Shown piece after piece: positions 1 through 64,000 of a stretch of 64,000 nucleotides of DNA. Position 1 is the first letter of the stretch. Each line of letters opens with the position of its first letter. The stretch is from Gracilinanus agilis (Eukaryota). The translations under genes were made by a program, and so were the position numbers. The stretch lies in NCBI RefSeq assembly GCF_016433145.1, contig NC_058135.1, forward strand, positions 106,927,860 to 106,991,859, written 5' to 3'. The notes below the pieces were generated by a model. That model had not been told where the DNA came from, searched no databases, and saw only the letters and a list, made by a program, of their open reading frames with translations.

Positions 1-516
1 CAATTCTTCAAAGTTAACTTTAGAAAAAATATTAGTTTCTTCTTCTGTTACATATCTCTGGTTCTTTTTCCTTCGAACTTAATCTTTTTCTATGGAAGGA
101 AAAAATTATCTTAATCAGGATTGTGACAGCAAGTGGTAGAGATGAAACTTCATCAAGGAAAATGACCACAATAATATCTTCAGTGAAATTATACATGACA
201 AAGAGCTAGGTCCATCAACCATTATAGTCCTTGAAAGTGCCCACAAGTCCACTTCAAAAGTTTCTTTAAGTCTTCATCTACCTCTTCATGTCTACTAATT
301 AAATAAGCATTTCAAGTGCTATCATTTAAGAGAATTAAAAAAAAAAGAAACGTTTTTCTCCTTTACAGCATTACAGAATCAGAAATAACCCCAAAATCTA
401 CCTAAAGCTTGGATTCTTAACATGGGGTTCACAAATCTGGAGGTGTTTATATTTTTATAATTGCACTTTAATATAATTGGCTTCCTATGTTGCCCAATTT
501 ATTTTGTTTTATGCAT

Positions 517-713
517 TAAAAAAAAACAGCCCTTACCTTCCATCTTGGAGTCAATACTGTGTATCAGCTCCAAGGCAGGAGAGTGGAAAGGACAAGGCAA
601 TGGGGGTTACGTGACTTGCACAGGGTCACACAGCTGGGAAGTGTCTGAGGCCAGATTTGAGCCCAGGATCTCTAGACATCGATCTCAATCCACTAAGTCA
701 CTTAGCTGCCCCC
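517..713 (-). mobile_element. SINE1_Mdo-like opossum SINE
   Basis: Reverse complement has a tRNA-like head, CORE segment and ...GAAGGTAAGGG plus A-rich tail, as recalled for the SINE1_Mdo consensus. Confidence 0.75.
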
Positions 714-787
714 TTGTTTTATACCTTTTGAAAATAACATTTAGAGAAGACTCCATAGGCTTGACCAGGCTGTCAAAGGGTACCAGG

Positions 788-789
<2 letters not shown>

Positions 790-836
<47 letters not shown>
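790..836. repeat. (CA)n microsatellite
   Basis: Perfect AC run of about 23 units. Confidence 0.98.
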
Positions 837-838
<2 letters not shown>

Positions 839-1314
839 TTAAGAATCCTTTGTTAGTGCAATGCCCACCTGAACAAGAAAAATCTTCTAAAACCTTCCCT
901 AAATGCTTCATATAATAAGAGACAACAAAACTAAAATAGAGAATGATATTATATAGAACTTTGAAGGATGGGGCAAACATTAATTCTATATTAAATCAAG
1001 AGTTATTGGAAGCTTTGAAAGAGAATGATATGTTGAAGCAAACACATAATATATAAAAGATACTTTGGCAGTTTATACATGTTTCATTACTGAGAGCTAA
1101 ATCCAAAGAATATTTACCTAGCATTTCCCCTGTGGAGAACACCAAGAGAGATGAAAGGAGAGTGAATTTGTAATTAGAAGGGGATATAAAAATGATATCA
1201 TCTAAAATCTCTTTTCTTAAAAATAAAAAAATAAAGTTCAAAGAGGCTAGGTCACTTTCCGAAGCTGTTAATATGTTGTTGAGCTCAGAATTTAACCCAC
1301 TGTTTTAGACTGTA

Positions 1315-1579
1315 ATAGTGAATGCTTATGCAAAAATTACAATGTACCAGGAACTATATTAAGTGCTTTACCAATATTATCTTATTTTTATGCTCACAAC
1401 CATGCTGGGATGGAGGTGTTATTTTTATCTCCATTATGCAGATGAGGAAACTGAGGCATCTGGAGGTTAAGTCCCTTACCCAGGGATCACACAGCTAGTA
1501 AGTGTCTGAGACTGGATTTGAACTCAGGTATTCCAGACTCCAAGCCCAGCATTCACCCACTGTACCACTTAAATGCCCC
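1315..1579 (-). mobile_element. MIR/Mar1-type CORE-SINE
   Basis: CORE motif CAGATGAGGAAACTGAGGC...CACACAGCTAGTAAGTGTCTGAG...GGATTTGAACTCAGG. Confidence 0.8.
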
Positions 1580-4500
1580 TAAAATGATAGATCCAAAACT
1601 CTGCCCAGGATACCATGATGCCATATGCAAAGGATGCAAGTTGCACTCATCAACTAATAAACTTCTTATATGTAAAAAATTCAACTGATACTGAGTACCT
1701 GCACCCTCACACATAAAGCCATTTTTTAAATCTACCCCATTCCAGCTTGTTCTAGAAAGGAATTGGGGAAAAAAATTCTGTTAAAAGATGTCTCAGAAAA
1801 TGTTTTTTCTCCACTGCATCCTGCCTCTTTCTCTTTAGGAAAATATGTAAAGATATCCTTTCCCTCACTTCAGGTCACTTTCACAATTCTGTCAATTTTA
1901 CCTCCATCTATCCATCTGGACAATATTATGTTGTAGATCTACCATTTTCTTTCTCTCTTCCATCTCTTCCACAGACACTTAAGGGGGGGGGGGTAGAACA
2001 GGAAAACTTTCTTCCTTCTTTCAATTTCTCTCTTCCTTAATTTTTTACCACTTTTAGGGAAACAAATGGCTTTTTTATCAGAGCTGCAAAAACAAATGTT
2101 AAATATGCTCTTTGGGAAAAAAGATGCTCTTTTATCAATAAGAAGCCATATTATAAAATCTTAAATGAAATTAGATATAGAACCAAGTCTGTAAACCTAT
2201 AAAGTCCTTGAAAGTATCCAGGAATCTCAATCAGAAGTTTTCTGAATTCTTCTATCTATCTATTCTTGTCTGGTACTTAAATGAACTTTTCAAGCACAAG
2301 CATTAAATTGAATTTAAATTTTTTAAAAAGCAAAACTTTATCTTCTGATACATAGAACTAACTGGAGTGGACCTCAGAGGCTAGATTGTAATTTGCTGTA
2401 TGAAAAAACAAATTCTCTCTCCAACATCCATAACAAGTATACTGCAAGAAGAGGGAAGTAAAACAATTTAGGAAACCCCCTTGTGAGGAGCTTTGAAACA
2501 CACTGCAAGAAATCTGTTTTTAATCAGGAAGTTTTGAAATTTAATCAAAAGTTTTGAAAGAGAATTTGGCATGTCTGAAACAACACCTATAAAATATTCC
2601 AAAGATAGCTTGATGGATGTTTGATTTCAATGTTAATAGTTCTATTCAGCCAATATTTAATGAAGGCTTCCAGGGAATATAATACCAGTATGCCATCATA
2701 AAATCAGAAATTTAAGAACTTAAAAGGACTACAGAAATCGTCTAATTCAAAATTCTCATTTAAAAAAAATAAATGGTAAAGATCAAAGGGGTGAGCCTCA
2801 GAGCCTAACAGATTATCAGTGATACAGCTAGTAACTGAAACCGTAGCCTATAAAAATAATCCAACACTTATTTCTCCATGGTCTATAAATCATACCCATC
2901 AGTCTTTACATACAATTAAACAGTTGCATACTAACTTGGAATCCATACTCTAACTTACTAATTTACTAACATACTAACAACTCTAACCTATGCCTCATAA
3001 TTTGTTCAGAAAAGCCTATGTATGTGATCGACTTTTGACACACAAAAATTCTTCTCCACTATATTCCTTTTTCATTAAGTCAACAGGTATACTCCATACT
3101 TTTACTTTTTCCTTTCACTTTCATAATTCAATTCCACCTTCAGAAAACCCCCTTCTATGAAGGATATACAATTTATTCTATTTCCTTCTTTTTCTGTCCT
3201 TTCCAATTCTCTTATAGATACCTTTGGGAAATAGAATTCCCTTCCTTTAATAACAATTTTCTCTTTTAATAAATTTAAAATTTATTCCATTTGCAAAGCA
3301 AATTAGCAGTTCCAATTAGGATTTTGACACCACGTGGTAGAGATGAAACTTTATTAATGAGATGACACACTTTAATTTTGGGGTGAAATTAGACATGACA
3401 AAGAACTGGGATCATCAACTTCTAAAACCATTGAAAGTTCTCAAATATTCCCTTCAGAAGTTTCATAAAGTTTTCGCCTACCTCTTCACATCTGTCATTA
3501 AGAGCTTTTCTCCAAAAATAAGTATTAAAGGGGATTTTTAAAAATCACAGACTACTATTTTTACTCAGAAACTTGTAAATTAGAGAAGTGACTTCAGAAT
3601 CCATCTAGTACAACCCCAACCTGAACAAGCATCTTCATCACAACATTTCCCAAAAATTACAATCCAAAAGTGGACAACTAATATAAGGTAGAGATTAATA
3701 TCATAATGAAATTTTAAGCATGGTGCTGTAAACTGTACTTAATCAAGAAATAGAAAGTTTTATGGAATGAAATGTTAAAAGTAAACAGACATCATGTGTG
3801 TTTGTGTGTGTGTAAAATATCTTGAAAGATTAATGTGTTGTCACCATTTAAAGCCAAATCATGGGTACTTACTAATTGTTTCCTGTATCTAATATCAATA
3901 GTGACCAAAAGAGCAATAAATTTATATTTGAAATGGATTTTTAAATAATTTTATTCAGATACTCTTTGATAGTAATGAATTTCTATAAATTGATTTATCA
4001 GTGCTGATTAAAGCCACTTATTCACCTTATAAAAGGAACAAATTAAGAGTAATAGAAGAATACTGGTTATAATGAGAAGTTTTTAAGTGAAAACACACCT
4101 GATAAAAAGCTTGGGTCTAAAGCCCTTGAAAATGACCAAAATTCTCCTTGAGAAGTTTTCCAATTCTCAATGTAACTCTTCAGATAATGCTGATTCAGAA
4201 AAGCTGCTATTCAAGTGGAAATATTCAAGAGGTATTTTGAAAACAACAATAGCAACAAGAACAACAATAAAAAATGCAACTTTTTTTTCTTCTTTAAAGA
4301 ATCAGAGGCCAATGGGACCAGAGATGCCATCTAGCACAATCACCATCTAAAAAAAAAGATTCTTTCCTACAAAATCCCTTAATATATGAGAAAGTAATGA
4401 AATTAATGTAAGCTACACCCAGGTGAAAAGCTTTGAAAGGTGGTGCAAGGACTGAATAATTATGAAGATTACTGTTTATTATGACATGTATGGTTGAAGT

Positions 4501-7500
4501 ACCATATATTAAAGATGTAGAAACTATATTAGTTAGTATAATTTCTACATTAAGAGTTCAATTCAACATGTATTTTTTTAATGTCTCCCATTTGGAGGTA
4601 ACTCAATCAGAAGTCATAGGATTGTTGATACAGAGTTGAAAAAATTATAGAAATCTTCAATTTCAAATTTCTCATATTATGGATATTTAAACTCAGAAAC
4701 AAAGAGACTATATAAGTTTTCCTGAAGATCAAGACGATTGAACAAAGAAGTGGTAAATCTGGGGACTGATTTCCTTCTAGTTCAAGATAGAGCATTCTTT
4801 CCTTTTTATCATGTTTTCTCATAATTCACAAGTTCTTCTCACCAAGTAATATGTTAAGTTAGATACAAGGATCCATAAAAGCTCTACCCTGCACCCATAC
4901 ACATTCCCTTCTAACCCATTCCCTCCAGTTAGCTTTGGACATGATTAAAAAAATATTCCGTTCAAGGATCTGTTTTTGTCATTGTCTCTTCCTAATCACT
5001 TTCCTGTCAGGGATGATCAAAACATGAATTCTTTCCTATTTTTCTTTTTCTTTAATAATTCAGTTAATTCTACTTTCAAACATCTTTCTCCAATTTACAT
5101 ATGGAAATTGCTCACTCCCTCTTATTTTGTAACTCTTCCATAGTTATTACTTTTAATTTTTTTCTCCATTCCTACTTCGAAATTTGTTCCTTTCTACAGA
5201 AAGAAGTGATGTTAATCAAAACTATCAGACTCAGAACTAGAGATGAAATATCAAGGACAAGACACACTATAATTTCTTCATTGAAATTAGACATGACAAA
5301 GAGCTAGAGTCATCAACCTCAAAAGTCTTTGAAAGTAAACAGAAGCCCTCTTCAGAAGTTTCCTAGTCTTCAGCTGCCTCTTTAGGTCAGTTAATTAAGT
5401 ACAAATACATAAGAGATTAAGGAAAAAATAGCACACACCTTTCTGTTCTTTATAGACTCACAGTTTCCTAACAGAACTCAAAGACCATCTAATCCAAACC
5501 TTTCCTAATTAAAAAAAAACACATAGACAACATTCCCCAAAAATGTCATATAAGAGTAGGCAACAAAAGGAAAATTCAGAATGTTCTCAGGCAGAACTCT
5601 GAAGGATTGGAGTTATTGGAAGTTTTAAAGGAGAATGACATGTTGAAGCAAAACACATATAAGATGTAGAAGCTATCTTGACAGATTAAATTTCACCATT
5701 AACAACTAAATTCAGCTAGTATTTACTGAATGTTTCCCATGCGTATGGCACCAGTAGAGACCATACAATCATAAATTCATAGTTATAAGGGATGTTAGGA
5801 ATAACATCCGAAGACTTTCTTTCTCTCTTTCTTTTTTTTAAGATATGCAATTTGAAGGCCAATGGTTCTCTGTGATTTTTCTTAATTTCCACCACTTCCA
5901 TAATGGGAATAAACTCCAAGACTATGAAGTCCTGATGAAATGCTCTTTTAACTTCATCATGGCTCCTGCTATTCCCTTTCCCTTGACTTTCAGGAGTCAT
6001 TTCCAATATGGTGCACAAGTTACATTTACCAACTAGTAATTTTCCCAAATATACAAAGAGCCAGTTGCCCATTGTTTCTATGCCCACATTATAAAAAGAA
6101 AATTATCAAACTATCCCAGAGGTACTTTGTCTTACTGCGATGCCAGTCTTTTCCCCAACAATCTCAGACTCCCCTCAGAGACTTTATGTAAAAACTTACC
6201 TTTTCATTTTCCATATAATTTGTTTTTGTAAATCAGTTAATTACAATTGCAGCAAACTATTTTTCTCCTGAACATATTAAAACACTTCATTTGTCCCAAT
6301 CTTCTTTCTTTTTTGATTCTTCTATAATCAAATCCTTTCTCCTCGCTTTTTTCCCTCTTCTCAATTTATTTCATTTGTAAGGAAAATAAGTAGTTTTATT
6401 TAGAACCATTGAACCAAGAGCTAAAGATGCAACTTTGTTACAGATAGAATACTTCAAAAATGCTGAAGTGAAATCAGAAATGATAAAAAAAAATCAAGCC
6501 CACCCACATATAAAGCCTTTGAAAGTAGATATAAGTCCTCTTCCTAAGACCCCTAAAGTCTTAATCTACCTCTTCATGACTGATAATTTAAAATTCCTTC
6601 TTCAGATATAAACATCTGATGGGAATTTTAAAAAACACAACTTTCAAAGATCATGTATGCATCAAAAAAGTTCCAAGAAGTTTTGAAGAATAGGATTAAT
6701 CAAAATAGAAAAGACATGTTAGGTAGATTGAAGAATTAGCATGATTTCAACATTTGAATTCAATTAATCAAATCTTTACTATATATCTCCCATATGAACA
6801 ATACCAACATAGAGTCAGAGGTTCATTGATTTAAAGCGAAAAGAAAAACACACCAAAAACTTTAGAAATCATCTTTTTCAAAGACCTCAGGTACTAGATA
6901 CAGAAAATAAAGACCAAACAGGTTAAGTGAATTGTTCCAAGACCTATAATTTGCAATTTGGGAATTAAACCCAAGTCTGTCTCCTGTTTCAATGATTTTT
7001 GCTACCACATCAAATTACCATAAGGTCCAAAAGCTATAGTAGTCAACTAAACATCTCCCTTATATCCAATAAATCAAGTGTGTACTGCCTTGGAACCTCA
7101 ACATCTCAGAATGATCCCTCTATAAGAAAGATACTTAATCCAGGAACCAAGAACAAGATTTTTGTTTGTTTGTTTTTAACATTTGATAATATTTCAACAT
7201 GTTTTTGTAATCCTGTGTTTTGGATTTTGCATTTAAAAACATTATTCTGAGAAGTAATTCAAAGGCTTTAATATTAATAGACTGTCAAAGGAGTATAAAA
7301 CACCAGAAAAGTTAAGAACTCAAGCTTGACAACCTACCTCCTCCAGGATGCTCTGAATATGAATAAAACTCCCCATCTAAAAACCCCAATATCTCTTCCC
7401 CTTTCCCTCCTTTCCTTTATGTATTTGCACTTATGCCTAAGCCTTTTCTGTTTTCAATAACTCCTTTAATTTAATGAACATAAATCAAATTATCATGTGG

Positions 7501-7562
7501 GCATATGAAAAGTCTTTCTTTTCCTTTAGTTACCTAAAAAAATAAATAAATAAACAAACACT

Positions 7563-7737
7563 GCAGGTAGGTGGCTCAGTGAATTGAGAGCCAAGCCTAG
7601 AAAGGGGAGGTGCTGGGTTCAAATATGGCCTCAGATACTTCCTATATGTGTGATCCTGGGCAAGTCATTTAACCACCCCACCTAACCTTCTGCCTTGAAA
7701 CTAATTCTTAGAATGAAGGTAAGGGTTTAAAAAACAA
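7563..7737 (+). mobile_element. SINE1_Mdo-like opossum SINE
   Basis: GTGGCTCAGTG..TTGAGAGCCA..CCTAG...GGTTCAAAT.TGGCCTCAGA...GGGCAAGTCA...GAAGGTAAGGGTTTAAAAA. Confidence 0.8.
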
Positions 7738-7741
7738 ACAC

Positions 7742-7985
7742 ATTTTTGTAATTTTTTCTAACTCTTGTTTGGTTTTAAAATCTTCCCTTTCCCATAGATC
7801 TGGCAGGTATACTATTCTATGTTCACCTAATTTTCTTATAGTTTCCTTCTTTATATTCAAGTCATTCATCAATTGTGAATTTATCTTAGTGTAGGGTGTG
7901 AGATGTTGATCTAAACCTAATCTCTCCCATATTGTTTTCCAATTTTCCCAACAGTTTTTGTCAAATAGTTGATTTTTGTCCCAAA
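7742..7985 (-). mobile_element. L1 ORF2 fragment
   Basis: ORF track 7708-8043 gives WENWKTIWERLGLDQHLTPYTKINSQ...DLWEREDFKTKQELEKITK, typical of the marsupial L1 ORF2 C-terminal half. Confidence 0.85.
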
Positions 7986-8089
7986 AAAACTCCTCCCTTC
8001 CCTTCCCCTTTTTCTCTGCCTTTAAGAGTTTCTCCCCTCCCATTTGAAAAGGAGATTAGCAGTGCAAATTAGTAGTGATAAATAAGGTC

Positions 8090-9000
8090 TATGAGATAAA
8101 ATTTATCATGGAGAAGATGTAGAAGGAGAAATCAAAGCTGTACATAACTATATGAAAATTGTTCTGAATCAAATGCAAATCAAAACAACCATGATATAAT
8201 TTCACATCTACCAGATTGATTAAAATGACAAAAGAGCAAAATTACAAACTTGGAGGGGGTGTGGAAAATGGGGATACTAATACATTGTTGGTGGAACTGT
8301 GAGCTGTTCCAGCTATTCTGGAGAGCTATTAGAATTATATTCAAAGAGTTATGAAACTATATATACCTTTTGACCCAACAATATCACTACTAGGTTTATT
8401 TCCTAAGGTGACCAAGGAAAAAAGAAAAAGAAACTATAGATTCTAAACTATTTAGACCAGCTCTTTTGGTGGTGGCAAAGAACTGGCACCTGAAAGGATG
8501 CCCATCAATTGAAGAATAGTTGAACTAGTTGTGGTATATGATTGTAATAGAATACTCCTGTGCCATAAGAAATGACAAACAAGATGATTATCAAAAAATC
8601 TATGAAGTGATGCAAAATGAAGTGAGAAGAACCAGGAGAATATTGTACACAGAAGCAATAATAATAATATATGATGATCAAACATGAATGACAACTATTA
8701 TTAACAAGGCAAGGATCCACAACAATTCCAAGGGAGTCACGATGAAAAAGAATATCCACTGCCATAGGGGTAAACAGTCCAAATGCAATTTGAAATTTTA
8801 TTTCCTCCATGAATTTTTCTCTAGTATAATCAAAAGGTATCTTGTTTCACAACAAGATGAACAGGAAAATATGTATTATGATAATATATGTACAATTTAT
8901 ATTACCTGCCTTCTTGGAAACATGCATTGCAAATTGTCAGAAAAATATTCAATATCATAATGTTATGAATTGCCATGTAATCTAGAAAAAAATAATAAAA
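8090..9000 (+). mobile_element. Old L1 3' end (ORF2 C-terminus and 3' UTR)
   Basis: AAATGCAAATCAAAACAACC (MQIKTT-like) ...ATACATTGTTGGTGGAACTGTGA...CCTTTTGACCCA, followed by an A-rich tail. Confidence 0.75.
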
Positions 9001-12000
9001 TCCAGGGCCATTAACCTCTAAATCCACTGAAAGTGCCATGAATGTCTTAATTTTCATCCCCCTCTTAATGTATGATTAAAATAGTTTCCCTTGGAATATC
9101 TGAAATACTTATTTTTTAAATAATGAACAACTTTTTCTTATTCACAGGAATAAGAAGTTGGAAGGAACCTCAGAAGTCATCTAGTACAAAAATTTCAAAC
9201 TCATGGCAAGGGCCACCAGAACCACTTGAAATGTAACTGGAAAATATTTAACAAAATAAATAGAATACATTACAAAATATATAGTATTAATTTGTGGTTC
9301 TCTGAGTTGATACACAGTCTTAGAAGTTCATTTCTATTTGAGTATTATACTACTGATCTGGTATAAATTCAGATTTAACAAGAATATATTTTTATAACAT
9401 CCCAAACAAGTGTAATATATGAAGAAGTACTGTATCATAAGCAACACAATGGGTTTGGAATAGGGAGCAGGAATATTAAAAGTAGTTAGATAATGAAATG
9501 GATGGAATGTTGTACCTGGAGTTAAGATAGTTTTGAATTCAAATCCTGTCACAGAAACTGACTAGCTATGTGTCTGAAGAGGTTATTTAATTTCTATGGA
9601 CCTCAGTTTCTTCATCTATAAAAATGGCTATAATAATGGTACTTAAAAATTTAACATGTCAAGTATTTGGCAAATCATAAAAACATTATATAAATGCTTA
9701 ATAAATGAAATAAGGAATCCTATATTTAATCAAAAGTATTATTTCAACTTTTGAAGGAAAATGAGCAGCTTGGAACAATATCCAAAGAAGACATAGAAGA
9801 TATTTTGATAGCCTGGATCATTTCAAGGGTTCAAAACAACATTATCTATTAAATGTCTCCAGTGAAGACAGTGCCAATAGGAAGTCAAAGGATGATGGAT
9901 TAAGAGCTGGAAGGAACTTTAGACATCCTCTAATACAAAGTCCTCACTTTCAGATATGCAAATTAAAGAACAAAAAGGTTAAATAATTTCCCCAAAGCTC
10001 CATAATTTATAATTAGTTGAATTAGGTATTTAACAAAGGTCCTCTAACTCAATTTCAATGCTCTTTCTATAGGAACCCTCTTGCATCATAGTCCACACAT
10101 AAATTAAGCCAGCTAGTAATCTTCCCTTTGATATAAAGGACATTTGCCCATTGCTTTCACACCCTTACTCCTGAGGCAAATTTCCTGAAACATATTCTCT
10201 GGACATGCATCAATCTAGTCCTCTAAGGAACTATCTCATCCAACATTCCTCCACCAAAACCTTCCTTTCTCCTTAGCTTTATCATATATATGCCTCTCTT
10301 TCCCCTTTTCTCTTGACTTTCATAACTCAATTCCATCAACAACAGCTTCTTTGTCTCAGAGACATATGAAAACGTTTTGTTCACCCCTCCCACCTTTTTA
10401 TATCTCTTCCAATTTTTCCCTCATTAATCATTTACCTCCTTCACATTATCTCCATGCTGTTTCCTTCTTGTATGGTGTCTCCTCCTGTTTCTCTTCCTCC
10501 TCCTCCTAAAAAAAAAATTGGTGCTAATCAAGACTCAGGCTAAATATTCCAGATATGGCTTTATTAATAATAAGAAGCACTATAAATTCAGAACTGAAAT
10601 TAGATATCATAAAGAGCTACCTCCATCTGCTTATAAATCATGTGAAAATGAGTACAGAAGTTCCTCCATTTATTTTTTTTTCTCAGCTACTAATTAAAAT
10701 ACTTTTCTTCAGATGTATATGTTCAAGATATATATTTTTTCAAACTACATTGCACAACTACTTTCTTCTTCACAAATTCACAGGTTTGGGGAAGTATCTC
10801 AGAAGCCATTTAGTACAATCCTACAACTGAAGCAGAAGCCTCTCCACATTGTCCTCTAAAGGTGACTACTTCAAGGCTTTGCTTGAAGACCTATGAAGAC
10901 AGAGATCCCAGGATTTTATTAAGCAATCTATCTTGGATAACTCTAACTCACAGGCCATTTTCCCTTACATGAATCCTTAGCTGGCTATTCTTTAACTTCA
11001 TCCACACTGCTCTTAGCTTTGTGCTCTGTGAAGTCCAAAAACAAAATCCTTCCAGTATGACATGCTATGGGAGAAAGTTGTAAGAAAAGGAATGAGAGAC
11101 AAAATAAATAAGGATGTGAGCCCAATAAGAAAAAGAAAATCATATAGATAACTTGAAGGATTTGGACTGTACAAGTAGGTCAGAAGTTGAATTTGAAGAG
11201 TAGAAATCTGAGAGAAATTGAGGGAAATTTGAAATAGAACAATTTCCTAAGTAACAATTTGGATTCTACTTCAGTGTAGAAAAAAGACCAAGATCAAAGA
11301 AAATTAGAAGTTATTAAAAAGATTATGGAGGATCATAAAGATTTAGAAAGCACAACCTAAAAAGGGAGATTAAAGGAGCAATAATTTGATGTCAATTAGC
11401 AAAATTAGGCAAAGGAAGGAAGGAAAAGTCAAATAATTCAAAGGAAAACAAAATTATGAAATGGGTTGCTGAATAGACCCAATGGGTGAATCAGATTTGA
11501 GCCCAAGGAAGGAGAATAGGTAGATATGTAACTGAGACCAATAAAAAGAAGCTTCATGGAGCTCTCAAGTTATTAAAAGGTGATAATTGTTTCTAAAATT
11601 TTAACTCCGTTCTTAGGGTTGAGTTGTAAATAACCACATGTGGTTAAAAACTATCTTTTTTAAGGTCTGGAAAACTCAAGTCATTAAGGAGAGTAAGGGA
11701 AATAACTTACATCTGCTCTGCAATGTTTCTTTTTCTATCCACAGCCAAATGATTATTTTCTGCATTCTAAGTTCATCACCCTCTCATAAAAGAAGGTGAA
11801 AGTACTGAAAGAACCTCTTTATACATGTTATATTGCTAAGGTGTTCCTAAATGAATCAGAGAGGAAACATCAGAGGGGGGGGGAAGTCCCTGTGAGATGG
11901 TCAATGGGAGATGACCCTTGTGTAGATGCTGGACAGAGAAAAATGTTGTACAGAAGAGAAAGGGAAAGAAAAGAATGTCTGTAAAATTAGAGCTTTAAAC

Positions 12001-12124
12001 CAAATTCAAAGTTTCTTTCTGGAGAAGAAGTTGCTTGCCCTCTAAAGAAGGATACAGCACAGTCCTAGGAGTTATCAGGTAAGAGATCGTTCACTAAGGG
12101 TCAGAGAAGGAAGAAAAGAGACTC

Positions 12125-14756
12125 AGAAGAGACTGATTCACTGCTCAGGGAAACTTAGACAACGATTTCTCAACCGGATAAGAAGAGAGAATTTTGTTTT
12201 CTTTTCAGGGAATGAGTCCAAGACATAATGGAGAACCTCCCAAGACTTATCAAAATGGATGGCAACTAGTCACTGATGGTTATTCATATGGGAGTCAGTG
12301 ACCCAGCCAAAAGAAATCTCAAAGACACTGCCAATGATTAGAAAGTCTTGGGCAAGAAACTAGACTGCTGGAGGTTGTGTTTCTCTTACCGTTGCCCACT
12401 GAAGACAGAGAAATGCAGAAGAGTAGAATTAATTTGAGAAGTGAACAGCTGGCTAAAAAATCCATTCTCTGAGAAAGGGATTTGGACTTCTGAAGCCTGA
12501 CTCAAAATACAGGGATGACAGATTCCTGGCCACAAATAGAGTACACACAATAAATTATGTATTTGCCAGGCATCCTGAAAAATCTAATCAAAATGGCTTT
12601 AAACTGAAAAGTAAAGGGGAGTGAGAATACGGCTCTGTATGTGCCTCAAGTCAGACACTACAGAGACTAGCTAGAAAGAAGAAAGCAGAAGAACAATCTG
12701 AGAACCACAAAAGTTCATAGGAGAAACGTTCCAAAAAAAGGAGCTGGAAGCAAAAACTATGAATTCAAATATTTATAAATGAATATCTCATGTATAGGCA
12801 AAAAAAAAGGAGGGGAAGTAGATGTCTTAATGGAAGGAGGTAAACTTGTCATCACAAGTTCTACTGAGACTTGGTGGGATAAATCCCATTACTGGATCAT
12901 GACTAAATGGGTATATTTGAGTCAAAATAAAAAAAAATATATATATATATATAGGGAAAAGTTGGAGAAGAGGAGAAGAGCATTATATATTAATAAGGTA
13001 TTTGAAGAAATTCAACAAGGAAAGAAAAGAAAAAGTATGACGGGAGTATTTAATTGAAAGTTAATGGAAGGAGAAAAAGAAGTGATTTTTTTTCTCATTG
13101 GAGAATACTACCAACCAGAAGGATTTGGAAACATCACAAGAGCATAGATATGTTAATATACAAAATAACTGGGCTTGCTTGTAAATTGTTTTAATTACTT
13201 TTAATACAAAGGTCATTTTCCTTGGCAGAGGAAATAAAAGCAAAATAACAACTGACCAGCTCTGTGTACTTTCTGTTATCAGTTATCATTGATAACTGAT
13301 ATATCATATATATATATATATCATATCATATATATATCATATCATAAATAATATTATCCTAACTTCCTAGAAAGCCTCATTTTCTATTCTCACTTTATAT
13401 GTAGAAATTTGCATAGATGTGTATAGTTTAAGATACGTATATGTATATTCTTAAATTCTACATCCACATATCCTTATAAATATACATCCCTGCATATCGA
13501 GTTGCCTATATTGCACTATGAATTTCTCTATATACATATATATTATACAGTGAAGGAATAGAAATTAAGTACAGCAAAAATAAGAGTGGGTTGTTTTGAA
13601 CTCTCTAGGGTATATAGCAGAATAATCGAAGGGGAAAAGAGCTAATTAGGCCAATTTTTATTTTGCTTCCTTGTTTTTTGTCAAAGAAAAACATTTTTTA
13701 AACCCTTACCTTTCATCTTGAAGTCAATACTGTGTATTGGCTCCAAAGCAGAAGAATGGTAAGGGTAGGCAATGGGGGTCAAGTGACTTGCCCAGGGTCA
13801 CACAACTGGGAAGTGCAAAGAAAATCATTTTTTACTTTTAATGAAATTAAAAATGACTAACAAGGAGTAGATAGCTAAGGCAAATGGGGAGGTAAGAAGA
13901 ACATGCCTAGCTGCTCTTGATGAATAAATTCCTTTGGTCCAAATGAACTCTGCAAGGCAGTCCTGAAAAGCCAAGGAGAGGTGGGGCTGAGATACTGCCA
14001 GTGATATCTGAATAATCTTGGGAAATAGGGGAAGTACGAGAAAATGGAAAAAGTGCAAATGTGTGTTACTCGTTTTCAAAAAAAGGGGAAGAGAATGAAT
14101 GGTATATGAAATAAAGTACAATAAACTACTCTTCAACTCCTGGGGAAAAATTCTAAAAAGAGTTATTAAAGAGATGGTCGGTGATTATCTAGAAAAGGAA
14201 ATGATGATTACAAAAGGGCCAACATACCTCTATCAAGAATACATTATGCCAAATCAATCTCCCTTCCTTATTTGATAGGATTGCTAAACAAAATAGAGGA
14301 GGGAATAATATTAGATTTTATCCTTTTCTTTTCTATACTAGTTTATAGAATTCAGATTAAAAAATCAGACACAAATAAATATTAGATGATAATACAATTT
14401 GATTAATTCAGACCTTGCTGAATAGTCAGACTCAAGGAGCAGTTAATATCTTAATGTTAAAGTAGAAGGTCTCCAGTGAGGTACTTAAGGGATCTGTGCT
14501 TGGTCTGTAATATTTAACATCTTTGCCAATGACTTGGATAAATGGATAGATGTTATAGTAATTAAATTTGCAGATAGCACCAAGCTGGGACAGCTAACAT
14601 ATAAGGGTAGAAGATAAAGATTTAAAAGGATCTTAGCAAACTAAGAAACTGGGGTGAATTTCACAAAATGAAATCCAATGGCCATGAATATAAAGTAACA
14701 AATAGGAACAAAAATCAACTTTATCAGTATAGGATAAAGGGAAGAATTTTATAGAA
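12125..14756 (+). mobile_element. L3/CR1 LINE, 5' part: ORF1 esterase relic, ORF2 endonuclease and RT
   Basis: Degenerate TDSLLRET...VQDIMENLPRLIK...VIHMGVSD (CR1 ORF1 GDSL/SGNH-like) at ~12130-12360; STETWWDKSH (CR1 endonuclease) at ~12860; GEV..W..ANV...FKKG-like RT segment at ~14025-14090; IKFADSTKLG at 14561-14590. Confidence 0.85.
13697..13816 (-). mobile_element. Truncated SINE1_Mdo-like SINE inserted in the L3
   Basis: CCCTTACCTT..ATCTTGAAGTCAATACTGTGTATTGG...GTGACTTGCCCAGGGTCACACA. Confidence 0.75.
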
Positions 14757-17700
14757 CAGTTGTTATGAAAAATATTTTAGTGAACTACAAGCTACAAGTT
14801 GATCTGGAAAAATTGGCCTAGAAATATTGTGGACTACAAATTGTTCTTTAAAAAAAAAGATCTAGGACCTCAGTGTATTACGAGCTATAAGTTATTATGT
14901 TAAAGAAGCTCTAGGAATTTAAAGGACAAGATACAAGTTGTTTGGGGTGGGGGCAGAAATTACAGGATTTTAATGGACTATAAACAACATATTGTTTTGA
15001 GAAAAAGAAAAGTTCTAAGATTTAACTGAACTATAAACTACAAATTTCGGGGCGGGGGGAGTCTATGATTTTAGTGGACTGAAAACTGCAACTTGTTTTT
15101 GGGTGGTGAAAAAGGTTGAGGAGCTAAGTGGGCCACAGGCTAAAGTTGTTCTGGAAAAAAATAGGTGGTTTTGGTGAACTAAAAAGCTACAAATTGCCTA
15201 GAAAAAAAAAAAGAAAAGAAAACAGCCTTGGATTTTAGTGGACTATAAGCTACAAGTTGTTCTGGATAATAAAAAGTCTAGGATTTCAGTAGACAATTCA
15301 GTGGTTACAAGTTGTCTTTAAAAAAAGTAGACAATCTAAGATTTTAGTGGATTAAAATTAAAATTTAAGATTTTGGTGAACTACTATCTACAAATTACTT
15401 GGGAAAAAAGTCTAGAATTTTAGTGGACTACAACCTAAAAATTGTTCTGAAAAGAAAAAAAAATTGTCTTGGGATTCAGTATATTACAAGTTATAAAATG
15501 TTTCAAAATAATAAGATCTAAGATCATGTTGGATTACCAGCTATCTTGAAAAAAAAAAGGGATCTAACATTTAATGCACTTCAAGCTACAAGTTATTCTA
15601 ATAAGAGGTTAAAAAAAGTAGAAAAAAAATTCAGGTTTTAATGTATTACAAGTTACATATTATTTGGGGGAAAAGAAGAAGTCTAGGGTTGTGTTTGACT
15701 ACAACCTACTAACTGTTCTGGAAAAAAGTCTACAAATTTAGTGGACTGCAATCTACATGTTGTTCTGGGTGATAAAAAAAAAAAAGCCTAGAATTTTAGT
15801 GGATAATTCAGTGGCTACAGAATGTCCTAAAAAGGGTGGGAAGATCCTGAGATTTTAGTGGGAAAAAAGCTACAATTTGTTCTGAGGGAACAAAAGGTCA
15901 AGAATTTTAGTAGACTACACACTCCAAGTTGTTCTGGAGAAAAAAAATTCTATTGAATTACAAGATATTCTGAAGACAATAAAAAATCTAGCACTAGAAA
16001 TTATTCTTAAAAAATGATGAAAAAAGGTCTAACATTTTCTTGGACTAGAAGTTGTTCAGAAAAATAAAGGAGATCTAGAATTTTAGAGGATGACAAGCTA
16101 CAAGTTGTTTGGGGAGAAAATTAGAATTTTAATGGACTAGAAGCCATAAGTTCTTCTAAAAAAAGGTGTAGACTTTTAGAAGGTTACAAGCTTCCAGTTG
16201 TTCTGGGGAGAAAAGCTCTAGTGAAATGCAACCTGTTCTGAGAATAAAAAAAAAAAAAAAAAAAAAAAAGGTTTAGCATTTTAGTGCATTACAAGTGATT
16301 CTTTAAAAAAAAAAGATGAAAAAAGTTATAAATTTTGTTGGACTACAAACTACTTTTAAAAAAAAAAACAGATCCAGGATTTTAATGCACTACAAGCTAC
16401 AAGTTGTGGATGACAACCTATAAATTATTCTGGGGAAAAAGATGGCTCCAATTTTGTACTCTACAAACTACAAGTTGTTGTGGAGAGAAAAAAAAAAAAA
16501 AGATGGTTTAGGGGGCATAAAACCCAAGTTACAAATTGCCCAAAAAAAAAAAAAACAAGTATAGGAATATAGTAGATCACAACCTAGAAATTATTTTAAA
16601 AAATGGCTCCAATTATTTTGGACTACAAACTACAAGTTGTTCAAGGAAGGATAGGTCTAGTGAATTGCAAGCTCTTCTGGAAAAAAATATTTTAGTTCAT
16701 TACAAGTTATTCTTTAAAAAAAGCTGAAAAAAAGGTATAAGATTTTGTTAGACTACAAACTGTTCAGTAATAAAAAGAGATCCAGGATTTTAATGCACTA
16801 TAAGCTACAAGTTTTTCTAGGAAAAAAAATAGGCCTCAGAGTTTGGCGGACTACAATCTATAAACTGCGTTCAAAAAAAGTCTAGAATTTTATTGGACTA
16901 CAACCTAAAAATTGTTCTGAAAAGAAAAAAAAATTGTCTTGGGTTTCAGTTAACAAGTTACAAACTGATTCAAAATAAAAAAGGTCAAAGATCTTGTTGG
17001 ACTACAAGTAATTTTGAAAAAAATATCTAACATTTTAATACACTTCAAGCTACAAGTTATTGTAAGAGGTAAAAAAAAAGTTGTGGAAAAAAATTCCAGG
17101 ATTTTAATGTACTACAAGCTACATATTGCTTGGGGAAAACAAAAAGTCTAGGATTGTACTAACCTACTAACTGTTCTGAAAAAAAAGTCTACAAATTTAG
17201 TGGACTACAATCTACATTTTGTTCTGAGTGATAAAAAATAAAAAGTCTAGAATTTCAGGGGAAAAATCAGTGAATACACATTGTCCTAAAAAGGATGGGA
17301 AGGTCCTGAGATTTTAGTGGAAAAAAAGCTACAATTTGTTGGTCAAGAGTTTTAGTAGACTACAAAATCTAAGGTGTTCTGGGTGAAAAAGTTCTAGTGA
17401 ATTACAAGCTTTTCTGAAGAAAACAAACAAAAAAATTTAGGATTTTAATGAATGAGAAGTTATTCTAAAAGAATGGTGAAAAAAGGTCTAGGATTTTTTG
17501 AAATAGAAGATATTCAGAAAAATAAAAAGATCTAGAATTTAAGTGGATGACAAGCTACAAGTTGTTTGGAGAAAAAGATTAGAATTTTAATGGACTAGAA
17601 GTCAAGTTCTTCTAAAAAAGGTCTAGAGCTTTAGTAGACTACAAGCTTCCAGTGGTTCTGGGGAGAAAAGGTCTAGTGAATTGCAACATGTTCTGAGGGA

Positions 17701-20700
17701 AAAAAAAAGGTCTAGCATCATAGTGCATTAAAGATCTAGCATCATAGTGCATTACAAGTGATTCTTTAAAAAAAGATGGAAAAATGCTAAGCATTTTGTT
17801 GGACTACAAACTATTCAGGAAAAATAAAACATCCNACAAGCTTCCAGTGGTTCTGGGGAGAAAAGGTCTAGTGAATTGCAACCTGTTCTGAGGGAAAAAA
17901 AAGATCTTGCATCATAGTGCATTAAAGATCTAGCATCATAGTGCATTACAAGTGATTCTTTAAAAAAAGATGGAAAAATGCTAAGCATTTTGTTGGACTA
18001 CAAACTATTCAGGAAAAATAAAACATCCAGGATTTTAATGCACTAGAATCTACAAGTTGTTGTGGTGGTGGTGGTGGGGTGGGTCGGGAATAGGTCTAGG
18101 ACTTTGGTGGACTACAGTATACAAATGGTTCTGAAAAGAAAAAAAAAGTCTTAGATTTCAGTGGAATACAAGTTACAAGGCATATTCAAAATAAAAAGGT
18201 CTAAAATATTCTTGGACTACCAGCTATTTTGGGGAAAAAAAAGATCTAACATTTTAATTCATTTCAAGCCACGAGTTTTTCTAATATGAAATAAAATTTT
18301 TTAGAAAAATGTTATCCTGGAAAAAATTCCCAGGATTTTAATAATTGTTTGGGAGAAAACAAAAGTTCTAGGCTTGTACTGAACTATCAACTACAAGTTG
18401 TTTTGGGGAGAAAAAAAAAGGTGGTTTGAGGGGACTAAAACTCAAGATACAAATTGCCTAAAAAAACAATCTAGGATTATAGTGGACTACAACCTAGAAA
18501 TTATCCTGAAAAACAAATTGGCTTCAATTGTAGTGGATTACAAATTACAAGTTGTTCTGGGTAGGAAAGGTCTAGTGAATTGCAAACTCTTCTGAAAAAA
18601 AACAAAAAAAGATGTAGGATTTTAGTGCATTACCAGTTATTCTGAAAAAAAAAAAGATGATAAAAAGCTCTAGGATTTTGTTAGACTACAAACTGTTCAG
18701 TAATAAAAAAGATATCCAAGATTTTAATGAACTACAAGCTACAAATTATTCTAAGAAAAAAATAGGTCTAGGAGTTTTGTGGACTACAATCTATAAACTG
18801 CCTTCAAAAAAAAAAAAAAGGCTAGAATTTCAGTGGACAAATCAGTGGTTACAGATTGTCCTAAAAAGGGAGGGAAGGTCCTGAGATTTTAGTGGAAAAA
18901 AAGCTACCATTTGTTCTGAGGGAACAAAAGGTCAAGAGTTTTAGTAGACTACAAATTCTAAGGTGTTCTGGGTGAAAAAGTTCTAGTGAATTGCAAACTA
19001 TTCTGAAGAAAACAAAAAAAATTTGGATTTTAATGCAGGAGAAGTTATTCTAAAAGAATGGTGAAAAAAAGGTCTAGGATTTTTTGAAATAGAAGATGTT
19101 CAGAAAAATAAAAAGATTTGGAATTTTAGTGAATGATAAGCTATAAGTTGTTTGGAGAAAAAATTAGAATTTTAATGGACTAGAAGTCACTAGTTCTTCT
19201 AAAAAAGGTCTAGAGCTTTAGTAGACTACAAGCTTCCAGTGGTTCTGGGGAGAAAAGGTCTAGTGAATTGCAACCTGTTCTGAGGGGAAAAAAAAGATCT
19301 AGCATCATAGTGCATTAAAGATCTAGCATCTTAGTGCATTACAAGTGATTCTTTAAAAAAAGATGGAAAAATGTCTAGCATTTTGTTGGACTACAAACTA
19401 TTCAGGAAAAATAAAAGATCCAGGATTTTAATGCACTAGAAACTACAAGTTGTTCTGGGGGTGGGGGGGTTTGGGGGGGAATAGGTCTAGGACTTTGCTG
19501 GACTACAGTATATAAATGGTTCTAAAAAAAAAGTCTTAGATTTCAGTGGAATACAAGTTATAAGGAATATTCAAAATAAAAAGGTCTAAAATATTCTTGG
19601 ACTACCAGCTATTTTGAAAAAAAAAAAGATCTAAGATTTTAATTCATTTCAAGCCATGAGTTTTTCTAATATGAAATAAAATTTTTTAGAAAAATGTTAT
19701 CCAGGAAAAAATTCCCAGGATTTTAATGTTTGTTTGGGAGAAAACAAAAGCTCTAGGATTGTACTGAACTACAAACTACAAGTTGTTTTGGGGATAAAAC
19801 AAAAAGGTGGTTTGAGGGGACTAAAACTCAAGTTACAAATTGCCTAAAAGAACAATCTAGGATTATAGTGGACTACAATCTAGAAATTATCCTAAAAAAA
19901 ATTGGCTCCAATTGTAGTGCATTACAAATTACAAGTTGTTTTGGGTAGGAAAGGTCTAGTGAATTGGAAGCTCTTCTGAAAAAAAAAAGATCTAGAATTT
20001 TAGTGCATTACAAGTTATTCTTTAAAAAAAGATGATAAAAAGCTCTAGGATTTTGTTAGACTACAAACTGTTCAGTAATAAAAAGAGATCCAGGATTTTA
20101 ATGCACTACAAGCTACAAGTTATTCTAGGAAAAAATAGGTCTAGGAGTCTGGTGGACTACAATCTATAAACTGCCTTCAAAAAAAAGTCTACAATTTTAG
20201 TGGACTACAATCTAAAAAATTGTTTTGAAAAGAAAAAAAAATTGTCTTGGATTTCAGTTGACGAGTTACAAACTGATTCAAAATAAATAGGTTGAAGAAT
20301 TTGTTGGACTACCAGTAATTTTGAAAAAAGAGAGATCTAACATTTTAATGCACTTCAAGATACAAGTTATTGTAAGAGGTAAAAAAATGTTGTAGGAAAA
20401 ATTGCATGATATTAATGTACTACAAGCTACATATTGCTTGGGGGGAACAAAAAATCTAGGATTATACTAACCTATTAATTGTTTAAAGAAAAGTCTACAA
20501 ATTTAGTGGACTACAATCTACATGTTGTTCTGCAGGATAAAAAAAAAAAGTCTAGAATTTCAGTGGACAATTCAGTGGCTACAGATTGTCCTAAAAAGGG
20601 TGGGAAGGTCCTGAGATTTTAGTGGGGAAAAAAAGCTACAATTTGTTCTGAGGAAACAAAAGGTCAAGAGTTTTAGTAGGCTACATAATCGAAGGTGTCC

Positions 20701-23700
20701 TGGGAGGAAAAGATCTAGTGAACTGCAAGCTATTCTGAAGAAAACAAAAAAAAATTTAGGATTTTAATGGAGGAGAAGTTATTCTAAAAGAATGGTGAAA
20801 AAAAGGTCTAGGATTTTTTGAAATAGAAGATGATCAGAAAAATAAAAAGATTTAGAATTTTAGTGGATGATAAGCTACAAGTTGTTTGGAGAAAAAAAAT
20901 AGAATTTTAATGGACTAGAAGTCACAAGTTCTTCTAAAATAGGTCTAGAGTTTTAGTAGACTACAAGCTTCCAGTGGTTCTGGGGAGAAAAGGTCTAGTG
21001 AATTGCAACCTGTTCTGAGGGAAAAAAAAAAAAAAGATCTAGCATTACAAGTGATACTTTAAAAAAAAAAAAAGATGGAAAAATATGAAGGATTTTGTTG
21101 GACTACAAACTATTCAGGGGAAAAAAAAAGATCCAGGATTGTAATGCACTAGAAGCTACAAGTTGTTTGGGGGGGGGGGTAAAAATAGGTCTAGGATTTT
21201 GGTGGACTACAATATACAAATGGTTCTGAAAAGAAAAAAAAAGTCTTAGATTTCAGTGGAATACAAGTTACAAGGCATATTCAAAATAAAAAGGTCTAAA
21301 ATATTCTTGTACTACCAGCTATTTTGAAAAAAAAAATCTAACATTTTAATTCATTTCAAGCCACGATTTTTTCTAATAAGAAATAAAATTTTTTAAAAAG
21401 TTATCCTGTAAATGTTTTCTGGATTTTAATGTTTGTTTGGGAGAAAAGAAAAGCTCTAAGATTGTACTGAACCACAAACTACAAGTTGTTCTGAGGAGGA
21501 AAGGTCTAGTGAATTGCAAGCTCTTCTGAAAGAAAAAAAAAGGTCTAGGATTTCAGTTCATTGTAAGTTATTCTTTAAAAAAAAAGATGAATAAAAGGTC
21601 TACGATTTTGTTAGACTACAATCTGTTAGTAATAAAAAGAGATCCAGGATTTTAATGCACTACAAGCTACAAGTCATTGTAGGGAAAAAATAGGTTTAGG
21701 AGTTTTGTGGACTACAAATCAATAAATTGCCTTTAAAAAAAATTCTAGGATTTTGGTGGACTACAATATACAAATTGTTCTGAAAAGAAAAAAAAGACTG
21801 TCTTGGATTTCAGTAGACTGCCAATTACAAACTATTTCAAAATAAAAATGTCTAAGTTCTTGTACTACTAGCTATTTTTTTTTGAAAAAAAAAAAGATAT
21901 AACAATTTAATTCACTACAAACCATGAGTTTTTCTAATAACTAAAAAAAAAGTTCTCCTGGAAAACATTTTCAGGATTTTAATGTACTAGAAATTACATA
22001 TTTTTTTGGGGGGAAAGAAAAGCTGTAGCATTGAATTGAACTAAAAACTACAAGTTGTTTTGGGGAGAAAAAAAGGTGGCTTCGGGGGACTAATACTGAG
22101 TTACAAATTGCCTAAAAAAATGTATCATTATAGTGGACTACAACCTAGAAATTATCCTGAAAAAAAAATTGGCTCCAATTGTAGTGGACTAGAAACTACA
22201 AGTTGTTCTGGATAGGAAAGGTCTAGTGAATTGCAAGCTCTTCTAAAAAAAAAAAAGATCTAGAATTTTAGTGCATTACCAGTTATTCTTAAAAAAAAAA
22301 AAGATGAAAAAAAGGTCTAAGATTTTGTAAGACTACAAAGTGTTCAGTAATAAAAAGATATCCAAGATTTTAATGCACTATAAGCTACAAGTTATTCTAG
22401 GAAAAAAAAATAGGTCTCAGAATTTGGTGGACTACAATCTAAAAATTGCCTTAAAAAAAGTCTAGAATTTTAGTAGACTACAACCTACAAAATTTTCTGG
22501 AAAAACAAATAGTATTTCTTTGGACTGAAAGCCTAAAGTTCTTTTAAAAACAGTCTAAAGTTTATGTGGACTACAACCTATAAGTTGATCTGGGAAGAAA
22601 AGGTCTAGTGGATTCCAAGCTGTTCTGAAAATAAAAAGGATTTCAGTGCTTTTTCAAGTTATTCTAAAAAAAGATGAAAAAAATGTCTAGGATTTTGTTG
22701 GACTGCATGCTATTCAGAAAAACAAAAAGATCTAGGATGTTAGTGCACTACAAATTACAAGTTGTTCTGGGGGGAAAGTTGGTCTAGGATTTTGGTGGAC
22801 TATACCTACAAATTTCCTGAAAAAAAAAAAAACAAAAAACAAAAACAACCACAAAACAGCTAGGATATTAGTGGACTGTAGTCCACAAAAATATCTGTTA
22901 TTTTGAAGCTGTTCAGGAAAAAAAAAGATCTTAGATTTAATACACTACAAGTTACAAGTTGTTCTGGGAGAAAAAAATGAGCCCAGGATTTTGGTAGATT
23001 ACAAACTAAAAAGTACTTAAAAAAAAAAAAAAGTTTAGAATTGTATTGAACTAGAATCTGCAAGTTGTTCTGAAAAGAAAAAAAAATCTTGGATTTCAGA
23101 GGACTCCAATCTATAAGCTGTTTTCAAAATTTAAAAAGTCTAAGATTTTGTTGGACTTCCAGCTATTTAAAAAAATCTAACATTTAATGCACTTCAATCT
23201 ACAAGTTACTCTAATAAGATGCTAAAAACAAAGTATAGGATTTTAGTGGACTACAACCTGTAAGCTGTTCTGAGGGGTGAAAGGTTTAGAAATTTTAGTT
23301 GCTTACAAGCTGTTACAAATAAAGTTCTAGGATTTTAGTTTACTACAGGCTACAATACAAGTTATTCTAAAAAAAAAGGTAAAAAAAGGTTTTAAAAGGT
23401 CAAGGATTTGGGGGGAGTACTTCCAAGCTGTTCAGGAAAAAAAAGAACTAGGATTTTAGCGTACTACAAGCTACACACTATGGATGAGAAAAAAAGGAAA
23501 AAAGTAAGAGAAGGAAAGGAAAGGAAAGGAAAGGAAAGGAAAGGAAAGGAAAGGAAAGAAAAGTTCTACAAAAAGCTCAGATTTTAGTGGACTACAAGCT
23601 ACAAATTATTATGGGACAAAAAGGGTCTGGGAATTCGGTGGACTATAAGCTCCAGGTTGTTTTTTTTTTGGGGGGGGGAGGTCTAAGATTTTAGTGGAGT

Positions 23701-24430
23701 ACAAGATATAAATTGTTCTTTTAAAAAATAGAGAAAGCTCTAAGGTTTTAGTGGACTACAAGGTGCAAATTGTCCTTTATAAAAAAAATCTCAGATTTTT
23801 GTGGACTACCAGGTGCAAATTGTCCTTTAAAAAAAAGGTCTAAGATTTTTGTGGACTACAAGGTGCAAATTGTTCTTTAAAAAAATCTAGGATTTTAGTG
23901 GACTACAAGGTGCAAATTGTTCTTTAAGAAAAAGGTCTAAGATTTTAGTGGACTACAAGGTGCAAATTGTCCTTTAAAAAAAAAAAGGTCTAAGATTTTA
24001 GTGGACTACAAGGTGCAAATTGTCCTTTAAAAAAAAAGGTCTAAGATTTTAGCGGACTACAAGGTGCAAATTGTCCTTTAAAAAAAAAAAGGTCTAAGAT
24101 TTTAGTGGACTATAAGGTGCAAATTGTTCTTTAAAAAAAAGGTCTAAGATTTTTGTGGACTACAGGGTGCAAATTGTCCTTTTAAAAAAATCTAGGATTT
24201 TTGTGGACTACAAGGTGCAAATTGTCCTTAAAAAAAAAAGGTCTAAGATTTTTGTGGATTACAAGGTGCAAATTGTTCTTTAAAAACAAATCTAGGATTT
24301 TAGTGGACTACAAGGTGCAAATTGTCCTTTAAAAAAAAGGTTTAAGATTTTTGTGTACTACAAGGTGCAAACTGTCCTTTAACAACAACAAAAAAAAGTC
24401 TCATATTTTAGTGGGCTATAGGCTACAAGT
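14757..24430. repeat. ~9.7 kb tandem array of a ~45-55 bp L3-derived monomer (about 180-200 copies, estimated from length)
   Basis: Consensus (A)nGGTCTAGGATTTTAGTGGACTACAAGCTACAAGTTGTTCT repeats throughout, with variable poly-A linkers. Confidence 0.97.
23511..23562. repeat. (GGAAA)n microsatellite inside the array
   Basis: About 10 AAGGA units. Confidence 0.95.
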
Positions 24431-25000
24431 CAGTCAGCAGTGAGATATGCAAGCCAAAAATTAATACTAACAGGCTTCATTAATGATGGCATAAATTCCA
24501 AGGATGGAGACATAATAATTCTCCTGTACTATATCCTAGTCCGATTTCATCTGGAGTACTGAGCTCTCTTCTGTGAGCCATAATTTAAGAAAAATATTGA
24601 TAAGTTTGAGAAAGTCCAAAGAAAGGCAACCAAAATGATAAAGAGTCTATTATGATACTTTAGTTCAAGTAACTGGAGATATCCAGCAAAAAAGTAGAAG
24701 AAATATGATAACTGCCTTAAGGTATATGAAAAGTTATCATTTAGAAGAAAAATTAACTTGTTCTTATTGACCTTTAAGTGCAGAATTAGGAGCAGTAGGG
24801 TAGAAGGTACAAAGAGGAACAATTAAATTTGATATGAGGGAAATTTTCCAAATAATCAGTGTAGGAACAAAAAATGGAACAGCAGCATTAATAATGGCTT
24901 GGAAGTGTTTAAGTAGTCCTTGGAAGTCTCTAAGTAGAAGCTGGATGAAGTGCTTTTTTTTTGCAAGGCTAAATGCTTCTAAATAAATGTTAACTATTAG
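24431..25000 (+). mobile_element. L3/CR1 LINE, 3' part resuming right after the array
   Basis: 24408-24458 translates LVGYRLQVSQQ*DMQAK (CR1 LVDxKLxMSQQC...AKKAN); CATCTGGAGTAC (HLEY) at ~24548; GAGAAAGTCCAAAGAAAGGCAACCAAAATG (E.VQR.ATKM). Confidence 0.88.
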
Positions 25001-25844
25001 TAATAGCAACATGATAATACTGGAGCCTTATTTCATATTTGAGTTGGACTAGAGAGCCACTGAAATCCCTTTTAATTTTCAAATTCTGTGATTCTGTAAT
25101 TCTATCATGTCTGTTTCCAGATTTCCTATATAATTTTGACCTCTCCTGCAAATATCCCTTCTACAGGCTTTCCCCATGCCTAGAACAGACTGTCTCATTA
25201 TTACCTACTAAAAATCTCTCTTTTCTTTCAAAGTCCAAATCAAATATGACTTCTTCTATGAAGCCTTCCTTGATTTGCCCAAATATAAAAGCCTCTACTC
25301 TTCCTTGAAAGCCTCAGAGCACTCTGTCCTCCCTTAGCCTTTAATCATTTTCTAATTGCAATGATTTAAAAAAAATTATTACTACTGTTCTCAGTCCCTA
25401 CTACTTAAGTAAGTATAAAGCCCCTTGGGGGAATCGGAGACTTCTTTTTGCCCCCCTATTTTATTTCCCCATCCCTTAACCCAGAGCCTTGCATAGAACC
25501 CAGTAACTTCATTCATGTTTGTTAAAATGAATTAGATTGAGTTGTCCAGTGTAAGAAGGCAGTGATGCCCTCAGGGGCAATTGAATTGTGAAAGGTTGCT
25601 TGCCCCTACACTAACTGGATAGCCCCCAGTCTGGTTTTTTTTTCCTTTTGAGCTCTTGCTTCTGAATTTATAGTTTTTCTGTCTCTTCTCACCATGTCAA
25701 ACCGTGAGACATTAGTTCTTGCTGTATGCCTCCCTCTAGTCCCCCTTCTCATTTGCTGCTCCTAATATATTGTACACTGGAAAAACAGATACTGAAGCTT
25801 GTTAGATCTATGTTTTAAATAAGTCTAAAAAGATTATAACAGAG

Positions 25845-26176
25845 GGACTCTGAGACTCTCTTCATGAATAAGGTGCATGAACTCTATTTCATTTGTTTTG
25901 GCTGGTTATAAGCCTTTTCTTGTTTATTTTCCTGTGTTCTGGATAATAGAAATTATTGGAAAAGTAATCTCGAGATGAGCAAAGTGTTGTTCTTTTCAAA
26001 ACCTACTCTCTTAGATCTTGCAATTCATGGCAAACTGGTGCATGTATTTCAAACATACATAAATATATATGTAAAACATGTACACATATAATATACATAA
26101 AGTTAAATTAAATTAAAGTATTATATGAAAGCCAAAGTTAAGCATGTTTTGAGAGTGAATAGTTGAGGTAATCAGG
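25845..26176 (+). repeat. ~330 bp dispersed duplication, copy 1
   Basis: Aligns by eye to 27500-27816 (shared ATAAGGTGCATGAACTCTATTTCATTTGTTTTGGCTGGTTAT...CATGTTTTGAGAGTG). Confidence 0.92.
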
Positions 26177-27499
26177 TAGAATAATTCTGGGTACTTGGGT
26201 TTATACTGAGAAAGAGGAAGCTTTTGGTTCATTAATTTATCTGAGAAATTTTCCTGGATGATGTGTGATACTTTAAAACAGAGTTTTTTTCATCTTTTTT
26301 TTGGTATTAGGTGTCCCTTTGGCAGTTTAATGAAATCTATGTACCTCTTCACAGAATAATGTTTGGAAAAGCATAAAATAAAACATATAGAATTACAAAT
26401 AAAATTAATTATATTGAAATCCAGTTATCAATTAAAAATGTTCTAGGACCCTACATTAAGAACTCTTGGCTTAAAATATGGACAGCAAATTCCTTATCAG
26501 GTTAGGTATGAGAGAATGGTGTTTTAGTCATATTATTTTGTAGAAGACTTAGAGGTAAAATGCTGAAGGAATCACAGAATCACAAACTCAGAGCTAGATG
26601 AGAAATTAGAAATAATCCACTTTAAAACACAATTTACAAATAAGGAAAATTCAGATTAAAGAGAGTAAAGTGTTTTGCCTGAAATCCAGGAGGGAATATA
26701 GTGGCAGAACTGAGAATTGAACTCAAAAAACTCAGACTCCAGCTATTGTGTTCTTTTCTAACTAAACCATGGGGTATCAAGGTCCAAAAGAGAGACAAAC
26801 TTACTTATATAACTCTCCTATATATTAAGAAGTAGTTGCACACTGCCTCCATACCCCTATGTTGCAGTCATTTTCCTCTAACCTACCCCTTCAAGCCACC
26901 AAGGAGCTATCTCATCTAACATCTTTTCCCTACTATCCTTTTTTCTGGAACAACAGGCACTCTCTCCTTGATAATTTAGTTGATTTCACCTTCAGTAATT
27001 TCTTTTCACACAGACACAGAGACTCTAGTAACAAACAGTCTTCCTTCTTTCTTTTATAACTAAATCTACTCCAGTAATCACCAGAAAATATTTTATCCTC
27101 TTTTCTCAGTTGTTCCATTTGTGATTCAAAAACAAACAAAAAGCATGCACATATGCATGCAAACATGTGCACAGTCCTATTCATAAGTGATAAACTAAGT
27201 GGCAGCAATGTTACTTTACTAAGAAAAAGAAGAGAAAAACTATTAAGTTATGAAGTGAAATCAGATATGATAAAGAGCCAGGGTTATCAATTTCTAAAGC
27301 CCTTAAAAGGGCTTGACAGAAGACTCCCCAAATCTTAATTTTTTAAAAAAAAATCTGTTCATTAAAAAGCTTCTGTTTAAGTGCAAACAGTGAAAAAAAA
27401 TTCTAATCAAAAAATTATTCAATTTTTTGATTAGTTTAATTTTTAGAACAGCCAGATTATCTATATTTTTTACTATAATATCATTCTATGTTACTAATC

Positions 27500-27816
27500 A
27501 GAGGGATTGAAACTCTCCTCATAAGGTGCATGAACTCTATTTCATTTGTTTTGGCTGGTTATGAGCCTTTTCTTGTTTATTTTCCTGAGTTCTGAATAAC
27601 AGAAATTATTAGAAAAGTAATCTTGATAGAAGCAAGTTGTTGCTGTTTACAAAATCTGCTCTCTAAGATCTCACAATGTATGACAAACTGATTTTTGTAT
27701 TTCAAACACATATAAATATATAAAACACATACACATATATAACAAAGTTAAATTAAAATATCATATGAAAGCCAAAGGTAAACATGTTTTGAGAGTGGAT
27801 AGTTGAGATAATCATG
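27500..27816 (+). repeat. ~330 bp dispersed duplication, copy 2
   Basis: Same orientation as copy 1, about 1.65 kb downstream. Confidence 0.92.
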
Positions 27817-29663
27817 ACTAAAGGGGTTTTGTTGATTAGCCCTTGGATACTAATTTATCATTTTTTTTGTCCTGTGAAAAATCTGTCTCTTTATCCAAAT
27901 AACTGATTTATAATTGAATATGTAAAAACACAGCTCATTTGTAGCTTGGAACTGCCTTTTAATGACCTATCCCTTGCCCTCAGTTAGATTATAATCTAAC
28001 TAGAGCTGTTATTCTCTAACCTTCATGAAATGAGTTTTTCTCTTCCACATTTCTTGTCCCTATTCAGAACATAGCTTGGATCAAACTTTCTTGTCTGCAC
28101 ACAAACACACACAATCCATGAGAATACAAAGTATGGAAATGAAGTTTTATAAGGAGAAACCCCCCAAGATATTAATTTCTCCAGCAAGGTACCAAAGTTC
28201 TCAGATATTTTGGAGAGAACTGGTCCTTTAAAAATCTGCTGGAAACAATAAAATAGCACATACCCAGTTCAGTCATCGTGTTCTGGCCATTTTAGTGATC
28301 CCTTCTGAGCTATTAGAAATGTCATGTAGAAGCATTGATTTTCATGTCTGTGAAACAAATGAAGGGTATACTTTTAAAAACAAATAAAACCTCACAGACT
28401 AATTCCAAAGATTAATGTTTGATGAATAGCACGAAGTGCTGAACATAGTAATAACACAATAATGTAAGGCTCAAGACTAGCAATTGACTCCCCTGAGGTT
28501 AGAGTCAAGCTTTGGTGAGTCACCATTACATTGGGCACTAAATGAAGATGATTTTTTTTTAACTTTTAGGAAGTAAACTTTACTTCTAGACTTGGCTGAT
28601 AAGTTTCTTAGGGTGATGTTATATACAAGCAAACTGGCTAATTCTCAAAGACATCATTCTTCTAATTGTCCATCTTAGGAAAACAACCTATAGTCAGGAA
28701 GACTTGGCTTCAAGACTTGTTTCTGATATATACCCCTTGCCTAAATGACTTTGCTAGGAGCTTCACCTCTAAGGGAGCTGGGGCAACTCTCTAAGACTGA
28801 GTTGCAGAGAAATTACAGATCTACATTGGTAGAGTGATGAAGCTGATAAAATCACTATTCCAGAAATAAAACCCCTCCTCAAAACAAACAAAAAACAAAC
28901 AAACAAAACACCGTTAAATTAATTTCTAAGTGTAGAGGAAGTGGACTTGATGGTCTCTCCACTGGTCATCTTGTTATCTAGGCATCTCTCTTTGCCTGTG
29001 ACAAATTCTCACCAGCCCTTGATCCTCTCCATTCCCTGTGCAAGATATATTTTGTATTAAAGCAGTAAAAAACAATAATATCATTATGATGACCAGATTT
29101 CATCCCCAATGTGTTCATATAGCCACTGAAAAATAAAGGGGATTTTAAAAATATGAATAACCTGTATCCTATGATTAGAAAAATATTTTTTTAAAAGTGG
29201 TTGTTGTTTTGTGAGTTTAATTCTAATAGATAACAGGGCAGCTTCCAAGATTTGTAAAGCTCCTAACTGTCTAAAAGTTGGGGATCAGTGTTATCAAAGT
29301 ACAAACATCTTTTGGATTTTTTCTTCAGGGTTACAAAACCAGACTGAGTCAGTTTTCTAAGACATTTTGTATTCCAATTATATATGGATACTTACATGAT
29401 GAATCTAAAAGGATATGAACGTTTGTGAAATGTGAATATGTATACTTGGTCACCCCAAAGGTTCTCTGAGTATTTTTTGGACTCAGAGAAACTTTTATAG
29501 GAGAGACAAAACAGAGAAGTCAGGGTGGAAATGGAACTTTCAGGACAGAATGACTCATGGAAACACAGTGAATGTTTATGGAACAACATTAAACAATTAC
29601 AGTGCAGTGTCCATCCTCTTTGGTGGGATAATACACTTGCTAAAAACACAAAGGAAATGGCTC

Positions 29664-29696
<33 letters not shown>

Positions 29697-30159
29697 TCCT
29701 GTACTCACCTCTGCAGGTAGGGCAGTGCTTAGGATGGGACAGCAGCAGTAGGCAATAGGGCATTGTCCTGGTGGTCTGTGGGCTAATCTGCATTTCTGTG
29801 CACTTTCTGTGAGGGGGAGAAGGAAGGCAACTGGGAAGTGTGCCCAGGTGCACTTGGGATCCTGAAAATTGTCCCCCTTTATTTTGGGAAGTCTTTGGAC
29901 CCACCACTAATCACATATTAGGCTTGTTTTCTCGGTCTCCTCCTAAGGTATTCATTCATTTAAAGGTAATAAAGTATTTGTAGCTGCTGCCTGGGGATCT
30001 TTTCCATTATCTATAGAGAACCTACAGGTTACCAGAGCCTAATGGCCACTTCTGATTAAACTCTCGAAGGGTGTTGAACCCAGACCAGCTAGCAACACCC
30101 GCTAGGGTTTTTCCAGTCCGCGGCCGTATCCAAACATTCACGGCCCACACTTTACCTGG

Positions 30160-32730
30160 GTGCCCCCAGCCTCACTTGAACAGAGAGCCAAGGAGAGCGT
30201 GCGTGCAAGGGAGCACCCAGCTTCACGAGCGCGCACACACACCAAGGAAGTGAGGAAAAGAGAATCAAAAAAGACCCCAGGCTCACACACTCAATGAAAG
30301 TAAAGTCAGAGTAAATAAAGTCCCGGGCCTCACTTACAGAGTAAGGAGGAGAGTCAGAGACCCCAGACTCACGCACGCGCGCGCGCACACGCACACGCGC
30401 ACGCTCAAAGGCGAGAGTAAGAGCAGGAACACACACCCCCTACCCCCACCCCCAGACTCACAAAGAAAAAGCGAAGCAGAGCCCCCATCCTCAAAGAGGT
30501 CGAGCGCCCCGCTTCATAAATTAATGCGGGAAAAGCTCCCCGGCCTCACAAACATAGAGAGATAGCCCGCGCCCAGGAGAGACCCTAGCTTCAAGCTCAT
30601 TGAGTATGCAGACAAGAGACCCCAGCCTCAGATGAAAAGATAAAGAGCGAGAACAGGAGAAATGCCCCAACCTCACAAGCAAATAAAAAGATCTAGAGCA
30701 AGAGAGAGACCCCGGCCTCAAAAGCACAGAAAACAAATAAGGAAAACAGTAAAGACCTCAGCTTCATGTACACAGATGAAGAACGCAAGCAGAAGACAGA
30801 CCCCAGCCTCACAAGCTAATAAAAAGAGTGAGAGCGAGAGCGAGAGCAGGAGAAAAACCCCGGCTTCAGGAGCACCGAAGGAAAAAAAAAAATGTATAGG
30901 GAAACAGACCCCAACCGCACCGCCCCCCCCCCCCCACACACACACACAGACGAAGAGTGCAAGCAGTAGACCCCAGCCTCACCTACAGAGGAAAAAAATA
31001 GGAGAGACCTCAATCTCATACATAGGTTAAGAGAGGAGGTAACAGACCCCGGGTCTTACTCGCAGAGGGGAGAAAAATAGGGAGACCCTAGCTTCATACA
31101 TACGGGGGCGGGGGGGATAAAAAACAAACACGAGAGACCCTACCCTCACACACAGAGAAAGGAGGGGAAAAAAAACAACTAGAGAGACCCCTGCCTCATT
31201 TGTCCACATAAAGAGTGAGAACGGGAGAGAGACCCCCAGCTTCACACGCACCGGGGAAAAATAAAAATAAAAAATAAAAACAGTTAAGACCCTCAGATTC
31301 ACAAGTAAAGAAAAAAATGTTTATACATATATATTTAAACAGGAGAGACCCCAACTTCACCCGCTACAAAAAAATAAAGAGCGAGAACTGGCAAAAAGAC
31401 CCCAATGTCATACACAGATAAAGAAGAAAAACAAGACAGACCCCAGCTTCACCACACACAGAGGGTGAGAGCCCACCACCTCATAAACAAACAGGGAGAG
31501 AGCCCCCAGCCTCACAAACACGGAAAGCTAGCGCTAAACACGCGCGCCGGGGAAAGCCCCCACCTCTGGCGCATAGAATTGGCAAGAGAGAGACCCCAGC
31601 CTCACACGCCCAGGTAAAGAGTGAAAACAGAGACCCCAGACTCACACTCAGATAAAGAAGGGAAGTAGGAGAAAGACCCGAGTCTCATGCACCCAGAGAA
31701 ATCGATCAAGAGAGACCCCATCCCCACACGCCGAGCGAAATAGAGAAAACAAGAGACCCCCCCAACCCCATATGCCCAGAAAAACCAAGAAACCAAAAGA
31801 GACCCCAGCCCCACACGCACAGATAAGAATCGAGACTAAGAGAGACCCCAGCCTCAAACAAACAAAGCGCGAAAACAAGAAAACAGGAAAGACCCCAGAC
31901 TCTCACGCACGGAGAAACAGCAAAAAAGCAGGAAAGCGACCCTAACCTCACTCGGAGAGACCCCAGCCTCACACGAACAAAGAGCCAAAGCGAGAGCACA
32001 GGAAAGACCCCAGTCTCCCACACAAAGAGCGAGAGCGAGCTGACAGGAGAGACCCTAGCCTCACGCACAAAAAGCGACGGCTGCACGGCAGGAAGAAGAG
32101 ACCCCAGACTCACACGCACAGAGAAAGAGCCAAAGCAGGGGACCCCAGCCTCACAAGCACAAAAAGCGGGAGCGGGAGCGCGAAAAAGCGTGAAGAGGGT
32201 AAAAAAAGACCCCAGCCTCACACGGACAAAGAGGAAAAGCGGGAAGATAAGAGAAAGAGACCCCAGATTCACACGCGCAGCGAAAAAAAAAAAATCAGAA
32301 GACCCCAGCCTCACGCACAAAAAGCGAGAATGAGCGAGCGAGAGACCCCGGCCTCGGTCGCAGAGAACCCAAGAGCAGAAGAGAGACCCCAGCCTCATAT
32401 GCAAAGGGAAATAGCGAGGGACCCCGGGCACAAGCACAAAGAGCTATCTAGCGAGAGGGCAGAGCCCCCAGTCTCCCAGGCAGGGAGAAAAAGCCAGCGA
32501 GATCAGGGGAAGAGACCCCAACCTCACCCTCCCCCTTCCCGAGAGAAAAGGAGAGCGGGTGAAAGACCCCAGTCTCCTAGATACAGAAAAAGATCGAGAA
32601 TGATATGGAAAAAAACCCTGGCCTCATTGACACAAAGAGTGAGAGCGACGGAGGAGAGCCCCCAGCCTCAATGGAACCAAAGAGCGAGAGCGGGAGAAAT
32701 CCCCCCCCCCTTCCGCTGCCGCCCCAACCT
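30160..32730. repeat. GC/CpG-rich array of ~55 copies of GAGACCCCAGCCTCAC with variable purine-rich spacers (Rsx 5'-repeat-like)
   Basis: Core motif every ~46 bp on average, counted by eye. On the minus strand the core reads GAGGC-TGGG-GTCTC and can form a hairpin. Many CpGs are retained. Confidence 0.95.
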
Positions 32731-33223
32731 CCCTATCTGAGGAAAAGGCACAAAACACACATTACTTAGTTGAAAACGTGAAGTTTAATATCCCTAAAAG
32801 GGTAGGTAGAGGAAAACCTCACCCCCCCCCAAAAAAAAGAGAGAAGACAGAAGGGCAAATAATAGGGACAGACTACAAAGAGTTAAGTGTTGATAGTGGC
32901 AGGTGGGGCACAGGAGATATGTAATTGAGGATACTTTGGAGGGTCAGGGGCTTGGGTGGGAGAGATGGCCAAGAAAACGTTTCTAAATCCCTGTATTGAA
33001 AAGACAGGGCCAAGAGTTAGGCAAAGAACCAACTAGAAGCCGAGAAGCCAGAGGCTGTTAAAAGTTTACTTTGTTAGAAAAAAAGAAAAAGAAAACTAAA
33101 TCCCCTAGTTTAAAACTTCAATTCGAGTTGAGCTCTGGCATTATTTGTAAGTCAGATCGAAGATAAATGATTGAAACTCTACAGGGACATGATTTTTCAC
33201 TCTCTAAACTTTTCCCGCCTCGC

Positions 33224-33420
33224 CTGAGGACACAAGTGGAAAAGTTTCACTGATGGATGATGGCTCTTGTCTCGCTCTTAGTCTCTGCTGCTCCCCTGCG
33301 GCTGCCAATGAGAACAACACGAAAAGTTTTACTTTTCTTGCTTTTTTTTCTCTCTTGCATTGACGCAAATTATTTTTTTTTACCTTGGGCGTCAATCCCT
33401 TTTCCTGCGTAATGCTTTCT
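33224..33420 (-). promoter_or_regulatory. Candidate promoter / 5' regulatory region
   Basis: CCAAT at 33305-33309; inverted pair ATTGACGC (33359-33366) and GCGTCAAT (33389-33396); third related site GCGTAAT at ~33407; CpG cluster; strong minus-strand acceptor CTTTTCCACTTGTGTCCTCAG ending at 33224. Confidence 0.5.
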
Positions 33421-33554
33421 CGGTTGAAATAAAATAGATATGAAACTTTTTCTTTTTTTTTGGCTCCTATGTCAAGAAATAATGATTGGTAAGTAATTGG
33501 AATGTGGTTGTTCTTTTCCCTAAACCCATCTACCCCCGTGTGTGTTTGTCTCTC

Positions 33555-33763
33555 AGTATGTATCTGAATACTAATACAGATCTCTATATACAGATAGAGA
33601 TGCTCCCCATTTTTCAAACCAATCTGTGTGTCTGTGAATACTAATATAGATCTCGATATACAGATATATAGATGCTCCCCATTCTTCAAACCAATTTGTA
33701 TGTATGTGAACACTAATATAGATCTCTATATACAGATCTACGTGCTCCCCATTCTTCAAACCA
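33555..33763. repeat. ~70 bp x3 minisatellite
   Basis: GAA(T/C)ACTAATA(C/T)AGATCTC...ATACAGAT...TGCTCCCCATT.TTCAAACCA at 33566, 33636 and 33708. Confidence 0.95.
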
Positions 33764-33829
33764 GTGAACATAAAGGGGGGAATCAGGAATTTATGCAAAG
33801 GAGCACACTCAGAGAACACTCAAGGTCAT

Positions 33830-34470
33830 AGACAGTCATCTATCCCCTGGACTATTGCAATGACTAGTTTCCCTCCTTTTAATCCTGCTCCTCCAACCCC
33901 ATATACAGCCCAATTCATCCTGCTTTAAGACATGCATGAGACCATACCATTGACACCTGATTTCCTTTAGGTTAAAAAGCAAACTCTAACCTGGCATTTT
34001 AAAACCCATTAAAAAGTTTTTTAAAACAACAATATGGTTTCCTCTTTCCAACTTTAGTTCATACTTCTCCCCCAAAACACTCTAGGCTTTGGTCAAACTA
34101 TTTGTTGTTCTGTGATCTCAACATACATTTCCCCAACTCTTTGTATTTGTACAAGCCATCGTCCCCACTTGGAACTTATAGTATGTTCATCTGTATTGGA
34201 ACACTTTCCCTCTTTTAAGCTTCATTTCAGGTGACAATTCATTTCCATGAACTCATCAGCCACAAATGTTCTATCCTTCCTTCAATTTCCCTAGAATAAT
34301 TTGTCTGATTTGCTCTTTTATTATATCTGAATTATATTAATCTGTGTACATATATCCCTCCCAATAGAATGTAACTCCATAAAAGCAAATACTTGCCATC
34401 TTAGATAATGGAATCTTTAGTGCCTAGCACAGTGTTTTTATACTTGGTAGTACTTAAGAAATGCTGCTAG
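33830..34470 (+). mobile_element. L2 3' fragment
   Basis: CTGGACTATTGCAAT... start and L2/MIR-type tail GTGCCTAGCACAGTG...GTACTTAAGAAATGCT. Confidence 0.65.
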
Positions 34471-35299
34471 CATAGCTATACTACATAAGATTCAATAAGG
34501 GGAAGGAAAATGCAGACAGAACACATAGCTCTCTTTGCTACCTTTCCTTTGGGCCACATTGAAAAAAGTCACAGAGAGATTCACCTAAATCAGGGTACAG
34601 CTATACCCTTCCAAAAGTGGGACATTCCTCCTCATACTCAGATTTAATCAGGTCTAAATTTTATTCTGAAAATGTATTCTGAAAAACCAACATATCTGCA
34701 AAAGAATTCTACAGTATCTGACAATGCTATCAGCACTGTTCCTTTTCTTCCTCAAAACCTTATCCTTAACTCTTCTAATTGTTATAGTTTAATAGGGAAA
34801 AAAAACAATTTAAAAGAAAAAATGTAATAACCTCTTACAAATATTGTTTCACCTATAGTAAACCACTGTACTTTTTGATGAGTTACCACTGAGAAGTTGA
34901 TTTATTCAGAAATGCAGGCATACATAATACCTAGAGGGGAAAAGCAGTCTTTGAAAGGTTAGCTTTGGTAAGGTTCCTGCAGCAAACCCCACAAAACAGA
35001 GGCAGCAGGCACACTTTAAAAAGAAAGCAGGGAGCTAAAAAGGCATCTAGTGAGCAACCCCTCCACTGGTTTGACTATAAAGTTTCTTGAACATTGCCTC
35101 GGTATCCCTAAGATCTCTTTAATGTCCCATTCCTGTTCTCTGTTTGTTAAGTTTAAGCTTGATTACCCTCTTCATACTTCCACTCCAAAGATTTGGAGTT
35201 GTGGCTTTGATTCCTTCTGATCCTCTTATCTCTCACTCAGGTACCTAGTATTACCTTAGAGAATTTGATTAAGGTTTTCCCTGAACAGCTGAAAGAGTT

Positions 35300-35590
35300 T
35301 GAGAAACTTAAACTATAAGATGATGGCAAACTTTATGTGAATTATCCCTTGTTTATCCCTGTTCAGGTTTTTACTGATTACATTCACCCACTTCTCTAAT
35401 TTGTCATAGTCATTTCTCATTTCTATCCAGTCCATCCTGTTGCTAGACATCCCACGCATATGTGGTATCATCAATAAATTTAATGAGCATATTTTCCATT
35501 CCATTATCCAAATTATTACAAGTGTCGACATTCTATCCAGCAAACCTTCTTCAAGGTGACACTGACCCTTGACAGCTACCCTTTGAGAAG
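35300..35590 (-). mobile_element. L3/CR1 RT fragment
   Basis: Minus strand reads LDNGMENMLIKFIDDTT (FADDTKL motif) and YDKLEKWV. Confidence 0.75.
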
Positions 35591-35714
35591 GTCCCTCTAT
35601 TTAGATGAGCATCAAGTGGTGGATGATGGATCACATCTCTGCTGAGCATTTTTGACTAGAGAGAGAAACTGATTCAAATGCTATGGTTGTTTCTTGTGTT
35701 CATTCCCCCTCCAG

Positions 35715-35746
35715 TACATTCAGTTTCCATTGGCTAGGCGAATTCA
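35715..35746 (+). other. Candidate short exon (YIQFPLARRIQ)
   Basis: Polypyrimidine acceptor ...CATTCCCCCTCCAG and donor CA|GTATGA; frame stays open to TAG at 35823-35825 if unspliced. Protein not recognised. Confidence 0.25.
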
Positions 35747-37208
35747 GTATGATCCTGTTACGGCTTGCCATCGCCTCTCTGTTGCTGGGGTCCTCTCTCC
35801 GTTGCTCTGCAAACAAGGATTATAGGAATTATTTGACTTTCTTCATAGAGCTATTGTGCCAGGGAGTACAAATGTCCTTGGCCACATCTCTGCAAACAAA
35901 CATTTTAGGAAGGAATTAACTGACACATACATGTTCTTGTTATAGTCAATCAATACTGTTTGATCGATGGTTTTCAAAAGGTTGCTTTCTGCACTATTCA
36001 ATGGCAGTTTCCTCATCAGAGCTGTCGAGCCGAGCCAGACCTGTTACATCAAGCTATTTGCTAAACAACAGTGAAAAGCGTATCATTTTGTAAAATTAAC
36101 TCAGCTTCTTATTAAAAGTTAATGTATGTGGTTCAAAGACTTAGCATATTATTAACGTCATTTAAAATGACAGTGAATGGGTATGCCCTTTTTATTCTGA
36201 AATGTTTGTTTCTTTTAAAGTATGTGGATGATGTTTATGCCAAAAATCCTTCAGGAAAAAAAAAGACAGATAGTAGAAACTGATTGACTGGCAATGATGC
36301 ACATTAAGCCTTATCCTGAGTGAAGAGAATAAAGGGTGATTGAGGAGAGGGACTCAGAAAGACGCTAATTATCTATATCTATTAAGGATTAGAGTTAGTC
36401 ACCAGTCTTGAATACCTAGCAAGTTAATTAGTGAACAGCACCACTCTTGCTGAGCAAAGTGCTTGGTCCATCTTAAAACACTGTATAAATGTGAATTATG
36501 ATCAGTAATTACTATAGCCATATCATCCTAAGAGATGTTTATGTGACACTATTTCAGGCTGGACTGAATAGAGAAACTTATCATCCTTATAAAAGATCGT
36601 GGCTTATTTTCTGTGGAGACCCTTTGTGTGCTATCTTTTTCTCTCAGAAAAGTATATCTTCAGTTCCTTCCAAGTCTAGTTGAGAAAACAGGGTTCAGAA
36701 TAAAAAATAAACAATGGTAGGAATAGAGAGGAACCCACCATGTTTTCTTGAAAGCAATATTACCTTCCAGTTTGGAAAGATTTTCTGTCTTGTATAAAAA
36801 AACAATTGTGAAGACTGAGATCAAAAATCAGCTGTTTGACAAAATTGTTGAAAAGTGAATTCTCTTATAAAATTAGCTGTTTTTCTATTCAAAGGTAATG
36901 AATCTATGGTATTGAACCTTTGTCATTTGAAAGGGCTATAAATGAAATGCCATTGTATGTCCTGAAATCTGTAGTCCTTTTAAAAATATATAAACAGGGT
37001 TGATGCTAAAATCCTAGTTACAAAAAAGAGACAGCCATTTCTTTCCCGACATCCTTTCCATATTTTCTGGCAGTTCAACAACAGCTAACTAAAAGTTTTG
37101 TGAGGACATTGGCAGAAGGGAGGAGGGAAGAGCAGTGCGGAGGTGGAGAATTGGTAACTTTCCTTTTGTGCTCTCTCCCCCTCCCAATTCTCTCTCCACG
37201 GTTTGAAG

Positions 37209-37313
37209 ATGGAGGCCTGCGGCCCCCAAGTACTCTTCTGACTCCTCTGGAGACAGCTCTGTGTACTTCTATCCAATCAGCTGCAGTCTGGAGGCCAACA
37301 ACTTGGCTCCCCA
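37209..37313 (+). other. Candidate 105-nt frame-preserving exon (WRPAAPKYSSDSSGDSSVYFYPISCSLEANNLAP)
   Basis: Long pyrimidine tract then AG at 37207-37208; strong donor CA|GTGAGT; open phase 2-2 frame. Protein not recognised. Confidence 0.35.
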
Positions 37314-38662
37314 GTGAGTTCTATGACTCATCCATCACACCTAGTTTAAGTTTGTTTTTCTTTATATTCACAGCAATGCAATTTCGCCACCAAGAGGCCA
37401 AAATTAATATTGCAATGGTAATTTCAGTGGAGTTTTCTGAGCTTGTTTGTATTTGGTTTTAAAACACCATCATTGTGATTTAGATTTGTTTTAGGAAACT
37501 TACTTATTTTCAGAGGCCTACATAATTACATGACAGCTTGGCATAGGACACCTGTATGTCCATGTCTTGTCTTGGGTACTTTAATAAATTCTTTTAATCT
37601 AATCATTGATGGTTTCCCCCTCCACCTTCCCCAGTGAAAGGATGGGGGAAAAAAAAAAGCAGAAGGCAGACATTTTAAAAGAACGATTTCACACTCCGGT
37701 CTGAAAAAGAACCTCCATTTTTTCAACACTTTAAAAGATTTGATTTTTATGTCAGGGATTTCCCCCCACCTTCTTTTAAGCCACAACTTAAATTGATGTG
37801 ATTCCATTTGTTTCTGACACCTGTGTATAAATCCGATGAGAGTTCTGATGTACCAGAAGGGAAAACTTACATGGAGAAATTCATGCTTGAGAGAACACTG
37901 GTTAGCCTGGATTTGTCATGACAAAATAGACCCTTGAAGCTTTCCTGCTGCGGCAAAGATATAATCCAATTAGTAGGGAAAGAATCTTCAATAGCTATTT
38001 TGGCTTCATAAGTAATAATAATACAGACCAATATAAGCCTGACCAAAGACAATTTTCTAAGATACTTTTGCTTTTCCAAGGCATTATAATTTCTTGTTCC
38101 TATGCTTTTAACAATTCATGACCAGTTTCTTTTCATGGATAAAAACATATACTGTGGTACAAACTAAACATGTAGAAAATCAGGAATAGTCAGTTGTTGA
38201 AAAATGTGAAAAATAATGGCTTTCTTATTCGGGCAAAAGGCTTCATAGCTGAAGATATTCAAATATAGAAGAAAAAATTTTGCTTCTGACTTAAAGGAGT
38301 TAAAATTCTTCCGTGAATCATATTTTTTAAATGCTTCTCCTCCACTCCCACCCCTCCAAAAAAAAGTGAAAATGATGACCAGGATCATGAAACATTCATC
38401 ATATGTGAAATTCATTACAATATCCCTTTATTAAAATTGTGAACATGTAACAAACCCTTCATTCCTCGATTTAAGGAAAAAACGGTCCATCAGAAATCTC
38501 TACAGAATTTATTTATAAAAACACAGGCAGACAACCTGAAGCCCATGTAATGTTATAAATACAATTCTGGGATTAGGCTGATGGAGCTTTCTGACTTTTC
38601 ATTTAAAATGGTCAGGTTGCTGTCACTTTGCTCCTCTTCTCATCAATTCTTATTAAATTCAG

Positions 38663-38723
38663 GATACAAGGAGTGGAGTTACCGGGAACAAGGGAGGGTA
38701 CCAATATGTCAGATTCATACTGA
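38663..38723 (+). other. Candidate terminal exon (IQGVELPGTREGTNMSDSY*)
   Basis: Acceptor TTCTTATTAAATTCAG; phase compatible with the 37209-37313 exon. Confidence 0.2.
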
Positions 38724-38792
38724 TTTTTCAAAGCTCTTTGGGGATATTATTTTTTTTTATTTCTATTTCCCCATCTCTATAAAATATATTAA

Positions 38793-38823
<31 letters not shown>

Positions 38824-39519
38824 AAGCCTCTTCCTTTGCTATCAGGAATTAAACACAAAAGCTAACAAGAACAGTGACCCAGGAAGCCCCCCCTTGTCCA
38901 CCAAAGCTGGCTGTCTAAGGGTTAGTTGTGCCCTAAGCCCCAGTGGAAAGTTCATAGGGAAGAATTTCCTATCTTCTCAAAGGTTTTGTAAATGCAACGG
39001 AGGACATCAATAGGGCATTAACAGTAACCCAGAGGATATCACAAATCTGTGCATTAATATGAAATATTTAATTCTAGGTAAGATTCTACACTTTCCAAAA
39101 TTGGAGTAAAATAGTTTTAAAAACCTTGGACTCAAAGCAGGAAAACCGAAATCTCCTTCAGTCCCGGTTACTAAGGAAGCAACAGTGGCTTTGCCCAAAA
39201 GTTCTGACCTCTCTGGGTCACACTTTCTTCATTGTAAAAAGGAGGGGACTGGACTCTTTTCAAAGCTCATTGTAGGAAGGACTTTTCAGTTACCACATAT
39301 ACATACCAAAGGGAGGAATGTGTCTAAATTGGGAGGAAGAGATGACCTTGCTTGCCCCTGGGCTTAGCTTTTGTTCTAAAGCCTTTCCCACTTTCATTCA
39401 TTTGCCTGGTAGAACAAAATGATTTGTAGACTGAAAAAAAAAAAAAAAACCTCTAGGGACCTGGACCCCGGAGTCCTCGGTATTTTTTTGGAAGGGCTGT
39501 CTCTTAGTTGATGCTGTTA

Positions 39520-40700
39520 CAGTTTACTCAATCAACAAGCTATGGGGGCATAAAGGGGGGAGAAAAACAAACTCTGCTCTTGAGCTCACAGTCTAATGAG
39601 GAGAGGATATAGAAACAGCTATGTGCAAACAACGGAGTGCAGGATGATCTGGAGACAGGGAAGGAGAAAATCATTAGCATTAAGACTGAATAGGAAAACT
39701 TTTTTTTTCGCAGGAAGTGGGATTTTAGCTGAGCATTGAAAAAAGCTGGGGAAGCCAGGAAGAACAACAAAGGGAGGAGAGAAGAAGCAAGGGACGAGAG
39801 AATGGAGGAAAGAACAAAGAGGAAAGGAGAGAAGAGAGAAGAATAGAGTTGAGGAAACACGGGAGAACAAAGGAGAGAAGAGGAAAAGAGGAGAGAACAG
39901 AGGAGTGGAGAAGAAAGGAGAACAAAGAATAGGAGAGGAGGAGAAGAGGAAATAAGAGAAGAAGAGAGGAGATAACAGAAAAGGAGAACTGAGGAGAGGA
40001 GAATAAAGGAGAGAAGAGGGAGAATAGAACAGAACAGAGAACAGAGGAGAGGATAACAGAAGAAAGAGAAAAAAGAAGAGAACAGAGGAAGAGAGAAGAG
40101 AAGAGGAGGGGAGAATAAGACAGAACGGGAGAGAGAACAGAAGAGAGAAGAAAAGAAAAGAGGACAGGAGAAAAGAAAAAAAGAGAGGAGAGAGAACAGA
40201 GGAAGAAGAGGAGAGAAGAAAAGAGAAGAGAAGAGAAGAGAAGAGAAGAGAAGAGAAGAGAAGAGAAGAGAAGAGAAGAGAAGAGAGGTGCACAGAAGGG
40301 AGGGGAGTAAAGGAGGGAACTTCAGGCATAGAGTATATCCAGGGGCAATACATAGGAGGAACAAGGAAGCCAATGTCACTGGATAGAAGAGAATGGGAAA
40401 ATATGGATGGGATCCAATAAAGTGCAAAAACTCTGAAAAGGTAGGGAAGAGTCAGGCTTATGAAGGATTTTAAAAGTCAAGCAAAAATTTTTAGATTCTG
40501 GAGATAACAGTGATTGGGGTTTACTGAAAGGGAAGGGGAACACTGTAAGACCTGTGTTTTAGGAAGATCATTTTGACAGCTGAGAGGAGAAAGGAGCAGT
40601 ATGGGGAAGAAGCAAGGACACCAACTAGAAAGTACAGTTGTTAAGAAGGTAGAATTGACAGTCCTTGGCAACAGATCGAATTTGTGGCATGACACCTAGT
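39520..40700 (-). mobile_element. L2 fragment split by a purine-rich tract
   Basis: CAATCAACAAGC...CTCTTGAGCTCACAGTCTAATG on the left and GTGTTTTAGGAAGATCA on the right are typical antisense L2 3' sequence. Confidence 0.6.
39771..40287. repeat. ~520 bp polypurine (GAA/GAG/AAGAG) low-complexity tract
   Basis: Almost entirely A/G; ends in perfect (AAGAG)n at ~40221-40285. Confidence 0.97.
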
Positions 40701-41459
40701 TTGTGGGGATAACACCAAGGTTGTGAACATTACTAGAGAAGTTAGGAATATAACCAGTTCCAAATACCTACTTATCACCGACACATGTATCATAATCTTT
40801 CTAATAATACTAGAATGAAAATATTTTGTTAAATCAAGGATAAACATTGGAATGGCTAAAAAAAATCCCCAAAACTATTGTATATGAATGTGATGAAAAA
40901 TTACAGTAAGAAATGACAAAAATAAGGAATTGAAAGAAATATGGGGAGGGTTTCATGCATCTCTTCTTTAGTCTCCCTGTGGTCCAATCAGCAAGTGGGC
41001 TTTTTTTCTGTTTCATGTTCTCTGATCCTCAGTCATGGCACTCTATCCTCTGTCTTATGTCTTTCTATTGAATATTCCCAATGTCTGGAATGTATTCTTT
41101 CTTCCCCTCCACCTGTGTAGTTTTCTTCAGGGCTCTGCTTGTGTCTTACCTTAACTGAGGGATTTTCTCCTAACTTCTCAACTGCTAGTGCTCTCCTCCC
41201 AAAATCACCTTTAATCTTTTTTGTGTAAAACTTTCATAATGCCTACATGTGTTCTTTATCCTCTCAATATAATATAAGCTCCTAAAGACAAAGGCTTCAT
41301 TTTTTGCCTTTTGAAAAAAAATCTCTGAACCTAGTAAAGTGCCTGGCAAAAAGTAGGCATTTAATAAATGCTTATTAATTGATTGATTTTGCTTGGCTTG
41401 AACTATTTGCCACATGAGTTGCAGTGAGGAGGAAATTATATGATGAATGTGAAAATACC

Positions 41460-41710
41460 AATAATAGTTAACATTGACACAGCACTATAAGGTTTGCAAA
41501 GCACTTTACAAGTGTCATCTCTCATTTTATTCTCATGACAACTCAGAAATAAAGAAGTTATTATTGTCCCCATTTTTCAGATGAGGAAACTAGTAAACTA
41601 AGGCTGAGAGCCTAAGTGACTTGCTCAAAATCACACAGTTCATAAGTGTATGAGGCAGGATTTGAATTAAGGTGTCCCTGACTCTATCCACTATAGCACT
41701 TATCACCTAT
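41460..41710 (-). mobile_element. MIR-type CORE-SINE
   Basis: TTTGCAAAGCACTTTACA...CAGATGAGGAAACT...GGATTTGAA. Confidence 0.75.
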
Positions 41711-42553
41711 GAAATTTATTTTGTTATTTTTATTTTTATTTTATCATTATTTAAAATGATAAATGTAAATTGGCATGACAGAGAACTGGGCTTAGAGATA
41801 ATAGGATGCTGGTTTCTAATTTCACTGCTCTGTTAGCTGTGTGACTTCTCTGAGTCTCTTCTATCATCTATTAAATGGGGATAAAAACTACATCATATGC
41901 TTTAGAATTCCATATAGATGTCCATTGTCCTTATTGGTCCTTCGGTGACTCCTAGATTACATCATTGAGGGTACTTGATCCATCCATGCAAAAAGCAACC
42001 CAACCTATGCATTTGTCTATTTAGTAAATGACTGGCACCCCAAATCTCATGACCTGTTGGTAAACCTGATGGAAGTCTTGTTATTGTGATAGTATAAACC
42101 TGCCTAGCCAATAAAATGGGCAGCATGATATGGCAGAGTTAGAGTTAGGAAGATAGAGGTCCAAGCCCAGTAAACATTAGCTGTGGGATCATGCACAAGT
42201 CAATCATCTCTCAAGAATTTCATCCACTCACTCCCCTACTCCTTGCTAGAGGTTTGTAGGTTGAGACTTGGAGCCTACTCAGACACCATTGCTAAGTGGT
42301 CCCATTTTTACAGTTGTGAATGATGTTATACTTTCTAAATAAAATGATCATAATTTTGTTTAAAAACAAAACAAAAGAAAACAAGTCAATTCATCTCTCA
42401 ATGTCCAGTGTAACTTTCTTAAACTATTGAGTCCCTGAATACATGGAGAATTGTATTGATAGAAGGAATTTCCACATAGAGAATTACTACAGTGATGAAA
42501 TCACAGAAGATCTGGACCAAACACACGTATACCCATATACATATCCCAACTCC

Positions 42554-42556
<3 letters not shown>

Positions 42557-42608
<52 letters not shown>
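42557..42608. repeat. (CA)n microsatellite
   Basis: Perfect AC run. Confidence 0.98.
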
Positions 42609-42613
<5 letters not shown>

Positions 42614-43086
42614 AACAAATAAAGGAACAAATAAAGCTGATGGGATGGAGGAAGGTGAGGAGAAATGCCAGAAAATCAGCTACTCGATAGGAAAAAAAAA
42701 GGAACTAATGTGTGTTTTAATATTCCTTGTTTCACTTACACTGGCACACAGATGAGGAGGCTTCAAGAGTGTCACCCTTAAGCATGAAGGACAACTGTAA
42801 GTGTACACCAGGGGAACAAATATGTTTATGTACCATATGTACATATGAACAGTCAACTAACAGAGGCAGCATCAACCGTGTCACCCTCAAACACGAAGGA
42901 CGGCTAAGTGCACACAAGGGGGACAGTGATATCTATATGCCATATGTGCCATCTGAATAGCAAATTCATGAAAACTGAGACATATTAAAAGTTTTCCATT
43001 TTAAAAACTTGTTCCATTTCCTGTTTATTTTTCTTTTCCCTTTCCCCCCACCCCCCTCTTATAACCTGTCGCTCACATTTCATTAC

Positions 43087-43266
43087 CTTGCAACTGCAGT
43101 ATCTGGAGGAATTCAATAGGCTTATAGATTGGGACCTCTAGTGGAGATTTGAAGGCTCTAATCCTTTTTTGTATTGTTGAAAATAGTGTTCCTGAGGAAG
43201 GGATTTGAAATACATTTGGGAAGAGCTGGGGCCAAGTGGTATAAGTCAAAGTTATTCTCTTGTGAT
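43087..43266 (-). other. Candidate 180-nt exon
   Basis: Acceptor TCATTCTTTGATTTTTCAG and donor CAAG|GTAATG; phase 1-1 frame open (HKRITLTYTTWPQLFPNVFQIPSSG...LQILQLQ). Protein not recognised. Confidence 0.4.
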
Positions 43267-43889
43267 CTGAAAAATCAAAGAATGATTTCTTCGCTAGTCT
43301 TTTCGTCCTATGTATTGATTCGGTCAGATTATCTTGCTTATATGATCGAGATGTGCTATTGCAAATCAACTTTTGTAAGATCCTCCTTTTGATTTATTCA
43401 CAAAGGAGGCACATGCACTTTACTGGTATTTCTGAGCTTGTTTTTGAAAATATGAGAAGGCAATAAATCTAAACTCATAAACTCTCATGATTAAGAGATC
43501 CATCAGTATTTGACATGTTAAATATACTCTTGTTTTGAGTTATCAAGGCTAAGATTTTGGCTTTTCTGTGAATTAATGAAGACACTCTGATTGATTATTT
43601 TTCTATTTATCATATTCTTCTTCAAGTCTTGCTTATTAGAAACCCTATTATTTGTTCCCTTTGATGTTCAAATGTGCTTTAATTATTTTTGTTACTCATT
43701 TTTATTCATTACAACTGGCAAGGAAAATGGATCTCTCCCCATAATCCCTCATCAACACATTGTCTGGTGAATTGACCTATGCGGTATTCACGAAATGTAA
43801 TATTCCTTGTATCCAGAAACACTGATGAATTTTTTTGGAGAGATTGTAGTTTAATTTAAAGGAGAGTTCAGTGAAATACAATAAACATT

Positions 43890-44100
43890 TATGGAGCATT
43901 TTTAATATGCAAAGCTCTGTGCTAGGTGCTTGGGATCTCAAGTGCCTTTTGAGTTAGGTATTATTATTATTATGTCCATTTTTCAGTTGAGGAAACTGAG
44001 ACAAAGGTTAACCAACTTCCGCAGGGTTACATAGCTAGTAAAGTCAGATGTGAGCTCAAGTCATCCTGACTCTAGGTCCAACATTCAATCCACTGTGCCA
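43890..44100 (-). mobile_element. MIR-type CORE-SINE
   Basis: CCATTTTTCAGTTGAGGAAACTGAG...CAGGGTTACATAGCTAGTA...CCTGACTC. Confidence 0.7.
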
Positions 44101-44975
44101 CCAGAAACTTGGAAAGAAAAAGACAAGAAAGAACAAAACAAAACAAAATACGGTCCTTATTTTTGAGTCATGTATTTTATTGGAAGAGTACAACATAAAC
44201 ATATGCAAGCAAATACAAAGTATATATGAAGCAAGATAAAGTAATGTCAAGGAGTGAGGTAGAGTTACATGAGTGTTAACAAATGGTAATAGTTTCCTCT
44301 AAGACCTGGGACCAGGACTGTACTTAGAGGGTGGAGGCAGGAAAGAAGTGCATTCTAAACATGGAAGACCAATCTGTAAAGCCAAGAACTTATCAGAGGG
44401 AGGTTTTTCTTCCTCTTCTTTAAGAGAAAAAAAAAGTTAGCAATTGATGGTTCTTTGTGTTGAGAAGAAAATGCTTAACACTTCAAAGTATGAGCCAAGG
44501 AAGACCAGGTATTTAGGGGTAGGAAGAAAAAAAGATAAAAGAGCCAAGAATATGGTTTGAAACAGAAAAAAAAGTATGAAGAAGACTAGAATTAGGAAGT
44601 GATTAGATTTGGGGGGCAGTAAATTGAGGCAAGGCTTAGTAGTAAAGAGGTATTTGTGTGATGCCAATCAATTAATTATCAAAAAAACGTTTATTAAACA
44701 ATACTCTATGCTAGGCATTTTGATAAGTGCTGGAGAAACAAAAGCAGGCAAAAAAAAGAGACAGTCCCTGCCCTCAAGGAGCTCATAGTCTACTGAAGGA
44801 GACAGCATACAAACAAATATATACAAAGCTAGCTTTCTTTATATAGGATAAATAGAAAGTAATTAATAGAGGGAAGGCAATAGAATTAAGAGGGGTTGGG
44901 AAAAGCTTCCTGTAAAAGATGGGATTTTAGTTGAGGCTTAAAGAAATTAGGGAATTCAGTAGGCAGAGTTAAGGG

Positions 44976-45062
<87 letters not shown>
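44976..45062. repeat. (GA)n microsatellite
   Basis: Near-perfect GA run. Confidence 0.98.
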
Positions 45063-45064
<2 letters not shown>

Positions 45065-46087
45065 ATTCCAGACATGGAGACAGAGAAAATTTCCAGAGAT
45101 TAGAGATTGAACGTCTTGTTCATGGAACAGTCAGAATGCCCCTATCACTGCATCAAAGAATACATGGAGAAGAATAAGGTGTGAGAAAACTAGAAAGATA
45201 GAAAAGGGCTATGCTATGGAGAAAGAAATGACAAACCACTCCAGCATCATTGCCAAGAAAACTCCAAATGGGGTTGCTAGAGTTGAATACAATTGAAATG
45301 AGTAAAAAACAACAAAAATATCCTGAAGGGTTTGTGAATGCCTGAGTATTTTTTATTTGATCCTGAAGGCAAAGGAAGCTAATGGAGTTTATTGAGTAGA
45401 GAGGTGACAGAGTTGTAATCACTGAACCACCATCATCACCATCACTTCCTTACTTTTGACCAGACACTATATATGGTGAACTGAACTTTTTTGGTCAAGA
45501 TATAGCTCTAAAGCAATTAGACATTGTTGACAGATAAGAATAATGAAGACAGAAATCTAGGATAGTGATCACTAACCTTTCCTCTCTGGATTACATTTTG
45601 TCATGTTTTGAATCTGTTTGTGCTAAGCCAGAGAGGATTTCAGGGATAGATGAGAATGACTAACCCTAATTCTAAGGTAGCTATTATGGAAAGATATGCT
45701 CTCCAGCCCAGATGGGGTAAAGAAAGAACCAAGAACAACAACAAAAACAGAACTAATCTTCTCCAGAGATCTGTCTGACTGGCTATGTCAGTTCCATGAA
45801 GTAGAATCGCTGAAATAATTTTCACTTTTCCTTAAATCAGGCCAGGTTGTAGCCATCAGATCTTAGCAGATTAAAAGTCAAACAAGGCAAAAACGAAGGC
45901 TTATTAGAAAACATCTCGTATCTAATGAGGATAAGGCTTATTAAGGGGATCATGATAACATCCTTAGAAAACATGAATTGTCCTTCCAGAGGGATCCTTC
46001 ATGAATGGGCTTCTTATATTACCTCATACAGCATACCTGTGCCTGTTAATTCTCCCCCTGATTATATATGTGTGGGATTGGGTGCCT

Positions 46088-46332
46088 TATGTATGGCTAG
46101 GTGGTACAGTTGATAGAACGCTGGGCATGGAGACAGTAATATATATGTCAGTTCGAATTTGACCTTAGACACTAGCCACGTAAGTCTGGGCAAATAACTT
46201 TACCCTCCTTCCCTCAGTTTTCTCATGTGTAAAATAAGCTGGAGAAAGATATAGCAAACTACTCCAGTATCTTTGCCAAGAAAACCCCAAATGGGGGCCA
46301 TGAAGAGTTGGACGCAACTGAGCCACAACAAA
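46088..46332 (+). mobile_element. Mar1-type SINE (CORE plus RTE-like tail)
   Basis: tRNA-like head, CCTCAGTTTTCTCAT.TGTAAAAT, tail CTCCAGTATCTTTGCCAAGAAAACCCCAAATGGGG...GAGTTGGAC.CAACTGA. Confidence 0.8.
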
Positions 46333-46559
46333 AATGCTAGAGAATATTCTATTGCAAATAATATAACTAAGTTATTTTTGGAAATGCCTTTGATTTGACC
46401 TTGGAAAAGTCACCTCTCTGGACTTCAGTTTTCTTATTTTTTAAATGAGAAGGTTTGACTGATTAACTGCTAAGGCCTCTTCCAATTCATTGTACACCAC
46501 TATGGTTTTTCAAGGTGCACTTCCTAGAGTGTGCCTACCTGACTTGAAAGACTGTTAGT

Positions 46560-47640
46560 TTAGGTGACATATCATTAGAAAGGTCCAGAACTGGTTACAT
46601 GGCTGGATTTTTTTTTATAGTCATTAATGGTTTCATATCAACCTTGAAAGTTGTCTTTGGTTGAATGTCTTGGTGCCTTTGTGCTTGGTACTACTGTGTT
46701 GGGCATTTTTATCAATGATGTAGAATAAAGACATAGATGTTATGTGCATCAACATGTGTGTTAATATATGTACTATAAAATGTATATTAGATATGCATGT
46801 GATGTGGATGAACATATATTAATACTCAAAATTCATGCATTATGCTTATTAAATTTGACAATGATTCAACTTTAGGAAGAATAAAACCAATATCCTAGAT
46901 GATAGTCAAGAGGCAAAAATTTCTAAACACACAGAAATAATAAGCAAAATCTAAATGAGATGATGTTTCATATGGGAGAATGAAAGTCTTATAATATCAC
47001 ATCAGCTCCACAAAAACAAAATGGGACAGGTTAGGGTCAGAGAGAAGTCTTTCTGAAAAAGATTTGTGGGTTTTAATGAACCACAAGCTCAAAATAAGTT
47101 GACAACATCATATAGCATTTTAAAAGGTCCCTAGATGACTAGAGCTACTAGTTCCCCAGGATTATGCTCTGACCAGACCATATCTGTAATATTGTGTCCA
47201 GCTTGAGACATACAGTGTTAGGAAGACTAATAATCTTGAGAACTAGTCTGTTCCAAAGAAGGGTCAGTTGAAGGACCTGGCAGTCTTTTGCCTAGAAATT
47301 ATAGGGAATTATAGGGAATTATAAGGAAATTATAGCTGTGTTTGCTTGGAAGATTGTTATGTGAAAATGAGATTACATTTGTTCTTACTGTCTCCAGGAG
47401 GTAGAATTAAGTAAGAATAATGGGTGAACATTGCAAAGAGACAGATTTGGGCTTGAAGTAAAGAAGAAGCTTCCTTTATAATTAGAATTATACTCAAGTG
47501 AAATGATAGGTATTTAAATTTTGAATGTTTCCTTATAAGGTAATGAGATTTCCTTCAATGGAAATATTCAAGAAGCAAAATGGATGGATGACCATTTCTC
47601 CCATGAGTGGTAGTGGACATTCATTTGAGGGGACAGGGTA
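46560..47640 (+). mobile_element. L3/CR1 RT and 3' fragment
   Basis: 47055-47099 translates EKDLWVLMNHKLKIS; GACCAGACCATATCTG.AATATTGTGTCCAG (RPHLEYCVQ-like) follows. Confidence 0.8.
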
Positions 47641-50451
47641 GATTAGATGATACTTGAGGTCATTTTAAGCTTTAACATTCTATAATTCCAAGTCCTATAT
47701 TTGAAATCAGGAAATCTGGATTTGATTCTGAGTTCTGACATTAACTAACTGTGGAACAAAGTCAATTTCTCTCCTCTGACATTCTGTTTCTTTGACATAA
47801 CTCATAGGTTTGTTGTGGAAAGTGCTTTGTAAAACAAAATGTATGCTATAGAAATATGAGTTATTATCATTATTTTCCTACCATTTCTACTACTATTATT
47901 AACATCATGATTATAGTCTACCTGCCTAGTGAGTCAGAAAATTTCAGATTTTCATTTTTGTGTGTGTATATATGTAGAGAGGTGTGGCATAGGGAGAGAA
48001 ATAATAGCTGAACCTTCTGTTGAGGTTTAAATAGTAATTGGAAAGGGTAAAAAGATGCAGAGGCATGAATCAAAAAAGACCCCTTATTTTCACCCACCTC
48101 TCTGTTGTTTCTGGAACCTGGGGAGTCCCATTCCAAGGGATTGGGGCAGAGAGGGTCCTAGAGAAGGACTGCTCTTTATAAAGGGGCAATTCAGAATGTG
48201 ATTTCCTAGGGAAACAATGTTAGAAATGCCAGCGAGGTGCTATACCCTATGAATACTATAGCTCAGCTGTAGTACAGCTAAAATAGACCTCTGTGAGCAA
48301 TCCTGGGAACCTGCCCAATGTTTATAACAGTGTTTCTGTACAAAAATGAATTCCCAATTCCAAACAACCAATTTGAAAAGTTTTGGAACCCAACCTGTTT
48401 GTAATTGTGAATGTGTGTAGTTATTCTTCTCACTGTTTATCATAAAGTATAACTGTTATACTTTTAAAGGGTACAATACTTGCATGATGACAAGTAAATC
48501 ATCCTGCTAGTAAGGGTGGTTGTGTGTGGGGTGAAGAGAGAGTTCTACAGGAATTTAGGTGGAGCCATGTTATTTCTGGGGCTATAGCTGTAGTTGATTC
48601 TGCCGAGCCCTTTAGTGCAAGTATGGAAGTCATGGTGCTAAAAGCAATAGAAACCAATCACATATTTATTATATTTTTTCTTCTGACTTGTAGAGAAACT
48701 ATGTAGAATTTTTTTCTTCAACTGAATAAATCAGTATATTTTCTTTTGCAAAAAATTCCAGGAAAATACTTGCATTTCCATCATTTTAATTAATATTTAG
48801 AAGTCTAATAATAACACTTTAGGGAAGTTTGTATGGCACATAGTCCATGGTAAAAGGGGAGGAAATGATATAAGACATTGCTCCTTCCACTAAGGTGGTT
48901 GGAATGATAAAATATAATAATAACAATAAATTATATCCTTCACTTTAAATTATTGACAATATTATTAAACTTATGAAAGAATTAAACTGAAAATATATTA
49001 TTTAAAAAGAAAAATATGTCAGGACATTTTATAGCATTAATAGTCATTTTTCTCACATTCATTTTTTAAAATTTAAAGATTTTCGAAAAAAATAATCGAA
49101 TAATTTCATTAAAGTTTTATTTAAAACAGAGTTTCAATTTGGGCAAGGTAGAAGAGTTTAAGGGTGTCTCTTAATGCAGCAAGCCCTCAGCATTTTAAAA
49201 GAATATTAAGCACACCAAAGAAGAAACCAAACAATTAAGAAAAGAGAAAGAAATAAAATTAAGTGCCTGTAAATGAAATTCCACAAAAAAGAAAAATAGC
49301 CAAGTAAAACATGACTTCACTATTGACTTTTTACAAGATTTAGTGCTATGGAAACCTGCCTCTCTTCCAACTCTAAATATGAATTGTGGGGTCCATATTG
49401 TAGCAATGACCCCAGAGACAAGGGAGGATTAAAACTAAAATAAGAGTAAGCTGAGGATAGGACTAGACATTACCCAAAAGCCTTCTTATTGTAATCTAGC
49501 AGAATATTCCTTCAGCAGAAGTTCGACCAAATCCTTACACTTTTTCACAAGAAAAAAGTTTAGCTCTTTGCAGAAGTGAAAAGCAGGGAATAAAACAAAT
49601 GTAAATTTTCTAAAAGTAGCAGAAAAAAAATCCACTCCTAAAATAATGAGAGGTGAGAAGAAGGGATCTAGGGGAGACCTTGGATCAAACTCTAGTAGAA
49701 GAGAAAAATTCAGAAGAAATACAGAAAAGGGAAGAGAATAGCCATAAGACTCCCCCAAAAGGATAGCAGGTCAAATAAAAGAAATAAAAAACTTTTAAGT
49801 AGTAAAATAGGCAGTCTAAAACAAAGTCTGAGAAATTTTAGCAAATCAATGAACAAGTAAATTGTTAAAAATCATGGAGGAAATGAATCTCAAATAATCA
49901 GCTATCTAAAAAAGAAATATTAAAGCAAAGTCAATGACTGCAAAATTGAGAATGGGAGAGAATCTATCATCAAAAAACATTTGACCAGGAAAACAGAGAT
50001 TGGTGATGCAGAAGAAAAAAAAAAACTCCACAACTTAACATCATATTTTTAGACATTATAAAATAAAAGCACCCATAAGTATTAGAACCAGAGTATAGAC
50101 TATAGCTTGAAAACACACATCATCATAAGGAAGAAAAATTAAATATTAAATATCAAAAAATGTTTTCTTCAAAACCCCAAATTCTCAAGTCAAAGGGAAA
50201 AATAAAGGATACACACAATTAAAAAGATTATAAGTATCCAGGAACCCAAGTCAGAATCAAATACTACAAATGATCAATCATGTAAAAGGAAGGAAAAGCT
50301 TGACATGACTTGTGTAGTGGAATAACTTATCCTGAAATTTTAAGGCTATTTCAGGGGAAAATGATAACAGAATAATTATTGACTTCTGAACATTACTGTT
50401 GAGGCATATAGAAAGCCCTTTAAATGGCAAATATAGTGGTCAAGATAAACA

Positions 50452-50650
50452 TTTAAAAACTCCTTACCTTCCGTTTTAGATTTGATACTGAGTATCTGTT
50501 CTAAGGCAGAAGATCAATAAAAGCTAGGCAATTGGGATTAAGTCACTTTCCCAGGATCACATGACTAGAAAGTGTGTGAGATCAAATTTGAATCCAGGTC
50601 CTTCTATCTTCAGGCATAGCACTCTATTCACTGAGCTACCTCACTGCTCC
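50452..50650 (-). mobile_element. SINE1_Mdo-like SINE
   Basis: CCTTACCTTCCGTTTTAG...TGAGTAT..GTTCTAAGGCAGAAG...CAGGATCACA...TTTGAATCCAGGTC. Confidence 0.7.
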
Positions 50651-51696
50651 ATAAAATTGACAAAAGGAACTTAATAGAGGTAAATATGTTTGAAGTTCTT
50701 AAATGGGCTAAATTATAACTGGGGAGAAGAGACTATTTTTCCTTCAGAATTTCATCATTTCTAATCGACAATTTGGAAAAAGAAAAGTTTGAATGTTCAC
50801 AAATAGACAAATAAATAAACATTAAACCAAAAAAATGCTAAAGGAAGATGGACAAATTTAGTATATGTGTGTATGTGTGTATTCATAAGTACATGTATGT
50901 ATGTGTGTATTTATATACATATATAAATATATAAACTATGCATGTATGCACATGCGTGTTTTTTGTAATTAGGTTGCTATACAAGAAAATTATTCAACAT
51001 AGAATTGGGAGTTGGAAAGATCTCATGAATATCATCCTTATGTTGACTTGGCAATGGCAGTTTAAAAAAGTCAGAATAGGAGAAGTACATGAAGTAAACA
51101 TGAAACTGGACAAGGACAGGTTGAAGGAGGTGGGGATTTGAGAGAAAGTAGGTGATTATATCAAGCAAAATAAGTGCAGTTTTACAGAATGCCAATTACA
51201 AAATTAAAAGGAAAGAAAGACAATGGACGATTTGAGGGGGGGTTGGGAGAAGGTAGAAAGGGGAAAAGACTTTGATCAGGTTAATATTTATACCAATATT
51301 AACTTATTTCTTTATCACTTTGAAGCACATTACATTCATTATTTCATTTGATCCTCATGACAACATGTTATAGGTACTGTCCATATTTAATATCTAAGGA
51401 AATTGAAGTTCAGAGAAGTCAAGTATAACAATAGGAGGTAAAGGAGAAAGATAAAATTCACAGCTAGCTTTTGCTGACTCCAAATTCAATACTCTGTCTA
51501 TTAAATTCCCTGGTCTGAAGATGATCCTAGTCCGGTGGAGGCACCCATCCTGGGAGCATGAATATTTATTGCTTTTTTCCCCAGTTCTAGCAGTTTTATT
51601 AAGATTCTCTTTCATACTCTTTGTAGATGTATTAATTAATAAAGCACATTGTCAATGGGGTAATAAAAGGGAGGAACTTATTAAGTGGATTGGTGA

Positions 51697-51848
51697 NNNN
51701 NNNNNNNNNNNNNNNNNNNNNNNNNNNNNNNNNNNNNNNNNNNNNNNNNNNNNNNNNNNNNNNNNNNNNNNNNNNNNNNNNNNNNNNNNNNNNNNNNNNN
51801 NNNNNNNNNNNNNNNNNNNNNNNNNNNNNNNNNNNNNNNNNNNNNNNN
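51697..51848. other. Assembly gap (152 N)
   Basis: Run of N. Confidence 1.
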
Positions 51849-54789
51849 TCTTATCTATAAGGATACCAAAGTGGCTATTCACAAAGGAGGAAGGTAACAG
51901 AAAATGGGCAGGTAGTTCTCTGAAAGACAGAGAAAGCTTTGCAGTTACCATTCTGTGGAGTTCTCAATGATATAGGTTGGTTTATATACCATATAAGAAT
52001 AGGTTTGAATGGAGGAGGGTGGCAAAGCAACAAAGGAACATGTATTAGAAATTGTCTGCTCTGTGCCAGGCTCTGTGCTAAATGTTTTATAAATACTATC
52101 TTTTTTTTTTTTTCATTCTCACAACCTTTTGGTGCTAGTATTCTCCACAATTCAGGAATCTGAGGCAAACAGAAATAAGGGACTTATCTAGGATCTAACT
52201 GTTAACACATATCGAAGTCCAGAATCTTAGCCCAGCTCTTGGTGCACTATGGTGCCATTTAGCTGATTCCAAGAGCTGTCAGGTGTTTAGTTTTGAATAG
52301 GGATAGACTATGCCCACAACTTCTCCAAGGAGCTACAAGAAAGGACTAAGTCTGATGTAAATGTAAATTCCCATTTCCTGTTGCCTTTTTCCTTTGTGAG
52401 TAGGCACACTGATATCATTCTAAACAAAGAGAGAGACAGAAAGAGAAACTCACTATCTTACTTAAGTTCTTCCTCTTTATTGATAGTGTCCTTTATTAGT
52501 TAATAAAAAATAAAATATTAATAAAATTGTGAATTTGTGATTGATTTTTGAAAATTTTAAATATTTTTTTATTGTTGCTTTGGTTCCTACTGGGTATCCT
52601 TTTTATCTAGAACAGTTGTGTTTCATTCATTGTGCCTTAATTTTAGAACAAAACCATGCATTCTTCCTTCTTATGTTGCATAATTCTGTTCTTAAGCCTT
52701 ATATTTCCCATATCATCATAAGAAAAAGTAGTATATCGTGGTGGCAAAATCGTGGCCTTGCCAGTCTGAAAGCCTGGGTTCAAATCTTCCCTTTATTCCT
52801 TTTTAACTAAGAACCTTGGGCAAACCACTCAGCCTCTATAGGTACCAAATTTATTTATTTGTAAAATGAAGGTGTTGATGTTGATGACCTCTATGGTATC
52901 TGAGTTCTACTCCTAGGATTATCCTTCTAATTTAATGCTAAAGCTGTGCCGTCTTGCTTATTACTTTGCATGGTTGTGAGCTTAAGTATTGATATCTCTT
53001 TCATTTCTATGTACACTGTGGTAATGATATAAGCTAAAATAAACAAAATGGATATTAAGTCTTTAGAGCATTGACACAAGGTTTTAGAATTGAATTCTCA
53101 TGAAGGACTTTTGATATTAAGAGTGATTCCTGGCACTAAGGGCAAAGTCATCAAGGGCATCCTTTGTGGCATTGTGAATGATTGGGGTTGGGGGAGGAAG
53201 GATATGAAAGCATTATTAAATATCAATTACTGGAGGACAAAAGATCCCTGACTATGGCCTGAATGTTATTATCCAAATCACCATAAAGATTCTAAAATTT
53301 CTATAAAGATAAAAGTTGAGAACAATAGTAGAAATCTAGAGAGCAGATGCCCCTTCTTCCCCAACCAAAAAAAAAAGACAAGTTCAACTGAAGATTTTCT
53401 TTCAAAAGGATAAATTGCCAGAAGACCTAGTGAGACACGTATATAGCAAAAAGTTAGCTTTTGGAGATGAAGAAAAACCAAATGTAAGCCACTGACAGGA
53501 TTCTACTCTGCCACCTTATACTCCCCCTGAGTCAGAGTATTCTATAAATGTTCCTAATGCAGACAGAAAACATATCAGTATTTTTTAATGAATAAAAAAT
53601 AGAAACACTAAGCATTCATTTTGCATGTGGATCAACCTTTATGGAAACTTGCAGCCAAGAAGCAGAGAAACCAGAAAAACCAGAAAGCATTCTGTTAGTC
53701 AACAAGAAAGAAGTGTTTTAGGTACTTTATGTTCCAGGTATAGAAATAAAGACAATCCTTGCACTTAGGGAGCTTACATTCTAATGTTGAAGGAAAGACA
53801 ATACATAAAAGTGAGCTGGAAGGGAAGGAGAGAAGAAAGTAATTGGAAAAGAGAGGCATGGAAGACAAAAACCTGGTTAACTGTATTGAGTACTGTCTGG
53901 AGAGGAATGAAGACATGGCAGACTTACTCCTCTTCCTTACAAGTGAGGTTCTGGGAGAAAAAAGTAATTCACAAGGAGAGGCTATAGGGATAGAGGGTAC
54001 TCCTAATGTCCAGAGTTGGAGTGAGCTTCCAGAGTGAAGAGATTTCTTTGGCATAGTTAACAAAAGTTCTTTGGAAATGAGTCTAGAATGAATTCTAGAT
54101 TGGAAAGGAATGCAGATGCTGTCATTTGATCCCAATAATAATCTGGGTGAGAGTGAGATGATGGATAGACACAGCCAAAAGGCCACCTAATTAAACTTGA
54201 AAGATTCCAAACAGTGGGTTAGATATGGCACACTATTTAACTTAACCAAATTATTTGGGGAAAAAAAACTTATTGTTCTATAAAAGACAAAAATTGCTGT
54301 TCCAAATAGCTTTCTATATATGGACAACAGGAGCAAATCAAGAGAACACCAAAGAATTATTCTTCCCAGAAAGACCAAAGACTTCATTATATTATAATCT
54401 CCTTGAGGACAGGGATTATTTTTTTGCCTTATTTTGAAACCCTAGGGTTTGCCACAGTGCCTGGCACATAATAGGTACTTAAGAAATGTTTATTAATTGG
54501 TTGACCAGATTTCACAGTAGTTTGGTGAAAGGAGGAAATCAGCTGGGCATAGCCCCAGAGGCAGGAACCTTTTCTATTACACCTGGGAACCAAATGGTCA
54601 CAAATATTCTTTGTTCACTCCAAAGTTCAATGTGCAATTAGTATACCAAAACCTGAATGAGACTGAACCAACTTTGGGAACAAGGATAGGGAAAGGAAGG
54701 GAGTGGTCCTTAGATTCAGTAGAGAAAAAACAAACAATAAAACCTTAAGGTGTGCTCCATCAGACAGAATAATTTTCATTTAAAATCAT

Positions 54790-57700
54790 AGGACTTCATT
54801 GCCAGGTATCCATGAAGACTAAAGATATAGAATATCCTGTGCATCTCAAGCGGTAATTGCTTTCAAATCATGCTGTGGAAGACCCTTTCCAAAGATACCT
54901 TACAGCAGAGCTCAGGCCAGGATAGGTCAAATGATGATTATTCATAGTTGGACTAAAAATGTGAGTTTAAAGTTTTTGAAAAAAGGCATAGATATCAATA
55001 AAACCATTGCCAGATGATTGTGCTATATCCACACCTAAGAAGTATCCTTGGTGTTTCAGTATTGATTGGACTCAGTCTGTTCAGAGTATTTGCAAAAACA
55101 TGTAGGCAGCAAATAGAGGGGTTCAGTATTTGGATGACCTGACAATTTATGCCTCCTAAGTGGGTTCTTATGGGAAGATCAAACCTAGAGAACATCAGAG
55201 ATCCATCGTCACTTCTACCTCAACAATGGATGAAAATATGTTAAACTTAGGTGAATATTTCTCTAGGACCTGAAGAATGGATCCTTTGAGGAAGATGTTC
55301 ATCCTAGGAATCTGTGTTCTGACTGCATTTGAAAACATATTTCAGGAAAATTATCTTTCTAAAAAGAAAACCTCAGGAACATATGAAGAACCAATTGGTC
55401 ATCAGCATCCCTCTCAGATTGTCAATCTCAATAGATTGTCCATACTGATGGTACAGAAGAAAAGTAGGAAGATTTTGATGTTCTTAAACCATGTCAACTA
55501 GTAGGTAGTGCCACAAAGATAGCATGCACTGTTTGCTACTCAGGCAATGGTTACCATTCCTAGACTTACTTAGTTGGATACTATCCAGTCTTTATGACAG
55601 ATGAAGACAAAGAGAAGACAACTTTCATATCCCCAGATATATTTTACCAGTTTGAACACATATCCCAAAGCATCCTTTGGAGCACCTTCTACTTTTTATG
55701 GCTTAAGGAGAAAGTTGTTAGGAACCTTCCAGGGTACTTAGAGGTATATCTGGGTGACATCATATTTCAGAAATTGTTGGAAGAACATAAGAAAAGACAG
55801 ATGGAAATCATAGATCTCTAAATTCTGTGGAGTTTCTTCCAAGAATGTGAGTCATGTTGTATCTCATAAGAGGGTGAGTATGAATCCTGGTAAGATATAA
55901 GTATTTAGTAACTCATCAAATTTAAGTAATTTTTTAACTGAAGACTTTTCAAAGATTTGGTGACAGCATAAAAAAGTTTATGAATAATTGAGAGGCAATT
56001 TTGTGGAATGGATAGGGAATCGGCCTTAGAAATAGGAAGCCCAGGATTCCAGTCCTGCTTTTTTACATACATTCATTTTAGACTCTTCAACTATGATACC
56101 AGTAAAAACTCTCAACACTCTAAGTAAGTCTCTAACATTTTAAGTTTCACAGAATGTGCAGTCCCGTATTGGTAGGATTGGCAACATCTGAGAGTTCTCT
56201 ATGCCAATGAAATCACAGTTCCAGTCCCTATCTCTCTCATTACTAGGTCAAATAATAATCCAGTCCAATCTCTTTGACATCATTTGGATATTACTGAAAT
56301 GAGAAGTGTGAACATTTAAGGACCTGTCAGCATACTTATATGAACTCGGGAGAGCCCATTTTGCTTCCTGCTAGCCAAGAAGATTTATAAGAAATATTGT
56401 ACTAAGATAGTAATAGTCACCAGAAACATATTGAGTCTGATAGTAAAAAACTTATTTACAGCAAACCTTGTTATCCCATAACACAAATTGGATTTCTTGA
56501 CTTTGAAGCTGGCCATTTCGGACTATCTGTATGAAACTCAATTTCAAATATAAGCCACAACAATTCACTGACATATTATTAACCAGAGCTAAATTGAACA
56601 CTGCCCATTAAACATGGGCAGCAGAACTATCCAACTGTGATTTTAGAGTGACAAGGGAAAACTAATGGTTATGCATATACCCTGTCTTTTTAATTATGTA
56701 AGTTGAGTTATGATAATACTCATAGATGTATGAAGATAATAAATGGAATGCCAAGACCTAGACATTTGTCACAGAAAAGAGAATATGAGAATCTGGGATA
56801 TCCTCTAGAGAGTAGACCATTATCATGACAGTTGTTGCATTAAACCAAATCTTTTTTGCCTCAGTTGCCTTCGGGTGTCTATAGAGAAGTGATATAAGCC
56901 AAGAAATAGAGAGAGTGACTTTCTAGACTTCAAGCTTTGATCCTCAGAGAAGGATGATTTAATAATTTAATTTCATGTTTAATATTAAGTAATAATATAA
57001 TGTATAACATACATACAATAAATATTAAAATTAAGATTTAAGATTTAATCATTTAAAAGAATGGATGAGGATCAAAAGCTTCATAAGTATCAATACAGTG
57101 CAACTTCCTATTAACTGTTGGGACAAAGGTAGAAGTCAGAGATGTGCAATGGAATGCTCTAGTGGACAGTTACTTATCCGCATGTGGTACTAAGAAACAG
57201 TTGGTGCTACTTGAGGCATTTTCTTTATGGCCACGAAAGGATTACACAATGACATTGGACATCTGGTTCAAGAGAGGACACATAAACCAGTAAAAAACAC
57301 ATTTTACTGGCCCAAAATGAGAGCAGATGTCAAAAAGTGTGAAAACTATGCCTAATGAGTTCAGAGGAAAGTGCTACCAATTCATCTGAATATTCAGAGG
57401 CTATAAATACTAGCAAAGTCTTTGAATTTCAGTGTATAGAATTTTTTGTTTTTTTTTTTTTTGTTTTTTTTGGTAAAAAAACAAAACCAAATGAAAACAA
57501 GCATATGAAGCAACTTCTCATTGGTGACAAATCATTTAATCTGGTACTCGCAAACATACACATCAAAGAAACAGAAAGTTTCTTCATTTGCTAAGGTGTG
57601 GTGGGAAAAAGAAAATGTCTCCGTGTATGGCTCTCTAGTCAGGATATACTTTGACTACGATAGAGGCTTTGAGAGGAAACTATTCAAGGAAGTGTTGACT

Positions 57701-57900
57701 TTGGCAGAGATCAAGGAAATAAGAACCACATCTTAACCACTTTCAAGGATAGCCACAACCTATGGGCGGAACAGAAGACTTATTATATTCCTCATTCCCA
57801 GACATCTCCATCTCATGTCTCCGGCAGAATGGCCATCATCCCTTTATTTCTTCCACTGCAACCTTGGATTCTGCTCCTGGGACACTGGGTTGTGATACAT
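54790..57900 (+). mobile_element. Ancient Gypsy/Ty3 LTR-retrotransposon pol relic (PR-RT-RNaseH-IN)
   Basis: RT: MTDEDKEKTTFISP...YQF...LEVYLGDII (55594-55821). RNase H: HKLDFLTLKLAISDYLY...RAKLNTAH.TWAAELS (~56480-56640). Integrase Zn-finger: GLHNDIGHL.QERT...FYWPKMRADVKKC (~57238-57350). Integrase core: VTNHLIWYSQTY...AKVWWEK...YG..VRIYFD..RGFE (57521-57736). Confidence 0.88.
56950..57110 (+). repeat. ~160 bp AT-rich duplication, copy 1 (copy 2 at 58356-58520)
   Basis: GATGATTTAATAATTTAATTTCA.GTTTAATATTAAG...GAATGGATGAGGATCAAAAGCTTCATAAGTATCAATAC is near-identical in both copies. Confidence 0.93.
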
Positions 57901-60900
57901 AAGCATTGAGCTTATCTTACAGAGAATCAGGACTCCATGCCACTTTCCAACCAGCTCCACATCATGTTGCTGACTCTATACCGTGCTCCACTTCTAATTC
58001 CCTTTTTTAAAAAAAATTTATTAATATTTATTTTTTAGAAAAGTTAACATAGTTACATAAGTTCTTGAGGGGAGGGACTGTCTTATTTGTTTCTATTTGT
58101 ATCTCCAGCTCTACTTAGTAGCACAGTACCTGATCATAGTACTTAATAATCTCAGTCTGTCTGTCTCTGTTTCGGATTCTCCAAGTGAAAAGACATGATG
58201 GAGTTGGGAGATAGAATCTGGGTGACTGTGAAGGTAGTAGTGTAATCCTAATGTTAAGGGAATTCAATAAGTAAGTAAATAAGTATATGGGAAAAGGGTA
58301 GGGTAAAAGAGGCAATATTAATAACCAATATTATTATCCCCAAATTACAGGTGAGGAAGATGATTTAATAATTTAATTTCAAGTTTAATATTAAGTAATA
58401 ATATAATATATAACATACAAACAATAAATATTAAAATATTAAAATTAAGATTTAAGATTTAATTATTTAAAAGAATGGATGAGGATCAAAAGCTTCATAA
58501 GTATCAATACAATGCAACTTTCTGTTGCCTATTAAGAAAATACCAGGGTTCCCAATAAGTATGAAGGCCAATTGGCAGTTAGCTAGGCATACTGAGGAAA
58601 AAAAACAGTTGCAGAGAAACTAGAGAAGTTCCATAATACCTCAGAAGGCAATGATACAGATGAGAGGAAAGCTGAGTTTGAGGATGGGAAATCTAGCTCA
58701 GTACCAAGGGTGTTTCTGTTCAGATAAGAGGAAAAGACTAAATCCAGAGTTGGCTTCTTTTCAACCTAATGGTTTGAAAGACACCAAAGGAACAGATTTC
58801 TCCCAGAATGTCTAGAGACAGTGAGAGTCTAGGCCTTCCACAAACTAAGAAAGTCATAGTAAAAGTAGCGAGACCTATTAGGCAAGTGGCCAAACTTACT
58901 CTGAGAGCTTTTGGAGGAATTAAAAAGTTGTTTATAATTTAGACATATGATGGTTCTGTTCAGACTAAAATTATGTTTTTATGTAATAAATGCTATTATG
59001 TTGTGAATATGACTTGTATCTTTTCTGTTTTCTTTATTGTTATGTGCTTTGCTATATATGACAAAATGTCATGAGATATACATTCTATGTCTATATGCTA
59101 TTTTTCTACCCATTATTTATTTTTCACTGTATGTAACTCTTGTGTAAGGCTATGCATTTTGTAATGCATGAAATCTGTGTCCTTAGAATTTGTACATATG
59201 TGTTTTCATGTATATTATAAATCATTTGATATAGGCATTTTTCACATGAATACTATAAGTTCGGTACCTACCAGTGTATTGCCCTAGGAAGTTTGTATGA
59301 TTATCTTAGATTTTGTTATTTGTCCATTTATGTTTCTTCTCATGTACATCTGCTGACTGTTTTTTTTAAAGCATTTGATTCAAAAGAACAAAGTCTTGCC
59401 ACAAAAGGCCACCTCCAACAAAGTGTCTCATGAATATTTCAAAATTATGCAAGATTCCTTGAAAAATATAACAAGAGAAGGTTTAAAGACACTCTGATCA
59501 TTAATATCCAGTGAAGCATAAAACAGGGAGATGAGCTGGGCAGAGGTATTTTCAACTTTGCTGGAGGAGAATCAGGGGAAGAATAAATGGAGAGAGGACA
59601 CTGTGGGTGGTGAGATCCTCCATGTTTACAGAAGTCATTGTGCCATTTGTATCATCAGAAATCAATGCAGAACTTTCCAAAAGAGATGCATAGTACTCAA
59701 AAGGTTTTTTTTTAAACAGAGGAAAAACCAAGAGAGTAAATTCCTGTCTTAAGCTACAAAAGATATGACATGCAGTGGAATTATCTGTCCTATATCTCTC
59801 TCTATAAAACTGACACTTCATTATGTGGTACAGTGCTTTGGAGCTCATCAGTCAGTGTGCATGTATAAACTGCCTCGCTTAGGGAAGAGATAATTCACTT
59901 CAAAAGCAGGAAGACATACATTTAAGCTTTGTCTCTGACACATACAGAGTGTTTGTCCCTGGACAAGTCACTTATGTTCCAGGTAACTGTTTAAGACTAT
60001 CAGTTGCAGATAAAGTAGAGTTTCTGCCCTTTAGGGAGTTCCCAATACCAATTAAATCAGTGCCAATTTCTAGCCAGTTAGCCAGCTCCCTACACATATG
60101 TGTGTGCAGATTTTAATGTAATGCAGTTGTAAGCTTTAGTAGCTTAAAAATCACCAAAATCACTTCATCATTATTTTTCCCTTGTATTAATTTGTCTTTA
60201 ATAAGTTTCAATGGCTTAAAGCTGCACTAAGACTTTTGGGACAAAAATGGATGGATTAGTTCTATTCTGTCCTCAATTTTAATTCTTCAGAGGCTGTAGT
60301 GTTCCATGACTCACCATTATACAATAACCCTGAAAAAATGTTGGCATTAAAAAGATGAACTTTTGTTTCAGGGAGAAGGTTGGGGGTCATTGAAAGAATT
60401 TTTATAATTTACCGAAAGCAATCCAGCCCGCTTTCATCTATGTATTCAATTCTGGACTCTATTCATTGTCCATTTGGAGTGTCTGTCCTATATCTCTCTA
60501 TAGAAAACAAACACTTCAATACATGTCGAGGTGCTTCAGATGTCCCCATTTGCCAGTTACATTGTTCCGATTGCATCAAACCTCTGGAACCAGACTGAAG
60601 TGTCTCCTAAACGAAATCCATAGTGACTCAAAAAGAGTTTTCTACACAGGAAAAAAAGCAAGTGAGTGAAAACGTGATATGCAAAGTCTATAAGACGGTC
60701 CAGCTCAGAAGAACAGGACCAAGGCTTGGTGCTCTTCTTCTAGATCCCTTATCAGCCCTTCTTCATCTGTCCCTGAAGAGCAGGACACTACCAAGGTCCA
60801 GCCCATCGAGGCTTAGGATGACAATTCATCTCCCATCCACTACTACTCTTTGGGTGAATGTGGTGTTAGTGCCTCCATGTGAGGGCTTCATGGATCCTTT

Positions 60901-62119
60901 TCAGGGCTGCTTAACCATCTCTGGTGCCCACCTTCCATCCATCTGTGGCATCCAGAAGCTGTGGCATGGACAGCAATCACACCCTCACAGGCTAAACCAG
61001 TCTGAGGGTAACGAAGAAACCTCACCCCTGTCATTCACCATATCCTGAGCCATCACCACTCGTCCTGACTTTTGGCTTGTCATTAGACTTCAATGAATCT
61101 TGGGGAAAAAAAAGAATGGATGACAACTTTGTGTAACTCTGCCTCCTTTTGATCCACCTCACACAGGAGTCAAGATACCAATGAGTGATGCCATTGGTCC
61201 TCTTTGAAAACAAAAGACCACTACCAACAAAAACTACTCCCATATCTAGCAAACTACATTTTCCTCTCTGTTCTTATTTTACATAATCGTTGGATATCTA
61301 GGAATAAACTATCCTGAATTCCCATCTCTTGTTTTCTAAACCATTCCTGCGCAGTTGGTTGAGATTAGGTTTTAGACTGAGGCCCGTATGTTCACAGAAG
61401 GTATAGTTAATTAATGTTAATAGTGAGAGGAAATTTGGTTTTATTAAAAGTATTTTTGTAATTATAATTGTTAATATTTTCCCCTTTGAAATATTTTTAT
61501 TTTATTTTATGCATTTAAAAGCATTATTTTGTGATGGGTTATCAGACTGCCAAAGGAGTGCATAACATAAGAAAGATTAAGAACCCTAGTTAATCTATAA
61601 TTCCAGAGCAGCAGTGTCCCAAAGGCCCCTCCAAAGTTGATTTGATTAAATACTCCAGGTTTGGGTGGCTGAGGGTTGGAGAAGAGTGTGAAGTTTTCAT
61701 TAGGGTCAGTTGTATCATAAGTCCTGCTAGTAAAGGTCAGATGGTGGCAGGGTTGTTAGTAAAATTCATTCCAAATTATTTTAGTGTTATTCCTGGTCAG
61801 TGAGTGGCTTGATGCTGGAATTCTGGATTGGTTAAGAGAGCAATTTAGGGTCTGACTGACTCTAGAATAGCACCACCCCAGGGACATTTCCAAAGCTGAG
61901 TTAACTTTCCCAAGTATGAGAAAACAGGTTGTATTGATAGTTTTGAGGTCTCTGTTGGATGTGAGGTTTGGATAGTGGTTGGACAGAGGATAAGAGGCCC
62001 ACACTGGCTATGTCTTAAAATTTGTCAAAGACTGGAGACCTGGTGAGTGGGTGGATGGCTGCTAGGAGGTAGTGAGACTTGGCTTATTGGAGAGGCTTCT
62101 AGTTTTTTTCCCCTTACAA

Positions 62120-64000
62120 CTAATGCTTACTGATGATTTTAGGTAGATGCTTATCATTTTAAAGAAAAAAAAATATAAAGGCTTTCAAATGTTTTAACTA
62201 GGAATGCATATTATATTTTGTCAAAAGCTTTTTCTGCATCTATTGATATGATCATGTGATATTTTTAATTTTGTTACTGATAGAATTGATTATGCTAATT
62301 ATTTTCTTCATATTAAATCATCCCTGCATTCAGGGTATAAGTCCCACTTGATCACAATGTATAATACTGATAGTATATTGCTGAGATCTCCTGGCCAGTG
62401 TTTTATTTTGGATTTTTAGATGCATATTCATTAGTGAAATTGGTCTATAATTTTAGGTATCAGCACCATATTTGTTCCATAAAAACAAGTTTGATAGGAT
62501 TCCTTTGTTTATTATTCAAAATAATTTATTTTTTTATTGTAATTATTTATTCTTTAAATGTTTGGTAGATGTCATAGAAGGAAATGATAGTCAATGCAGA
62601 GTGAAGCAGTACCATTCTTCACATTATTTCTTCCATGAATTTTTATGTAGTGCAAGGGATATGTGTTTTTTTTTACAATATGATTAACATGGAAATACAT
62701 ATTGTATGGTAACACATGTACAACCTAGATTATATTAGTTGCCTTCTTGGGGAGTGGGAAGGAGTTTGAAGGTAGGAGTGGGTAGGAGGAAGGGAGAGAA
62801 CGTGGCTTTCAAAATGTCAGAAATTGAATGTTAAAAATTCTATCAACATGTAATCTGGAAAAATTATTAATAATAAAATAAATGTTTGGTATAATTCACT
62901 AATGAAGCCATCTGTTACTGATTCTTTTTTTTTCCTTCTTAGGAAGCAGATTTATGACCTGTTTAACTTCTTTTTCTAAAACAGGTTTATTTAGATATTC
63001 TATTTCCTCTTCTGTTAATCTTGGCAGTTTGTATTTCTGTAAATATTCTTCCATTTTATCTAAGTAATTAAATTTATTGGCATTTAATTGGGTAAAATAA
63101 CTACCAATAACTTTTGGTTTAATCTTTATTACTGATATATTCACCCTTTCCATTTTTGATTCCAGTGATTTTTTTCTTATCTCTTTTTAAAAACCATATT
63201 AACTCATCATTTACTGTTTTTATCATAAAACTAATGCCTAGTATTAATTCAATACTTTTTTCTTATATCAATTTTATCACTTTTGCCTGAAATTTTTAGG
63301 ATTTTTAATTTATTGTTTAATTGGAGATTTTTAATTTGTTATTTTTCTAGGTTTTTTCATTTCATACTCAATTAATTGACCTTTTATTCCTCTATTTTAT
63401 TGATATAAATATTTAGGGATATAAATTTTCCTCAGATTACTAATTTTGCTTCATCTCATAGGCTTTGGTATATTGTGTCATTATTATCATTCTCTTTAAT
63501 AAAATTACTTATTGTTTCCATGATTTATTTTTTAGCCCACTCATTCTGTAAGATTAGGTTATTTAGTCTCCAATTAATTTTTAGTCTGTGTTTCTAGGTT
63601 CCTTATTAAATATGATTTTTGTTGTATTATGATCTGAAAAGGATTCATTTAATATTTCTGCTTTTATGTATCTTACTGTAAAGTTTTTATGGCCAAATGA
63701 GTGGTCAATTTTTTGTAAAGATACTATGTACTACTACTGAGAAAAAGGTATATTCCTTTCTACTTTCATTCAATTTTCTCCAGATATCTATATTATCTAG
63801 GTTATCTAAGATTCTAGTCATCTCCTTGACTTCTTTCTTATTAAATTTTTGGTTAGATTTATCTAATTCTGAGAGGAGAAAATTGAAGCCCCTCACTCTT
63901 ATAGCTTTGCTATATATTTCTACTTATAATTCATTTAGCATTTCCTTTAAAAATCTGAATGCTATTGTGCTTGGTGTATATAGGTTTAGTATTGATATTG
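62120..64000 (-). mobile_element. L1 ORF2 relic (endonuclease, linker, RT start)
   Basis: DIWRKLNESRKEYTFFS (EN); [37 protein letters not shown] (linker); minus strand of CAAAAGCTTTTTCTGCATCTATTGATATGATCATGTG gives HMIISIDAEKAF (RT). Confidence 0.92.

Follow-up and report, generated by a model that had tools for sequence, protein, structure and literature searches.

A head-to-tail tandem array of about 170–190 diverged units (median 51 bp) occupies positions 14757–24427 on the plus strand of the window, by which we mean the entire 64-kb stretch of Gracilinanus agilis DNA analyzed here, and, judged from its sequence, it arose in place, through the amplification of a segment of about 48 bp in an L3/CR1 reverse-transcriptase (RT) relic. 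The parent is an ancient CR1-clade (L3-type) LINE copy that appears to lie antisense within a 19-kb intron of a minus-strand non-coding gene. To the explanation as a whole, i.e., an L3 relic in an intron, a segment of which was amplified in stages to form a neutral minisatellite, we assign a probability of roughly 0.8.

By translated alignment, both flanks of the array are parts of one decayed CR1/L3 copy, which is called L3-type here by comparison with CR1 ORF2 references. Its left arm (13986–14756, plus strand; ..SWxxGEVPEDWK.. through FADD.. to ..SSxx) and right arm (24428–24749, plus strand; ..SQQC..LYxxLVRPHLEY..EKVQRKATKM..RRxMI) were delineated by tblastn with CR1 ORF2 fragments of Podarcis, sea turtles, Apteryx and others, the useful references coming from a second protein search seeded with an Anolis fragment (P0014); the CR1 ORF2 reference proteins bear the Pfam domain RVT_1. 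Residues 19–112 of P0063 map to the left arm at 13986–14276, and a Podarcis CR1 ORF2 fragment (P0035) matches both arms on the plus strand, on the left at 14507–14590 (residues 17–44) and 14611–14772 (residues 53–107) and on the right at 24428–24649 (residues 120–193) and 24684–24749 (residues 212–233), the linked E-values being 2e-9 and 6e-13. Several RT motifs follow one another in order on one strand, as in a CR1-clade (L3-type) relic, and a 42-aa stop-free piece of the RT used as a protein-search query retrieved fragmentary CR1 ORFs only. To the right of the right arm, similarity to L3 persists in weaker form up to about 24950.

The sequence has IKFADSTKLG at 14561, CAGTTGTTATGAAAAATATTTTAGTGAAC... 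at 14757 and LVGYRLQVSQQ* at 24408, followed by HLEY and EKVQRKATKM, which confirms the coordinates given in the preliminary description, where they were read as an L3 RT that runs up to the array and resumes after it. In the P0035 alignment the two flanks indeed fall on adjacent coordinates of the same strand, the left one stopping at ORF2 residue 107, its right-hand counterpart restarting at residue 120, and the edge units supplying residues 108–119. The flanks are collinear, no L3 sequence is lost at the array, and the L3 arms run unbroken into the first (14757–14803) and the last (24385–24427) unit.

The unit consensus, CAAGTTGTTCTGG-(A)n-GATCTAGGATTTTAGTGGACTACAAGCTA, corresponds to the L3 codons ..SSxxEKDLGVLVDxKL, and its A-run to expanded Glu-Lys codons, both as originally proposed. 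The best match of the unit HMM coincides with the EKDLGVLVDxKL codons in three out of three independent CR1/L3 DNAs (window 47056–47089, turtle L002 645–662 and Podarcis L001 615–647), the source having been mapped against reptile CR1 DNA and a second relic in the window. Local alignment of the unit to these three references yielded plus-strand scores of 21, 19 and 20, compared with means of 11–12 (sd about 1.4) and maxima of 16–18 for dinucleotide shuffles, none of which (0/1000) reached the observed values. The second relic, an independent L3/CR1 copy at 46675–47578 (plus strand) that serves as an in-genome reference, carries the homologous segment in unexpanded form (..SEKDLWVLMNHKL.., 47056–47089), and this segment is the only off-array plus-strand match of comparable strength to the unit HMM in the 64-kb window. 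Within the array, GATCTAGG (Asp-Leu-Gly) is kept in the interior consensus and is gone from both edge units, and a copy-specific AAGCT-ACAAGT state is common to the units and the right flank.

Altogether, the 50-nt unit HMM locates 172 units on the plus strand from 14774 to 24431 (median spacing 51 bp), with no foreign insertion detected by this HMM inside the array over the same interval; composition is even throughout (GC 0.30–0.32, GC skew about +0.25, AT skew about +0.16). An earlier estimate that the segment was expanded "about 200-fold" is right as a count of units but not as a single-step event, since unit identities and self-megablast reveal that the array grew in several stages. The mean identity of units is 0.62 whatever the lag between the units compared, 70 out of 135 units are at least 90% identical to another unit that lies kilobases away, and internal duplicates of at least 150 bp, at shifts of about 1.4–1.7 kb, cover 80% of the array. 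A higher-order repeat zone (15368–22509, plus strand), defined by self-megablast and unit-by-unit identities, consists of 0.5–1.3 kb blocks repeated at shifts of about 1.4–1.7 kb and their multiples, with copies 80–93% alike, and is followed by a younger homogeneous block (23679–24420, plus strand; TRF and self-megablast), in which some 14 units of 50 bp are 86–88% alike.

A plausible course of events would begin with a head-to-tail duplication of a ~48-bp segment of the RT ORF (codons ..Ser-Ser-x-x-Glu-Lys-Asp-Leu-Gly-Val-Leu-Val-Asp-x-Lys-Leu), most likely when the short CA(A)GT homology carried by both ends of the segment mediated slippage or unequal exchange, a microhomology mechanism that we infer. 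Unequal exchange would then have built an early series of roughly 30 units, between which drift has by now lowered identity to about 62%; next, a block of units ~1.5 kb long would have been copied roughly five-fold, again by unequal exchange, and a later local burst would have added 14 units at the right edge of the array, while slippage presumably lengthened the Glu-Lys A-run in units throughout. That the assembly instead over-expanded a short repeat and so created the whole array, or much of it, is scarcely credible, even though a single N at 17835, exactly between two 194-bp copies 97.9% alike, resembles an unmerged overlap: 68% of the sampled 31-mers of 14600–24560 are present in a same-species read set, both L3 junctions are clean, and the units and higher-order copies are 7–38% diverged, a divergence that assemblers do not invent.

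The host transcript was modeled from P0138, an ORF of a relative in a database (UniParc UPI0004433312), which matches the minus strand of the window in order at 32206–31947, 29806–29709 and 10505–10436, with AG/GT sites present in the window at the matched exons. The first of these matches (31947–32206; P0138 residues 19–106, nearly identical) is part of a first exon lying within a GC-rich motif array, and the GT donor of this exon at 31946–31945 arises inside one motif unit. The second is an internal exon of 98 nt (29709–29806; residues 102–136, 80% identical) with acceptor ..CCTCACAG and donor GAG/GTGAGT, and the third an exon of 70 nt (10436–10505; residues 139–157, 84% identical) with a T-tract and AG acceptor and a GGAG/GTAAAT donor. 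Between the last two the model places an intron at 10506–29708 on the minus strand (GT at 29708–29707, AG at 10507–10506), which holds the entire L3 relic and the array, both antisense. The intronic position of the array in this sole transcript model is thus supported indirectly, by the ORF of the relative and the splice sites of the window. Comparison of P0138 with Pfam, the ESM Atlas and a protein database produced neither a family nor a homologue, so that the transcript looks non-coding and the host gene looks like a spliced minus-strand non-coding gene. No match to Rfam was obtained over the whole window at the gathering threshold, and no exact matches of window ORFs or P0138 in assembled contigs are on record; four read runs are whole-genome-DNA-like, with uniform depth (about 25 in the best run), and yielded no credible splice joints.

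On the transcribed strand, the 9.7-kb array contains 126 runs of T>=6, or 13 per kb, vs. 1.8 per kb elsewhere in the intron, in agreement with the initial view that the array read antisense is rich in U-tracts. The idea that the antisense units act as decoy 3' splice sites was dropped because a T-run followed by CAG occurs in only 21 units. More generally, the array might serve the host gene as a functional element, at the level of either RNA or DNA. Its ~126 U-tracts, present in the pre-RNA or in an isoform that retains the intron, could bind proteins that recognize U-tracts or pyrimidine tracts, such as hnRNP C, PTBP1 or U2AF, and the array could also make splicing of the 19-kb intron slower or subject to regulation. 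The contrast in T-run density is in line with such a role, as is an age sufficient for unit identity to have fallen to 62% before the array was enlarged again. We nevertheless consider it unlikely, given the scarcity of the T-run–CAG arrangement and the free drift of the units, whose recognizable remnants are limited to the TTTTAGTGGACTACAAG core and the A-run; moreover, neutral minisatellites likewise expand and persist. Taking neutrality as the default, we infer that the array is an intronic minisatellite, selectively neutral and without a function of its own.

The preliminary description had also considered the case that the locus is Rsx, in which the array read antisense would represent one of its repeat domains, of LINE origin. 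A k-mer self-comparison of the window revealed just two tandem domains, at 14.7–24.5 kb and 30.1–32.7 kb, which amount to 12.3 kb combined, with 5.7 kb of unique sequence between them, whereas the four tandem-repeat domains of Rsx make up nearly all of a 27–30 kb RNA (PMC6633197). The second domain in the window is the CpG-rich motif array at 30160–32730, and the first exon of the host transcript comprises 38 GACCCCAGCCTCA-type units. The proximity of this motif array to a large second array speaks for Rsx, as do the U-tract richness of the antisense strand, a property reported for Rsx repeat 4 (PMC6633197), and one unit at 32081–32112 (plus strand) that resembles opossum RSX repeat-1 oligos, namely the reverse complement of a ChIRP probe which overlaps the forward qPCR primer (oligos and motifs compared were from PMC11112854 suppl. 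1, PMC12221971 and PMC6664574). However, this similarity is on the plus strand while the proposed transcript is on the minus strand, and the window contains no credible match for six of the seven RSX ChIRP probes or for the reverse qPCR primer.

PMC6664574 describes a long repeat 1 composed of conserved 34/35-nt motifs with AGGAAGAAGGGA / AGGAAGAGGGGA, and reports more than 100 occurrences of AG-12 motifs in opossum Rsx, yet the 64-kb window has no exact copy of these AG-12 motifs and no clustered near-matches, the only two matches at <=1 mismatch being located at 32090 (inside the GC-rich array) and 62784 (outside it). According to the same source, the pyrimidine motifs of opossum Rsx do not exceed 10 nt and the purine motifs of 12 nt belong to a different type, and the array therefore fits the motifs reported there in neither orientation. 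In addition, the sole transcript model puts the array in an intron, and the contig continues for at least 171,741,796 letters past the end of the window (it was also sampled at 114,499,124), i.e., 114.5 and 171.7 Mb beyond it. This extent argues against a marsupial X: none is known to be as long as 171.7 Mb, known marsupial X chromosomes being roughly 80–100 Mb, and the locus is apparently autosomal. Overall, the array is very unlikely to be part of Rsx, and the Rsx context is not supported in view of the absent AG-12 motifs, the unmatched probes and primer, the two domains, the contig extent and the intronic position in the transcript model. Also very unlikely is a host gene that is an undescribed autosomal non-coding RNA related to Rsx, intron-retaining isoforms of which would use the U-tract-rich array as a protein-binding domain; if true, a LINE coding fragment would have become a functional lncRNA repeat module.

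Growth of tandem repeats from transposable elements (TEs) is an already known process, to which the array, as an intronic minisatellite born within an L3 relic, adds a tidy example. TE-derived sequences account for 23% of human minisatellites and satellites (Ahmed & Liang 2012, PMC3389668), and the array resembles these TE-derived minisatellites in that a segment within a transposon copy was duplicated and then expanded locally, and in the tendency for older elements to hold more units; it differs from them in its unusual length (9.7 kb, about 180 units) and in its parent, a very old CR1/L3 relic with both flanks legible rather than a young active element. Satellites derived from LINE ORF2 have also been tabulated, including chicken HinfI/SCR1 (CR1 3' UTR and partial ORF2) as well as PROsat of Phodopus and Pvc20 of harbour seal, both from L1 ORF2 (PMC9659126). 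In these three cases, one of them CR1, the unit comes from a LINE RT ORF as it does in the array. Those three are satellite families of dispersed or chromosome-scale extent, built of long units, whereas the array is a single locus (within the 64-kb window searched) with a 48–51-bp unit inside its parent copy. In view of these documented LINE-ORF2-derived tandem repeats (PMC3389668, PMC9659126), the earlier claim that such a LINE origin was novel is too strong. The unit and hairpin motifs, searched as strings in the full-text literature, returned unrelated primer matches only.

A further parallel is offered by the transposon-derived tandem repeats of Xist (summarized in PMC12101419). With Xist and Rsx the locus shares a tandem array inside a non-coding transcription unit, a U-rich transcribed strand and a first exon with a GC-rich repeated motif; in contrast to them, its array is intronic in the sole model, and the locus is apparently autosomal and devoid of the defining Rsx repeats. 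As the locus fails the Rsx tests that were run, the array has no bearing on the origin of Rsx repeat domains. Its value is of a different kind, as an unusually legible record of the birth of a long minisatellite from a transposon, with the parent L3 copy, the 48-bp source, the microhomology at its ends and three modes of growth readable at one locus. This reading accounts for a 9.7-kb stretch which repeat maskers would probably call an unclassified satellite, and makes the locus usable as a teaching or benchmark case for the annotation of TE-derived tandem repeats in marsupial genomes.

The tandem array of ~51-bp units at 14757-24427 (+) occupies exactly the position assigned to it in the preliminary description, all of whose quoted strings and coordinates were found in the sequence, and both of its flanks belong to a single CR1/L3 LINE relic. 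The only stop-free reverse transcriptase (RT) piece of this relic (42 aa, 14489-14614) matched CR1-type ORF fragments in an exhaustive protein library, and a second search, seeded with an Anolis CR1 ORF2 fragment (P0014), yielded >4000 lizard, turtle and bird CR1 ORF2 fragments, each with RVT_1. Ten fragments from the latter search spanning FADD..EKDLG..LEYC..VQRRA served as tblastn queries against the window. The Podarcis fragment P0035 matched the left arm at 14507-14590 (residues 17-44) and 14611-14772 (residues 53-107) and the right arm at 24428-24649 (residues 120-193) and 24684-24749 (residues 212-233), in collinear order and always on the plus strand (linked E-values 2e-9 and 6e-13), rather than at non-adjacent or opposite-strand L3 coordinates. 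With an Apteryx CR1 fragment as query, the left arm reaches as far back as 13986. Twelve residues, DLGVLVDHKLDM, separate the two arms and are encoded by the edge units, and the L3 sequence is complete across the array, with nothing lost. Close to the end of ORF2, the ..SLEVFK.. codons of this relic contain another tandem duplication, a tiny one (24898-24945; 2.2 copies of 21 bp). The window has two more decayed relics of a CR1/L3 RT, one at 35517-35334 (-) and one at 46675-47578 (+), the second of which keeps the unexpanded EKDLWVLMNHKL segment and provides an in-genome control.

Tandem Repeats Finder reported the array as fragments only, because its units are very diverged. A 50-nt unit profile made from 32 well-spaced units recovered 172 plus-strand units between 14774 and 24431 with a median spacing of 51 bp and no gap above 130 bp, and hence no foreign insertion. 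Composition is even throughout (GC 0.30-0.32, GC skew ~+0.25, AT skew ~+0.16) and shifts sharply at each end. The sole minus-strand profile match with a meaningful score is a small perfect palindrome, AGTGGACTGTAGTCCAC, within one unit (22870-22886).

The origin of the unit was traced using three references, namely Podarcis CR1 DNA, sea turtle CR1 DNA and the window relic at 46675-47578. In all three the best unit-profile match falls on the EKDLGVLVDxKL codons, and local alignment of the consensus unit gave plus-strand scores of 21, 19 and 20 and minus-strand scores of 9-12. None of 1000 dinucleotide-preserving shuffles (mean 11-12, maxima 16-18) equaled the observed score. In a multiple alignment of the junctions, the array unit corresponds to turtle CAGCAGTTCTGCAGAAAAGGACCTAGGGGTTACAGTGGACGAGAAGCT; GATCTAGG (Asp-Leu-Gly) is kept by the interior consensus and has since been lost from both edge units. 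An AAGCT-ACAAGT state is common to the units and the right flank and missing from the reference elements; being copy-specific, it indicates that the units descend from this very L3 copy. The proposal that the array arose in place from a segment of the L3 RT is thus borne out, and we regard it as very nearly certain. The unit boundary lies at CA(A)GT, which the parent has at both ends of the segment (..GAACAGT/TGTTATG.. and ..CTACAAGT/CAGTCAG..), suggesting that the first duplication may have been microhomology-mediated.

Global unit-to-unit alignment gave a mean identity of only 0.62, independent of distance, and yet among 135 cleanly cut units 70 are matched at 90% identity or more by another unit kilobases away. 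By self-megablast, 80% of the array falls within internal duplicates of at least 150 bp; blocks of 0.5-1.3 kb repeat at shifts of ~1.39, 1.47, 1.58 and 1.73 kb and their multiples (80-93% identity), and, apart from these, 14 units at 23679-24420 form a block of their own with 86-88% identity. This combination of low mean identity, distant near-identical partners and block duplicates shows staged growth: an old array of ~30 units diverged, some five copies of a ~1.5 kb block were then made, and last came a local burst at the right edge. A-runs of 4 to 24 in the units are consistent with slippage in Glu-Lys codons. The 194-bp copies at 17641-18028 (97.9% alike), one on each side of the window's single N (17835), may represent an unmerged assembly overlap rather than a true duplication.

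The second tandem domain of the window, a GC-rich array at 30160-32730, comprises 38 GACCCCAGCCTCA-type units (motif on the plus strand) with free spacers of 21-161 bp. Its minus-strand ORF matched one database protein of a relative, P0138 (UniParc UPI0004433312, 309 aa), which belongs to no Pfam family, lacks homologues and therefore looks like a chance ORF of a non-coding RNA. Its residues 19-106 (32206-31947, near-identical), 102-136 (29819-29715, 80% identical) and 139-157 (10505-10449, 84% identical) keep their order on the minus strand, the remainder and later exons lying beyond the window's left edge. The matched pieces are edged by canonical splice sites: the first donor GT (31946-31945) arises within a GC-rich motif unit, and exons at 29806-29709 (..CCTCACAG/ and GAG/GTGAGT) and 10505-10436 (T-tract-AG/ and GGAG/GTAAAT) follow. 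Thus, the relative's spliced minus-strand model appears to apply here, with splice sites kept in this genome, as a putative non-coding transcript running from 33400 to below 1. This predicted transcript model has a 19.2-kb intron (29708-10506) that contains the L3 relic and the array in antisense orientation. On the transcribed strand the array contains 126 runs of at least six T (13 per kb, vs. 1.8 per kb in the remaining intron), only 21 of them with CAG next. In four genomic-DNA-like read sets (24380-30300), a related species is ~90% identical over much of 24549-30300, right L3 arm included. A 72-bp x 2.9 tandem repeat (33556-33763) lies close to the presumed start of the minus-strand gene, on its upstream side, and ~470 bp of low-complexity, purine-rich (GAGAA/AGAGG)n sequence is found at 39816-40288.

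The preliminary description also raised the possibility that the locus is Rsx, the marsupial X-silencing RNA. Rsx is 27-30 kb long and consists almost entirely of four tandem domains, of which repeat 1 measures 13 kb in koala and has a conserved counterpart in opossum (PMC6633197). In opossum, Rsx has >100 copies of AGGAAGAAGGGA / AGGAAGAGGGGA inside 34/35-nt repeat-1 motifs and no pyrimidine motif longer than 10 nt (PMC6664574). Matching of Rsx ChIRP probes and qPCR primers (PMC11112854 supplement 1; PMC12221971) to the window gave one credible match, at 32081-32112 (+), where a repeat-1 ChIRP probe (reverse complement) and a forward qPCR primer overlap in a ~31-nt composite with ~6 edits. 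This likeness is probably real; however, it is confined to one of the 38 GC-rich units, on the strand opposite to the transcript that had been proposed. AG-12 motifs of opossum Rsx are neither present as exact copies nor clustered in the 64-kb window, which holds only two tandem domains rather than four. The assembled piece carrying the window also has positions 114.5 Mb and 171.7 Mb past the window's end. Marsupial X chromosomes measure ~80-100 Mb, and the piece is therefore most likely an autosome. An identification as Rsx is thus unsupported and highly improbable, and the literature searched contained no link between Rsx and CR1/L3. The locus appears autosomal, and its GC-rich motif could be related to that of Rsx repeat 1 while lying outside Rsx itself.

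Overall, we assign a probability of roughly 0.8 to the full explanation, including the neutrality and intronic status of the L3-derived array. Tandem repeats of transposon origin are common: transposons have given rise to 23% of human minisatellites and satellites, which grow by local duplication (PMC3389668), and tandem repeats derived from LINE ORF2, one of them from CR1, have been catalogued (PMC9659126). The array described here is a further case of these known transposon-derived tandem repeats, the same in kind, and is a clear, long, well-preserved and apparently single-locus example within an ancient L3 relic.

What the first reader, a model, noticed from the sequence alone, without database searches (positions are those of the whole stretch)
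30160..32730. Hairpin motif array with strand-specific G-U/A-U variation and free spacers
The core GAGGC-UGGG-GUCUC (minus strand) forms a 5-bp stem with a tetraloop and one G-U pair. Variants at ~31675, ~32005 and ~32565 read GAGAC-(UCGG/UGGG)-GUCU, turning that G-U into A-U. On the plus strand the same position is an A-C mismatch, which favours the minus strand as the folded RNA. The core is conserved across ~55 copies while the 25-45 nt spacers vary freely (CU/U-rich in the RNA). This looks like a multivalent protein-binding scaffold rather than a neutral minisatellite.
Basis: partly seen in the sequence, partly recalled or inferred. Interest (0 to 1): 0.75.

Follow-up and report, generated by a model that had tools for sequence, protein, structure and literature searches.

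The report
Repeat-built CpG island, hairpin unsupported
The 55-copy repeat array is real and probably forms most of the first exon of a spliced non-coding RNA in an opossum-like genome, but the proposed little hairpin shows no sign of being selected or of folding in context, so this looks like an ordinary tandem-repeat CpG island next to a non-coding RNA promoter.

Summary
The array is real. There are 55 head-to-tail units (median 46 nt) at 30161-32733, all in one orientation and found nowhere else in the window. The consensus core can form the 5-bp/tetraloop hairpin on the minus strand, and the named A-U variants exist.

The hairpin reading fails every test I could run:
- 83.3% of stem cells pair, against 83.4% after column shuffling.
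- 41 cells are broken and 3 are compensated on both sides.
- RNAalifold predicts no pairs.
- In 314-nt context the stem has a mean probability of 0.02.
- Fold z-scores are about -0.7 on both strands.
- A 5-bp hairpin turns up in 8-32% of shuffled cores or units.
- The A-U variants and the opposing A.C variants each sit in one half of the array, which suggests few events spread by duplication.

Other findings:
- The spacers are not free; they share ancestry.
- The array is the window's only CpG island (o/e 0.60, against 0.10 elsewhere).
- It lies 0.6 kb from a promoter-like site. Contigs of a related organism stop at about 33350-33366 and at a consensus minus-strand splice donor (29709).
- It is not Rsx repeat 1.

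Earlier notes from this scan cover the same window (Rsx-like reading; intron of a non-coding gene).

Verdict: a tandem-direct-repeat CpG island of the Airn type. Interest is modest.

The parts
30161..32733 (-). Degenerate tandem array of 55 units (median 46 nt). Each unit has a 15-18 nt GC-rich core (+ strand AGACCCCAGCCTCAC; minus-strand RNA GUGAGGCUGGGGUCU) and a purine-rich (+) / CU-rich (-) spacer.
   Evidence: TRF sees only pieces with periods 31, 45 and 115
31958..31972 (-). Example of a unit with a perfect consensus core. Six such units exist: 30798, 30968, 31591, 31958, 32207, 32300.
31674..31688 (-). A-U variant of the G.U pair (GTCTC class). The other members are at 32005, 32463 and 32564. 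All four lie in the right half of the array.
30212..30226 (-). Example of the GCTTC class, which gives A.C on the minus strand and G.U on the plus strand. Seven members: 30212, 30580, 30753, 30855, 31083, 31231, 31438, six of them in the left half of the array and one (31438) just inside the right half.
30001..33750 (.). The only CpG-rich block of the 64-kb window. The array alone has GC 0.523, CpG o/e 0.60 and 105 CpGs, 96 of them in spacers. The rest of the window has GC 0.343 and o/e 0.10.
32734..33366 (-). Non-repetitive 5' part of the putative first exon. The piece 32973-33366 is the part best conserved with the related organism (0-1.6% substitutions).
33350..33500 (-). Putative promoter and start site of the minus-strand RNA. 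It has two CCAAT boxes (about 33476-33500), TGACG sites and an A-rich TATA-like run (33373-33385). Contigs from three runs of three studies end at 33350-33366. This is inferred, not shown.
30150..30158 (-). CAG|GTAAAG 5'-splice-site-like word right after the last core on the minus strand. It is a possible end of exon 1. It is a motif only.
29703..29942 (-). Exon-like piece ending in a consensus donor AG|GTGAGT (exon end 29709). The relative's contigs cover 29708-29934, and one of them runs on for 157 letters that do not lie on the stretch.

Best explanation
The stretch is an old, degenerate tandem-direct-repeat array that makes up a 2.6-kb CpG island. It sits directly downstream of a promoter-like site and is probably transcribed from the minus strand, as about 80% of a first exon of more than 3 kb of a spliced non-coding RNA.

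The 5-bp hairpin is a by-product of the ancestral unit's sequence. It is not a selected or stably formed structure.

What is kept across units is a linear word (minus strand UGAG...GGGG, plus strand CCCC...CUCA), together with the overall organisation: unmethylated CpG-rich repeats, no poly(A) signals in the sense direction, and many 5'-splice-site-like and CU-rich words.

The most likely way it works is the way tandem direct repeats work in the CpG islands of macro non-coding RNAs such as Airn. At the DNA and transcription level, it would keep the promoter-proximal region unmethylated and favour productive, unterminated elongation of the RNA. Any protein binding would go through single-stranded G-run and CU-rich motifs, not through hairpins.

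Shown: the array, the absence of structural signal, and the CpG-island status. Inferred: the strand, the start site, the exon structure and any function.
For: - Array reality.
- No covariation.
- No thermodynamic signal. Isolated 14-mers form at least 4 designated pairs in 23 of 49 units, but the in-context probability is 0.019. Fold z-scores are -0.61 and -0.10 for 300 nt. The mean z is -0.74 on the minus strand and -0.78 on the plus strand over 24 windows.
- The hairpin is not beyond chance: 8% of shuffled 20-nt cores and 32% of shuffled units have one.
- The most conserved columns are the loop G's and the UGAG, not the stem as such. There are 3 changes in 147 cells at C3-5, against 31 in 147 at C6/9/10.
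- CpG island.
- Minus-strand transcript. Contigs of small runs of a related organism cover 31133-32653 and 32973-33366 and stop there, while a DNA run continues to 33618. Contigs also end at the consensus donor at 29709|29708.
- U1/PAS asymmetry: 24 GTRAG and 0 AATAAA on the minus strand, against 7 and 7 on the plus strand.
- G>C and T>A on the minus strand.
- Published analogue: the Airn CpG island lies immediately downstream of its start site and carries tandem direct repeats that affect transcript length and promoter methylation (PMC3291542). The 5' end of Xist has antiterminator activity (PMC7544216).
Against: - The runs that cover the array are labelled only 'RNA?' and could be ChIP or another enriched DNA library. 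One of them (X1) is clearly a proximity-ligation DNA library (GATC|GATC joint).
- Contigs cannot show strand.
- No contig covers the left half of the array (30161-31130) or 32654-32972.
- A coherent plus-strand model exists: an acceptor-like TTTTTCCAG at 30121 and an AATAAA at 33428.
- No methylation, CAGE or binding data were available.
- Divergence from the relative is 2.0-7.5% in the array. That is similar to 5.6% just upstream of the putative start and 7.7-8.9% at 29708-29934, so nothing shows purifying selection on the array itself.
Confidence: 0.55

Rival explanations
1. A functionally neutral minisatellite-like array. It happens to lie inside an unmethylated, transcribed promoter-proximal domain. 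Its core looks conserved only because the purine-rich, low-complexity spacers decay faster by slippage, and because a few variants were spread by duplication.
For: - Divergence between organisms in the array (2.0-7.5%) is no lower than in its neighbours, and it is 3-5 times that of the unique 5' segment.
- Differences are not significantly depleted in cores (6 of 25 vs 35% expected, p = 0.17).
- Spacers contain A-runs, (AG)n and (CG/CA)n tracts, and most listed indels fall there.
- Variant classes are clustered by array half.
Against: - All 55 units keep a recognisable core, with a near-invariant CCC/GGG, despite about 25-45% divergence elsewhere.
- There is no lag dependence and no sign of recent homogenisation.
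- The right half is colinear with the relative, so the array is not turning over fast.
- CpG retention needs long-term protection from methylation.
Confidence: 0.3
2. One reading: each unit forms a GAGGC-UGGG-GUCUC hairpin on the minus-strand RNA, and the array is a scaffold of about 55 structured protein-binding sites.
For: - The consensus hairpin has dG -3.9 kcal/mol.
- The minus strand has 204 of 245 pairable cells, against 160 on the plus strand.
- 23 of 49 isolated 14-mers fold into it.
- The minus strand is probably the RNA.
Against: - No covariation, and pairing equals the shuffle expectation.
- RNAalifold gives 0 pairs.
- The in-context probability is 0.019.
- z-scores are equal on both strands.
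- 14 of 49 isolated cores do not fold at all.
- The A.C-creating GCTTC class has 7 members.
- A hairpin of this size is expected by chance in 8-32% of shuffles.
Confidence: 0.05
3. The plus strand is the RNA: a terminal exon from the acceptor-like site at 30121 to the AATAAA at 33428. [quoted passage not shown]
For: - The most conserved columns are a C-run.
- There are 81 CCCC words on the plus strand.
- The acceptor and the poly(A) signal are present.
- There is a published link between C-rich repeats and hnRNPK in Xist and Rsx (PMC6633197).
Against: - Seven AATAAA signals lie inside the array on the plus strand.
- The contig end at 29708 fits a minus-strand donor and no plus-strand acceptor.
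- Contig ends at 33350-33366 have no poly(A) signal upstream on the plus strand.
- A CpG island as a terminal exon is unusual.
Confidence: 0.1

Closest known systems
Tandem direct repeats in the CpG island just downstream of the Airn macro non-coding RNA promoter (also Kcnq1ot1-type imprint control elements); PMC3291542
   Same: The CpG island lies downstream of the start site rather than around it. Tandem direct repeats fill the island and are part of the transcript. [quoted passage not shown]
   Different: Here the array is 2.6 kb with 55 units, against 692 bp deleted in Airn. No imprinting or methylation data exist for this locus. The start site is inferred. There is no sequence similarity.
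Xist A-repeat (7.5-8.5 GC-rich 26-nt cores separated by U/A-rich linkers near the 5' end); PMC6917512, PMC7544216
   Same: A GC-rich conserved core alternates with U-rich, poorly conserved linkers. The array starts a few hundred nt from the start site. In Xist too, an intra-repeat hairpin was first proposed from energy minimisation and later questioned.
   Different: There are 55 units, not about 8. The core is shorter and of unrelated sequence. There is no stable tetraloop fold, no covariation and no Rfam match. Whether SPEN binds is unknown. The host is a marsupial, where Xist does not exist.
Rsx repeat domains (marsupial X-inactivation RNA); PMC6633197, PMC11112854
   Same: A marsupial-type genome; a repeat-rich non-coding RNA; G- and C-run motifs as in Rsx repeat 1 and pyrimidine runs as in repeat 4.
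   Different: None of the seven published Rsx ChIRP probes matches the window (best 4-7 mismatches of 19-21). Rsx repeat 1 is 13 kb, and nearly all of the 27-kb RNA is repeat. Here the exon ends after at most 3.7 kb.
PNCTR and other short-tandem-repeat RNAs with dense PTBP1 motifs; PMC6224606
   Same: A high density of YUCUYY words on the putative RNA strand (24.8 per kb, three times the shuffle expectation).
   Different: The motif density comes from one word next to each core (GUCUCUCC). Neither binding nor a nuclear body has been shown.
Classical GC-rich minisatellite
   Same: Unit length of 10-100 bp, head-to-tail arrangement, strand asymmetry in purines and pyrimidines, and a conserved core with variable remainder.
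   Different: The array is colinear with a related organism over at least 1.3 kb, with no sign of recent homogenisation. It is therefore not hypervariable in the usual sense.

Membership tests
Structured RNA repeat (conserved hairpin array) | Base pairs maintained by compensatory change above expectation | tested here: not met
   83.3% paired vs 83.4% shuffled; covariation 0.210 vs 0.204; 3 double changes vs 41 broken cells. My own shuffle gave 204 observed vs 204.2 expected.
Structured RNA repeat (conserved hairpin array) | Consensus structure predicted from the alignment | tested here: not met
   RNAalifold on 49 cores gives 0 pairs and energy 0.
Structured RNA repeat (conserved hairpin array) | Structure forms in sequence context and is more stable than shuffles | tested here: not met
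   Mean pair probability is 0.019 in 314-nt context. z-scores are -0.61 and -0.10. The mean is -0.74 and -0.78 on the two strands.
Rsx | Sequence of repeat 1 and other parts as targeted by published ChIRP probes | tested here: not met
   Best 4-7 mismatches of 19-21 nt anywhere in the 64 kb, on both strands. Caveat: the probes are for Monodelphis domestica, and the window's species is coded.
Rsx | About 27-30 kb RNA, nearly all of it tandem repeat, with a 13-kb repeat 1 | tested here: not met
   The array is 2.6 kb. Donor sites lie at 30156 and 29709, and sequence beyond is non-repetitive (PMC6633197).
Rsx | X-linked, female-specific expression from the inactive X | not testable with these tools
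   No chromosome assignment or sexed expression data were available. An earlier scan note calls the gene 'apparently autosomal'; I did not check this.
Tandem-direct-repeat CpG island of a macro non-coding RNA (Airn type) | CpG island by the usual criteria | tested here: met
   2573 nt, GC 0.523, CpG o/e 0.60; the rest of the window is 0.343 / 0.10.
Tandem-direct-repeat CpG island of a macro non-coding RNA (Airn type) | Tandem direct repeats inside the island | tested here: met
   55 units tile the island.
Tandem-direct-repeat CpG island of a macro non-coding RNA (Airn type) | Island lies immediately downstream of the transcription start and is transcribed | tested here: inconclusive
   Contig ends at 33350-33366 in three runs, promoter-like motifs upstream, and contigs over 31133-32653. 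However, the kind of run is uncertain and the strand is not shown.
Tandem-direct-repeat CpG island of a macro non-coding RNA (Airn type) | Allele-specific methylation / imprint control | not testable with these tools
   No methylation data.
Xist A-repeat-like silencing module | Conserved GC-rich core plus U-rich linkers near the 5' end | tested here: met
   Core conservation. Linkers are U 45%, C 28% on the minus strand. The array starts about 0.63 kb from the putative start.
Xist A-repeat-like silencing module | Sequence or profile similarity to described families | tested here: not met
   No Rfam match at gathering scores over the window, nor at E<=1 in 29000-34000.
Xist A-repeat-like silencing module | SPEN binding and gene silencing | not testable with these tools
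   Needs CLIP and a deletion.
Coding minisatellite | Unit lengths keep the reading frame; one long ORF; known domain | tested here: not met
   24 of 55 unit lengths are multiples of three. The longest ORF is 243 aa. No Pfam match.

The most novel reading that the evidence does not exclude
The array is the working 5' module of an unstudied didelphid macro non-coding RNA, a marsupial counterpart of the Xist A-repeat or the Airn repeats. About 55 units each join a 5'-splice-site-like GUGAG, a G-run and a PTBP1-type CU tract. Together they would load U1 snRNP, hnRNP H/F and PTBP1, hold the RNA on chromatin, suppress premature termination, and perhaps mediate allele-specific silencing in cis.
Probability: 0.1. 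Interest if true: 0.7.

Novelty: new member of a known kind. Interest (0 to 1): 0.3.

Why it matters
If the array mattered for the RNA, it would be a second marsupial example, besides Rsx, of a repeat-built 5' module in a long non-coding RNA. It would also offer a natural test of whether such modules work through organisation rather than sequence.

As things stand, the useful result is negative. A tidy-looking hairpin with a G.U/A-U 'covariation' in a tandem array is what one ancestral unit plus duplication produces. Copies of a repeat are not independent evidence for structure.

Tried and rejected
- Rsx identity: published ChIRP probes do not match. The Rsx paper itself (PMC3484893) is not held, and the k-mer paper has no supplements held.
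- Known RNA family: no Rfam match at gathering scores or at E<=1.
- Literature search for the core word: 0 papers.
- Coding repeat: no frame conservation and no Pfam match.
- G-quadruplex array: only 2 canonical motifs on the minus strand, because the G-runs are about 45 nt apart.
- The 799-nt 'skip' 31707>32507 in run X1, considered as a deletion allele or an intron. Rejected: the joined form reads GATC|GATC, a proximity-ligation junction between two GATC sites. That run is therefore DNA and gives no evidence of expression.
- The joint 31163>31586 in X3. Rejected as a mis-lay between similar units, because the loose end matches 31251-31280.
- Pseudo-5'-splice-site reading of every core: only 21 of 49 cores have GTRAG, so it is kept only as part of the novel case.
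- Structure in the conserved unique 5' segment: z = -0.49.
- Look-alikes in the scan's own notes by sequence: blank, which per the operators means nothing.
- Energies computed for forced non-canonical pairs are unreliable and were replaced by free folding.
Full report
**What is there.**
Reading 29900-33000 shows a purine-rich stretch on the + strand, punctuated every 45 nt or so by a C-rich word. The 15-mer AGACCCCAGCCTCAC has 42 matches at up to 3 mismatches, against 0.71 expected from shuffles. All are on the + strand and all lie between 30161 and 32671. With up to 4 mismatches there are 49. A profile built from these finds six more degenerate copies (31042, 31291, 31552, 31752, 32417, 32722), and only chance-level scores elsewhere in the window.

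The 55 units tile 30161-32733. Unit length is 21-89 nt, with a median of 46. TRF reports only fragments with periods 31, 45 and 115, because the units are 25-45% diverged. Spacers are A 45, G 28, C 19, T 8% on the + strand, so they are U/C-rich on the minus strand.

**The hairpin as a consensus feature.**
On the minus strand the consensus 14-mer folds into the stated 5-bp stem and tetraloop with one G.U (dG -3.9 kcal/mol). On the plus strand that position is A.C. The units at 31674, 32005 and 32564 carry A-U there.

A hairpin of at least 5 bp with at most one G.U and a 3-8 nt loop occurs on one strand or the other in 32% of shuffled 45-nt units and in 8% of shuffled 20-nt cores. Its presence in one ancestral unit is therefore unremarkable.

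**The hairpin as a selected feature.**
Across 49 units, 204 of 245 stem cells pair on the minus strand (150 Watson-Crick, 54 G.U) and 160 pair on the plus strand. Dealing the 3' letters out anew among units gives 204.2 and 159.4. The dedicated tool agrees:
- 83.3% paired, against 83.4% shuffled (307 of 500 shuffles at least as high).
- Covariation score 0.210, against 0.204.
- 3 cells changed on both sides and 32 on one side, against 41 unpaired.

RNAalifold predicts no pair at all.

The minus-strand excess of pairable cells comes from three sources:
- the consensus G.U, which is one ancestral state counted 27 times;
- a G/A ambiguity at the outermost pair, where the core meets the purine-rich spacer;
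- G>A changes at one position.

The opposite class, C>T at core position 10, gives A.C on the minus strand in 7 units. Six of these lie in the left half of the array and one (31438) just inside the right half. The four A-U units all lie in the right half. This clustering is what a few mutations spread by local duplication would give, so the copies are not independent observations.

**Thermodynamics.**
Taken alone, 23 of 49 minus-strand 14-mers form at least four of the designated pairs, and 14 do not fold at all. Within 314 nt of context the three central pairs have a mean probability of 0.019, with only one unit above 0.5. The G-runs pair with the CU-rich spacers instead.

A 300-nt piece folds with z = -0.61 on the minus strand and -0.10 on the plus strand. 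Over 24 windows of 150 nt the mean z is -0.74 and -0.78, so there is no strand-specific structural signal. Rfam has no match at gathering scores or at E<=1.

**What is conserved instead.**
The least variable columns are the run of three C's (G's on the minus strand), which sits mostly in the proposed loop, and CTCA (UGAG). There are 3 changes in 147 cells at C3-5, against 31 in 147 at the other three C's (p = 2e-7). The caveat is that counts are copies, not events.

Conservation continues outside the stem, into CAC and about 10 nt of the spacer (50-78% consensus frequency). Spacers are recognisably homologous: the best-partner score is 0.333, against 0.183 +/- 0.009 for shuffled spacers. There is no dependence on distance, hence no recent homogenisation. 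So 'free spacers' is an overstatement. The second refutation criterion (homogenisation that also covers the spacers) is not met either: the core really is better kept than the rest of the unit.

**Setting.**
The window has 34% GC and a CpG o/e of 0.10 outside this block. The array has GC 0.523, o/e 0.60 and 105 CpGs, 96 of them in spacers. It is the only CpG island in 64 kb, which implies long-term protection from germline methylation.

On the minus strand, upstream of the array, there are two CCAAT boxes, TGACG sites and an A-rich TATA-like run at 33373-33385.

**Reads.**
The window's own organism is coded C. A related organism, A, holds parts of the stretch. Run X1 has 2 Gb of contigs and a joint that reads GATC|GATC between the GATC sites at 31704 and 32501. 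It is therefore a proximity-ligation DNA library, not RNA, and the '799-nt skip' is a ligation product.

Three small runs from three other studies (59-103 Mb of contigs, 'RNA?') hold contigs over 31133-32653 and over 32973-33366. They stop at 33350-33366, whereas the DNA run continues to 33618. One of them also holds contigs over 29708-29934. Those contigs end exactly at a consensus minus-strand donor, AG|GTGAGT, at 29709|29708, and one record has 157 further letters that do not lie on the stretch. A weaker donor-like word, CAG|GTAAAG, follows the last core at 30156.

The minus strand has 24 GTRAG words and no AATAAA inside the array. The plus strand has 7 of each. The minus strand also shows G>C and T>A.

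I take the minus strand as the RNA strand with about 80-85% confidence. On that reading the array is most of a first exon that starts near 33360. None of this is proof: contigs carry no strand, and the small runs might be ChIP-type libraries.

**Constraint between organisms.**
Substitution differences between organism A and the window:

| Region | Substitutions |
|---|---|
| Array pieces | 2.0-7.5% |
| 32973-33366 | 0-1.6% |
| 33367-33618 | about 5.6% |
| 29708-29934 | 7.7-8.9% |

Of 25 listed differences inside the array, 6 fall in the 35% of sequence that is core (p = 0.17). The table was truncated, so this is a weak test.

The right half of the array, nearer the putative start, has better cores than the left half (1.67 vs 2.45 mismatches, p = 0.03). 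It is also the only part that could be laid on the relative. Nothing here shows purifying selection on the array's sequence. The unique 5' segment is the better-conserved element.

**Not Rsx.**
A note from this scan reads 14757-33420 as an Rsx-like RNA. Another report places the neighbouring 9.7-kb array in an intron of an apparently autosomal non-coding gene.

I tested the seven published Rsx ChIRP probes (PMC11112854, Additional file 1). The best matches have 4-7 mismatches of 19-21 nt, which is chance level, whereas Rsx repeat 1 is 13 kb of one motif (PMC6633197). The exon here also ends after at most 3.7 kb. The probes are for Monodelphis domestica and the window's species is coded, so the exclusion is strong but not absolute.

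**Comparison with what is known.**
The closest described thing is the tandem-direct-repeat CpG island that lies immediately downstream of the Airn start site. Its repeats are on the transcript, affect its length and help keep the promoter unmethylated. Such repeats are said to show organisational but not sequence conservation (PMC3291542).

The Xist A-repeat shares the layout of a GC-rich core plus U-rich linkers near the 5' end. It also shares a history: an intra-repeat hairpin was proposed from energy minimisation and later disputed (PMC6917512). The 5' end of Xist has antiterminator activity (PMC7544216).

The density of YUCUYY words (67 vs 21.6 +/- 4.4 in shuffles) recalls PTBP1-binding repeat RNAs such as PNCTR (PMC6224606).

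Membership in any of these families is not shown. The only family features met are the CpG-island criteria, the tandem repeats inside the island, and the core/linker layout.

**Verdict.**
The structural interpretation is not supported. The strand call is probably right, for other reasons. The scaffold idea remains untested.

The most likely description is a transcribed tandem-direct-repeat CpG island at the 5' end of a spliced non-coding RNA, which is a new member of a known kind. Interest 0.3.

Noticed in passing
window 30001-33750: This is the only CpG island of the 64-kb window (array GC 0.523, CpG o/e 0.60, against 0.343 and 0.10 elsewhere). 96 of the 105 CpGs sit in the spacers, at semi-conserved CACGCAC and AGCGAG words.
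   Followed up: yes
window 32973-33366: A non-repetitive segment between the putative start site and the array. It differs from the related organism by only 0-1.6%, several times less than the array or either flank. No Rfam match and no unusual fold (z = -0.49).
   Followed up: partly
window 29703-29942 (minus strand): An exon-like piece ending in a consensus AG|GTGAGT donor at 29709|29708, where the relative's contigs stop. A 28-nt T run (A on the + strand, 29664-29691) follows in the putative intron.
   Followed up: partly
window 31704-31707 and 32501-32504: Run X1 joins these two GATC sites as GATC|GATC. It is therefore a Hi-C-type DNA library mislabelled as possible RNA, and its coverage says nothing about expression.
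   Followed up: yes
window 33556-33763: A 72-nt tandem repeat, 2.9 copies at 87% identity, lies 0.2-0.4 kb upstream of the putative minus-strand start site.
   Followed up: no
window 33147-33152 and 33490-33495 (plus strand): Two GTAAGT words on the plus strand flank the promoter-like region. A divergent plus-strand transcript from the same promoter is possible.
   Followed up: no
window 39816-40288 and 44976-45062: Long AG-rich low-complexity tracts (GAGAAGAG-like, about 470 nt) and a (GA)44 run lie downstream on the + strand.
   Followed up: no
window 30370-30404 and 30920-30950: (CG/CA)n and poly-C/(CA)n microsatellites are embedded in two spacers. They account for the longest units (89 and 62 nt).
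   Followed up: no
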